Shown: positions 1 to 51,145, counted from the first letter of the stretch. The stretch: DNA of 51,145 nt from Gemmatimonadales bacterium (GCA_041613315.1 JBFJHJ010000023.1:1-51145), one strand, 5' to 3'. Numbers and translations are program-made. The notes: a model not told the origin generated them from the letters alone.

Positions 1-141
1 CGTCACCACCGCGCTCCGCGCCGAGCTCACGCTCTGGCGCCGCAGCGCCTCCCCGATCCGCGGGAAGCCCCAACCCGCAATCGCCCCGATCAAGACGATC
101 ACGATCACCAACTCGATCAACGACAATCCACGCTGGTTCAT
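1..141 (-). CDS. Prepilin-type minor pilin (FimT/GspH-like), 5' part; runs off the window edge
   Basis: Translated by hand: MNQRG|LSLIELVIVIVLIGAIAGWGFPRIGEALRRQSVSSARSAVVT. Class III signal with G|, E5 and P22. Confidence 0.85.
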   Translation of the reverse strand, partial: MNQRGLSLIELVIVIVLIGAIAGWGFPRIGEALRRQSVSSARSAVVT

Positions 142-168
142 AGAGGGCTCCATTCGGTGTCCTTCATC

Positions 169-184
169 ACCAAGAAGCGTGCCC
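169..184 (-). promoter_or_regulatory. Putative sigma54 (-24/-12) promoter for the minor pilin gene, with a non-canonical -12
   Basis: Minus strand GGGCACGCTTCTTGGT versus consensus TGGCACG-N4-TTGC. GG-N10 spacing is correct but -12 reads GG instead of GC. Lies about 28 nt upstream of the ATG. Confidence 0.5.
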
Positions 185-275
185 GGGGATAACCGACGGG
201 GGGGCAGGGACTTCTGAGTTGGACGATGGGGCTGGAGTGCAGGATGCTGCACCTGCAACCGCACAAACCTGCGGC

Positions 276-1634
276 TCAGAAACCGAGCTGCTTCAGCTTG
301 TAGAACAGGGTCCGGGGGCTGATCCCGAGGATCTTGGCGGCGTCCTGCCGGTTCCCGCCGGCCGCTTCGAGTGCCCGCTGGATCGCATGACGCTCGGCGT
401 CGGCCACCGCGTCCTTGAGCGTGGTCAACTCGTCGCCGCCGCCGGCCGGCTCGCCCCCCGCCGCCCGCACCGGCGACGCGACGCCGGCGTCTCGCACCGC
501 GTCCTCGCGGATCACGCCGTCGGCCGAGAGCACGGCCGCCCGCTCCAGGGCGTTCTCCAGCTCGCGCACGTTGCCGCGCCAGGCGTTGCGCCGGATCGCC
601 GCCATCGCGTCGCCCGTGACGGTGAGCTCCCGCCCCAGCCGCTTCGCCGCCCGGGCGACGAGGCGCGCCACGAGGCTGTCCAGGTCCTCCGGGCGCTCGC
701 GCAACGGAGGGATGTGTATGCGCACCACGTTCAACCGATAGAACAGGTCCTCGCGGAACCGCCCCTCGGTCACGTCGGCCTCGAGGTTCCGGGCGGTGGC
801 GGCGAGCAGCCGGACATCCACCTTCCGGGCGTGCGCCTCGCCGACGCGGCGGACCTCGCTCTCCTGGAGCACCCGGAGGAGCTTGACCTGCAGCTCCACC
901 GGCAGCTCGCCCACTTCGTCGAGCAACAGCGTCCCGCCGTCGGCCTCCTCGAACAGCCCCGGCTTGTCGGCGGTGGCGCCGGTGAACGCGCCCCGCTTGT
1001 GCCCGAACAGCTCCGACTCCAGCAGGTTGGCCGGGATCGCGCCGCAGTTGACCGCGATGAACGGCGCGGTGCGCCGCGGGCTCATCCGGTGCACCGCCCG
1101 GGCCACGACCTCCTTGCCCGTCCCGCTCTCCCCCGTGATCAGGACCGTCGTCGCGTGTGGGGCGACCCGGCTCGCGAGGTCCATCACCTTGCGCATCGCC
1201 GACGAGTCGGCCACCACCTCCACGTCCCGCACTCGGGCCAGCTCGGCCTCGAGGCTCGCCACGCGGCCCCGAAGCTGCTCGCGCTCCTCGGCCTTGCGGA
1301 GCGTGAGGAGGACCTCGTCGGAACGGAACGGTTTGGGGAGGTAGTCGTACGCGCCGTCCTTCATGGCGGCGATGGCCGCGTCCTCGCCTCCGTAGGCGCT
1401 CATCATGATCACGAGCGCCTCGCCTCCCTCTTTCTGGTAGCGGCGCAGGAACTCGATGCCGTCCATGCCGGGCATGCGGACGTCACACAGCAGGATCTCG
1501 AACGGCTCCCGCAGAGCCCGGTCGAGCGCCTTGCCGGGCTCCCCCTCCGCCGCGATCTCGTACCCCTCGGCGTCGAGCAGCATCGAGAGCGATTTCCGGA
1601 GGCCCGGGTCGTCGTCAACGATCAGGATGCGCAT
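276..1634 (-). CDS. Sigma54-dependent response regulator (NtrC/AtoC family enhancer-binding protein)
   Basis: Receiver (ILIVDDD, CDVRMP, KPF), AAA+ Walker [15 protein letters not shown], Walker [17 protein letters not shown], Fis-type HTH. Confidence 0.95.
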
Positions 1635-1659
1635 CGCCGCTCACTCCGCTCCCGCCGTC

Positions 1660-2817
1660 TCATTCCGCCTCCGGCAGGAAGATCTTGAACGCCGCCCCCC
1701 CCTCGCGTGCATCGTCCACCCAGACGAGGCCGCCCAGCTCGTACACGATCCGCTGGACGATCGCGAGGCCGAGCCCGGTGCCGCGGCCGGGCTCCTTCGT
1801 CGTGTAGAACGGGTCGAAGATCCGCTCCCGGTCCGGCTGGCGCACGCCGGGTCCGGAGTCGGCCACGAACAGGAGGACACCGCGCGTGCCTTCCGCCAAC
1901 TCGGGCCGCCACGGCCGGGTGGGCGAAAGGCGATCGGGCACGTCCCCCGGCTTGGGATCGGTCCGGCGGCGCTCCCCCTCCGAGCGCTCGCGGTAACGCC
2001 AGCGGGCGGCGCCCGCCCCGACGCGACCGCCCTGCGCCGCGTCCACCGCGTTGAGCAGGAGATTGACCACGACCTGCTCCAGGAGGTGGGCCCGGCCCCG
2101 CACCGTCGGCAAACCCTCCTCGATCGACACGACGACGTCTACGCCCTTGAGGTTCCCCTGGCGGCTCAGCAACTCGTGCACGTTGCGGATCACGCTCCCC
2201 ACGTCCACGGCGCCAACGTCGTCGTCGCGCGGCCGGGCGTACGCGAGGAGACCCCGGACGATCCGGTCGATGCGGGCCGTCTCGTCGCCGATCGCCACCA
2301 ACACCTCGGGATCGGTCCCCCGCTGGCGCAGCACGTCCACGTAGGTCCCGATCGCGGAGAGCGGGTTCCCCACCTCGTGGGCGATGCCGGCCGCCAGATG
2401 ACCGATGCTCGCCATCTTCTCCGCCCGCACGAGCTGTCCCTGGGCGTCCAGCAGCCGCTCCGTCATCCGGTTGAAACGGTCCGCGAGCTGCGTGAACTCC
2501 TCGGTCTCGGCCGGCGGCGCCCGCCGGTGGAGGTTGCCCGCGGCCAGCTCGTCCGCCACGTCGGTGAGCGCGCCCATCGGCTTGAGCACGAGCCGTTCCA
2601 CCAGATACCGCCCGAAGAGAAAGAGCACCAGGAGGTCGCCCACGATGAGCGCGGTGAGCACGACCACGGCGTAGCGCGGCTGGAGCAGTTGGGCAACGAG
2701 CGCGGTGGCCACCGCGAGCGAGAGCGCGGCGGCCGTGAGGAGCGCGAGGTTGAACAGGAGCTCCCGCTTGAGGCTGGGCCGCCGGACGTTGGCGGACGGA
2801 GCGGACGGTCCGGACAC
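1660..2817 (-). CDS. Two-component sensor histidine kinase (2 TM, HAMP, HisKA, HATPase)
   Basis: AHEVGNPL H-box, NLLLNA N-box, DSGPG, FDPFYTTK, GTGLGL. Start uncertain (GTG 2817 or TTG 2838). Confidence 0.92.
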   Translation of the reverse strand: MSGPSAPSANVRRPSLKRELLFNLALLTAAALSLAVATALVAQLLQPRYAVVVLTALIVGDLLVLFLFGRYLVERLVLKPMGALTDVADELAAGNLHRRAPPAETEEFTQLADRFNRMTERLLDAQGQLVRAEKMASIGHLAAGIAHEVGNPLSAIGTYVDVLRQRGTDPEVLVAIGDETARIDRIVRGLLAYARPRDDDVGAVDVGSVIRNVHELLSRQGNLKGVDVVVSIEEGLPTVRGRAHLLEQVVVNLLLNAVDAAQGGRVGAGAARWRYRERSEGERRRTDPKPGDVPDRLSPTRPWRPELAEGTRGVLLFVADSGPGVRQPDRERIFDPFYTTKEPGRGTGLGLAIVQRIVYELGGLVWVDDAREGGAAFKIFLPEAE

Positions 2818-2834
2818 CCTCCAAGATGCGTACG

Positions 2835-2865
2835 ACAAGGGGCGGCGGGAAACCCCCGCCGCCCC
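2835..2865 (-). terminator. Putative intrinsic terminator after the third pilin
   Basis: Stem GGGGCGGCGGG (2839-2849) / CCCGCCGCCCC (2855-2865), followed by TTGT on the minus strand. Confidence 0.6.
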
Positions 2866-2892
2866 TGAAGGCCGGCCCCGGGCCCTGCCACC

Positions 2893-3300
2893 TTACTGAC
2901 AGGCGATCTCGCCCTCCGTCGTGGCGGGCGGCGGCGCCGCCGCCATCCCGTAAAACAGCGCGCAGGTCCGGGCCGAGCCCGTGTGGTTGGCCGTCGCCCC
3001 CCAGCCGGCACCGGTCACACCCGAGAGCACGATCGACACGCCTCGGGTCGGCACGAACCTGAGCGCCGCATCCGGAATCGCGCCGTCGTAGTAGGTGTCG
3101 TTGTCGTAGAAGTACGATTCCTGGAAGCTGGCCAGGTTGCGCAGGTCGCTCTTCATCGCCGCTTCGTTCGCCCGGTCCTTGCTGTTGGCGAACTTGGGGA
3201 TGAGAATCGCGAGGATGATCCCCATAATGACGACAACGACGAGCAGTTCGACCAGGGTGAATCCCCGTCGCGACAGCGTCATCGGCTTTCGTCGGTCCAT
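2893..3300 (-). CDS. Type IV pilin (copy 3)
   Basis: SRRG|FTLVELLVVVVIMGII...PKF, AMKSDLRNL, C-terminal Cys pair, GGGAG RBS upstream of ATG 3300. Confidence 0.93.
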   Translation of the reverse strand: MDRRKPMTLSRRGFTLVELLVVVVIMGIILAILIPKFANSKDRANEAAMKSDLRNLASFQESYFYDNDTYYDGAIPDAALRFVPTRGVSIVLSGVTGAGWGATANHTGSARTCALFYGMAAAPPPATTEGEIACQ

Positions 3301-3328
3301 GGCGTCGCTCCCCCCTGGCCCGCGTCGG

Positions 3329-3760
3329 CTAGTTGCAGGCGATTATGCCCTCGATCGTCGCCGGCGCCACCGGCGGCTGGCTCAGTCCGTAGAATACGGC
3401 GCACGTGTGCGCCGTCCCGCCATGCTTCGCCTTCCCCCCCCACCCCGTCCCGCTCACGTCCTGCAGCGTGATCGACACCCCAGGCGACTCGACGACCAGC
3501 TGGGTGATGTCGTTCGAGTACGTGGTCCAGATGGTCACGTACGCCTCCTGCGCCGTCACCAGGTTACGCAGGTCGGACTTCATCGTCGCCAGGTACGACT
3601 TCTCCTTGGTGTTCGCGAACTTCGGGATGGCGATCGTCGCGAGAATCCCGAGGATCACGAGCACGATGAGAAGCTCGATCAGCGTAAAGCCGGTCCGCGC
3701 CGTCCGCGCGCTCCCCCACCTCCACCAGGCGGGCCCGACCCTCCATGCGCACATACCCAT
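3329..3760 (-). CDS. Type IV pilin (copy 2); start codon uncertain
   Basis: RTG|FTLIELLIVLVILGILATIAIPKF, MKSDLRNLVTAQEAY, C-terminal Cys pair. In-frame ATGs at 3760 and 3754. Confidence 0.88.
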   Translation of the reverse strand: MGMCAWRVGPAWWRWGSARTARTGFTLIELLIVLVILGILATIAIPKFANTKEKSYLATMKSDLRNLVTAQEAYVTIWTTYSNDITQLVVESPGVSITLQDVSGTGWGGKAKHGGTAHTCAVFYGLSQPPVAPATIEGIIACN

Positions 3761-3769
3761 ATTTGTACG

Positions 3770-3807
3770 CAAATGGGGCGGTGGGCAACCGCGCCGCACC
3801 GCCCCAT
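3770..3807 (-). terminator. Putative terminator/attenuator hairpin after the major pilin
   Basis: 11-bp stem ATGGGGCGGTG (3773-3783) / CACCGCCCCAT (3797-3807) with a short T run on the minus strand, about 24 nt after the stop of copy 1. Confidence 0.65.
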
Positions 3808-3830
3808 CTCCCAGAAGGCCCAGGTGAGCC

Positions 3831-4244
3831 TTACTTACACTTCGGCTCGCCTTCGTTCGCCGTCGCGTCGATCGGGTTGACCTGGGGGTTACCGGCGGCG
3901 TCCACGCCGACGGCGATACCGCAAGCCTGCGGGCTCCCCGTGTGGGTCACCTGCGCCGTCCAGCCGAGACCAGCGGCCGGCGTGATCGCCAGACCACCGA
4001 CGCCCGAGCTCGTCGCATACAGATACGGCGCGCCCGTCATGTTCGCCACGTCGGCGTACAGGTTCTTGTCGGCGAAGTACGCCTCCTCAGCCGTCACGAG
4101 GTTGCGCAGGTCCGACTTCATCGCCGCGACGTACGCCTTCTCCTTCGTGTTCGCGAACTTCGGAATCGCGATGGCGGCCAGAATGCCGATGATCACCACC
4201 ACGATCAGAAGCTCGATCAGGGTAAAACCCTTGCGGTCCAGCAT
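3831..4244 (-). CDS. pilA: Type IV major pilin (copy 1)
   Basis: MLDRKG|FTLIELLIVVVIIGILAAIAIPKF, GGAGG RBS, first gene downstream of a consensus sigma54 promoter, 131-aa mature protein with C102/C130. Confidence 0.93.
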   Translation of the reverse strand: MLDRKGFTLIELLIVVVIIGILAAIAIPKFANTKEKAYVAAMKSDLRNLVTAEEAYFADKNLYADVANMTGAPYLYATSSGVGGLAITPAAGLGWTAQVTHTGSPQACGIAVGVDAAGNPQVNPIDATANEGEPKCK

Positions 4245-4327
4245 GTGTCTCCCTCCAGCAGTTGATCGAGTCCGACCAATTCGATGCGCCGCACACCACG
4301 CGCGGAGCGTCACCGGTCACCTGTAGT

Positions 4328-4344
4328 GGCAACCTCCGTGCCAA
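4328..4344 (-). promoter_or_regulatory. Sigma54 (-24/-12) promoter of pilA
   Basis: Minus strand TTGGCACGGAGGTTGCC, an exact match to TGGCACG-N4-TTGC. Confidence 0.88.
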
Positions 4345-4359
4345 CGTGGGGCAAGCTGC

Positions 4360-4434
4360 CATAACAGCTTGTTGAACAACTACTTACACCGTATTGCACG
4401 GTGTGAATCGGCCCCACTCCTGCAGGATCGTGCC
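4360..4434. promoter_or_regulatory. AT-rich IHF-like sites and candidate upstream activator sequences of the pilA promoter
   Basis: AACAACTACTTA (+) and AACAAGCTGTTA (-) resemble WATCAA-N4-TTR. Palindrome ACACCGT-N5-ACGGTGT at 4386-4404. TGCAGGATCGTGCC at 4421-4434. Confidence 0.5.
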
Positions 4435-4578
4435 CTCAAACTGCAAGGCCTCCCGAAAGTCGCAAGACGCAAGGGCCTGGCACGAAACGGCACAATACTG
4501 TCGTCATGATGACGCTATATGGCGACACTTCGAGTGCCCAATCGGGTGATCCATGACGCGGTCCGCATGCGTCACCGA

Positions 4579-6633
4579 TCACATCGGCGGGCGGTCGTCG
4601 GTCCGTTCAACGGCACCTCGTGTGCCGGTCCCAGGCCCGTCGGTGACTCGTTGGAGCGTGGGCAACGCATCGGGCTCTCCCCGGGGTGGCGCGAACCGCC
4701 AGATCTCCCACCCTGGGTAGTGCGCGAGCAGCTGGTCATCCCGCTCATAGAGATCACGCGCGAACACGATCCCCCTGTCCCGTCCCGGCGCATTGCGCCA
4801 GGCGAGGTGGCCGTAGAGCGTGAATCCCGCCAGGTCGCGCGCGAGCTCCCGGGCGCACTCCGCTGGCAGGTCCTCCCGGGGACGGAGGCGGAGCGTGCGG
4901 TCGGGCCAGCGCGGCACGCGCCGCGTCGCCTCCGGCGTCGCGGCCAGCATCCGCTCCACCTCGCCGGCCAGGCGCTCCGCCGGCCAGCGGCCGGCCCTGG
5001 CGTCTCGCTCCAGGAGCTCGAGGTCGCACGCGTCCAGGCGGCGGTAGGCCCGTTCGGCGAGCGCCGGCCGCACGCCGCCGCTCCACAGCCCGACCACGAG
5101 GCGGCTCCCCCAGCTCTCCGGCACGAGCACCAACGCCTGCTGGACGCCCCGCCTGGCCAGGTCCCGGTCGGGCCGGAGGCGGAGGGTGGGAAACCGGTCG
5201 CGATACTCCGCCACACGGTTGGGCAACACGCCAACCGCCCCCCATATGACGACGGCCAGTGCGCCGGCCGCGAGTGCCGCGTCCCCTCGGATCAGTCGGG
5301 CCGGCGGGCGGCGCGCCTGGTGGCGCAGCCATTCCCACACCTGCGCGGTCCCCAGCACCAGCATGGGCGCGGCCACGTAGTAGAACCGCGGCCCGGGATA
5401 GAACCCCGAGTGCCAGTAGAAGAAATAGAGCGCCGGCGCGGCGAGAATGCCCACGGCCACCACGAGGTCGCTCGCCCGCCGCTGCCGCCCCAGGAGCGCC
5501 CACGCCGCCAGCGGCAGCAGAGCCGGGATGGGCCACTCATAGAGGTAGATATGGAGTCGGCGGACGGCGACCGCCGCGTTGCTGAGCGCGACGAGCGGCG
5601 TGTATCGCTCGCCCCAGGGATCGGCATGGAACCCCAGGGTCTGTTGCTCGCCGAACAACACCGAGTATCCGAGCGTCGCGGGATCGCCGTACAACCTCCA
5701 GTTCACGTATCCCCACGCGAGCGCCACCGGAACGGCGCCCAGCGCGAGCCACGGCACCGCGCGCCAGCGGCGCCGGACGATGATCCACGCGAGGATGGGG
5801 AGGGAGGCGGCGACCGCGTCCAGCGGCCGCGTGGCGGCGACGCCCGCGAGCGCGGTTCCCGCGAGGAGGTCGTGCCACCACGCGCGGCGGGTGGGTCCCC
5901 ACACGAGGGCCCACGCCGCGAGCGCCAACGTCGCGGCCCCCACGTGGCTCAGATAGGTCGCGGACATGAACATGACCCACGCCGACAACGCCCAGAGTAC
6001 GGCCGCGGTGACCCCGGTCCGTCGCCCGTAGAGCCCGCGGCCCACCAGGTAGATGAGCACCGCGCCGAGCCCGCCGAGCAGTGGATTGACGAGCCATTCC
6101 GCGTGCACCAGCAACCCCACGGCGAGCAGCGCGGTCTGGCCCGGCGGATACTGCGAGACCCACCCCGCCTGCGTTACCCACGTATTCGCGATCAGGAATG
6201 CCTCGAGCGGCTGAGGCGCGGGGGCGGCGAGCCGCCCGGCGGCGAACGCCCGGGCGTGGACCAGGTGCGCCATCTCGTCCACCAGCACCGGATTACCGGC
6301 GAACACCGCGTGCACCACGTACGTGGACAGGGCGATCGTGACGGCGGCGGCCGTGCCGACGACGGCCGGTACGGGGAGGCGCGGCAGGCGCGGGATCACG
6401 CGTGGCGCATGGGCGAGCAACCGGCCAGCCACGACGGCGAAGGCGACCACCGTCACGAGCCCGATGGCCCACGAGACGAGGTTGGGCACCCAGGGGGGAC
6501 CGGCGTCCGCCGCCCCACTCCAGCGCGTGAGCGGCAGGAACGGCAGGGCCACCAATGCCACTCCGATCCCGACCCAGAGCCCCCGGGCGACGCGTGCGGT
6601 GGCCGTGGGCGCCCGCCCCCGGGGCGACGTCAC
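4579..6633 (-). CDS. GT-C fold membrane glycosyltransferase (ArnT/PMT_2/GT39-like)
   Basis: Multi-TM protein with LVDEMAH acidic motif in the first external loop, SQYPPG, TRPLD and GPRFYY. GTG start overlaps the upstream TGA (GTGA). The track ORF upstream of 6633 is read-through. Confidence 0.75.
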   Translation of the reverse strand: MTSPRGRAPTATARVARGLWVGIGVALVALPFLPLTRWSGAADAGPPWVPNLVSWAIGLVTVVAFAVVAGRLLAHAPRVIPRLPRLPVPAVVGTAAAVTIALSTYVVHAVFAGNPVLVDEMAHLVHARAFAAGRLAAPAPQPLEAFLIANTWVTQAGWVSQYPPGQTALLAVGLLVHAEWLVNPLLGGLGAVLIYLVGRGLYGRRTGVTAAVLWALSAWVMFMSATYLSHVGAATLALAAWALVWGPTRRAWWHDLLAGTALAGVAATRPLDAVAASLPILAWIIVRRRWRAVPWLALGAVPVALAWGYVNWRLYGDPATLGYSVLFGEQQTLGFHADPWGERYTPLVALSNAAVAVRRLHIYLYEWPIPALLPLAAWALLGRQRRASDLVVAVGILAAPALYFFYWHSGFYPGPRFYYVAAPMLVLGTAQVWEWLRHQARRPPARLIRGDAALAAGALAVVIWGAVGVLPNRVAEYRDRFPTLRLRPDRDLARRGVQQALVLVPESWGSRLVVGLWSGGVRPALAERAYRRLDACDLELLERDARAGRWPAERLAGEVERMLAATPEATRRVPRWPDRTLRLRPREDLPAECARELARDLAGFTLYGHLAWRNAPGRDRGIVFARDLYERDDQLLAHYPGWEIWRFAPPRGEPDALPTLQRVTDGPGTGTRGAVERTDDRPPM

Positions 6634-8465
6634 GGTCCGCACCCCGCCGCCCGCGCGCGCTGACGCACCTCGAGGAGCCCGGGCGCGAGCGGCTGTCGTT
6701 CCTCCACCTCGCGGAGTCGCCGTCTGGCTTCCGCGCAGGCTCCGGCATCCACCGCCGCCGCCGCGGTCGCGAGGCGATACTGCCACGCGCGCGGGAAGCG
6801 CCAGGCGAGCTGCCGGAACCAGCCCAGCGCCTCGCGTGGCCGGCCCCGGGCTTGTGCCAGGTCCGCCATGACCGCGAGGACGGCCGGATGGTCCGGTGCG
6901 GCGCGGTGCACGCGAGCCGCAGCGGTCACGGCGCTGTCCAGCTGGCCGGCCCGCACGAGGTCGGCCACCGCGCGAGCGCCGGCGACGACCTGTGTCGAGT
7001 CCACCCGGAAGGCGGCGGCGTGGGCGGTGGCGGCCTCCCCCCAGCGTTGCTGGATCTCGAGCTGTCGCCCGAGGTCGAGCCACGGACCAGGATGCAGCGG
7101 ATACGTGGCGATCGCCCGGCGCAGCAGCGCCTCGCCGCGGGTGGAATCGCCCGCCGCATACGTGATCCACCCGGCCACCCAGAAGCTTCGGAACGAACCG
7201 GGCGCGTCGCGCACGAGTTGGGGCATCAAGGTCGCGTTGTCGCGCCACACGGGTACCCGCGTCATGGTGCGCGCGAGTCCCAAACCGACGACGAGCGCGG
7301 CGACGGCAGCCGCCGGCACCGGGCGACCCACCGCCAGCACCTGCCACAGCCCGGCAAGGACGACGACCGCGCCCACCGATGGCAGATACAACGTCCGTTC
7401 CGCGAGTAGCACCTCGCTCGGGACCAAGATGTTGGAGACGATCAGCAGGCTCCCGCCCACCCACGCGAGGCCGAACGTGACCGCGGGGATGCGCCGGCGG
7501 GCGGCCACGGCGGCGGCGACGAGCGCGAGCAGCACGGCGAGCCCGGCGACACCCCGGAGCGTGAGGTGATCGCTCACCGGCAGGAAGTTGGGCGAGTAGT
7601 CCGCCGAGAGGCGGACGGGCACGAGGAGGAGCCGTAGGTACTCGAGGATCACGGGCGCCATCACCACCATGCGCTCGCCGAGGCCGGCCCCGACCAGCCC
7701 CGGGGCGATCCCTCCGCCGGAGAGCCGCCCCACGACGCTCACCCACACCCAGAGCCATTCCGCGGTGAGCGCGACCGACGCGGTCCAGAGCACCCAGTGC
7801 CGTCGGAGCGCCGTCTCCACCAGCTCGCCACGCCGCCGGGCCGACCACCAGTCGTCGAGCAGCAACAGTCCGGGAAGGACGAAGGCCGTCTCCTTGGACG
7901 CCAGTGCGAGAACGAGACAGCCAAGCATCCCCAACGCGCTGGCCCCCCGCCGCCACCCGGTCGCCCCTGCCGCCGCCAAGATTCCATCGGCACGGTAGAG
8001 GAGCACGGCGCCGATCGCGAACACGCCGGCCAGCAGCTCGGCCCGGCCGACGACGTTCGCCACCGCCTCCACGTGCACGGGGTGAACGGCGAAGAGCGCG
8101 CCCGCCACCACACCGCCCGCCGTCCCCAACATCCCGCGGACGAGCACGAACACGAGGGCCGTCGCGACGGCGTGCAGTACGACGTTCACGCCGTGGAACA
8201 GCCACGGCTGCCCGCCGCTCACGGTCCAGTCGAGCGCCAGGGTGAGGGCGGCGAGCGGGCGATACACGGCGTCGTGCCACCAGGTTGAGCGGAGGATCTC
8301 CCGCCAGTTGGCGAGATCGTGGAGTGGGGGATTGTTGACCACGATCGCCAGGTCGTCGTAAGCGAAGCCGTGGCGGAAGGTCGCGGCGTAGGCGGCAACG
8401 GCGATGAGCACGCACGCCGCGAGCGCGAGACGATCGCGGCCGGGGGGCACGGCCGGCGGACTCAC
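6630..8465 (-). CDS. TMTC-like protein O-mannosyltransferase-family protein (GT-C + DUF1736 + TPR)
   Basis: [57 protein letters not shown](R)DN, then TPR-like helical repeats. GTGA overlap with the upstream gene. Confidence 0.85.
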
Positions 8466-9193
8466 CCGCGTCGGCGGTGTCGGGAAAAGAGGTTGAACCG
8501 CAGCACGTGCCACAGCGCCGCCACGCCGTCCCGCCAGCCGATCTTTTTCCCCTCGGCGTACGTGCGGCCGCTGTAGCTGATCGGCACCTCCCAGATGCGG
8601 GCGCCGGCCTTCGCGAGCCGGGCCGTGAGCTCGATCTCGAAGCCGAACCGGTTGGAGACGAGGGGAAGCGACTTGATCAGCTCCGCCCGCACCATCTTGT
8701 AGCACGTCTCCACGTCGGTGAGGTTGAGGTCGGTGAACATGTTGGAGATGAGGGTGAGAAAGCGGTTTCCCAACGAGTGCCAGAAGTAGAGCACGCGGCG
8801 CGGGCCGCTCTGAAACCGGGAGCCGTACACGGCGTCGGCGCGTCCATGGAGGATCGGCTCCAGCAGGTGCGGCAGCTCGCGTGGGTCGTACTCGAGATCG
8901 GCGTCCTGCACCACGATCACGTCGCCCGTCGCGGCTTCGAATCCGCGCCGCAACGCCGCCCCTTTGCCCCGGTTTCCCGGCTGATGGATCACCTGCTGAA
9001 TCAACCCCTCCCGGGCGAGCCGATCGAGGATCTCCCCGGAGCGGTCGGCGGACCCGTCGTTCACCGCGATCACCTCGATATCGAGCGGGACCTCGAGCAG
9101 GCGGCGGACGGCCGCCTCCACCGCCGCCTCCTCGTTGTACACGGGCATCACGATGCTGAGGCGGACCTGGTTCCAGCTGGCGGGCGAGCTCAC
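8462..9193 (-). CDS. GT2 glycosyltransferase, DPM1/polyprenol-phosphate glycosyl synthase-like
   Basis: [46 protein letters not shown]. Confidence 0.92.
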
Positions 9194-9969
9194 GTGGGCC
9201 GCTCGCCAACGGCGATGAGCGACTGCCCGATCCGGCGGGGCAGGAACCGCTCGAGTCGGAACAGCGGCACGAGCGCGTCGTACACCGCGAGGCTACCGGT
9301 GGGAATAAGACGGCGACGCAGCACGCGGCCCACGAACCACCAGCCCGGAAGGCCGGCGAAGTTGAAATACTCCATGCGGACCAGCCGGAGGCCGGCGGTG
9401 GCCATCCGCTCTTCGAGCAGCGCCGGCGTGTAGCGGCGCACGTGTCCCAGGGCTTCGTCCAGGGTGCCGTAGAGGGCGGGGAGCGCGGGCACCAGCAGCA
9501 CGACGCGTCCGCCCGGCGCCACGAGGGTCCGCATCGCGGCCAGCGCGGCGCGGTCGTCGGCGATGTGCTCCAACACGTTGAGACACACGACCGTGTCCAA
9601 CCGCTCGGCGGCGAGCTCCGGGGGCACCGCCGGGAGCGTCAGCCCGGTCACGGTCACGTGCGCCAGCTGTCCGAACCGCCGCGTCAGGTAGTCGCGGTAG
9701 GCCGACTCGGTGTCCGTGAGCACCACGCGCTCGCGGTCCATGAAATGCACCGACAGGTTGCCGATGCCCGACCCGATCTCGAGCACCCGCCGGCCGATCC
9801 ACGGGGCGAGCCGATCGTACATCCATCGGTTGAACGCCGGAGCGCGCGCCATCCGCTCGAGCGTGGCCGCGCCGACCGCATCGGCGGCCGGGAGCGGTCC
9901 CGCGTTCCCCGGTGAGACCGTGCGCATGGTCGCGACCTGCGGGCGGGAGACGCCCCGCTCAGCGGTCAT
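9190..9969 (-). CDS. Class I SAM-dependent methyltransferase
   Basis: VLEIGSGIG motif [30 protein letters not shown]. Start may be 9927. Confidence 0.88.
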
Positions 9970-12900
9970 CGGCCGCCGCGAACGCCACGAGATACGCGTC
10001 CACGAGCTCCGAGCGGAGACTCATCGGCTGCCGCCGGTGCGGCGCGAGGCGCTGGTGAATCCGGACCGCGCCGGTGACGTCACCCACGCGGAGCTTCGCC
10101 ACCACGGCCCCGACCAGCAGCTCCTCCACGTCGATCCACCCCTCGCCGTTCCGTGCGCCGTCGGCCAACGCGTCCACTGCTCGCGAGGCCTCCGCGAAAT
10201 CCCATGCGGCGAGACCGTGGTGGAACCGCACGGCGTCGAGCACCTCCTGCGGCGCGCGATGCCGCGCGAGGTACGCCGCTACGGCGCGGTAGAACGTCTC
10301 GTCCGCGTACCCGGCGGTGCCGCCGTCCCGGTCGTTTTCCACCAGGCGGAAGTCCTGGAGCCACAAGCGCCAATCCGCCGGCGGCGTGGGGGATCGCATG
10401 GTCAGCTCCCACAGGTCCTGACGATACCGCGCGGCGGCGAACTCGCGCGGCGGAGCGAGGGGGCCGACCTCGACGACCGCCTGGTGACGCAGGGCCGCCC
10501 CCACCGCGCGCGACATCAGCCGCGGGACGTCCACGATGGGCACGGACGCTTCGGTGCCAGGGAGCCGGCGCCGTCCGAAGAACGGGGCAGTGACATCGAA
10601 ACGTGCCCCCGCCACCACGGACAACCCCTCGGCGCGCTCCCGCATGAACCGGGCGCGTTCGGCGCCGAGATCCAGCACGGGGTAATAGTCGGAGTTCGGC
10701 TGACCCCAGTCGCGCAACAGCGGGGCGAGGGCGGCGCGATGGATCACGCGCGTGGCCTCGAGCGCTTGCGGGGTGAGCGGCATGGCGTGGCACAAATCCC
10801 GGGCGATCTCCGGCCACTCGACGATCGACCAATCGGGCGCCCGGAGCGTCTGACCGGTGCCGGCCACGATCAGCAGATCGTTGCCGCCGGTCTGGAAGAT
10901 CTCATACGCGGGGAAGTTCTCGTGCAGGGCGGCGAGCACCGTCAGCAGGAGGCCGTCGGTGAGCTCCCAGCGGTGGATCCACTGTCCGAACACGGCGTCC
11001 GGCGCCAGATAGCGCTTCACGTGTCCGTAGAACTCGGAGGTGAAGAGGCTCGCCACCCCGCTCACCCAGGGGTTGGAGGGCTCGGACAGGATGAGGTCGT
11101 AGCGCTCCTGCCCGGCGGCGAGATAGGCCCGCGCGTCCTCGATGACGTGCACCGAGCGGGGATCGTCGAACACGCGCCGATTGGCCGGATAGAACGCACG
11201 AGAGCCGCGGATCATCTCCGGCTCGATCTCAATCGTGGTCACCCGCTCGACGACCGGGCTTCCGAGCAGCGTATGGGACGACATGCCCGTGCCGTGGCCG
11301 ATGACCGCGGCGGAGCGGGCGTCGGGCGCGTGGGCCAGCACCATCAGCGGCAACAAGGTCTGGGTGGCGATGTCGCCGACGATCGGGCGCCGGACGGTGG
11401 AGTCGGCGCACGGCTCGAGCCACGCCGCCGGCAGCGAGCCGTCGGTCTTGCCGTTCGTGTCGATCGCGGTATGCCCGGTCGCCTTGTGCCGCGACACGGC
11501 CACGGTGGCGGTGCGGCCGTCCTTGTAGAACAGCATGTCCACCGAGCCGGGCGGCATGACCGTGCCGAGGCGGAACACGCCGGACGTGAGGATCCGCTGT
11601 TCCACACCGGTGGCACCGGCCACGCCGGCCAGCACGACGGTGCCGACGGCCATCCCGTACGCCAAGCGCGGGAGCGCGGCGCGGCGCCAGGTCGCGGCGG
11701 CGATCAACACCACGCCCAACGCCATGTCGAGCGTCGCGCCGGCTACCAGGGTCCACCGCACGCCGATCAAGGGAAGCAGCACCACGCCGGCCAGCCCCAC
11801 GCCCACGATGGAGCCGACGGTGTTGGCGCCGTACACGGCGCCGATGGCCCGTTCGCCCCGGCCCGCGGCGAGCAGCGTCCGCGTGATGAGCGGCAGGGTG
11901 ATCCCGGCGCAGAACGTGGACGGCACCATCACGGCGACACAGATGGCGTAGCGGGACAGGGTGAACCCGGTGTAGCCACCGTCGGTCCTGGCAAACGTCT
12001 GAATCAGCTCGCGCAGCCAGCCGAACGAGGCCGCGTAGAGTGGCAGCGTGGCGAGGGCGGCGAAGCCCATCACCCACTGCACGACGCCGAGGGCACGGAG
12101 CGGATCCGCCCAGCGATCCACCCGGGTGCGCACCCACAGCGAGCCCAGCGCCAGCCCCAGGATGAAGGCCGAGAGCATCAACTCGAACGAGTGAGTGGCG
12201 CTTCCCAGCACGAGGGCGAGCATCCGAAGCCAACTGATCTCGTAGATGAACGATGCGACCGCCGTCCCAAAGCTCACCCCGAGCAGGAGGTACCAGAGCC
12301 GGTTTCCGGCCGGCGCCGGCACCGGTTCGGACGTCGCCGGTCGCGTGACCGGGGGCGGTGCCTCGTCCGCGGGCGCTCCCGCGGGGGCATATCGCGCCAC
12401 GGTGAGGGCGACCGCCGCGACGACGAGGTTGAGCATCGCCGCCGTGAGGACCGTGCCGGGAAGCCCGGCGAGCGACAGCAGGTAGAACCCCGCCACGAGC
12501 ACCCCGAGGGCCGCGCCGATGCTGTTGGCGAAATACAGGAGTGCCAGCGTGCGGCCCATGCGATCCGGCACGCGCCGCAGGGTGCCCGCGCCCATGAGCG
12601 GGAACGTGGCGCCAAGCATGACCGATTGCGGGAGGATCAGCGCGCCCGCGATGACCCACTTGGCCACGGCCAGCCACCCGCCGGACAGCACGGGGAAGAT
12701 GGCGTCGTAGGCGAAGCCGGTCACCCCGAGGTAGAGCTCGTGGAACACCAGTCCGATGAGCCCCACCGCGAGCTCGATGAACGCGTAGGCGCGCAGGGGA
12801 TCGCGCAGGCGCTTGGAGCGCTCGCCGGCCAGCCAGGCGCCGCCGGCCATCCCGCCCAGGAAGATCGTGAGGACCAGGATCTGTGCGTAGGCGCTGTGGC

Positions 12901-13009
12901 CCACGAACAGACTCAGGTAGCGGGCCCAGATGGACTCGTAGATCAGCCCGGCGGCGCCGGAGAGCACGAAGATCGTGTAGACGATCGCCTGCATGGTCCG
13001 CTGGGACAT
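9959..13009 (-). CDS. Fused multi-TM (MFS-like) / spermidine-synthase-like protein
   Basis: Two hydrophobic repeats (SGAAGLIYESIWARYL and ASFIYEISWLRML), then VIGHGTGMS, IEIEPEM, EDARAY, YDLILSEPSNPW. Confidence 0.85.
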   Translation of the reverse strand: MSQRTMQAIVYTIFVLSGAAGLIYESIWARYLSLFVGHSAYAQILVLTIFLGGMAGGAWLAGERSKRLRDPLRAYAFIELAVGLIGLVFHELYLGVTGFAYDAIFPVLSGGWLAVAKWVIAGALILPQSVMLGATFPLMGAGTLRRVPDRMGRTLALLYFANSIGAALGVLVAGFYLLSLAGLPGTVLTAAMLNLVVAAVALTVARYAPAGAPADEAPPPVTRPATSEPVPAPAGNRLWYLLLGVSFGTAVASFIYEISWLRMLALVLGSATHSFELMLSAFILGLALGSLWVRTRVDRWADPLRALGVVQWVMGFAALATLPLYAASFGWLRELIQTFARTDGGYTGFTLSRYAICVAVMVPSTFCAGITLPLITRTLLAAGRGERAIGAVYGANTVGSIVGVGLAGVVLLPLIGVRWTLVAGATLDMALGVVLIAAATWRRAALPRLAYGMAVGTVVLAGVAGATGVEQRILTSGVFRLGTVMPPGSVDMLFYKDGRTATVAVSRHKATGHTAIDTNGKTDGSLPAAWLEPCADSTVRRPIVGDIATQTLLPLMVLAHAPDARSAAVIGHGTGMSSHTLLGSPVVERVTTIEIEPEMIRGSRAFYPANRRVFDDPRSVHVIEDARAYLAAGQERYDLILSEPSNPWVSGVASLFTSEFYGHVKRYLAPDAVFGQWIHRWELTDGLLLTVLAALHENFPAYEIFQTGGNDLLIVAGTGQTLRAPDWSIVEWPEIARDLCHAMPLTPQALEATRVIHRAALAPLLRDWGQPNSDYYPVLDLGAERARFMRERAEGLSVVAGARFDVTAPFFGRRRLPGTEASVPIVDVPRLMSRAVGAALRHQAVVEVGPLAPPREFAAARYRQDLWELTMRSPTPPADWRLWLQDFRLVENDRDGGTAGYADETFYRAVAAYLARHRAPQEVLDAVRFHHGLAAWDFAEASRAVDALADGARNGEGWIDVEELLVGAVVAKLRVGDVTGAVRIHQRLAPHRRQPMSLRSELVDAYLVAFAAADDR

Positions 13010-13057
13010 CGCTATCGGCCTCCCGGGTCGTCGCTGAGCCGGCGTGCGCCGGCGGGC

Positions 13058-14427
<1,370 letters not shown>

Positions 14428-14431
<4 letters not shown>

Positions 14432-16059
14432 GCGGCGACCTCCGTCTTCCCTTTGGCCGGCAGGATGACCTCGAACCTCGTCTGGCCCGCGCCGGACTCC
14501 ACCAGCACGACCCCGCGGTGGGCCTGCACGGCGCGTTGCACGATCGCGAGCCCGAGTCCGGAGCCACCCTCGCGGCCCGTGACGAACGGATCGAACAGCC
14601 GATCGCGCAGCTCCACTGGCACGCCCGGACCGTGGTCGGTGACCCTCAGCAGTGCCGCCGGCTCCAGCCGCATGCCGACGGGCAAATCGCCGGGATTGGC
14701 GCGGCGGACCTCGACACGTACCGCGGCCGAGTCGCCGGACGCCTGGACCGCGTTCAGCACCAGGTTCACCACGACGCGGTGCAATAGGTCCTCGTCGCCT
14801 TCGACCAGCGTTTCCTCCACCCGCAGCTCGATACCGGCGTCGTCGGGACAGTCGGGGTGCTTGCGCACGACGTCCACGGCGGCGCTGGCGACGGCCGCGA
14901 GATCAAGCGCCCGCGAGCTCGTGACCCGCACGCGTGAGAAGTCCAGAAACTCGGCCAGGAGCCGGCTCAGCCGATCGCTCTCCTGAACCACGAGCTTGGC
15001 GAGAACTCGATCGTCGTCGTCGGCCAGCGCCGAGCGCGCGAGCTGCTCTACGGACGACCGGATAGACGCGAGCGGGTTACGGATCTCATGGGCCAGCGAC
15101 GCCGACAACTCCGCCACCGCTTCCAGTCGCTCCGTCCGCAGGTGCAACGCCTCGATCCGTTTCTGATCCGAGATATCGGTGAAGATGGCGGTGACCGTCG
15201 GCGTCCCGTCGTCCACGTCCAAGGCCGTGACCGTCACGCCGATGGGGAACACCCGGTCGCCCGCGCGCACCTGCCCTTCGGCGCGGTAGGTCTTCTGTCC
15301 GGTCTCCTGCGCGACGACGATGGCCTGGAGCAGCTCGGGCGAGCGGCGCCGAACGAGTTCCCCGAACGGCCGCCCGACCACTTCTCCTCCCTCGAGCCCG
15401 AGGATGTCCCGGGCCGCCGGGTTGGCGTACATGAGAATGCCTTCCCCATCCACGGTGAGCACCCCGCTCCGGATGTTCCGCAGGATGTCCCCCGCCTCGA
15501 GCCGGAGCCGCCGCACCTGCTCCCGGAGAGCGGCCCGCTCGGCGCCCAGGAGCCGCATCCGCCCCGCGACGAGCCCGGTCACCAGGAACACGCCGAGGAA
15601 CACCGCGATCTGGAGCCAGACGGCGAGCTCCAGCTCGACGGGCTGCAGCCAGACGATGTCGGCGAGATACAGCAGGCTGGCCAGGCTCGTGACCAACAGG
15701 CCCGCCCGCAGCGGCATGGTGACCGCGCTGAACGCGATGACCAGCACGTACAGCGCGGGGAATTGGCTGTCGGGACCGCCCGTGACGTGGACGACGATCG
15801 TGACGAGCCCCAGGTCCACGAGCGCCTGGGCGTAGAGGAACGTGATGCTCGGCTCGACGCCCCGGACGTGGGTGTACCAGCCCGAGAGGGTGCTGGCGAA
15901 GACGCTCGTAAGCGCCGCGATCGCCAGCAGCAGGATGGTCTCCGGGGGGAGCGCCTTGAAGTAGAAAGCGGCGGCCGCGAACAGGACGACCGCCACCAGC
16001 ACGCGCCCCAGGTAGACCCACTGGAGCAGGTTCCGAACCGGCGGCACCCCCCCGGCCAT
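14428..16059 (-). CDS. pilS: PilS-like sensor histidine kinase (about 6 TM, PAS, HisKA, HATPase)
   Basis: PilS-type TM region (QALVDL...VHVTGG..SQF..LY), PAS (SGVLTVD..G.L..ANPAA), AHEIRNPL, GSGLGL. Start 16059 or 16101. Confidence 0.85.
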
Positions 16060-16254
16060 CCGGCCTGTGCGGTACCGCCGCGCCTCACTGATGGCACGCA
16101 TGGCCAGAAGTTTCTGGGGGGTCTGGCAAAATGCAATGCCGTGGCTCACATCCCTTTGGGAGAGGGCGAGATAGAGACGGGGCGGGGGCAGAGGCGGCAA
16201 GAGGGGCGAACGCGGCAGGGGGGGGAACGGCGGGAGGGGGGAGCGGCCAACGGC

Positions 16255-16872
16255 TCAGACGTTCGGGATCTGTTCCTCCCGGCTCACGCAGACCCCGAGG
16301 TCCCGCAGCAAGCCGTCCTGGATCCGGTAAATCCACCCGTGGACGGCCAACTCCTGTCCCCGTTTCCAGGCGGCGTGGACGATCGTCGTGCGGCAGACGT
16401 TCGCCACCTGGGCCATCACGTTCAGCTCGCACAACCGATCCACCCGGCGGTCGGGATCGACCTCGGCGTCGACGCGACGGGCATGCCGGCGGTAGAGCTC
16501 CTTGATGTTCCGGAGCCAGTTGTCGATGAGGCCCAGATCTCCTTCGGCCATGGCGGCGCGAACGCCGCCGCACGCGTAGTGCCCGCACACGATGACGTGC
16601 CGGACTTGGAGCATCTCGACGGCGTATTGGATGACGGCCAGGCAGTTGAGGTCGGTGTGCGACACGATGTTGGCGACGTTGCGGTGCACGAACAGCTCAC
16701 CGGGAGGGAGCCCGACGATCTCGTTCGCCGGGACCCGGCTGTCGGCACAGCCGATCCACAGATACGACGGCGCCTGCTGCTTCGACAGCTCGGCGAAGAA
16801 CCCGGGCCGCGCCGCGTTCATCTCTTCCGCCCAGCGCCGGTTGTTGTCGAACAGCTCCTTGAGCAGCCGCAT
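16255..16872 (-). CDS. can: Beta-class carbonic anhydrase
   Basis: LWIGCADSRVP, FVHRNVAN, CGHYACGG zinc ligands. Confidence 0.95.
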   Translation of the reverse strand: MRLLKELFDNNRRWAEEMNAARPGFFAELSKQQAPSYLWIGCADSRVPANEIVGLPPGELFVHRNVANIVSHTDLNCLAVIQYAVEMLQVRHVIVCGHYACGGVRAAMAEGDLGLIDNWLRNIKELYRRHARRVDAEVDPDRRVDRLCELNVMAQVANVCRTTIVHAAWKRGQELAVHGWIYRIQDGLLRDLGVCVSREEQIPNV

Positions 16873-16873
16873 G

Positions 16874-17542
16874 TCAGATGAACGTCGCGATCTCGTTCAA
16901 GGTCTTCTTCGAGATGACCGGCACGCGGGCGTCGTCCGCGGGATAGCCGACCACCAGGAGCAGGAACGGCCGCTCGCTCGCGGGCCGTTCCAGGATGTCG
17001 TTGAGGAACTTCATGGGACTCGGCGTGTGTGTCACCGATACGAGTCCCGCCTGGTGGATCGCGGCGATCAAGAACCCGGTGGCCAGCCCGACCGATTCCA
17101 TCACATAGTAGTTGTGCAGCTTCCGCCCGCGCGGCGCGACCACGTATCGCTGCGCGAAGACGGCGATGAGGTACGGTGCCGTCTCGAGGAAGGGCTTGTT
17201 CGCGTCGGTGCCCAGTTGCGCCAACGCTTCGAGCCACTCCGGCGGCGCCCGCTGAGTATAGAACTCGCGCTCCTCCGCCTCGGCCGCTTCCCGGATCTGC
17301 CGCTTGACCGCCGGATCGCTCACCACGACGAAGTGCCAGGGCTGGCGGTTGGCGCCGCTCGGCGCGGTTCCGGCCGCCCGCAAGCAGTCTTCGATGATGT
17401 CGCGCGGCACCGGCCGCTCGGCGAACTCCCGCACCGTCCGGCGGCGGCGCACCTCCTCGAGGAACGCCTTCGCCCGGCGGCGCATGTCGGGCTCCTCGTA
17501 CCGCCGGTAGGTGGTGAGCGGCTGGAAGGTCGCCTTGGGCAC
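16874..17542 (-). CDS. Nitroreductase-family flavoprotein, iodotyrosine deiodinase-like
   Basis: [50 protein letters not shown]. Confidence 0.85.
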
Positions 17543-17556
17543 GGGCCGCGCGCTCC

Positions 17557-18039
17557 TCAGGTCCGGCGCAATGAGGCGATCAGTACCGGCTCGAGCGGGA
17601 CGTCACGGTGCCCGCCCCGCTGGCCCGTCTCGACGGCGGCGATCCGGTCCACGACGTCCATGCCCGCGCTGACGCGCCCGAAGACCGCGTACCCGAAGTC
17701 GCGCGCGCCGTGATCCAGGAAGCCGTTGTCGCTCAGGTTGATGAAGAACTGCGCCGTCGCGCTATGGACGTCCGTCGTGCGCGCCATGGCCAGGGTACCC
17801 CGCTCGTTCTTGAGGCCGTTGTCCGCCTCGTTCTGGATCGGAGGTCCGGTCACCTTCTGCTGCATCTCCGGAGTGAAGCCGCCGCCCTGAATCATGAACC
17901 GCGGGATGACACGATGGAAGACGGTCCCGTCGAAGAAGCCTCCGTCCACGTAGCCGAGGAAGTTCTCGACCGTCACCGGCGCCTGGTCGGGGAACAGCTC
18001 GACGTGAATGTCGCCGAACGATGTCTGCAGAATGACCAT
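17557..18039 (-). CDS. ppiB: Cyclophilin-type peptidyl-prolyl cis-trans isomerase
   Basis: [39 protein letters not shown]. No signal peptide. Confidence 0.93.
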
Positions 18040-18066
18040 GAGCGTTGCTCCCGGTGCGGCGGGCCG

Positions 18067-18219
18067 CTACCTCGTGAAGGCGTAGTAGATGACGTACAGC
18101 CACGACAGGATCCCGTGGACGATCGCCCACAGGAGCGACTGGTTGGTGTGCCACGAGATCGCGATGGCCAGCGCGGTCCCGAACCCGATGCCCGACTTGG
18201 CTACCTCTCGCTTGTTCAT
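18067..18219 (-). CDS. Small (50 aa) membrane protein
   Basis: MNKREVAKSGIGFGTALAIAISWHTNQSLLWAIVHGILSWLYVIYYAFTR, with a GAGG RBS and two hydrophobic segments. Confidence 0.75.
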   Translation of the reverse strand: MNKREVAKSGIGFGTALAIAISWHTNQSLLWAIVHGILSWLYVIYYAFTR

Positions 18220-18299
18220 CAGCACCTCTCGCGTTCCGGCAGGTGAGGCGCCGCAGGAGGGGCGGCGACACGCGGCCACGTCCGCGTCCGATCCCCAAG

Positions 18300-18860
18300 C
18301 TAGTCGCCGATAGCGTCGAGCGCGCCCCCGTCGGCCGGTGGGAGGGCTTCGGCGCGCTCGCGCATCAGGCGGACGGCCTCCCGGCGCACCCAACCGCTGA
18401 ACGGTCCCACCACCGCCCAGTACAGCCGGAAGCGCCGCCGACTCGCGGCGTCGAGACAGTGGACCCGGGTCTCGGTGGACAGCCAGGTACGCCCCGATGG
18501 GTCGCCGGCGACGGAGAAGTTCCAGACGGCCTTCGCGTAGCCGGGGGTATCGAACGCCCGAAACGCGTCCGCATCCAGCCGGCGGAGGTGTCCCGACGGG
18601 GTCCAGAAGCGCCCCACGATGCCGAGCACCAGCTCCGCTCCGGGGACCTCGCCCAGCTCGACGAACCCCGCCTCGGTGAGCGACGCGAGCGTGATGGTAA
18701 CCGACGGCAACCCGCGCAGCGCGAAGAGCCAGCGGATGGCCCGCGAGCGGGCGAGGTCCACCTCCCGCACGGTGCGGTACACCGCGCCGGGCCGCGCCCG
18801 CACCGCCACCTGATGCCGCATGCACAGGTCGTAGTCGGGGAGCAACCGGTCGATCAGCAC
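18300..18860 (-). CDS. Conserved hypothetical protein (possibly DUF2867-like)
   Basis: Protein-like ORF tightly packed in the operon (LIDRLLPDYD, ELVLGIVGRFW, LSTETRV, FRLYW.VVGPFSG). Confidence 0.7.
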   Translation of the reverse strand: MLIDRLLPDYDLCMRHQVAVRARPGAVYRTVREVDLARSRAIRWLFALRGLPSVTITLASLTEAGFVELGEVPGAELVLGIVGRFWTPSGHLRRLDADAFRAFDTPGYAKAVWNFSVAGDPSGRTWLSTETRVHCLDAASRRRFRLYWAVVGPFSGWVRREAVRLMRERAEALPPADGGALDAIGD

Positions 18861-18869
18861 CGGCTCGCG

Positions 18870-19532
18870 TCAGTCGAGGTCGGGCATGGCGTGGCGGCCA
18901 AGCCAGCGGTGCTCGAAGAGCTCGGACACCCCCCACGCCGTGAAGTAGATGCACCCGAAGGCGATCACCCGTTGGGGCTCGTCCACCCAGAGCCCGCCGC
19001 CGGGCAGCTGCTGCGCGCGCACGACGGCCGGGGTGATGCCGAAGGCAGGCATGGGGAAGAGCGTCGTGACGAAGACCCCCATGAGATACAACATCACACC
19101 GGCCGCCCAATGCCGCTTGAGCAGCTCGCGTTCCTGTCCCGACGGCGCGTGGCCCACCAGCACGCCCGAGAGCCGGTTGAGCGTGAGGCCCCAGAACGTC
19201 CACAGCGGCCACCATGCCCGGAAGCCAAGAGCGAAGCCCCCGATCAGGAGCGTGTAGAACACTCCCACGCCCACCAGCGACCGGACCTTCTCGCGGCGGC
19301 TCGCCTTTCCCAGGACCACCGATCCCATGAACGCCGCGGAGTGCACGATGAGGAACTCGACCAGCATGACCAGCATCAAGTAGGCGACCACGCGGCGGCC
19401 CAGCGCGTTGGGCACGATCCACGTGACGAGGAACGCGCCGGCCAGCCCAAAGTCGGGGAGGGCGGCGACCACGCCGGACACCGGCAAGCGGCGGGCCGGC
19501 GCGGGAGGGGGGCCGTCCACTCGCTCCTTCAC
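18870..19532 (-). CDS. Hypothetical integral membrane protein
   Basis: About 6 hydrophobic segments. GTG start overlaps the upstream stop (GTGA). Confidence 0.7.
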   Translation of the reverse strand: MKERVDGPPPAPARRLPVSGVVAALPDFGLAGAFLVTWIVPNALGRRVVAYLMLVMLVEFLIVHSAAFMGSVVLGKASRREKVRSLVGVGVFYTLLIGGFALGFRAWWPLWTFWGLTLNRLSGVLVGHAPSGQERELLKRHWAAGVMLYLMGVFVTTLFPMPAFGITPAVVRAQQLPGGGLWVDEPQRVIAFGCIYFTAWGVSELFEHRWLGRHAMPDLD

Positions 19533-20008
19533 CCGGCGACGAGCCGCAGTCCGAGCCGCACGATCAGGACGACGATCGCGCCGGCCGCGAGCGCCAGGAG
19601 CACGAGGGCCGCCACGAGCAGCGCGACGAATCGGCGCCCTGCCGCGCGGGCTTCGCCCGGGTCGCGGAGCTGGCGTTCGAGCAGCTCGACGTTCTTCAGG
19701 TTCGCCGCCCACGTCACATCGAACAGGTCGCCCACGACGGGCACGCTTCCCACCAGTGTATCGACCGTCACGTTCCAGAGCATGCGGAGGAGCAGGTCGC
19801 GGGAGGCTCCGGCGCGCGCCGCCTGGACGATCAGATATCCGGCAAGTCCCATGGTGAGGGCGTCGCCGAGTCCGGGGATCACGCCCAGGATCGGGTCGAG
19901 GCCGATGCCGATGTTGGTGCCGGGGATCCGGAGCAGGCGGTCCAGGAGCCGGGCCAGGAGGCGCGCGCGTTCGATCGGCCGGGCCGCGCCGGGGGAGAGT
20001 CGGTTCAC
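19529..20008 (-). CDS. DUF4112 family membrane protein
   Basis: LLD..LRIPGT...GLDPILGVIPGLGD, DTLVGSVPVVGDLFD..W.ANLKNV.LL. Start uncertain. Confidence 0.85.
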   Translation of the reverse strand: MNRLSPGAARPIERARLLARLLDRLLRIPGTNIGIGLDPILGVIPGLGDALTMGLAGYLIVQAARAGASRDLLLRMLWNVTVDTLVGSVPVVGDLFDVTWAANLKNVELLERQLRDPGEARAAGRRFVALLVAALVLLALAAGAIVVLIVRLGLRLVAG

Positions 20009-20046
20009 CGGTGCCGGTGTGGGCCGCGGCGCTCCGGGCCCGGTGG

Positions 20047-20086
20047 GAAACAAACGAACGGGGCCGCCCGAGCATCGAGCGGCCCC
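20047..20086 (-). terminator. Intrinsic terminator of the cold-shock gene
   Basis: Minus strand GGGGCCGCTCGATGCTCGGGCGGCCCC followed by GTTCGTTTGTTT. Confidence 0.75.
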
Positions 20087-20114
20087 GCGGTGCGGCACCT
20101 GCAACCTTGCCGGA

Positions 20115-20327
20115 TCAGTCGGTGATCTTCACGACGTTCTGGGCCGCGGGCCCTTTCTGGCCCTGCACGACTTCGAACTCGACCCGGTCGCCCTCCGCGA
20201 GCGACTTGAACCCGCTGCCTTCGATGGCGGAGTAATGGACGAAGCAGTCCTTTTCGCCGTTCTCGGGCGTGATGAAACCGAATCCCTTCGCGTCGTTGAA
20301 CCACTTCACCTTGCCGGTCGTACGCAT
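20115..20327 (-). CDS. cspA: Cold-shock protein (CspA family)
   Basis: [31 protein letters not shown]. Confidence 0.96.
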
Positions 20328-20552
20328 TGCCGTACTCCCTCTGCTGTTGGTGTCGTAATCGGAGTCCGGCGCTGCCGACCCTGCCGACTACTCTCGTTCC
20401 GCGGACCGGGCGCCCCCGCGTCGGGCTCGCCGCGCCGGCGGGACGGCCGGCTGGCGTCTGTTGGACGTGCCGGTGACCCGCGAGGCTCTTGCGGGTCTCC
20501 GGCGGTTGGTGATCAGCGGCCACCCGTCCCGGTGTGCCGCTCGGCGGGCGTA

Positions 20553-20581
20553 ACGATAGCGGCGGCCCGTAACGCTGTCAA
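20553..20581 (-). promoter_or_regulatory. Sigma70 promoter of the cold-shock gene
   Basis: TTGACA-N17-TATCGT on the minus strand, implying a 5' UTR of about 220 nt. Confidence 0.75.
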
Positions 20582-20593
20582 CGAACCCCCGTT

Positions 20594-21787
20594 TTACGCC
20601 CCCACCGCGTTGATCATGTCGAAGATCGGCAGGTACATGGCGACGATCATGCCGCCGACCACCACGCCGAGGACGACGATCATCACGGGCTCCATGAGGG
20701 AGAGGAGCGTGCTCACCGCGGCGTCCACCTCATCGTCGTAGAAGTCGGCGATCTTGGTGAGCATCTCATCCAGGCCGCCGGTGGCCTCGCCGACCGCGAT
20801 CATGGACGTCACCATCGGCGGGAACACCTTTGATTTCTCCAGCGGCTCGGCGATCGTCTCACCGCCCGCGATCGAGCCGCGGGACTCCATCACGGCGTCG
20901 TGGATCACCCGGTTGCCGGCGGTGCGTGCCGTGATCTCGAGACCGTCGAGGATCGACACACCGGAGGCCAGCAGCGTTCCCAGCGTCCGCGTGAACCGCG
21001 ACACGGCGGATTTCCGCAGCACGTCGCCGAGGACGGGCAGCTTCAGCAAAGTGCGGTCGATCACGAGCTTGCCGCCGTCGGTGGCATAGTACTGTCGCGT
21101 GAGCAGGGCGGTGCCGAAGCCGGCCGCGATGAGCGCCCACCAATAGGCCTGGAGGAACACGCTGAGACCGATCACCACGCGCGTGGGGAGCGGCAGCTCC
21201 AGATTCACCGACGCGAACATCTGTTCGAAGGTCGGAATCACGAAAATGAGGAGCACGACGATCGCGATGATCGCCACCGAGAAGATGACGGCCGGGTAGA
21301 CCATCGCGCCTTTCACCTTGCGCACGATGGCGTCGTTCTTCTCCAGGAACACGGCCAGGCGGAGCAGAATCGTATCGAGAATACCGCCCGCCTCACCGGC
21401 CGCGACCATGTTGACGTAGAGCGCGGAGAAGGCGTTGCGATGTTTGTCCAGCGCGTCCGCCAGCGTGTTGCCGCTCTCGACGTCGTACACCACCTGCTTG
21501 GTCACCTCGGCCAAGATCTGGTTCTCGGTCTGCTTAGCGAGAATGTCCAGGGCCTGCACCAGCGGGAGGCCCGCATTGATCATGGTGGCGAACTGCCGCG
21601 TGAACACGACGATGTCCCGCGTCGGGATGCGCCCTCGCTTCTTGGCGCGCCGCTTTTCCCGAACGCGGACGACGACCATCCGGTTCTTGCGGAGGTGATC
21701 GCGCACCGCGTCGATGGACGGGAGGTCGAGCGTCCCCGTCGTCTCGTTACCTGTCGCCGTGCGCGCCGTGTATTCGAACGTTGGCAT
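20594..21787 (-). CDS. pilC: Type IV pilus inner-membrane platform protein
   Basis: Two T2SSF domains: FTRQFATMINAGLPL, GEAGGILD, AMVYP, FTRTLGTLLASGV, MYLPIF. Confidence 0.96.
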   Translation of the reverse strand: MPTFEYTARTATGNETTGTLDLPSIDAVRDHLRKNRMVVVRVREKRRAKKRGRIPTRDIVVFTRQFATMINAGLPLVQALDILAKQTENQILAEVTKQVVYDVESGNTLADALDKHRNAFSALYVNMVAAGEAGGILDTILLRLAVFLEKNDAIVRKVKGAMVYPAVIFSVAIIAIVVLLIFVIPTFEQMFASVNLELPLPTRVVIGLSVFLQAYWWALIAAGFGTALLTRQYYATDGGKLVIDRTLLKLPVLGDVLRKSAVSRFTRTLGTLLASGVSILDGLEITARTAGNRVIHDAVMESRGSIAGGETIAEPLEKSKVFPPMVTSMIAVGEATGGLDEMLTKIADFYDDEVDAAVSTLLSLMEPVMIVVLGVVVGGMIVAMYLPIFDMINAVGA

Positions 21788-21805
21788 AAAGTCGCTCTCC
21801 GTTGC

Positions 21806-22969
21806 TTACCGCCGGCCGGCCGCCGCGGCCCGCGGGCCGGGGGGCGCGTCTTCCGCCGGGACATCCTCGCCGATCATGCGGAGGAACTCATTCTGATCCG
21901 ACACCACCCGCAGACACTCCTCGAGCCCGACCTCGCGGGCCATGTACAGCTGATACAACGCGTCCGCCAGCGTCTGCATGCCGTGCTTCTTGCCGGCCTG
22001 CATCGCCGAATAGATCTGGTGCACCTTGTCGTCGCGGATGAGCGCGCGGATCGCGGGCGTCGCGACCATGATCTCACAGGCGACGACCCGACCCTTGCCG
22101 CCGCTCTTCTGGAGCAGCGTCTGGGTACACACGCCTTCCAGCACGAAGGCGAGCTGCGCACGGACCTGCGACTGCTGGTGCGACGGGAAGACGTCGATGA
22201 TCCGGTTGATCGCTTCGGCCGCGGAGTTCGTGTGGAGCGTCGCGAACGCCAGATGGCCGGTCTCCGCGATCGTCAGCGCCGCCTGAATCGTCTCCAGATC
22301 CCGCATCTCACCGATCAACACGATGTCGGGATCCTGCCGTAACGCGTACTTGAGCGCCGTGGCGAACGACCGCGTGTCGGTCCCCACCTCGCGTTGGTTG
22401 ACGATGCAGCCCTGGTGCCGGTGGATGAACTCGATGGGATCCTCCACCGTAATGATATGCCCCTTCCGCTCCCGGTTGATCTTGTCGATCATCGCGGCGA
22501 GCGTCGTGGACTTCCCGGACCCTGTCGGACCGGTCACGAGGACGAGCCCCCTGGGCCGCTCCGCCATCTTCTTGAGCACCTGCGGGATGCCCAGCTCGTC
22601 GAACGTGCGCACGCTGAACGGGATCTGCCGGATCACCATCGACACGCAGCCGCGCTGCTTGAAGCAGTTGCCGCGGAACCGCGCCAGGTTCTGAATCCCG
22701 AAGGAGAAGTCCAGCTCGTCCTCCGTCTCGAACCGCTTCTTCTGGTTCTCGGTGAGCACCGAGTAGGCCAGCTGGAGCGTGTCCTTCGGCGAGAGCTCCT
22801 GCTCGACGTGCGAATCGACGATGTCACCGTCGACCCGGAGCTTGGGACGCTCGCCCGCGGTCACGTGCAGGTCCGAAGCGTCCCGCTCGATCATCTCCTC
22901 GAGCAGGGCACGCAAGTTGACGCCCGTGGGGCGGGTTTTCTGCGTTTGTGGCGCCGGGCCTCCCGTCAT
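21806..22969 (-). CDS. pilT: Type IV pilus retraction ATPase
   Basis: GPTGSGKSTT, EDPIEF, LRQDPD, GEMRD, AETGH, TLHTN, AIRALIR motif, GMQT. Confidence 0.96.
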   Translation of the reverse strand: MTGGPAPQTQKTRPTGVNLRALLEEMIERDASDLHVTAGERPKLRVDGDIVDSHVEQELSPKDTLQLAYSVLTENQKKRFETEDELDFSFGIQNLARFRGNCFKQRGCVSMVIRQIPFSVRTFDELGIPQVLKKMAERPRGLVLVTGPTGSGKSTTLAAMIDKINRERKGHIITVEDPIEFIHRHQGCIVNQREVGTDTRSFATALKYALRQDPDIVLIGEMRDLETIQAALTIAETGHLAFATLHTNSAAEAINRIIDVFPSHQQSQVRAQLAFVLEGVCTQTLLQKSGGKGRVVACEIMVATPAIRALIRDDKVHQIYSAMQAGKKHGMQTLADALYQLYMAREVGLEECLRVVSDQNEFLRMIGEDVPAEDAPPGPRAAAAGRR

Positions 22970-22976
22970 GTCGTCA

Positions 22977-24686
22977 TCATCCGGCCGTTTCCTTCACGAC
23001 CTCTTCGAGGGTGGTGATCCCCTTGCGGATCTTCATCATGCCGTCCATGCGGAGCGTGAGCATACCTTCCTTGACCGCCTGCTCCTGGAGGTCGGCGGCG
23101 GACGCGCCGCGCAGGATCATGCGACGCAGCTCCGGCGAGAGCGCCATCACCTCATACAGCCCTTGGCGTCCCTTGTACCCGGTCCCGCTGCACTGATCGC
23201 ACCCCGCGCCACGGTAGAACGTGATGTCCTTCGCGTCTTGCCCCGAGACGCCGAGCGCGGCGCGCTCCTCCTCGTCGTAGTCGACCTCTTCCTTGCAATT
23301 GCTGCAGATGCGCCGCACCAGGCGCTGGGCTGCGATGAGATTCACGGCGCTCGCGACATTGAAAGGCTCGATGCCCATGTCGATCATACGCGTGATCGTG
23401 GACGGTGCGTCGTTCGTGTGCAGCGTCGACAGCACGAGGTGGCCGGTGAGCGCCGCCTTGATGGCGATGCCCCCGGTCTCGATGTCTCGGATCTCTCCCA
23501 CCATGATGATGTTCGGGTCCTGCCGCAGAAACGCTTTCAGCGCCGCGGCGAAGGTCATCCCGATCTCGTTGCGCACGAGGACCTGGTTGATCCCGTGGAT
23601 GTTGTACTCCACGGGATCCTCGGCCGTCATGATGTTCACTTCCTCGGTGTTGATCCGCGACAACGCCGAATACAGGGTCGTCGTCTTCCCGGAGCCGGTG
23701 GGCCCGGTGACCAACACCATCCCATACGGATTCAAGATGGCGCGTAGCAGGTCCTTCTCCGACTTCGGCTCGAATCCGAATTTCTGGAGGTCGAGCGTCA
23801 GGTTCCCCTTATCGAGGATTCGGAGCACGATCTTCTCGCCGAAGATCACCGGGAGCGTCGAGACCCGGAAGTCGATCACCTTGCGCCCCATCTTGAGCTT
23901 GATCCGCCCGTCCTGCGGCACCCGGCGCTCGGCGATGTTCAGGTTCGACATGATCTTGACCCGGCTCGTGAGCGCCGCCTTCAACTTGATGGGCGGCTTC
24001 ATGATCTCCAGCAGCGACCCGTCGATCCGGTAGCGTACCCGAATCTCCTTCTCGAACGGCTCGATGTGGATGTCGCTCGCCCCCCGGCGCACCGCGTCGG
24101 TCAGCACGCCGTTGATCAGCTTCACCACCGGCGCGTCGTCGACCAGCTGCCCGGCCGCGACCTCATCGTCCTCGTGCTCCTCGAGGACCTCGAGATCCTC
24201 CTCTTCCTCGATGTCCCTGAGGATCACCTGTAGCTGGGCGTCGGTCTGCTCGTAGTATCGCTCGATCGCATGGCGCAGCGTGAACTCGCCCGCGATCACC
24301 GGAAAGATGTCGTACCGCGTGATGAACTTGAGATCGTCGAGCACCGTGACGTTGGTAGGATCGGCCATCGCCACCGTGAGCGTGCGTCCCTCGCGCTTGA
24401 GCGGGAGCACGTGGTGCTTGAGCGCCACATCGGGCGTGATCAGCTTGATGATCTTGGGATCGACCTCGAACCGGGACAGGTCCACGGCCGGCACGCGATA
24501 CTGCCGGGCCAGCATCTTGGTGATCTCGAGCTCCTGAATGAGCCCCAGCTTCACCAGGGTGTAGCCCAGCCGCATGCCGGACTGCCGCTGTTCCAGGAGC
24601 GCCTGCTGCAGCTGCTCCCGGGTGATCAGCCCCTCGCGAACGAGGATGTCGCCGAGCCTATCGGCGCTGGCTGCGGCGGTCGCCAT
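22977..24686 (-). CDS. pilB: Type IV pilus extension ATPase
   Basis: N-terminal MshEN-like RLGDILV..GLI motif, ASDIHIEP, GPTGSGKTT, tetracysteine CSNC/CDQC, GRQGLYE. Confidence 0.96.
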   Translation of the reverse strand: MATAAASADRLGDILVREGLITREQLQQALLEQRQSGMRLGYTLVKLGLIQELEITKMLARQYRVPAVDLSRFEVDPKIIKLITPDVALKHHVLPLKREGRTLTVAMADPTNVTVLDDLKFITRYDIFPVIAGEFTLRHAIERYYEQTDAQLQVILRDIEEEEDLEVLEEHEDDEVAAGQLVDDAPVVKLINGVLTDAVRRGASDIHIEPFEKEIRVRYRIDGSLLEIMKPPIKLKAALTSRVKIMSNLNIAERRVPQDGRIKLKMGRKVIDFRVSTLPVIFGEKIVLRILDKGNLTLDLQKFGFEPKSEKDLLRAILNPYGMVLVTGPTGSGKTTTLYSALSRINTEEVNIMTAEDPVEYNIHGINQVLVRNEIGMTFAAALKAFLRQDPNIIMVGEIRDIETGGIAIKAALTGHLVLSTLHTNDAPSTITRMIDMGIEPFNVASAVNLIAAQRLVRRICSNCKEEVDYDEEERAALGVSGQDAKDITFYRGAGCDQCSGTGYKGRQGLYEVMALSPELRRMILRGASAADLQEQAVKEGMLTLRMDGMMKIRKGITTLEEVVKETAG

Positions 24687-24761
24687 GGTGTTGGAAGAAC
24701 GGTCGGAAGTCGCTCAAATGCTTGTCTCGCAACGAGTAAAGTTCCGGCACCAGGGGGCGCG

Positions 24762-25382
24762 TCACGGCACGCGCACGAGATCGCGGAGCCGCTCGACGGT
24801 TTCCCGGCCGATCCCGCGCACGCGCATGAGATCGTCCACCCGCCGATACGGTCCACGCCGCTGCCGGTCCTCGACTATCGCGCGAGCCCGACGCGGTCCG
24901 AGGCCGGGAAGTTGCTGCAACTCGTTTTCGGTTGCTGTGTTAAGGCTCACAATCGCGGCAAGAGGCGCCGAATGCATCGGCGCGGACGGCCGACTCGAGA
25001 ACGCCGCGTGCGGCCGCACGGCCTCGAGCACCGCCGGTCCGATGCCGGCGACGCGGTCCAACGCCTCGAGCGAGCCGAACGGGCCGCGGGCGTCGCGATC
25101 GGCGACGATCCGCGCCGCCAGAGCCGGCCCGATCCGGGGCAGCCGCAGCAGCTCTTCGGCGGGCGCCCGATCGAGGTCGATGCGCTCCCCCCGCCCCAAG
25201 GGACGCGCCAGGCGCGCGGCGCGGGCCGCCACCGAATCGTGGGTCGGTCGCCCGTCGGCCGCGGGGCGATACGCGATCTCGCCCGGCGGCGCCGAAGGGC
25301 TGAGCACCACACGCGCGGCCAGGCCCGCGGCCGCAACGAGAACGAGCCAGACCGCCGCCCGGCGGTCGGACGCGGACACCAT
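24762..25382 (-). CDS. comEA: ComEA-family DNA-binding protein with two helix-hairpin-helix modules
   Basis: N-terminal TM, IDLDRA..EELLRLPRIGPALA.RIV, SLNTATENELQQLPGLGP, VRGIG. Confidence 0.88.
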   Translation of the reverse strand: MVSASDRRAAVWLVLVAAAGLAARVVLSPSAPPGEIAYRPAADGRPTHDSVAARAARLARPLGRGERIDLDRAPAEELLRLPRIGPALAARIVADRDARGPFGSLEALDRVAGIGPAVLEAVRPHAAFSSRPSAPMHSAPLAAIVSLNTATENELQQLPGLGPRRARAIVEDRQRRGPYRRVDDLMRVRGIGRETVERLRDLVRVP

Positions 25383-25459
25383 GCGTCACGGTGACGCGTC
25401 GCGCCGGACCGCGCCTAGGCATTCGCGCGCGCACGGGCGTCAGAGATTGCGATGACGGC

Positions 25460-26383
25460 TCACCGCTCGCCGCCCCCCATCCGCCGGATGAGCGCCATCG
25501 CCACGTCGCCCACCCACTGAAGGCTCTCGGCGCTCACCTTGTCGATCGTGTCGTCCGTCGTGTGCCACCAGGCGTTGCTGGGCCCGTAGTCGAAGTCGAT
25601 CACGTCGATCGCCCGGACACCGACGTCCAGCAGCGGCAGGTGGTCGTCGCTGATCATGTGACGTACGTCGTCGCGGAACGCGCGGCCGTACCCGAGCTCG
25701 TCGGCGACGCTCCACACCCGTCGCACCACCTCGGGCGCTCGCGTTACCGAATGCTGTTCCTGGTAGATCTCCAGATCCCGGTCGCCCACCATGTCCCACA
25801 CGACGCCGAAGAGCGGGAGGCGGGACCGATCGAGCCGGCTCGCGTAGTGGCGCGACCCCAGGAACACGTCGCGATCCGCCCCGAAATCGCCGTAGTCCTC
25901 GCCGTCCACGAACAGCAGATCGACGCCCACGCCGGGCGGACGGCGGTGCAGGGCATCCGCCACCCCGAGCAGCAGTGCCACGCCGGACGCGCCGTCGTTC
26001 GCACCCGGCACGGGGCGCCGCTGCTGCGCCACATTGCGGCTCTGATCGGCGACGGGACGCGTGTCCCAGTGCGCGACGTAGAGAATGCGTTCCGCCAGCG
26101 CCGGCTGGAATCGGCCGATGAAGTTGCGCAGCTGCAGGGTGTCGCCCGCGGCGGCCACATGCGTGAAGGCCTGCACCTCGACCGAGTCGGCCGTCTCGCG
26201 CAGCCGGCGAAGGATCCAGTCGCCGGCTGCCCGGTGACCGTCCGTGTTCGGGATACGAGGCCCGAAGTCGAGCTGCGTCCGGACCGATTCGAGCGCCGCC
26301 TGCCCGTCGAATTCGCGCTCGATCGGGCCGCCGGCGCCACATGCGAGGACGGCGAGGAGCACGGCGCCCACGAGGGTTCTCAT
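25460..26383 (-). CDS. M28-family lipoprotein, glutaminyl-peptide cyclotransferase-like
   Basis: Lipobox VLA-C. Motifs AHWDTR, GANDGASG, DGEDYG, DMVG, DDHLP, WWHT..DT. Starts 1 nt after the sprA-like stop. Confidence 0.8.
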   Translation of the reverse strand: MRTLVGAVLLAVLACGAGGPIEREFDGQAALESVRTQLDFGPRIPNTDGHRAAGDWILRRLRETADSVEVQAFTHVAAAGDTLQLRNFIGRFQPALAERILYVAHWDTRPVADQSRNVAQQRRPVPGANDGASGVALLLGVADALHRRPPGVGVDLLFVDGEDYGDFGADRDVFLGSRHYASRLDRSRLPLFGVVWDMVGDRDLEIYQEQHSVTRAPEVVRRVWSVADELGYGRAFRDDVRHMISDDHLPLLDVGVRAIDVIDFDYGPSNAWWHTTDDTIDKVSAESLQWVGDVAMALIRRMGGGER

Positions 26384-26384
26384 C

Positions 26385-29300
26385 TCACAACTGTCCCGCG
26401 AAGAGGTTGATGTCGGCGAAGATGGTGAACACGATCTGCGACAGTTTTTGCGACGTGTGCCGCTGGTCGGTGAGCACATAGCTGAAGGTGAGCCCCCCGC
26501 GCACCGATTCCGAGAACCCCGTGTCGGTGCGGACGTCGAATTGCTGCCGTCGGCTGTCCGATACGGTGCGGCATTCGCCCGACCCGACCCGCACCAGGCA
26601 GACGGCGCGCTCCGACGAGCTGAATCCGAGGGTCGTCTGAAGCCGCCCCCGCAGCCGCACCAAACTGGCCGGCGGTCGGAACGCGAAGCTGGCGCTGGCT
26701 CCCCAATTCTCCTGCTCGCTCCGCGTCACGTTTCCGGCCGTCACCGCGTCGCTCGTCGCCCGCGAGTATTGCGCCGCGGTCGTGACACCCATCGCCCACG
26801 TGAGCGACACCGAGGGCGCGATCAAGACGGCGTCCGTTTCCGTCACGACCGCGGCCCCCGGAGCCGCCGTTCCCGCGGACCCCGGGGTCCGCAGTACGCT
26901 CGACGTGGACGACTCGCGGTACTGTGTCTGCGCCGACAACGCCGAGATCACCGAGCGCAGGGCGGACCGCGGCGTGTAGACCCAGGAGAAGGCGAGGGAT
27001 GGCCACTCCCGGCTCGTCTGGGCGAACTCGATCTGCGCGTCTCCCCGGCGCGCCCACCAGGTGTTGCGGAGATCCCGGTATTGCACCCGGAGTTGCGCCC
27101 CCAACGGCAGCCGTGTGCCGCCGGTCGCGAAGATCGTCGAGGACTCGCCCGCCGACGTGGCCGGCACGCCCGCCCGAGCCCGGAAATCGTCGAGGCCGCC
27201 CAGACCGAGCTGATACCCGAGGCCCGCGTCGAACGGCGCACGGTCGAACGTCGAGCGCCGCTCGCGGGCCCAGGAGACATCGGCCGGGAGGAAGCCGCGG
27301 ACGAGGCGGGCCACGAGGCTGGAATCTCCGACGATCCCTCGCACAAGCCGCGACAGATCCACGCCGGTCCCCACCTCCCGGCGCCGGAAGTTGCTCTGCG
27401 TCTCCGGCACGCGGAACCCCCCGCCCGCGTCCGGGCCCAGGCGTACGGCATCCCGCGCATTGGGATCGCGGTACAGCGCGAATCGGGTGCTCACCCCGTA
27501 CCGCGGGCGCAGCCACGCGCTCACCACCGGGCTGACCGTCACCGACGTCGCGAACGTGCGGAGCCGCTCGAATCCGACGTTGACGCCGACCAGGGCCCCC
27601 CGCTCGGACTCCAGCAGGCGTCCGATCGTCGTCGAGTCGCCGTAGTCCTGCAGGTCGCGCACGCTCGTATAGTCCGCGCGGACGGCGAGCGTCGCGAACG
27701 GGCGGAACTCGACGCCGACGTCATTCACCCAGGTATGGACGACGCTGGGCAGCGGAGGGAGCGCGCTGTCACTCGCGAGCCGGACCGGCACGCGGAACGT
27801 GAACCGATCGGTACGGTTGTTGGTGAGCGTGGAGCTCAGGCGGACACGGTAGGGGTTGAGCCGAAGGCGGGCATTCCGCAGCGCCTTGCCGAATTCGCTG
27901 TTGCGGATGAACCCGGGGAGCGCGTCCACGAGACCCACGAGAAAGGCGGGCGCCGCCCGGATCGTCGCGGCGCCCGGCGTGAGCCCGTAGTCCGCGCGGA
28001 CCAGCCGATTGGTCGTCGCGGCTTCGGTGAGCGAGGTGACGCCCTCGGCCGTCTCGCGCCGCACCCGCACCGCCAGCGGGTCCAGCAACGTCCGGGTGAG
28101 AAACGTCTCGCCCCGCGTCGCCCGACGCAGCGACACCTCGAACGTCGTGACCCGGCCCCGGGGACGACGCAGCCCCGGCAGCGCATCGGCCCGGACGTCG
28201 GTGCGCGCCAGGTAGAACGGATCGCTGCTCGTCCGGCCATGCTGGACGCTGAACGGGACGCTCAGGCCCCACGCCGCCGGCAAGAACTTGTCGAGTCGAA
28301 TGAGCGCGCCGATCCGCGAGGCACCCTCCTCCACGTAGCTCGGGCGCTCCCCGAGCTGCCGGAAACGGTCGCCGCGGTTCGTGAACGCGAACGTGAATTC
28401 GGCCACATCGGCGGCGGCGAGCCGCACATCGAGCGCGGCGGCGACATCGGGATCGTCCACCGCGTCGCTCAACCGAATGTCACCGACCCACAGTTCCGCT
28501 TCGGTGATGGCCACCGTCGTCCCGGTCCGCAGGACCCCCGCCGCCACCTCGGAAACGCGCGCGAGGTTCGGCGGCGTCACGCCGGGGTCCCGCACCTGCA
28601 CCAGGTACGGCCCGTCGCACGCCACGAACGCGGTGGAGTCGCCGCCGCAGGCGGTGGCGCCCGATGGCGACTCGCCCCGCAACCAGGCCGCCTCCACCTG
28701 GGCGCGCAACGCGAGCCAGCGACGCAGGTCCACCACGACCTCGGGCTCCCAGCGATCGACCTGGGCAGGCGCGCGATACAGGTAGAAGTTGTGCTGGTCG
28801 CGCCCCACCTTGATGAAGAACTCGAGATCGCCCTCGTCCCAGCCGACCCCCCGGCCCCGGGCCCAGGCCCGGAGCTCCCGGTAGGCGAGAAAGTTGCGGT
28901 CCGCTTCGTCCGCAAACCGAATGAAGGCTTCGGCGCGCTCGCCGGCCCGCAGATCGCGGGCGAGCACCCGGAGCGAGCGCTCGTTCACTTGCTGCTGGCC
29001 GATCTCGAGCCCGACGCCGAAGCGGTCCGCCTGATTGAAGGCGCCCGGCGGTGAGGTGTAGCCGAGATCGGCGTTTTCCGTGCCGACGAACGAGACAACG
29101 ACCTCGCCGTGGGGCTCGCCGTCGGCGCCGCCCAGGCCGACGATGGGCGTGGCCGCGCGCTTGAGCCAGGGGGCTCCAAGCAGCCGAAGCCGGGCGAGCG
29201 CCACGAACAGCTCCTCTTCGACGGGCCCCTGGTCCGGCGCCACGACGCTCAGGCGGAGCGCCTGTACCTGTCGCAGGTTCGGCCGTCCGACTTGGAGCGT

Positions 29301-32300
29301 GTCCACCCGGAACGGGATACGGTACAGCCGCCACGTCTGCGGGCGCCCCCGCTCGTCCAGCCGGGACACGCCCTCTCGCACCAGAAACCGTGGGTCGCCG
29401 ACGGGAAACACATACCGGACCAGGTCCTCTTCCGCGCGGCCCACCGTCACGTCGAGCCGGTTGTCCCCGTCCAGGTCCTCGGTGTCGAGCTGGCCGTTGC
29501 GGCGCGTGCAGACAGCCTTGAGATCACCCCGCGGGAACACCGAGAGCCGCACGGCTTGCTCGAGATCGCACATCGGAAAGCGACGGAACACGGCTCCGGT
29601 GGTCGCTTCGACAAGGGAATCGAGGAGGTCGCCGCGGATCCCGACGTCGTCCACCAGCGCGTTGAAGACGTTGGCGAGCGTGTCCTTCTCCGTATCGAGG
29701 CGGCCCGTGCCCACGGGCCGCACCCCCGTGAACGTGGTGTCGTCTCCGAGCGCCCGGAACGCCACCGGCCCAAAGTCCACCGCGTCCTCGAACACGGTGC
29801 CGAAATCGAATAGGACAATGGCGTTCTGCCGCCGTGCGGTCTCGTCGGCGTCCTCGAGGACCCAAAACTCGAGGAACTCGATGCGGGAGAGATCCACGCC
29901 GACGCCGGAGCCGCCCCCCAGCGGCAGCGTGATGCTGCGCCAACGCGGCCCCGGCGTGTGCGGACGGAACCAGCGTGGGGCGCCGCTCCGCGGGTCCGGG
30001 GCGCCGCCGACGGTGTCGGGCTTGAGCGTCAGCCACAACACCGGCTCCACCTGGAAGCCCGCGCCGACGAGCGCGATCGTGGTGTCGATGTCCCGCGGGC
30101 CGAACTCGAGGATCCCCGTAGCGGTCTGGATGGCGTTCTGCCAGACGAGGGCGGCGGCGTCCTCCGGCGCCAACCCGCCGGCGGCGTTCACGTGGGTGGG
30201 CGGCAGCCCACGGGCCGACGACGGTGCGCTGCCGTACTGGAACCCGTCTTCCAGCAGCCGGATCGGGAACGCGGCTTCCTGCTGGAAGTCCTCGATGTAG
30301 GCGATCCCCGCCTGGTTCGGGTTGGGACGCGACACCGCGAACTCGCCGCTGATATCGAGCCGTGAGGGCACCGTCGTCGCGACGAAGGGCAGGCCGTCCA
30401 GCAGTCGGGTGAGCGCGTCGGCGCGGAACTGGAGCGTCGTGCTCACGCCGCCAATCAGACTCGACTGCGGCTCGAACCCGAGTTGGGGCCGCGTGAAGCT
30501 CGTGCGGTCGCGCTGCAACAGGCCGATCGCGTTGATCTCCCCCTGGTGGCCCAGGCGGTAGGTCGCCGCGAGGCCGAAGATGCTCTTCGGTGCGAGGTCG
30601 AACAGCTGGTTCTCTTCGAACTGCACGCGGACGGCCGTGGGTCCGAAAAACAGCGCATCGGGATCGAGGAAGCGGACGCGGCCGAGCTCGTAGTCGATGG
30701 TGTAGTCGCGGCCGCGCTCCAGACGGCGGTCGCCGATGAACAGCTGCTCGCTCCCGCCCCGAAGCTGAAAGGCGCCAAGGCTCAGCGTGGTGCGGTCTCC
30801 GGCGCCGGTCGCGTCGTAGTGGAGTCGCAGGGCGAACGTGGGCGGCGGGCCTTGCGTGCGCAGCAGGTTCGTGGGTGTGCGATAGAGCGAGTCGTTGCGC
30901 TCCCCGGGCAGCAGCCGCGTCGCGTCGGCAAACGGCGTCAGGTGGGGGAACACGACGAAGAGATCGCGGATCGGCGCGCCGTCGTTCGGGTCCCGCGGGC
31001 GCGGAAAGACGCGATTGAACTCATCGAGGGTGGAGGGATCGGTGGCGCGGGCCAGCCCCAGCCGCGAAAGGTAGGTGCCCGCGCCGGCGAGTGGTCGCTC
31101 CGAATCGTTGACCAGAATCGTCAGACCGATCGTCGGGCGATTGATGTCGCTCCCGCCGACACGATACACGTTCCGCAACTCGTGAAGGAACGTCGGCACC
31201 TCCGGACCCTCGCGCGGTTCGTGGATCAGGCGCAGGGTGTCCCCCGCCCCGTTCACCGCGGGGAACGTCCCAACCGTGTCGCCCAGCGCCGTCACGTACG
31301 AGACGGCGAGAAAGTCCTCCGTCGTGAGCCGGGTGGTGAGGGCGAACCAGACGCCGGACGGGTCGAGGTAGTAGTCCCGCCCCTCCACCAATGACTCCCA
31401 GGGAAACGGCCCCACGCGTTGCGGGCTGTCCGGTCGGACCGCCACGGCATCGATCCCGCCCAGGTTCGTATTGATGCCACCCCGGCTGTCCTGCGCCCGA
31501 AGCCGATAGACACGAACGGCCACGGGCCGCGTGTCCGGCGGCAGCGTGGAGGCATCGAAGTCGAGCACGTCCACGGCCGGATAGTCCGGCAGCACGGTGG
31601 GCGCGACGACGAAGAAGAACCGCCCGCGCTCGTAGTCGAGGTCGCGCGCCTCGAAATCGACGGGCTGCGTGGCCGTCTCACCCATCGAGAAGATGCGCGA
31701 GCGAAGCGCCGACCCCTTCTGCTGGACGACCACGGTGCGAAACTCCAGCGCCCCCACCTGCCCATGGGCCTGGACGCCGAACGAGTTCGCCGGGATCGCC
31801 GCGGTGATGAACCGCGACGGCGGGGCGTCGAAAGTGACGTTTCCCACGTCGATCCGCCGGAGCAGGTCATCCGAGCCGCCCTGGTACCACACATTCATGT
31901 TGTTGTTGGCGTCGAACTCACGCTCGCTGTCGAAGTCCACGCTCACGTGGAGCCGATCGCCCATCACGCCGCCGGTGCGCACGCGAAACTGTTGGTCGAA
32001 GGTCGGCGTGGGGAATCCGGCGCGGCAGCCGGATGCAGGATTGCTGATGTCCTGGGCCGTGCAGCGCTCGTTGCGCAGCCGGTCCACTCTCATCTCCACG
32101 TGTGCCCCCAGCTCGAGGCCAAGGTTGGCGAAATCGGCGAACGACTCGAGCGCCCCGGGCGCCTCCCGCTCGGCCAGCTCCGCGGGCCGCGGGATCACGA
32201 TCGCCGGCGCAGCGGTATCCGGCCGAGCCGGGACGAGCGCCACCGACTCGAGCAGCCGGCGGCGTGCGCGAGCGGCGCGCGATCGCCGCAGGGAGGCTTC

Positions 32301-32519
32301 GGTCGCCGCCGCCCACCTCGCGGCCACGATGGCCGGCGGCACCCGCGGCCCGAGGCGGCCACCGGCCATCAGGGCACCGAGCGCGGGGACGGGCAGCGTA
32401 TCGCGCTCGAGCGCGAGCCGCACCGCGGGCGCCGGCGCGCGTGGCACGTCCTGCGCACGGAGCGCCGCCGCCCCGGTGAGGAGCGCGAGCGCCGCGAGCG
32501 CGAGCGCCACTTTCCACAC
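26385..32519 (-). CDS. sprA: SprA/Sov-like large outer-membrane protein (T9SS translocon family)
   Basis: About 2040 aa with signal peptide (ALRA|QD). SprA-type segments FDQQF...DFDSEREFD...YQGGSDD..RRIDVGNV...FGVQ...QQKG, GRDYTIDYELGRVRF and DTEDLDGDN. Beta-strand-rich C-terminus. GTG start inferred. Confidence 0.8.
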   Translation of the reverse strand: MWKVALALAALALLTGAAALRAQDVPRAPAPAVRLALERDTLPVPALGALMAGGRLGPRVPPAIVAARWAAATEASLRRSRAARARRRLLESVALVPARPDTAAPAIVIPRPAELAEREAPGALESFADFANLGLELGAHVEMRVDRLRNERCTAQDISNPASGCRAGFPTPTFDQQFRVRTGGVMGDRLHVSVDFDSEREFDANNNMNVWYQGGSDDLLRRIDVGNVTFDAPPSRFITAAIPANSFGVQAHGQVGALEFRTVVVQQKGSALRSRIFSMGETATQPVDFEARDLDYERGRFFFVVAPTVLPDYPAVDVLDFDASTLPPDTRPVAVRVYRLRAQDSRGGINTNLGGIDAVAVRPDSPQRVGPFPWESLVEGRDYYLDPSGVWFALTTRLTTEDFLAVSYVTALGDTVGTFPAVNGAGDTLRLIHEPREGPEVPTFLHELRNVYRVGGSDINRPTIGLTILVNDSERPLAGAGTYLSRLGLARATDPSTLDEFNRVFPRPRDPNDGAPIRDLFVVFPHLTPFADATRLLPGERNDSLYRTPTNLLRTQGPPPTFALRLHYDATGAGDRTTLSLGAFQLRGGSEQLFIGDRRLERGRDYTIDYELGRVRFLDPDALFFGPTAVRVQFEENQLFDLAPKSIFGLAATYRLGHQGEINAIGLLQRDRTSFTRPQLGFEPQSSLIGGVSTTLQFRADALTRLLDGLPFVATTVPSRLDISGEFAVSRPNPNQAGIAYIEDFQQEAAFPIRLLEDGFQYGSAPSSARGLPPTHVNAAGGLAPEDAAALVWQNAIQTATGILEFGPRDIDTTIALVGAGFQVEPVLWLTLKPDTVGGAPDPRSGAPRWFRPHTPGPRWRSITLPLGGGSGVGVDLSRIEFLEFWVLEDADETARRQNAIVLFDFGTVFEDAVDFGPVAFRALGDDTTFTGVRPVGTGRLDTEKDTLANVFNALVDDVGIRGDLLDSLVEATTGAVFRRFPMCDLEQAVRLSVFPRGDLKAVCTRRNGQLDTEDLDGDNRLDVTVGRAEEDLVRYVFPVGDPRFLVREGVSRLDERGRPQTWRLYRIPFRVDTLQVGRPNLRQVQALRLSVVAPDQGPVEEELFVALARLRLLGAPWLKRAATPIVGLGGADGEPHGEVVVSFVGTENADLGYTSPPGAFNQADRFGVGLEIGQQQVNERSLRVLARDLRAGERAEAFIRFADEADRNFLAYRELRAWARGRGVGWDEGDLEFFIKVGRDQHNFYLYRAPAQVDRWEPEVVVDLRRWLALRAQVEAAWLRGESPSGATACGGDSTAFVACDGPYLVQVRDPGVTPPNLARVSEVAAGVLRTGTTVAITEAELWVGDIRLSDAVDDPDVAAALDVRLAAADVAEFTFAFTNRGDRFRQLGERPSYVEEGASRIGALIRLDKFLPAAWGLSVPFSVQHGRTSSDPFYLARTDVRADALPGLRRPRGRVTTFEVSLRRATRGETFLTRTLLDPLAVRVRRETAEGVTSLTEAATTNRLVRADYGLTPGAATIRAAPAFLVGLVDALPGFIRNSEFGKALRNARLRLNPYRVRLSSTLTNNRTDRFTFRVPVRLASDSALPPLPSVVHTWVNDVGVEFRPFATLAVRADYTSVRDLQDYGDSTTIGRLLESERGALVGVNVGFERLRTFATSVTVSPVVSAWLRPRYGVSTRFALYRDPNARDAVRLGPDAGGGFRVPETQSNFRRREVGTGVDLSRLVRGIVGDSSLVARLVRGFLPADVSWARERRSTFDRAPFDAGLGYQLGLGGLDDFRARAGVPATSAGESSTIFATGGTRLPLGAQLRVQYRDLRNTWWARRGDAQIEFAQTSREWPSLAFSWVYTPRSALRSVISALSAQTQYRESSTSSVLRTPGSAGTAAPGAAVVTETDAVLIAPSVSLTWAMGVTTAAQYSRATSDAVTAGNVTRSEQENWGASASFAFRPPASLVRLRGRLQTTLGFSSSERAVCLVRVGSGECRTVSDSRRQQFDVRTDTGFSESVRGGLTFSYVLTDQRHTSQKLSQIVFTIFADINLFAGQL

Positions 32520-32535
32520 GAGAGTGGGGTAAGCC

Positions 32536-32564
32536 TTGTATCGGGTCGGGCGGCGCAATATAAT
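32536..32564 (+). promoter_or_regulatory. Sigma70 promoter of lptFG
   Basis: TTGTAT-N17-TATAAT, 40 nt upstream of ATG 32605. Confidence 0.75.
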
Positions 32565-32604
32565 GGCGCTCAAGTTGTTACAAGTTCACGCGTTACGAGT
32601 ACCC

Positions 32605-34116
32605 ATGACGATTCTCAACCGCTATCTCCTGCGGCAGCATGCGGGTCCCTTCTTCTTCGCGTTCGGCGCGATGACGGGGTTCATGCTGCTGCAGCAGATC
32701 GCCCGCCGGCTGGAGGATCTGCTGGGGAAGGGCCTGCCGTGGACCATCATCGTGGAGTTCTTCGCCCTGACGATCCCCTTCCTCGTGGCGATGACACTCT
32801 CGATGTCGGTGCTGGTCGCCGTGCTGTACACGTTCAGCCGGCTGACGGGCGACAACGAGCTCACGGCGCTCCGGGCCGGCGGTCTGTCCGTCCTCCAGCT
32901 GGTGCGGCCGCTCCTCGTCGCCGCCGCCGTGGTGGCGCTGCTCGCATTCGTCTTCGGGGACCAGGTCCTGCCTCGCACGAACCACCGGCTGCGGGCCTTG
33001 ATGACGGACATCTACCGCACCAAGCCCACGTTCTCCCTCAAAGAGCACGTGATCAACGAGGTGCAGAAGCAGCGGCTGTTGCTCCGCGCCGCGCAGATCG
33101 ATCAAGCCACCTATCGGATGCGCGACATCACGGTCTACGATTTCACCGATCCGGCGCGCCGACGGGTGATCTACGCCGATCACGGCCGGATCGCCTTTGC
33201 ACCGAACCAGGAGGACTTGCAGCTCACGCTGAACGACGGGACCATTCATGAGTTTGACCGCGACGATCCGCGGATGTTCCAACTCACGGATTTCCGCCGT
33301 CAGCTCGTGTTGGTCAAGGGTGTGGGTAGCGAGTTCGCGCGCCGAGACAGCGACGACTACCGGGGCGACCGGGAGATGGGGATCTGCGACCTCGAGGAGG
33401 TCGTGCGAACGGCCCGACGGGAATCGTTGATCTCGGATCGCCGCCTGGAGACGATTCGGGCCAACGGCCTTCGCTCGCTCGTCGGGCTGCCGCCGCTCGA
33501 AACGGACACCCTGGACCTGACCCCGGACACGCCCGGCCTCTATTGCCGGACACTGGCGCGAGCCGGCGAAGTGATCCAGCGCGTTGCCCAGTTCCTGCGC
33601 CCCGGGCCGCTCGAGGCGCAACAAGGGGCGGTGCCGGACAGCCTGGCGCGCACGATTGCTGAGCGCGCCGCGCCGGCGACGCTGCCGATCACGGTCCGGC
33701 CCCAGACATCGCGCTACACGGGGGCGCAGCTCCGGATGTTCCGTGACCGCGCCCGCTCGGCGCGCATCCGGGCGTCCGTGTATCTCGTCGAGCTTCACAA
33801 GAAGTACGCGATCCCGGCGGCGTGCATCGTCTTCGTTCTCCTCGGCGTTCCCATCGCGGTGAGCTTCCCCAGGGGTGGCGTGGGGCTGACGGTCGTCGCC
33901 GGCTTCGTGATCTTCGGCTTCTTCTACATCGGGCTCATCGGGGGCGAGTCGCTGGCCAATCGGCTGGTCGTGACGCCTTTCTGGGCGATGTGGACACCGA
34001 ACGTCCTCCTAGGCGTCGCCGGCATCCTCGCGCTGTGGCGGATGAGCCGCCAGGGAACGTCGCCGCGGGCGCGCCGGCCCCGCGAGCCGGCCGGGATGGC
34101 GCCGCCCGCGCCATGA
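32605..34116 (+). CDS. lptF: LPS export ABC transporter permease (LptF/LptG family)
   Basis: ILNRYLLR, RLTGDNELTALRAGGLS, ELHKKYAIPAAC, WTPN. Confidence 0.88.
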   Translation: MTILNRYLLRQHAGPFFFAFGAMTGFMLLQQIARRLEDLLGKGLPWTIIVEFFALTIPFLVAMTLSMSVLVAVLYTFSRLTGDNELTALRAGGLSVLQLVRPLLVAAAVVALLAFVFGDQVLPRTNHRLRALMTDIYRTKPTFSLKEHVINEVQKQRLLLRAAQIDQATYRMRDITVYDFTDPARRRVIYADHGRIAFAPNQEDLQLTLNDGTIHEFDRDDPRMFQLTDFRRQLVLVKGVGSEFARRDSDDYRGDREMGICDLEEVVRTARRESLISDRRLETIRANGLRSLVGLPPLETDTLDLTPDTPGLYCRTLARAGEVIQRVAQFLRPGPLEAQQGAVPDSLARTIAERAAPATLPITVRPQTSRYTGAQLRMFRDRARSARIRASVYLVELHKKYAIPAACIVFVLLGVPIAVSFPRGGVGLTVVAGFVIFGFFYIGLIGGESLANRLVVTPFWAMWTPNVLLGVAGILALWRMSRQGTSPRARRPREPAGMAPPAP

Positions 34117-35195
34117 TCACGAACACGCTGGACCGCTACATCCTCCGCGAGTGGGGGAAGATTTTCGCCGCCACGGTCATCGGCTTTCCGCTGCTGGTCA
34201 GCCTGTTCGAGCTCACGGACAGTCTCGACCGGTACCTGATGCGGGGACTCGGGCCGGCCAAGATCGCCTTGGGATACGCGTACGCCTTCCCCGACAAGAT
34301 CTTTCTCATCATCCCGGCGGCCGTGTTGTTTGCGACGGTGTTCTGTCTTGGCGCCATGAATCGCCACTCCGAGCTGACGGCGACCAAGGCGTCGGGGGTG
34401 AGCGTGTACCGCGTGCTCTGGCCGGTGCTCGCGGCGGCCACGGCGGCCGCGGCCGTGGACTTCGTGGTGGGCGAGCTGGCCCCTCCCGCCACGCGGCGGC
34501 AGCTCGAGGTGTTGGGCGAGGCCGAGGTCCGCTCGACGACCGCCCGGCACAACTTCGTGTATCGCGCCGAGGAAGGCTGGGCGTACGCCGTCCAACGGCT
34601 GGAAGTGGGTCGACGGATGATGCAGGACGTGGTCCTCGAGCGCGAGGGGACCGGACCGGGCTATCCGACGTTGGCCGTGCAGGCGAGCCGCGCCCTGTAT
34701 GACGATTCGTTGCACCGCTGGACCTTGAGCCGGGGGCGTTTCCGGATCCTGGCGGGCGACGTGGAGCAGGTGACCGTCGCCTTCGACTCCATGCGGATGC
34801 GCAGCCTGGTGGAGCCGCCGGCCGCGCTGACCGTGGAGCCCAAGAAGCCGCAGGAGATGCGCTACGGCGAGCTCGGACGCTATGTCGAGGCGCTGGAGCG
34901 CTCGGGCGGCAACGGCCGCCAGCTGCGGGTCGAGCGCGCCCTCAAGATCGCCGTCCCGTTCACCTGCATCATCATCGCGTTGTTCGGGGCGCCCCTGGCC
35001 CTGACGGCTCCCCGGGCCGGTGGAGCGTTCGGCATCGCCGTGAGCCTGGGAACGACGGTGCTGTTCCTGACGCTGGTGCAGCTCTCCCGGGCGATCGGCT
35101 CGGGCGGCCTGGTGCCGCCACCCCTCGCCGCGTGGTTGCCGAACATCGGGTTCGGGCTCATCGGCCTGTGGCTGCTGCGGCGGGCACCGACCTGA
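34113..35195 (+). CDS. lptG: LPS export ABC transporter permease (LptF/LptG family)
   Basis: LDRYILRE, HSELTATKASGVS, AWLPN. ATGA overlap with lptF. Confidence 0.88.
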   Translation: MITNTLDRYILREWGKIFAATVIGFPLLVSLFELTDSLDRYLMRGLGPAKIALGYAYAFPDKIFLIIPAAVLFATVFCLGAMNRHSELTATKASGVSVYRVLWPVLAAATAAAAVDFVVGELAPPATRRQLEVLGEAEVRSTTARHNFVYRAEEGWAYAVQRLEVGRRMMQDVVLEREGTGPGYPTLAVQASRALYDDSLHRWTLSRGRFRILAGDVEQVTVAFDSMRMRSLVEPPAALTVEPKKPQEMRYGELGRYVEALERSGGNGRQLRVERALKIAVPFTCIIIALFGAPLALTAPRAGGAFGIAVSLGTTVLFLTLVQLSRAIGSGGLVPPPLAAWLPNIGFGLIGLWLLRRAPT

Positions 35196-35224
35196 CCCGT
35201 CCGCCCCGCGAAGGTGCGCGGTGG

Positions 35225-35261
35225 AAACGACGACGGGGGGCTCGGACGAGCCCCCCGTCGT
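35225..35261. terminator. Terminator hairpin between the convergent lptG and TonB-dependent receptor genes
   Basis: 14-bp stem ACGACGGGGGGCTC-GGAC-GAGCCCCCCGTCGT (35230-35261), with a T run on the minus strand. Confidence 0.75.
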
Positions 35262-35279
35262 GCGTCCGGCCGGGACCGA

Positions 35280-38200
35280 TCAGAAGTCCCAGCGCAATCC
35301 CAACTGCATGCGCCAGCGTGACGAGAGGTCGCTCACGGACTCGAGGTTCCGCTTGGCGTCTTCCGGCGTCTCGCCCAGAATGCTGGGGCCTCGGTACCGG
35401 TAGATGCCCCGGTCGTTGATCGCATCGTAGCCGCGGAGCTCGATGACGTCACGCGTCTCGAAGAACGAGATGCCCCGCACCACGCCCCAGTCGCTGTTCA
35501 GCAGGTTGGGGAGGTTGAAAATGTCGCCCACGAGCGTCAGATGGTGCATCATGCCGCCCACCGCACGACCCACGCCGATGCGGAAGCTCGCGTCGAGACG
35601 GTTGGTCCAGGGGTTGCGGCAGGTATTGCGCTCGGGGATGCTCCCCCGGGCGTCCTCGAGGCAAGGCTGGAGCGCGATGAGCGCGTTGTACCGCGCGAGG
35701 TCTCCGGCCAGCGGATCGATGTTCTCCGGCGTGAAGTCCAACCCGGTGGCGGTCGGCACGTACACGATGTCGTTCCGCCGCGACCCGATCTCGGGGGCCT
35801 CGTACCCGTCGCCGTTGACGTCGCCGCGCGTCGTCCAGGTGAACGGCGCCCCCGACTGCCCCACGTAGATCATGGTGAGCGACGTCGGCACGCTGGGGAT
35901 CGGAATATTGACCGTGCCGCTCAGCACGAGGCGGTGTGGAATGTCGAACCGCGAGCGGGTGAGCGACTTCTGATTGGGGTTTTCCCCGGCGCTCACCGGT
36001 GAGAAGCCGAAGTTCGACGACGCGATGCTCGAGCCGAGGCTCGTCACGTCCTTCACGTTCTGGTACGTGTACGCCGCGTTGAACTCGAAGCCTTCGTCGA
36101 AGCGTTTCTGGAGCTGCGCCGTGAGCGCGATCGCCCGGTCATCGCTCCGGTTCGTGTGCCGCAGGATGTGGGCGAAGTTGGGATCCACCCGCGTGGGCGT
36201 GATGTTCCCGCCCGAGAAGCCCGAGCCAAACATCTGGCGGCCTTCGGCGTTCGTCCGGAGCGGCGCCGCCGCGATGTTCATCTCCTGCTGGTAGATCGTG
36301 TTGATTCCCTTGGTGTAGAGGAACTCGACGGTCCCGATGATCCCGGCGACGAGCCGCCGGTCCACCGCCAGCGAGGCCTTGAGCTGCTGCGGGAACTTGA
36401 AGTCCTCTTCGAAGTAGTTGACCTGCGAGCGTGGCACCGTAATGCCGCTCACCCCCACGCAGTCCTGCGGCGGCGTGATGATCGTGGTCGAGTTGAAGGG
36501 CGGCACATTGCCGGTACTCGACCGGCAGGTCACGGTCACGATGTCGCGACCGGTGTTGGTGTACGCATTGCTCAGCCACACGTAGGCTGGCCGGCCCGTG
36601 AAGAGCCCCGCACCGCCGCGGACCACCGTCATCCGGTCGTCATCCACGGCCCAGTTGAAGCCCAGCCGCGGGGACCAGTGCAGGTTGCCGGACGGGATAA
36701 CGTCCGTCCTGATGGGCCCCAAGCCTCGCGCCTGTAACGCCGCGCCGAGCGCGGCGGACTGCTCGAGCGGGGGATTCGCCTTCGGGGTGTCATTGAGAAT
36801 CGGCACGTCCACCCGCACGCCGGCGGTGATGCGCAGGTTGGGCGTCGCCTGCCATTGATCCTGGAGGTAGAAGCCCAGCTGCCACAGGGACCAATCGGCG
36901 CGCCCCGCGGTGGTCTGGTCGGTCACGCCCGCGAACGGGATCTGGACGAAGTACTCCCGGGGAGTCCCGTTCGCGAGATCGGCGAGACTGTTGAAGCGCC
37001 ACCGCCCGATGGAGGTGTGGAAGAACGTGTTGTCGAACGCGATCATCTCGTTGTGGGTTCCGGCCGTGACCGTGTGCCGCCCGCGGGCGAAGGTCAGATC
37101 GTTGGTGATCTCGAAGACGTCCTGGTTCAGCCGGTTCCGCTGGGAAAACCGTTCCGCACCCACGTTGAAGGTGTTATTGAAGATCGTGCCGCCGATATCG
37201 CTGCGGTTGTCCACCTCGAGTGCCGCGAACGGTACGTTGGGGTCGCGGCGGTCACGAATGCGGAGGTACCCGAGGCGGAACTCGTTGAAGAACTTCCCTC
37301 CGCCCAGTGTCGAGTTCACCTGGAGCACGCTGGAGTTCGTGTTGCTATTGATGGTGTAGGCGTTCGAGGTGAACTCGTAACTTCCGGCGGTGTTGAAGAT
37401 GCCGAGGTCGCTCGACGCCGTCACGTTGTTATGCCGCAGCGTGAGCACGTGGTTGTCGGCGAGCTGCACGTCCAACCGACCGAAGAAGTTCTTGTTCGGC
37501 GACCCGATGGTCGACGCCCGGAAGCTCCCGGCGTCCACGCCGTAGGTGCCCTGGAGGATGTCCACCAAACGTTGCGCGGAGTCGGCGGACACCTGCACGT
37601 CGGTGGGCGCCTCCCGCCCGATCGTCGAGCCGAGGTTCGGGGTCTCGCGTGCTTGCCATTCGGCGGCGGCGAAGAAATGCACGCGGTCGCGCACGATGGG
37701 GCCTCCGAACGACAGGCCGCGCTGATCCTGCCGGTAATCGCCGAACCGCACGCTGTTCGCCGGCAGGCTGTCCCGCACCAGCCCGTCCCGCTGGTAGTAC
37801 CAGAAGGCCGACCCGGACCACTGGTTCGTGCCGCGCTTGGTGACGGCGTTGATCAGCCCCCCACTGAAACCGCTCTGCCGGATGTCGAACGGGGCGATCA
37901 GGACCTGGAACTCCTTCACCGCCTCCAACGTGATGCTCTTCGCATCCACCTGGCCGCCGGGCTGCCCCGTGGATCCCAGGCCGAAGAGGTCGTTGTCGGA
38001 GACCCCGTCGATCTGGATGTTGTTCATGCGGTTATGCCCGCCGCCCAACGAGGGGGCGTCGTCCTGAATGCTGGCCACCTGCGGCACGGTGGCGATGAAG
38101 TCGGTGAAGTTGCGGTTCAGGGTGGGGAGCCGCCGGACGGCGCTGTCCGACACGAAGCCGCCGGTACCGGTCCGGGACGGCGCCGTCAACGGGTCGAGCT

Positions 38201-38591
38201 CCTGCGCGGTGACGGTCAGCGCCTCGATCTGCACCGCCGCCCGCCCCATGGTGAGGTTGAGCTCCACGATCTGACTCAAGCTCAGGACAATGCCCGTCCG
38301 CTGCATCGACTGGTAGCCGATGAGACGCGCCTCGGCCGTGTAGGGGCCGCCCACCGCCGCGTTCTCGATGTTGTACAGACCGTCAGCGCGCGAGATGCCC
38401 TGATAGCGCTGGCCGGTGCTGGTGTTGGTGAGCGTGATCACCGCGCCCTGGATCGGCTCCCCGCTCTGGTCCAGCACGCGCCCGCGCACGGACGCGGTCG
38501 TGATCCCTTGCGCTGAGGCCGGGGGCGCGTGGAGCGCCGCCGCGCACGTCAGGGCCAGGACGGTAGTCGCAACACGAACGATCGACCGCAT
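35280..38591 (-). CDS. Oar-type TonB-dependent receptor with N-terminal carboxypeptidase-regulatory-like domain
   Basis: Signal peptide ASA|QG, GRVLD..GEPI.GA, LPTLNRNF, IDGVSDND.FG, FSGGLINAVTKRGTN, SPRLGF, C-terminal QLGLRWDF. AGGAG RBS. Confidence 0.92.
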   Translation of the reverse strand: MRSIVRVATTVLALTCAAALHAPPASAQGITTASVRGRVLDQSGEPIQGAVITLTNTSTGQRYQGISRADGLYNIENAAVGGPYTAEARLIGYQSMQRTGIVLSLSQIVELNLTMGRAAVQIEALTVTAQELDPLTAPSRTGTGGFVSDSAVRRLPTLNRNFTDFIATVPQVASIQDDAPSLGGGHNRMNNIQIDGVSDNDLFGLGSTGQPGGQVDAKSITLEAVKEFQVLIAPFDIRQSGFSGGLINAVTKRGTNQWSGSAFWYYQRDGLVRDSLPANSVRFGDYRQDQRGLSFGGPIVRDRVHFFAAAEWQARETPNLGSTIGREAPTDVQVSADSAQRLVDILQGTYGVDAGSFRASTIGSPNKNFFGRLDVQLADNHVLTLRHNNVTASSDLGIFNTAGSYEFTSNAYTINSNTNSSVLQVNSTLGGGKFFNEFRLGYLRIRDRRDPNVPFAALEVDNRSDIGGTIFNNTFNVGAERFSQRNRLNQDVFEITNDLTFARGRHTVTAGTHNEMIAFDNTFFHTSIGRWRFNSLADLANGTPREYFVQIPFAGVTDQTTAGRADWSLWQLGFYLQDQWQATPNLRITAGVRVDVPILNDTPKANPPLEQSAALGAALQARGLGPIRTDVIPSGNLHWSPRLGFNWAVDDDRMTVVRGGAGLFTGRPAYVWLSNAYTNTGRDIVTVTCRSSTGNVPPFNSTTIITPPQDCVGVSGITVPRSQVNYFEEDFKFPQQLKASLAVDRRLVAGIIGTVEFLYTKGINTIYQQEMNIAAAPLRTNAEGRQMFGSGFSGGNITPTRVDPNFAHILRHTNRSDDRAIALTAQLQKRFDEGFEFNAAYTYQNVKDVTSLGSSIASSNFGFSPVSAGENPNQKSLTRSRFDIPHRLVLSGTVNIPIPSVPTSLTMIYVGQSGAPFTWTTRGDVNGDGYEAPEIGSRRNDIVYVPTATGLDFTPENIDPLAGDLARYNALIALQPCLEDARGSIPERNTCRNPWTNRLDASFRIGVGRAVGGMMHHLTLVGDIFNLPNLLNSDWGVVRGISFFETRDVIELRGYDAINDRGIYRYRGPSILGETPEDAKRNLESVSDLSSRWRMQLGLRWDF

Positions 38592-38767
38592 GTAGGCCGT
38601 CTCCTGTGAGTGAGTGCCGTCGGGTGGTCGGGAAACGGGCCGCGGGCGCCGCCCGCGCCGTCTTCCGAGGAAGGCCACGGCGCCGCAGGTCGCCACGAGG
38701 AAGCACCACGAGTGGTCGTCCACGGTCGGATTCGTGCGCCGGGTCGGAGGGTTGCAAGGACGTGGAA

Positions 38768-38796
38768 AAGGTGGCCGTGGTGCGCGGGCGAGTCAA
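38768..38796 (-). promoter_or_regulatory. Putative sigma70 promoter of the TonB-dependent receptor
   Basis: TTGACT-N17-CACCTT on the minus strand. Confidence 0.45.
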
Positions 38797-38820
38797 GTGG
38801 CCGGGAGCGCGCTCGCCAAG

Positions 38821-38849
38821 TTGGCAGGATTCGCCGCCCCGACTACCAT
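38821..38849 (+). promoter_or_regulatory. Putative sigma70 promoter of the NhaC-family gene
   Basis: TTGGCA-N17-TACCAT. Confidence 0.5.
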
Positions 38850-38893
38850 TCTGGCGCGGCGGCGGCCGCGACGTCCCCCGACCGGGTGCGAGC

Positions 38894-40306
38894 ATGGAAC
38901 CGAACTTCCTGTCCGTCGTTCCCCCCATCGTCGCGATCGCCCTCGCGATCTGGACCAAGCAGGTCTACCTCTCCCTCGGGCTGTACGTGTGGCTGGGATG
39001 GACCATCCTGGCGGGCGGCAACCCCGTGACCGGTCTGATTCACTCGATGGACGCGTACGTCGGCGCGGTCACCAACGGCGACAATGCGCGCGTCCTGCTC
39101 TTCAGCGCGCTCATCGGCGCCATGATCACGTACACGCAGGCCTCGGGCGGCATGGAGGGATTCGTCGAGTGGGTCGAGCGGCGCGGCCTGACACGCTCCC
39201 GGCGCTCCGTGAGCTTCCTGACAGTGCTCGTGAGCATGGCGGTCTTTCTCGAATCCAACTTCGGCCTCTTGGTCTCGGGCTCCGTGGCCCGGCCGCTGTT
39301 CGACAAAGAACGGATCTCGCGAGAGAAGCTCAGCTACCTCATCGACGCGACCTGCTCGCCCAAGTGCATCGTGATTCCGCTCAATGCCTGGTTCGCGTAC
39401 GTGATCGGGCTGCTGGCGGCACAGGGGGTCGCCAGTCCCGAGCTGCTCTTCTACGCCACCATTCCCCTCAACTTCTATGCGCTCCTCGCGCTGCTGCTCG
39501 CGGTGATCGTGGTGATCACCGGATGGAACATTGGGCCGATGCGTGAGGCGGAGCGCCGGGTGGCGGAGGAGGGCAAGCTCCTGCGCGACGGCGCGCGGCC
39601 GATGGTGGCCACCGACGTCGCGATGGCCCGCGCCCCCGACGGCGTCCCTCGTCGCGCGATCAACATGGTGTTGCCGATCGCCGCGATGGTGATCACGGTG
39701 CCGATCGTGCTGTGGCTGACGGGCGGCGGGAACCTGAAGGCGGGGAGCGGGTCGCAGGCGGTGCTATGGGGCGTCGTGGTGGGGCTCTTGCTGGCCGCCG
39801 GGGCGTACGCGGCCCAGGGCATCATGCGCCTCAACGACATGAGCGAGAATCTCATCAAGGGCGTCCAGGGCCTCGTACCGCTCGTGATCGTGCTGTCGCT
39901 CGCCTTCACGATCGGGGATACCACGCGGGTGTTGGGCACCGGCGTGTACGCCGCCGGGCTGGCGGAGCAGGCGCTCTCCCCGGCGCTCGTACCGGTGATC
40001 GTGTTCCTCATAGCCTGCTTCATCGCCTTCGCCACGGGAACGTCCTGGGGCACCTTCGCCATCATGATCCCCGTCGTGATCCCCATGGTCGAGATCCTCG
40101 GGCTTCATCCGGCGCTCACCGTGGCGGCGGCGTTGGGGGGCGGCATCTTCGGCGACCACTGCTCGCCGATCTCCGACAGCACGATCGTCGCGTCCCTCGC
40201 GTCGGCCACCGACCACATTGACCACGTCCGCACCCAACTTCCCTACGCGCTTCTGGCCGCGGGCGGCGCGGCGGCGCTCTTCGTGGTTTTCGGGATCATC
40301 CTGTGA
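38894..40306 (+). CDS. Na+/H+ antiporter NhaC-family transporter
   Basis: [64 protein letters not shown]. Confidence 0.9.
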
Positions 40307-41265
40307 GCGGCGAGCGGAGCGGCGCCGAGGGGTCGATGCTCACCCTGATGCACACCCTCCGGCTGGCCGCGTTCGTCACGGCAGGGTTCGCCTACGCCGT
40401 CATCGTCGTCGGCTTCATCGTGCGTATCACGGGCTCCGGAATGGGCTGTGGGCCTGACTGGCCCCTGTGCAACGGCCGGGTGATCCCCGCGTTCACGAGC
40501 CCGGAGGTCGCGATCGAGTGGCTGCACCGCGTCGCCGTGCTGGGGCTCTCCCTGCTCACGGCCGTCACCGTCGCCGTCGCCGTCCTCGCGCGACGCGCGC
40601 CCGGCGCGAGCGGTTCCGGCGGCGTTCTCCGCCCGGCCGCGCTGGCCGCCGGCTTGCTCGTGATCCAGTCCCTGATCGGGCGGCAGGCGGTGCGGCTGGA
40701 GCTCGATCCCACGACCGTCATCGTCCACCTCGCCATGGCCCTGGCGTTGCTCGCCGTCATGGTGATCCTGGGGCTCCGCGCGGGTGGCCCGGCGGCCGCC
40801 CGGGCCGCTCCTCCGTGGGGCGTCCTCGGGGCGGCGGCCCTGGGCGCGGCGGTCATCATTCTGGGCGGCGCGACGGCCAACCTTGGCGCCAGTTGGGCGT
40901 GCACCGGGTTCCCCCTGTGTTCGGGACGGCTCTGGCCCACCGGTACCATGGACGGACTGGCTCACGTCCACTGGACCCACCGACTCCTTGCCTACGGCTT
41001 CTTCGCGGTCATCGTCGGACTGGCGGTCGGGATGCACCGGCGAGGCGCCTCAGCACGGGCTCGCGCCGCCGCCTGGACGGCCGCCGGGTTGGGGACGGCG
41101 CAGCTCGCCGTGGGAGCCGTGATGGTGCTGGCCGCTCTTCCACCCCTTTGGCGGGGACTGCATGCGGCCGTGGGCACGGCGGTGTGGGTCGTGCTGGTCT
41201 ACCTCGTGTGGGTGAGCGGGCGCGTGGCGCCGGCCGGCGCCCCGGCGGGCATGGTCCGCCCCTAG
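40303..41265 (+). CDS. ctaA: Heme A synthase (COX15/CtaA family)
   Basis: GSGMGCGPDWPLCNG, EWLHR, VHLAMA, CTGFPLCSG, HWTHR, GLHAA. Start may be 40336 or 40348. Confidence 0.88.
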   Translation: MSGERSGAEGSMLTLMHTLRLAAFVTAGFAYAVIVVGFIVRITGSGMGCGPDWPLCNGRVIPAFTSPEVAIEWLHRVAVLGLSLLTAVTVAVAVLARRAPGASGSGGVLRPAALAAGLLVIQSLIGRQAVRLELDPTTVIVHLAMALALLAVMVILGLRAGGPAAARAAPPWGVLGAAALGAAVIILGGATANLGASWACTGFPLCSGRLWPTGTMDGLAHVHWTHRLLAYGFFAVIVGLAVGMHRRGASARARAAAWTAAGLGTAQLAVGAVMVLAALPPLWRGLHAAVGTAVWVVLVYLVWVSGRVAPAGAPAGMVRP

Positions 41266-41309
41266 GCTTCCGCCGTACCCGCCAGGCCGCACGCGTCCCT
41301 GCCGGCCCG

Positions 41310-42485
41310 CTAGCCCGACACGATCATCTCCGTCTGCGGCTTCGCGGGCGTCACCTCGGGCCCGTCACGACCGAGCACGACGTTGATCTCGCTCCGAACT
41401 CCGAACCGGCCCGGCAGATACACCCCCGGCTCGATCGAGAAGCCGATCCCGGGGAGCAGCTCCCGGACATCGTGCGTCTCGAAGTCGTCGAGATGCGGCC
41501 CGGAGCCGTGGATGTCGATCTCGATCGAGTGGCCCGTGCGGTGCACGAACGCGTCCGCGAAGCCGCGCTCACGGATCACGCCCCGGGCGACCTGGTCGAG
41601 ATCGGCCCCGGTGAGGCGCTCGCCAGCCCCGGTGGCGGATCGGAGCCGCTGGACAACCGCGTCGCGCGCGGTGACCACGGCGTCCCACACCCGCACGACC
41701 TCCTCCGGCACGACGGCGCCGGCGTACGCCATCCACGTCTGGTCCGCCCAGACGGTGCGGGCCGAGCGGCGAGCCCAGAGATCGAGCAGCACCACATGGC
41801 CCGCCTCGAGCACCGCGTCGGAGCCGGGCCGAGCGGCGTAGTGCGGATTCGCCGCGTTCGCGCCGAAGGCGACGACGGGCGGGTCCTCCGTCTCGAGTCC
41901 GCGAGCTGCCATCGCTTCCAACACGTGCTGTTGCACGTCGTACTCCCGGGCGCGGCCCACCTCGCGCACCACGCGGGCGAGGGTCGTGCGCGCGATCTCG
42001 GCCAGCGCGGTCGCGGCCGCGCGGTGGTCCTCCAGCTCCTGCGGCGACCACCGGGCGGCAAACTGTGTCACCAAGGGCGCCGAGGACACGATGGACGCTC
42101 CCAACCGTGAGAGGAGATCAGTGAGCCCGGCCGGCACGCGGTCGAGGTACGGCACCGCGTTCTCCGGGGACGTTTCCATCGCGATCCGGCGGCCCCGCAC
42201 CGTGGACGCGAGCCGCTGATGCAGGTCCTGCCAGGTCGAGTACACCTCGACCTCGCCCTCGAAGGCGCCGATCGAGCCGCGGTCGATGCCGTGAACCAGC
42301 ACGCGGGCTGGACCCACGGCCGGCAACCAGACGAAGAGCCGACGGGTGAGCATCCCCTGAATCTCGAGGACACGCCGGACGATCGGGTTGACGCGCTGAA
42401 AATCGTACAGGAGCCACCCGTCGAGGCCGCGCTGTTTCAGCGTCTCGGCGAGCCCCTCGAAGCGACGTCGCTGATCGGCTGCCAT
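41310..42485 (-). CDS. M24-family metallopeptidase (Xaa-Pro peptidase-like)
   Basis: LLDLWA, ADQTW, HRTGHS, HGSGPH, FSIEPGVY, GVRSE. Confidence 0.9.
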   Translation of the reverse strand: MAADQRRRFEGLAETLKQRGLDGWLLYDFQRVNPIVRRVLEIQGMLTRRLFVWLPAVGPARVLVHGIDRGSIGAFEGEVEVYSTWQDLHQRLASTVRGRRIAMETSPENAVPYLDRVPAGLTDLLSRLGASIVSSAPLVTQFAARWSPQELEDHRAAATALAEIARTTLARVVREVGRAREYDVQQHVLEAMAARGLETEDPPVVAFGANAANPHYAARPGSDAVLEAGHVVLLDLWARRSARTVWADQTWMAYAGAVVPEEVVRVWDAVVTARDAVVQRLRSATGAGERLTGADLDQVARGVIRERGFADAFVHRTGHSIEIDIHGSGPHLDDFETHDVRELLPGIGFSIEPGVYLPGRFGVRSEINVVLGRDGPEVTPAKPQTEMIVSG

Positions 42486-42487
42486 TC

Positions 42488-43126
42488 CTACCCCTCTCTG
42501 GCGCTCGCGGTCTGCCAGCGGCACTCGCGTTCACCGAGCGCGCGGCACGCCGGATGCACGACGGCACCGTCGAAGGTGGTGAACGTCCGCAGCAACGCCG
42601 CTGCGGCCGATCCGTAGAACGCACAGGCGCTTCCGCTGGGCGTGGCGTCGGCCGACGGGGGGTGGGAGGCCACGGCGCCGACGCGCTCACCCTCGCGACG
42701 GAGCACGAGCCCGAACACCCGCTGAGCCGCACGGCGTGCGAGCCGGAACCCCAATCGGTTCCGCAACCCGCGGGGGAGCAGCCGCTGTCCCAACCGCCCG
42801 GCGCGGCTGACGCGCGTCACCGCGTACTGCGCCGCGCGCCGGCCGGCATCGGTAAAGACCAGCGCCGCGTCGCTGCGGCGGCCGATCAGGCGCAGCAGCG
42901 CGATCGCCTCACCGGGCTCGACCCGGACGTCGCGGGCGGCGAGTTCCTGGTACCGCTCGATCTGCGCCGCAACGGTGGCGCTGGTGCCGAGGCGCTTGGT
43001 GGCCAGTTCTTGATGGTACTCGTCCATCCCGTTGGCGGCGGGAGCGTCCAGGTGCCGCATCGCTTCGAGCAGCGCCAGCGGCACAACGGCGTGGACGGGA
43101 GTGACCGTGGTAGCGGCAGTCGTCAC
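42488..43126 (-). CDS. Hypothetical protein with C-terminal V4R-like domain
   Basis: CAFY...HPACRALGERECRW fits the V4R Cys pattern. Start uncertain. Confidence 0.65.
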   Translation of the reverse strand: MTTAATTVTPVHAVVPLALLEAMRHLDAPAANGMDEYHQELATKRLGTSATVAAQIERYQELAARDVRVEPGEAIALLRLIGRRSDAALVFTDAGRRAAQYAVTRVSRAGRLGQRLLPRGLRNRLGFRLARRAAQRVFGLVLRREGERVGAVASHPPSADATPSGSACAFYGSAAAALLRTFTTFDGAVVHPACRALGERECRWQTASAREG

Positions 43127-43265
43127 GAACGATTCGACGAGAATGTCGACAAGTGGCGGGCAAGTTAGCGCATGGCAGTCGCCGATACCAGAGCCCGTTG
43201 CGCCGGACCGTTCGCAGGGCGATTCTACGCGGCACCCCGAACGAGACGCGGTGGGAGCGACGCAC

Positions 43266-43832
43266 GTGGCCAACGACCGCGAGGCGAAACGGCAGGCGTT
43301 CGAGCGGGAAGCACTCCCGCAGCTGGATGCCGTGTATCGAGTCGCCCTGCGACTCGCCGGCGACGAGTCTCAGGCGGACGACCTCACGCAGGAGACCATG
43401 CTGAAGGCGTTCCGCTCGTGGCATCAGTATCGTCCCGGCACGAACGTCCGTGCGTGGCTGTTCACCATCCTGCGACGCACCTTCATCAACGAATACCGTA
43501 AGGCCCGGCGGGCCGGCCCGACCGTGGACGTCTCGGAGATCGAGGCCTACACGGTGTTCGAGCAGGTTCAGGACACCGATCCGGAGGGCCGGTTCTTCGA
43601 CCAGCTCGTGGACGAGGACGTGCTCGCCGCGATCAACCGCCTCCCCGACGACTTCCGCGAAACCCTGGTGCTGAGCGACGTCGAAGGTCTCTCGTACGCG
43701 GAGATCGCGCAGATCACGAACGTGCCGGTCGGCACCGTGAAGTCTCGGCTGTTCCGGGCGCGCCAGTCGCTGCAAAAGGTGCTGTACGACTACGCCGTCG
43801 AGATGGGCTACATCGAGGAGCGAACGAAGTAA
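43266..43832 (+). CDS. ECF sigma-70 factor (SigR/SigH-like)
   Basis: ADDLTQETMLKAF, AWLFTI...FIN.YRK, LSDVEGLSYAEIA, GTVKSRLFRAR. GGGAG RBS before GTG. Confidence 0.93.
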   Translation: MANDREAKRQAFEREALPQLDAVYRVALRLAGDESQADDLTQETMLKAFRSWHQYRPGTNVRAWLFTILRRTFINEYRKARRAGPTVDVSEIEAYTVFEQVQDTDPEGRFFDQLVDEDVLAAINRLPDDFRETLVLSDVEGLSYAEIAQITNVPVGTVKSRLFRARQSLQKVLYDYAVEMGYIEERTK

Positions 43833-44095
43833 TGGCGACGCCCCGTCAGATCGACTGTCGTGACGCCCTCGACCGGCTCTACGAGTACCTCGACGGCGAG
43901 CTGACGGACGTGCGCGAGGAGGAGGTCCGTACGCACCTCGACCAGTGCGCGCCGTGTCTCGCCATCTCCCGCTTCGAGACCGCGTATCTGCGCTTCCTGG
44001 AGGCGCGGACCCGCGCGCAGGGCGCGCCCGAACAGGTCCGAAAGCGGCTGCTGCAGGAACTGCTGTTTGTCGAAGGCGGGCCGGAGGGACCGTGA
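43832..44095 (+). CDS. Zinc-binding anti-sigma factor (ZAS; RsrA/RshA-like)
   Basis: N-terminal Cys, LYEYLDGEL, HLDQCAPC (HxxxCxxC). Soluble. TAATG overlap with the sigma gene. Confidence 0.9.
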   Translation: MATPRQIDCRDALDRLYEYLDGELTDVREEEVRTHLDQCAPCLAISRFETAYLRFLEARTRAQGAPEQVRKRLLQELLFVEGGPEGP

Positions 44096-44865
44096 CGCTA
44101 CCCGCCGCGGTCGCCCTGGCCGGTGTCCTGGCGCTCGCGGCGTTCGCCGGCAGATGGCTGACGAAGGGGGGCGCGCTCGCCGCCCTGAGCCTCGGGACGA
44201 TCCTGCTGGCGGCCGGTGGTCTTCGGGGCGGCGCCCTGCTCGCCGTCTTTTTCGTCTCGGGCAGCATACTGACCTACACCGTCCGCGGCGGAGTCATCGC
44301 GCTGGCCGCGGGCGAGCGCCGGGGCCGCCATGCCTGGCAGGTGGCCGCGAACGGGAGCTGGGCGGCGGCCGGATCGGTGTTGCTGGCGCTGGGGCGTGAT
44401 GGGGTCGGCTGGGCCGCGCTGGTCGGCGCGCTGGCGGCCGCGCAGGCCGATACATGGGCGACGGAGATCGGCCGGTTCTCCCCCCGACCACCGCGGCTCC
44501 TGACCACGGGGCGAGCGGTGCCCATTGGAACGTCGGGCGCCGTCAGCCCGCTGGGGACTTTGGGCGGCGTCGTCGGCGGCGCCCTGATGGCCGGCCTCGC
44601 CTGGGCACTCGGCATCTCGGGCGAAATCGCCGCAGCGGCCCTGGCGGGAGGCGTCCTGGGAATGACGGCGGACTCCCTCCTGGGTGCGACCGTGCAGGCG
44701 GTTTATTACTGTGAAGTATGCGCCGCCCGGACCGAGTCGCCCCGCCATGCCTGCGGACGGGCCGCCGTCGCGGTGGGGGGCTGGAAATGGCTGGACAACC
44801 ATGCCGTGAACTTCGTGGCAACCGGCGTCGGTGCCGCGTCGGCCGTGGCGTTGTCTTTCTGGTGA
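44092..44865 (+). CDS. DUF92 (TMEM19/VTE6-like) membrane protein
   Basis: QVAANG, ADTWATEIG, GTSGAVS.LG, DSLLGATVQ, LDNHAVNF, plus a CEVC...HAC knuckle. Confidence 0.88.
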   Translation: MTLPAAVALAGVLALAAFAGRWLTKGGALAALSLGTILLAAGGLRGGALLAVFFVSGSILTYTVRGGVIALAAGERRGRHAWQVAANGSWAAAGSVLLALGRDGVGWAALVGALAAAQADTWATEIGRFSPRPPRLLTTGRAVPIGTSGAVSPLGTLGGVVGGALMAGLAWALGISGEIAAAALAGGVLGMTADSLLGATVQAVYYCEVCAARTESPRHACGRAAVAVGGWKWLDNHAVNFVATGVGAASAVALSFW

Positions 44866-45233
44866 CGGTCCTCGCCGCGTGCGACCCGAACCCGACCCGG
44901 CTCCCGACCGGACTGGGAGTCGGCGGCGGCGGCGCGTCGTCCTCGTCCATCAGCGGCACCTGGCGGCGCACGCTCGTCGTGACGACCGCGGACGACGTGA
45001 TCACATCCGAGACCACGTGGACTTTCGGCCCCGGCGGCGGGTGCGAGCGCACGGTCGTCACCACGTCCGTCCTTGCCGGCAGCTCGGACACCGAGCGGGC
45101 TCCGTGCACCTACCGGCTGGACGGCAGCACCATCACGATCACCTTCACGACCGGAACGCCGGTCACCTTCAGCGTCCGCGTGACGGGTGACCGGCTGTTC
45201 CTGGACGGGGTGGAGTTCATCCGGGTCGGGTGA
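44787..45233 (+). CDS. Hypothetical lipoprotein (lipocalin-like beta-rich)
   Basis: Basic N-region, VVFLVTVLAA-C lipobox, Gly/Ser linker, ISGTW motif, Thr-rich beta strands, Cys pair. Confidence 0.65.
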   Translation: MAGQPCRELRGNRRRCRVGRGVVFLVTVLAACDPNPTRLPTGLGVGGGGASSSSISGTWRRTLVVTTADDVITSETTWTFGPGGGCERTVVTTSVLAGSSDTERAPCTYRLDGSTITITFTTGTPVTFSVRVTGDRLFLDGVEFIRVG

Positions 45234-45286
45234 CTGGTGGCCCGGATGGGGTGCACGCCATTCTCTGGCTCGAGGAGAACCCCATA

Positions 45287-45976
45287 ATGAAGAGCATCGC
45301 CCGGCCGCTGGCGGCCGAATTCCTAGGAACGTTCGGCCTGGTATTCGTCGGAGCCGGCGTCGTGGTCGTGGACGTAGCGGAAGGAGGCGCCCTGGGAATC
45401 ACCGGGATCGCGCTGGCGCACGCCCTCGTACTCGCCATCATGGTGACGGTCACGATGAACATCTCGGGCGGGCACCTCAACCCGGCGGTCACGCTCGGGC
45501 TCTGGCTGGCGAAGAAGATCGACCTGCCGAGAGGCGCTCTGTACGTGGTGACCCAGCTCGCCGCCGGGATCGCCGCCGCCTTCCTCGTCAAGCTCCTCCT
45601 CCCGACGCTGGCCGGGCAGACGAGCGGATACGGCGTGCCCAGGATCTCCGGCCTGCTCACCGGGACGCAGGCGATCGTCATCGAGGCGATTCTCACGCTG
45701 TTCCTCGTGAGCGCCATGTTCGGCACGGTGGTGTCGCGGGAGGCGCCGAAGGTGGGGGGGTTCGGCATCGGGCTCGTCCTCTTGTTCGCTATGCTCGTGG
45801 GGGGGCCGCTCACCGGAGCGGCGGTCAACCCGGCCCGGGCGCTCGGGCCGGCGCTCGTGGCCCAGGAGTGGCACGGCCACGTGATTTACTGGGTGGGCCC
45901 GCTCGCCGGCGGGTTGCTGGCCGGGCTGCTGTGGAAGTTCGTGTTGCTACCGGATGAAGGCGGGTCGGCGGCGTAG
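45287..45976 (+). CDS. MIP/aquaporin family channel
   Basis: AEFLGTF, SGGHLNPAVT, AVNPARALGPA, YWVGP. GAGGAG RBS. Confidence 0.95.
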   Translation: MKSIARPLAAEFLGTFGLVFVGAGVVVVDVAEGGALGITGIALAHALVLAIMVTVTMNISGGHLNPAVTLGLWLAKKIDLPRGALYVVTQLAAGIAAAFLVKLLLPTLAGQTSGYGVPRISGLLTGTQAIVIEAILTLFLVSAMFGTVVSREAPKVGGFGIGLVLLFAMLVGGPLTGAAVNPARALGPALVAQEWHGHVIYWVGPLAGGLLAGLLWKFVLLPDEGGSAA

Positions 45977-45993
45977 TCGGCGCGGCGCTCCTC

Positions 45994-46962
45994 CTACCCC
46001 AACCGCTCGGCCATCTGCTCGGCGGCATAGGTGATGATGATGTCCGCGCCCGCGCGCCGAAGCGCGAGGAGGGATTCCTCCATCGCCATCGGGCCGTCGA
46101 GGGCGCCGGCCTCCGCGGCCAGCATGAGCATCGCGTACTCCCCGCTCACCTGATAGGCGGCCAGGGGTGCGCCGAACCGCTCCTTTGCTCGGCGGATGAT
46201 ATCGAGGCACGGAAGCCCCGGCTTGACCATGATGATGTCGGCGCCCTCGTCGAGGTCGAGCGCGATCTCGCGCATCGCCTCATCCGCGTTGGCGGGATCC
46301 ATCTGGTACGGGCGCCGATCGCCGAACTGGGGTGTGCTGCCCGCTGCTTCGCGGAACGGACCGTAAAAGGCCGACGCATACTTCGCAGCGTAGGCCATGA
46401 TCGGCGCCCACTCGTACCCGGCCGAGTCGAGCCCCTGGCGGATCGCCGCCACGCGCCCGTCCATCATGTCGCTCGGCGCGACGAGATCGGCGCCCGCCGC
46501 GACGTGCGACACCGCCGTCCGCGCCAGCAACTCGAGCGTCGCATCGTTGTCCACGGCCCCGTCCCGGACGAGACCGCAGTGCCCGTGCGACGTGTACTCG
46601 CACAAACACACGTCCGTCGCGACCAGCAGGTCCGGCGCCGCGTCCTTCATCGCCCGGACCGCCTGCTGCACGACACCGTCCGCCGCGTAGGCGCCGCTGC
46701 CCAGGTCGTCCTTGCGGTCGGGAATGCCGAACACGAGGACGCCGCCCACCCCTCGGTTCAGTGCGCGACGGGCCATGTCGCCGGCTGCCGCGACGGCATG
46801 CCGCCGCACCCCCGGCATGCCGGCGATGGGCGACGGCGCTCCGGCGGTGACGAACAGCGGCCACACGAGCTGTGCCGGATCGAGCCGGGTCTCCTGGACT
46901 AGCCGCCGCAGCGCCGCCGTGCGCCGCAGCCGGCGCATGCGCACGGTGGGGAAGCCGCTCAT
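45994..46962 (-). CDS. hemB: Porphobilinogen synthase (Zn-type)
   Basis: RMRRLR, DVCLCEYTSHGHCG, APSDMMDGR, SAFYGPFR, MVKP, YQVSGEY. Confidence 0.97.
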   Translation of the reverse strand: MSGFPTVRMRRLRRTAALRRLVQETRLDPAQLVWPLFVTAGAPSPIAGMPGVRRHAVAAAGDMARRALNRGVGGVLVFGIPDRKDDLGSGAYAADGVVQQAVRAMKDAAPDLLVATDVCLCEYTSHGHCGLVRDGAVDNDATLELLARTAVSHVAAGADLVAPSDMMDGRVAAIRQGLDSAGYEWAPIMAYAAKYASAFYGPFREAAGSTPQFGDRRPYQMDPANADEAMREIALDLDEGADIIMVKPGLPCLDIIRRAKERFGAPLAAYQVSGEYAMLMLAAEAGALDGPMAMEESLLALRRAGADIIITYAAEQMAERLG

Positions 46963-47888
46963 CCCGCGCTCGCCGCTCGGTCCGCCGCCTGGCGGATCCG
47001 TTCCTCGGCGCCGGCTGCCAGGAGCTGGGCGGCCGCCTCGCGCCCGGCGGCGGCGGCATCGGCGCGGCCGACCGCGACCCTCGCCGTGAGCGGCGCCCGA
47101 CCGTCCACCGCGTAGACCGCGACCCGGAGCACCAGCCCGGTCCCCTCCCGGCGGCACCATGCGCCGATCGGCACGTCACAGCCCGTGTCCAGACCCGCCA
47201 GCGCGGCCCGCTCCGCCTCGATCGCGGCGCGCGCCTGCGGATCGTCGAGCGGGGTCACCTGCGCATAAACCGTCCGATCGCCGGCGCGCGCCTGCACCGC
47301 CAGGGCGCCCTGACCCGCCGCCGGCAACACCAGCACCGGGTCGATCGGCTCGGCCAGTGCCGCGAGGTCGAGGCGAAGGAGGCCGGCCATGGCGAGGATC
47401 GCCGCGTCGAGCGCGCCGTCCATCACGCGTCGCACCCGGGTCGGGACGTTGCCGCGAAGCGGCACGACTTCGAGGTCCGGCCGGGCCGCGGCGACGGCGG
47501 CGCGCCGGCGCGTGCTCGTGGTGCCGACACGCGCTCCGGTCGGCAGGTCCGCCAGTGCCGTTCGGTTGGCGCTCAGCACGGCGTCCCGGGGGTCGGCGCG
47601 CTCGGGGACGGCAGCGAGCACGAGCCCCGGCGGCAGCTCGATCATGAGGTCTTTCAACGAGTGAACGGCGAGATCGATCTGCTCGGCGAGGAGGGCGTCC
47701 TCGATCTCCTTCGTGAACAGGCCCTTTGCCGCCACACCCTGGGGGACGGGCGGCTGGTCCTCGTCACCCGTGGTCGCTAGGGCGATCAGTTCGGCGTTCA
47801 CCCCACGCGCCGCGAGCAGGGCGCGCACCCGCTCGGCTTGCCACCGTGCGAGCGCGCTGCGGCGCGTCCCGATCCGCAACACGCCCAC
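46959..47888 (-). CDS. hemC: Hydroxymethylbilane synthase
   Basis: IGTRRSALARWQ, KGLFTKE, AVHSLKD, LRGNVPTR, GQGAL, GCDVPIG. Confidence 0.96.
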   Translation of the reverse strand: MGVLRIGTRRSALARWQAERVRALLAARGVNAELIALATTGDEDQPPVPQGVAAKGLFTKEIEDALLAEQIDLAVHSLKDLMIELPPGLVLAAVPERADPRDAVLSANRTALADLPTGARVGTTSTRRRAAVAAARPDLEVVPLRGNVPTRVRRVMDGALDAAILAMAGLLRLDLAALAEPIDPVLVLPAAGQGALAVQARAGDRTVYAQVTPLDDPQARAAIEAERAALAGLDTGCDVPIGAWCRREGTGLVLRVAVYAVDGRAPLTARVAVGRADAAAAGREAAAQLLAAGAEERIRQAADRAASAG

Positions 47889-47896
47889 GGCCGCCG

Positions 47897-48007
47897 TCAG
47901 CGCTCCCGGCGCAGACGGTAGAGGAGCGTGAGAGCGTACCCCAGCACCACGAGGGCCGTGATGACGTATGCGGCCACCATGTAGCCGCCGTTGTCAGGCA
48001 CCTGCAT
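47897..48007 (-). CDS. ccmD: Heme exporter small subunit (CcmD-like, 36 aa)
   Basis: MQVPDNGGYMVAAYVITALVVLGYALTLLYRLRRER: Y..AAY, one TM and a basic tail, directly after ccmC. Confidence 0.7.
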   Translation of the reverse strand: MQVPDNGGYMVAAYVITALVVLGYALTLLYRLRRER

Positions 48008-48698
48008 CGAGGTCTCCCTCTTCCCGGGCTTCCCGCACCACGCCGAGCGCGTAGCGCTGCATGATGAACCCGACGTAGAGCAGGGTGAACACGGCAAGCG
48101 AGCTGAGCAGCGTCACCAACATCACCCCGGGCAGGGACGGCGCGCCCGGTTTCGCCACGATCGGCTCGGGATGGAGCGTTCGGAACCAGTACACCGTCAC
48201 GTGAATGAACGGCACGAGGACGAGCGCCAGCACCCCGAGCACCGCCGAGTACGTCGCACGGACTTCGCGGTCGCCCAACGCCCCCCGCAGCACCAGGTAC
48301 CCGGTGAACAGGAGGAAGATGAACAGCGTGGACGTGAGGCGCGCATCCCAGGTCCACCACGTACCCCAGATCGGCTTTCCCCAGATGGGCCCCGTCGTCA
48401 GCATGACGACCGAGAACGCGACGCCCACCTCGGCGGACGACGCGGCCACGACATCCAGGCGCCGGTCGCGGAGCAGCAGGTACAGCACGCTGAGCACGCC
48501 GGTGATGGTGAACGCGAGCAGCGCCGCCCAGGCAGCCGGCGCGTGCACATAGAAGATTTTCTGCGCGGGGCCCTGGAATCGCTCGATCGGCGTGAAGGCC
48601 AGGGCGCGCACGTACACGGCGGCGAGCCCGGCCAGGGCCACCGCCGTCAGGATCGTGCCGCGGCGCGCGGTGCGCCGGGCGCGTTCGAGCCGGGTCAT
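47994..48698 (-). CDS. ccmC: Heme exporter / cytochrome c biogenesis protein C
   Basis: IFYVH, WGKPIWGTWWTWDARLT (WWD domain), WFRTLHP. Confidence 0.95.
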   Translation of the reverse strand: MTRLERARRTARRGTILTAVALAGLAAVYVRALAFTPIERFQGPAQKIFYVHAPAAWAALLAFTITGVLSVLYLLLRDRRLDVVAASSAEVGVAFSVVMLTTGPIWGKPIWGTWWTWDARLTSTLFIFLLFTGYLVLRGALGDREVRATYSAVLGVLALVLVPFIHVTVYWFRTLHPEPIVAKPGAPSLPGVMLVTLLSSLAVFTLLYVGFIMQRYALGVVREAREEGDLDAGA

Positions 48699-49381
48699 TC
48701 GATCAATATCGCTTCGAAGAGAAGGACCGAGAGAACGACGAAGATTACATCGAATGCTGCCAGCATGCTAAGCCAGCCCGACAGCTCGGCCAGGGGGCGC
48801 GCGGCCAGGATGCGCCAGGTGAGTTGCACGGCGCTCACCACCGGGGGCAGCAGGAATGGAAGGAGCAGGACCGGCAGCATCACCTCGGAGAACCGGGTCC
48901 GGACCACCATCGCGCTGAGGAGCGTGCCCACGGCCACGAATCCGACGGTGGCCAGCGCCATGACGAGCAGCAGGACGGGGAGTCCCTGCCAGATCGCCAC
49001 GTCGTAGAACAGGACGAACAGGGGGAGTGAGACGAGCTCCACCACGCCGACGAACACCAGATTGCCCAGCATCTTGCCCAGGAACAGCGCGGTGGGCGAC
49101 GCGGGTGTGAGCCGGATGCCGTCGAGCGCGTGGTTCTCGCGCTCGAGCAGGAATGCCCGGTTGAGACCGAGCATCGCGGCGAAGCTAAAGGTGACCCAGA
49201 GCGCGCCGGGTGCCACGTCGAGCGTCGGTACCGCCGTGGCGTCGCGCGCGAAGAACAGGATCGCCAGGACGAGCACGGCGAACACCAGGGATGCGAGCAG
49301 CGCGGTCTTGGTGCGCCATTCGATGGCGAGGTCCTTCGCGGCGACCGCCCACGCGATCGCCACCGTCCGGCTACCCGGCAC
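48695..49381 (-). CDS. ccmB: Heme exporter protein B
   Basis: KDLAIEWR, PGALW, F..ERENHALDG, MLPVLLLP. Confidence 0.92.
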   Translation of the reverse strand: MPGSRTVAIAWAVAAKDLAIEWRTKTALLASLVFAVLVLAILFFARDATAVPTLDVAPGALWVTFSFAAMLGLNRAFLLERENHALDGIRLTPASPTALFLGKMLGNLVFVGVVELVSLPLFVLFYDVAIWQGLPVLLLVMALATVGFVAVGTLLSAMVVRTRFSEVMLPVLLLPFLLPPVVSAVQLTWRILAARPLAELSGWLSMLAAFDVIFVVLSVLLFEAILIE

Positions 49382-50051
49382 GGGCGAGGGCGCGGTATCG
49401 CTCGAGAATCTGACCGGCGTTGCGGGTGGCGAGCGGCTCCAGCGCGGCGAGCCGCCCGGCCACCAGATAGCCGATCCGAGTTGCGAGGGCGACCAGCTCC
49501 GCGAACTGGTGGCTCGCCACGACGACGGCCCCCCCGCGGACCCGCCGCTCCTCGAGCACGTTCAGCACGATGTCCGTGGCTGCCTCGTCGAGGCCGTTGA
49601 GCGGCTCGTCGAGGAGCAAGAGCGCCGGGTCGTCGAGCAGCGCCCTCGCGATCGCGAGCCGCTGGAGCATACCGCGGCTAAACGTGGCGATCCGTTGGTC
49701 GGCCACGGCGGCGAGGCCGAGCCGGTCGAGCAGGTGCGGTACTCGGCCGCGGTCGGCAACGCCGTGAAGCCGTGCGAAGAACGCGAGGTTCTCGCGGGCG
49801 GTGAGTGCGTCGTACAGCATTGAATGATGGGCCACGACGCCTGGGGGCGCGCACCGGACCACCTCCCCGCGGGTGGGCCGCACCAGTCCTGCGAGGACCC
49901 GCAGCAGGGTGGTCTTGCCGGCGCCGTTGTGTCCCACGAGGAGCATCACTTCGCCGGGCGCCACGCTGAGCGAAACGTCGCGCAGCACCCACCGTCCGCC
50001 GTAGCGCCGCGAGAGGCCACGCACGGCGACGGGCGGGTCAGCTGACTGCAT
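49371..50051 (-). CDS. ccmA: Heme exporter ATP-binding protein
   Basis: GHNGAGKTT, LTARENL, FSRGM signature variant, LLLDEP. Upstream of ccmBC. Confidence 0.9.
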   Translation of the reverse strand: MQSADPPVAVRGLSRRYGGRWVLRDVSLSVAPGEVMLLVGHNGAGKTTLLRVLAGLVRPTRGEVVRCAPPGVVAHHSMLYDALTARENLAFFARLHGVADRGRVPHLLDRLGLAAVADQRIATFSRGMLQRLAIARALLDDPALLLLDEPLNGLDEAATDIVLNVLEERRVRGGAVVVASHQFAELVALATRIGYLVAGRLAALEPLATRNAGQILERYRALARAG

Positions 50052-50406
50052 CAATGCGCTCGCCGAGCTCCGCGAGCTCGAAGGGCTTGACCAGATAGCC
50101 GCTGTGCGGCATCCCCAGCACTTGCACGAGCGGCTCCATGCTCAAGTAGGCCGTCGTAATGATGACGGGGAGCTCGGGGTCGGTCCCCCGAATGCGTCGC
50201 AGCAGCTCGATCCCGTCCGTGTCGGGGAGCCGCATGTCCAGCACGACGACCTCCGGCTTGAAGGCCGTGACCTGCGTCAGCGCCTCCTCACCGGTACCGG
50301 CGAAGGCGAGATCGTACCGCGCGCGGAAGAAGCGCTGGTACATCTTGCGGAGGTCCCCCTCGTCTTCGACGAAGAGGACGCGGCGGCGGGTCGTCTGGGC
50401 AGTCAT
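50038..50406 (-). CDS. Single-domain response regulator (receiver only)
   Basis: VLFVEDE, LDMRLPD.DG, ITTA, YLVKPF. Confidence 0.9.
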   Translation of the reverse strand: MTAQTTRRRVLFVEDEGDLRKMYQRFFRARYDLAFAGTGEEALTQVTAFKPEVVVLDMRLPDTDGIELLRRIRGTDPELPVIITTAYLSMEPLVQVLGMPHSGYLVKPFELAELGERIDAVS

Positions 50407-50434
50407 CGTGCGTGTGCGAAGGCAGAATATAGCA

Positions 50435-50752
50435 TCATGCGCCGCGCGCGCTTTCGATCTGAAACAGACCTTCCAATTTGGTCAGCGTGAGGAGGGCACG
50501 GAGCTCGGGACTCACGCCCCGCAGCCGCACGGCTTGCCGACGCTGGACCGCGTGCCGTTGCACCAGCACCAGCGCGCCGAGACCCGCGCTGTCCACGCTG
50601 CGGGTGGCCCCGAGATCGATCACCAGGCTCACCGAGCCTTCCGGGGCGGCATCGATCAGGGCGTCCGCGGCGCGGCGGAACCCACGGCGGGTCTCGAGCC
50701 CCAGGTGCTCGGGGGCCACGAGCACGTTCTTCTCCACGTGGCGGTCGGGCAC
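50435..50752 (-). CDS. STAS-domain anti-sigma-factor antagonist
   Basis: VIDLG...VDSAGLGALV phospho-Ser motif, LLTLTKLE.LF. GGAGG RBS. Confidence 0.88.
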   Translation of the reverse strand: MPDRHVEKNVLVAPEHLGLETRRGFRRAADALIDAAPEGSVSLVIDLGATRSVDSAGLGALVLVQRHAVQRRQAVRLRGVSPELRALLTLTKLEGLFQIESARGA

Positions 50753-51028
50753 GCGACAGTCGCCTCCCGATAGGGGCGATCAGCACTCAGTGCCCCCGAT
50801 GAAGCAAGACTCGGTACCTTGCCTCCAAGATGCTGGCCGAGAAGGCGTTGGCGCTACCGGTGTGACCGCCGTCACGGGTCGCCGCCTGGCACTCCGCCTC
50901 CCGCCGCCGTGTCCTGCAAGAGGGCAACCGCCGGACCCTCCGACACTTGACTCACCCGGACCCCGGAGCGATATGCTACACCTCGCCGCCCGACTGCTCA
51001 GCACACCCCACAGGCAACGGTAATCGCG

Positions 51029-51145
51029 ATGGCCGAACAACTCGCCACCCTGCTCAAGGAACAACGGACGTTCGATCCGCCACCGGCGTTCAAGCGCGCC
51101 GCCAACGCCAAGACCAGGCGCATCTACACGGAGGCCGAAAAGCAA
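51029..51145 (+). CDS. acs: Acetyl-CoA synthetase, 5' fragment
   Basis: MAEQLATLLKEQRTFDPPPAFKRAANAKTRRIYTEAEKQ resembles the Acs N-terminus (LL.E.R.F.PP..F...AN....Y..A). Truncated by the window edge. Confidence 0.7.
   Translation, partial: MAEQLATLLKEQRTFDPPPAFKRAANAKTRRIYTEAEKQ

Follow-up and report, generated by a model that had tools for sequence, protein, structure and literature searches.

The window analysed here is a stretch of 51,145 nucleotides from an uncultured Gemmatimonadales bacterium (GCA_041613315.1, JBFJHJ010000023.1:1-51145) in which five overlapping minus-strand genes, here named A to E, lie between pilR and the sigma-54 box of the major pilin gene (table 1). This placement and the family labels given to the five genes in a first-pass annotation were borne out by the coordinates and by profile and structure searches. 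The same annotation described overlapping stop and start codons throughout, which is correct for the B/C, C/D and D/E junctions (4-nt overlaps, GTGA) but not for A/B, where the overlap of 11 nt couples the genes without a stop/start overlap. The cassette is separated from pilR by 48 nt and its GC3 (0.88-0.91) is similar to that of the flanking genes. A scan for sigma-70 promoters and terminators gave no signal above chance. Of 58 loci, 35 have a sigma-54 box (at most one mismatch) ahead of the D-proximal pilin, compared with 0.6 expected from shuffles. We infer that the cassette is transcribed by read-through from pilSR and that a separate sigma-54 promoter serves the pilin.

Table 1. Features of the pilSR-pilin region (positions counted from the first nucleotide of the window).
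Feature	Position	Strand	Description
pilS, sensor kinase	14428..16101	-	6TM_PilS, PAS, HisKA and HATPase_c matches
pilR, sigma-54 activator	13058..14431	-	Response_reg, Sigma54_activat and HTH_8 matches; same place in relatives
Gene A	9959..13009	-	1016 aa; MFS-like/spermidine-synthase-fold fusion; accessory
Gene B	9190..9969	-	259 aa; cytoplasmic class I SAM methyltransferase; accessory
Gene C	8462..9193	-	243 aa; DPM1-like GT2; core
Gene D	6630..8465	-	611 aa, GTG start; TfpW/TMTC-like GT-C with periplasmic TPR; core
Gene E	4579..6633	-	684 aa, GTG start; GT-C without TPR, ALG12/ArnT-like fold; accessory
Sigma-54 -24/-12 promoter box of the major pilin	4329..4343	-	Consensus match
Pilin 1, probable major type IVa pilin	3831..4244	-	N_methyl and PilA_Myxo matches
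Terminator-like hairpin 3' of pilin 1	3773..3807	-	-33.7 kcal/mol, z -4.4, 0/200 shuffles as stable
Pilin 2	3329..3799	-	N_methyl match; start uncertain, long leader
Pilin 3	2893..3300	-	N_methyl match
Second sensor kinase and sigma-54 regulator	276..2838	-	Kept behind the pilins in many relatives

Gene C matches Glycos_transf_2 (PF00535, E 4.5e-38), its best solved relative is the Pyrococcus-type Dol-P-Man synthase 5mlz (E 2.9e-20), and its DAD motif (DxD) aligns to that structure. Scores against the NCBIfam models AglJ, DPhHxTase and PpgS were all below cut-off. The protein is predicted to be a polyprenol-phosphate sugar synthase. Gene B encodes a class I methyltransferase (Methyltransf_23, E 5.7e-13), and 118 out of 120 longer B homologues carry an N-terminal C-type GT2 fused to the methyltransferase, which supports B as the split partner of a C-type GT2 and ties methylation, already part of the route first proposed, to the donor step.

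The Pfam matches of gene D are restricted to TPR families and its GT-C fold was recognized by structure. With the predicted model (pLDDT 94.5), Foldseek was dominated by TPR matches, and the GT-C domain emerged from a broader structural search (AglB: Z 22.2, rmsd 4.4, 334 aligned; Pmt: Z 20.4). Hydropathy analysis gives nine membrane segments, eleven were assigned by eye on the model, and a periplasmic TPR domain forms the C-terminus. The motifs DD, YRP, KE, ERxxY and P-x8-P are conserved in the family (46 homologues): D37-D38 of periplasmic loop 1 occur in 46/46, K191 in 46/46, E192 in 44/46, E356 in 45/46, R357 in 46/46 and Y360 in 32/46. Loop 4 reads Y276-X6-P283-V-X7-P292, and the proline pair is present in 46/46 (P283) and 44/46 (P292) homologues.

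Linkage to pilins was assessed in 77 loci that were chosen solely by homology to gene D. The first-pass annotation had proposed synteny with pilA as a check, and across the relatives the linkage is strong: a pilin is present in 58 out of 77 loci and in 43 out of the 49 with at least 1.5 kb assembled downstream, and the gap is at most 1.2 kb in 54 of the 58 (a rough estimate of the chance expectation is 0.015). D is found in 16 of the 23 relatives that have a contiguous pilR-to-pilin stretch. The neighbor of the pilin is nearly always D in the relatives, across families and through inversions; in the window, E separates the two. Longer TMTC-like genes of distant classes have a pilin-like neighbor in just one of eight loci examined, so the D-pilin linkage is not generic. 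In a tree of 111 D sequences (FastTree, four divergent rows unsurely placed) proximal and distal copies fall into clusters. The D of the window is placed among distal copies, at whose loci a further copy, proximal to the pilin, is usually present. Searches of viral contigs (three candidate stretches, 0 loci) and of plasmids gave no relatives of D. A test for D-pilin co-evolution in 31 loci revealed no specific signal (partial r 0.15 for D-pilin and D-PilR alike).

Overall, the proposed combination of a lipid-linked donor (C) with a periplasmic, protein-type GT-C (D) is supported, with tight pilin linkage in relatives. Sequence, structural models and analogy together make a pilin O-glycosylation module of the TfpW type the likely identity of the cassette, with C and D as its core and the pilin as presumed acceptor. 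The TPR domain and the TMTC/TfpW motifs of D favor a protein acceptor, and D is most likely a pilin O-glycosyltransferase.

The closest functional precedent is TfpW of the Pseudomonas aeruginosa group IV (Pa5196, PA7), an enzyme with 11 transmembrane helices, a DDX motif in loop 1, a C-terminal TPR domain and a proline motif that reportedly glycosylates the pilin at Thr64 and Thr66 (10.1101/2020.04.19.049825). D was set beside TfpW by this published description, as neither a TfpW sequence nor a TfpW model was among the database matches of D. Both are pilin-adjacent GT-C proteins of similar length (646 aa in TfpW, 611 aa in D) with a DD(X) periplasmic loop 1, a C-terminal periplasmic TPR domain, an ArnT-like fold, a loop 4 proline pair and a polyprenol-phosphate sugar donor (predicted for D). 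They differ in gene order, D lying upstream of the pilin behind pilSR and the tfpW gene downstream of pilA, and in the loop 4 motif, which is Y-X6-P-V-X7-P in D compared with YX6PFX7P in TfpW (the exact TfpW motif occurs in 0/46 D homologues, an aromatic variant in 24/46). The donor would come from a DPM1-like GT2 here, whereas TfpW uses D-arabinofuranose; the best DprE1 candidate in this 83%-complete genome was an unconvincing FAD-oxidase match in an unrelated neighborhood (70 bits, where the DprE1 cut-off is 500). Because D has the published TfpW layout, the locus reads as a cassette of the TfpW type in which a GT2 would make the donor, and the earlier view of it as a system apart from TfpW is not supported.

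The eukaryotic O-mannosyltransferases TMTC1-4 (GT105) likewise combine an 11-TM GT-C domain with TPRs outside the cytoplasm (luminal in TMTC), and their lipid-phosphate sugar donor is made by a DPM1-type enzyme (PMC7801869, which also describes the TMTC motifs). D shares with them the motifs DD, YRP, KE and ERxxY, retaining M1, M4 and M7. Of M2 (SHKSYRP, the mannose contact) it keeps YRP and lacks SHKS, it reads DY for the DW of M5 (position match inferred) and its TPR array is short. Structure searches with D returned no TMTC entry, and D itself does not match TMTC_DUF1736 (PF08409), although 9/46 of its homologues do (best E 4e-11) and an Atlas look-alike cluster carries DUF1736 at 0.92. Since a search of 61 genomes gave three weak matches and none above cut-off, the DUF1736 model is too insensitive here. 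The TfpO/PilO and PglL enzymes also O-glycosylate pilins in the periplasm from a lipid-linked donor but transfer a preassembled oligosaccharide, and neither D nor E matched these families. The literature searched (few subscription papers) contained nothing on this cassette, on pilin glycosylation in the Gemmatimonadota or on what MFS/spermidine-synthase fusions do, and no paper naming TfpW and TMTC together.

The strong form of the first proposal, a special case of the core model, has all five genes acting in sequence on the pilin (priming, elongation, methylation) as one complete route. Translational coupling argues for it, as do a single relative with the same five genes (L111) and several loci in which A lies directly 5' of C. 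However, the 40 loci that run from pilR through to the pilin differ in content from this expectation: C accompanies D in 35/40, but E is present in 15/40, B in 6/40, A in 5/40 and all five together in 1/40, and the D-E order of the window is the reverse of that in all 15 loci with E. No GtrA-family flippase was found in this 83%-complete genome. The relatives carry one to three D paralogues plus non-TPR GT-Cs and methyltransferases. In one genome (G029) the stretch reads pilR-F-F-C-pilin without D, so that priming by D is not an obligatory step everywhere, a point that also counts against the core model. The five genes are not one conserved pathway, and we regard the strong form as unlikely.

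Gene A illustrates this variability. It matches Spermine_synth (PF01564, E 3.7e-16) and the fused MFS/spermidine synthase model NF037959 (96 bits, cut-off 40; Atlas clusters bear the same name), and its 13 hydrophobic segments correspond to an MFS-like set of 12 and a thirteenth, followed by a spermidine-synthase-fold domain that the K/R bias places outside (predicted periplasmic). The fold and the glycine-rich SAM-binding loop are common to SpeE and putrescine N-methyltransferase, which lack the 13-TM fusion and the predicted periplasmic location. In A, Thr/Ser takes the acidic dcSAM-binding position of GxG(D/E)G, and E-P-S-N stands in place of DxxD in the catalytic loop; loss of the dcSAM-binding Asp turns SPDS into a methyltransferase (PMC3725402). 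A is probably a periplasmic SAM methyltransferase and not a spermidine synthase. Among 80 relatives of A, 67 have no pil-locus neighbor on the available contigs, many of which are short; recruitment to pil loci was seen in 13/80 loci and 5/9 relatives, with place and orientation varying and in some cases no glycosyltransferase present, and A stands inverted and alone at the pilin loci of two genomes without a D match (G021 and G023). A would be an optional modifier that was recruited independently.

Predicted topology, the lost dcSAM residue and repeated recruitment to pil loci also prompt a self-contained reading, to which we give rather little credence: the MFS domain of A would export S-adenosylmethionine to the fused periplasmic methyltransferase, so that pilin or glycan is methylated after export, with D as a bacterial, pilin-specific counterpart of the TMTC enzymes of animals. 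Acyltransferase-3/SGNH fusions do likewise for acetyl groups. If true, pilus types in the phylum would be set by an exchangeable code of glycans and methyl groups.

Also unlikely in our judgment is a general role of D in periplasmic protein O-glycosylation, directed at other exported proteins or at the pilus machinery, with the pilin a minor substrate or none. One point in its favor, which also counts against the core model, is the composition of the pilins, which had been described as Ser/Thr-rich. Past residue 45 the Ser/Thr content of the three pilins in the window is 11.6, 18.9 and 15.6%, among the poorest of a family with a mean of 24%, and the three segments first quoted (ATSSGVG and two others) are one homologous segment in which a single invariant Ser/Thr is kept, within [S/T]-x-G. 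This residue (Ser73 of pilin 1 in mature numbering, encoded at 4010-4008) is conserved in 140/140 pilins, and it may be structural, a further point against the core model, as it is also found in all 20 pilins of genomes without a D match. Pilins of 70 genomes or loci with D are richer in Ser/Thr than those of nine genomes without a D match (24.5% versus 20.8%, p 0.023), a contrast that weighs little because kin are non-independent and several of the nine have other GT-Cs. Furthermore, TMTC enzymes are reported to modify folded Ig-like domains (PMC11292533), distant TMTC-like genes lie near FN3 and other secreted proteins and not pilins, and some D copies (L162, L183, L041, L050 and L070) have no pilin nearby. 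Against a general role stand the conserved place of D directly beside the pilin, the TfpW precedent and the accessory distribution of D, which is present in 82 of the phylum's 149 good genomes.

Another reading, that the GT-Cs and above all E have lipid acceptors such as lipid A or glycolipids, or else a polymer of the cell surface, and merely share the pilin locus, is improbable for the cassette as a whole, given the protein-type features of D, and a minority possibility for E alone. E matches PMT_2 (E 2.1e-5), has an invariant D119 and shares its fold, including the periplasmic domain, with ALG12 (Z 23.7) and ArnT (Z 23.0), a tie at only ~10% identity; no match to the ArnT family model NF009784 was obtained at E 0.01. 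It also adjoins mnmG/gidA away from the cassette (L068 and L069), and the cassettes of one family (f3) resemble a polysaccharide locus with a Wzx-type flippase and GT4/GT2 genes. However, a closer ArnT-like gene is encoded elsewhere in the genome (on C40; E 1.2e-50, below cut-off). E is possibly a second-sugar transferase that elongates the glycan. Finally, an insertion hot spot with no functional tie to pili would explain the wide variation in content, copy number and orientation of the pilR-pilin gap genes but is very improbable, as the cargo of the scanned gaps is almost solely GT-C, GT2, GT4, methyltransferase and flippase genes, the pilin is nearly always next to D and the GC3 of the cassette matches the host.

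Under the preferred reading of a TfpW-type module, C would work at the cytoplasmic face, charging polyprenol phosphate with sugar from a nucleotide-sugar donor (probably a hexose or hexosamine), and B, where present, would O-methylate the sugar or the lipid-linked donor. The donor would then be moved outward by some flippase, or by D itself as proposed for TfpW. The TPR domain of D may hold the membrane-anchored pilin while the sugar is transferred to Ser/Thr, the best candidate acceptor being Ser73 of the invariant [S/T]-x-G site, and E may add or branch a further sugar, like the commoner non-TPR family F of the relatives. The content of the cassette varies between lineages in the manner of a serotype locus, plausibly altering the pilus surface that phages encounter.

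Experimentally, TfpW-type glycosylation is known only from a single Pseudomonas group. This interpretation would extend it to roughly half of the Gemmatimonadota genomes that were searched, in the form of a highly variable cassette with a donor chemistry different from that of TfpW and extra tailoring genes. The unstudied MFS/spermidine-synthase fusion family would gain a candidate function and substrate. Shared motifs draw a connection between TfpW and TMTC, and a bacterial two-gene system of a GT2 and a TMTC-like enzyme with a small, soluble-headed substrate may offer a simple model for TMTC catalysis.

The minus strand of the window reads pilS, pilR, genes A-E and, after a gap of 334 nt, three type IV pilins; a second kinase/regulator pair, which we take to resemble Myxococcus PilS2/PilR2, closes the series. 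Genes about 4.5 kb upstream of pilS are presumably pilB, pilT and pilC, labels judged from their sequences. The GTG start codons of D and E lie inside longer mechanical ORFs, GC3 is host-like in A-E, and the nearest relatives of the window are Gemmatimonadota records. A strong hairpin 3' of pilin 1 makes this the probable major pilin. The nearest ATGs of pilin 2 imply a 22-24 residue leader and lie inside or behind this terminator-like hairpin, so that pilin 2 may be weakly expressed.

Features of the window and of related loci, with coordinates
Feature	Position	Strand	Remark
Sigma-54 box	4343-4329	minus	inside the 334-nt gap between E and the pilins
Second HAMP kinase with its sigma-54 regulator	276-2838	minus	many relatives conserve it immediately after the pilins
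Pilin 2	3329-3799	minus	no in-frame start codon near the GFTLIE site
2062-aa protein	26385-32573		weak SprA_N match; divergent from lptF/lptG
Fourth same-family pilin of the window's genome	G000:C42:19287-19868		unlinked
E-family GT-C genes	L068:4605-6605; L069:14811-16817		adjoin mnmG/gidA; another genomic setting, apart from the pilSR cassette
Tandem triplets of 750-830 aa TMTC-like genes	L275:7300-14696; L276:5450-12554		beside panC; distant class; pilin not nearby
pilR, two family F GT-Cs, C-type GT2, then pilin	L077:7334-10407 (G029)		complete genome without D match
Inverted A as sole gene between pilR and pilins	L053:7922-11014; L054:517-3561		both genomes without D match

The most likely core of the cassette, which we consider probable, is a pair of enzymes in which C would synthesize a polyprenol-phosphate sugar and D would transfer the sugar from this product to pilin Ser/Thr in the periplasm, with possible donor methylation by B, possible glycan extension by E, and A as a putative, optional methyltransferase of the periplasm. 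C is a GT2 whose closest solved structure is Dol-P-Man synthase (5mlz); in the family search that bears on its sugar, all NCBIfam models scored below cut-off. B is a class I methyltransferase, and 118 of the 120 longer B homologues among the matches listed carry an N-terminal C-like GT2 (with identity of at least 50% in 109), which ties B to the donor step.

The first-pass annotation had read the five genes as one complete pathway, a reading that is a special case of the core-pair explanation and that we regard as unlikely. The genes overlap in the window (by GTGA at B/C, C/D and D/E, and by 11 nt at A/B). Of 40 loci spanning pilR to pilin, 35 have C, 15 have E, six have B and five have A, and a single locus has the full set A-E. 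Each of the 15 E-bearing loci has E ahead of D, an order reversed in the window. Profile comparison links E to a further GT-C family without TPR, family F (probability 96%), which was not found in the window's genome (83% complete). The cassettes of family f3 (L081/L032, L082/L035, L083/L038) span approximately 15-17 kb between pilR and pilins and resemble a serotype locus; they carry a Wzx-type flippase along with GT4s, GT2s, methyltransferases and GT-Cs of several families.

Gene A has 13 hydrophobic segments. K and R are concentrated in its even loops (2.1-4.2 in each vs 0-1.3 in odd loops and 0.6 in the short N-terminus, with loop boundaries set by eye), a bias that places the spermidine-synthase-fold domain, by prediction, in the periplasm. 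Thr/Ser occupies the position of the SpeE dcSAM-binding acid, a change of which is described as turning SPDS to methyl transfer (PMC3725402). Close orthologues were identified in nine relatives, five of them adjoining pilin or pilR, and 13 of 80 metagenome loci chosen by A homology have pil-locus or cassette neighbours (the union of two flagged sets of 9 and 7 rows); the other 67 share no common context and many are on short contigs. The place of A varies: it can lie ahead of pilS, follow pilR or separate D from the pilin, in both orientations. Taken together, the neighbourhood counts and placements indicate that A has a real but loose tie to the pil locus, independent of the glycosylation genes.

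A D homologue is present in 27 of 40 relatives (a tally that includes one unpublished genome, G014, which is the sole basis of no conclusion). The stretch from pilR to pilin is contiguous in 23 relatives and, by hand count, contains D in 16; it is empty in four (G005, G015, G016, G017), holds an inverted A only in two (G021, G023) and consists of two non-TPR GT-Cs and C in G029, where family F may need no TPR enzyme to act on pilin. For the 17 remaining relatives, contig ends intervene, the pilin or pilS match is missing there, or the locus lies outside the set fetched. In a scan of species genomes, the best 77 of at least 642 loci were chosen by D homology alone; these loci are kin and overlap partly with the first relative set. 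Linkage to pilins was strong, with a pilin in 58 of these 77 loci, in 43 of the 49 having at least 1.5 kb downstream, and at a median gap of 420 nt; family F is present in 38 of the 77. D is an accessory gene, present in 82 of 149 good genomes from the phylum. Two genomes without a D match or a close pilS match contain 13 (G031) and eight (G035) scattered pilin genes, which suggests pilin diversification in place of glycosylation.

General protein glycosylation, rather than a pilin-directed system, appears rather improbable beside this linkage. A control of longer TMTC-like genes from distant classes, covering 12 of 18 matches in five genomes, displayed a pilin-like neighbour in one of eight loci, and the panC-linked triplets are possibly a general system of this kind. 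The column behind the three motifs highlighted in the first-pass annotation is Ser/Thr in 140 of 140 pilins, near the position of the reported TfpW targets Thr64/Thr66 (10.1101/2020.04.19.049825). The 140 include the 20 pilins from genomes without a D match, and the universality of the column would fit a structural role too. No signal of D-pilin co-evolution was detected. The description Ser/Thr-rich is left unsupported for the window's pilins, since their heads contain 11.6-18.9% S/T vs a family mean of 24%.

Lipid or polymer acceptors are improbable for the cassette, and for E alone they are a possibility of some weight, if still doubtful. E is a GT-C without TPR whose fold comparison is tied between ALG12 and ArnT; a closer ArnT-like gene than E is located elsewhere in the window's genome, on contig C40. 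This genome (83% complete) has another GT2/GT-C locus, on contig C6, and gave no GtrA match. Chance clustering with pilins is very hard to reconcile with the D-pilin linkage.

The Pfam matches of D, the proposed transferase, are to TPR only. The membrane domain of its structure model (pLDDT 94.5, built from a 46-sequence alignment) aligns to AglB (Z 22.2, rmsd 4.4, 334 residues) and also to Pmt1-Pmt2, Pmt4, STT3B and ArnT, and a TPR tail is present. Of the TMTC motifs taken from PMC7801869, DD, YRP, KE and ERxxY are conserved across the 46 D homologues and the SHKS part of motif M2 is not; TMTC_DUF1736 is matched by nine of the 46. Recruitment of substrate by the TPR domain is an idea put forward for TMTCs (PMC11292533). 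TfpW is described as a protein of 646 aa with 11 TM, DDX in loop 1, a C-terminal TPR and a YX6PFX7P motif, modelled on an ArnT template (10.1101/2020.04.19.049825). The counterpart in D is Y276-X6-P283-V-X7-P292; both prolines are conserved and the exact motif occurs in none of the 46 homologues. Likened from the published description of TfpW alone, D would resemble TfpW in working, through the shared GT-C and TPR architecture. As no convincing DprE1 for the D-Araf donor of TfpW was found in the window's genome (83% complete) and TfpW was compared by description only, the cassette is not classed as TfpW.

Among the papers searched, none dealt with the Gemmatimonadota cassette and none names TMTC and TfpW together. 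The cassette appears to work in the same way as pilA-tfpW but sits upstream of the pilin, under pilSR, has a donor predicted to be made by a GT2, and includes, across cassettes, arrays of paralogues together with additional GT-C families and methyltransferases. By the precedent of TfpO/TfpW, as stated in PMC11841053, its glycan may shield the pili from phage.
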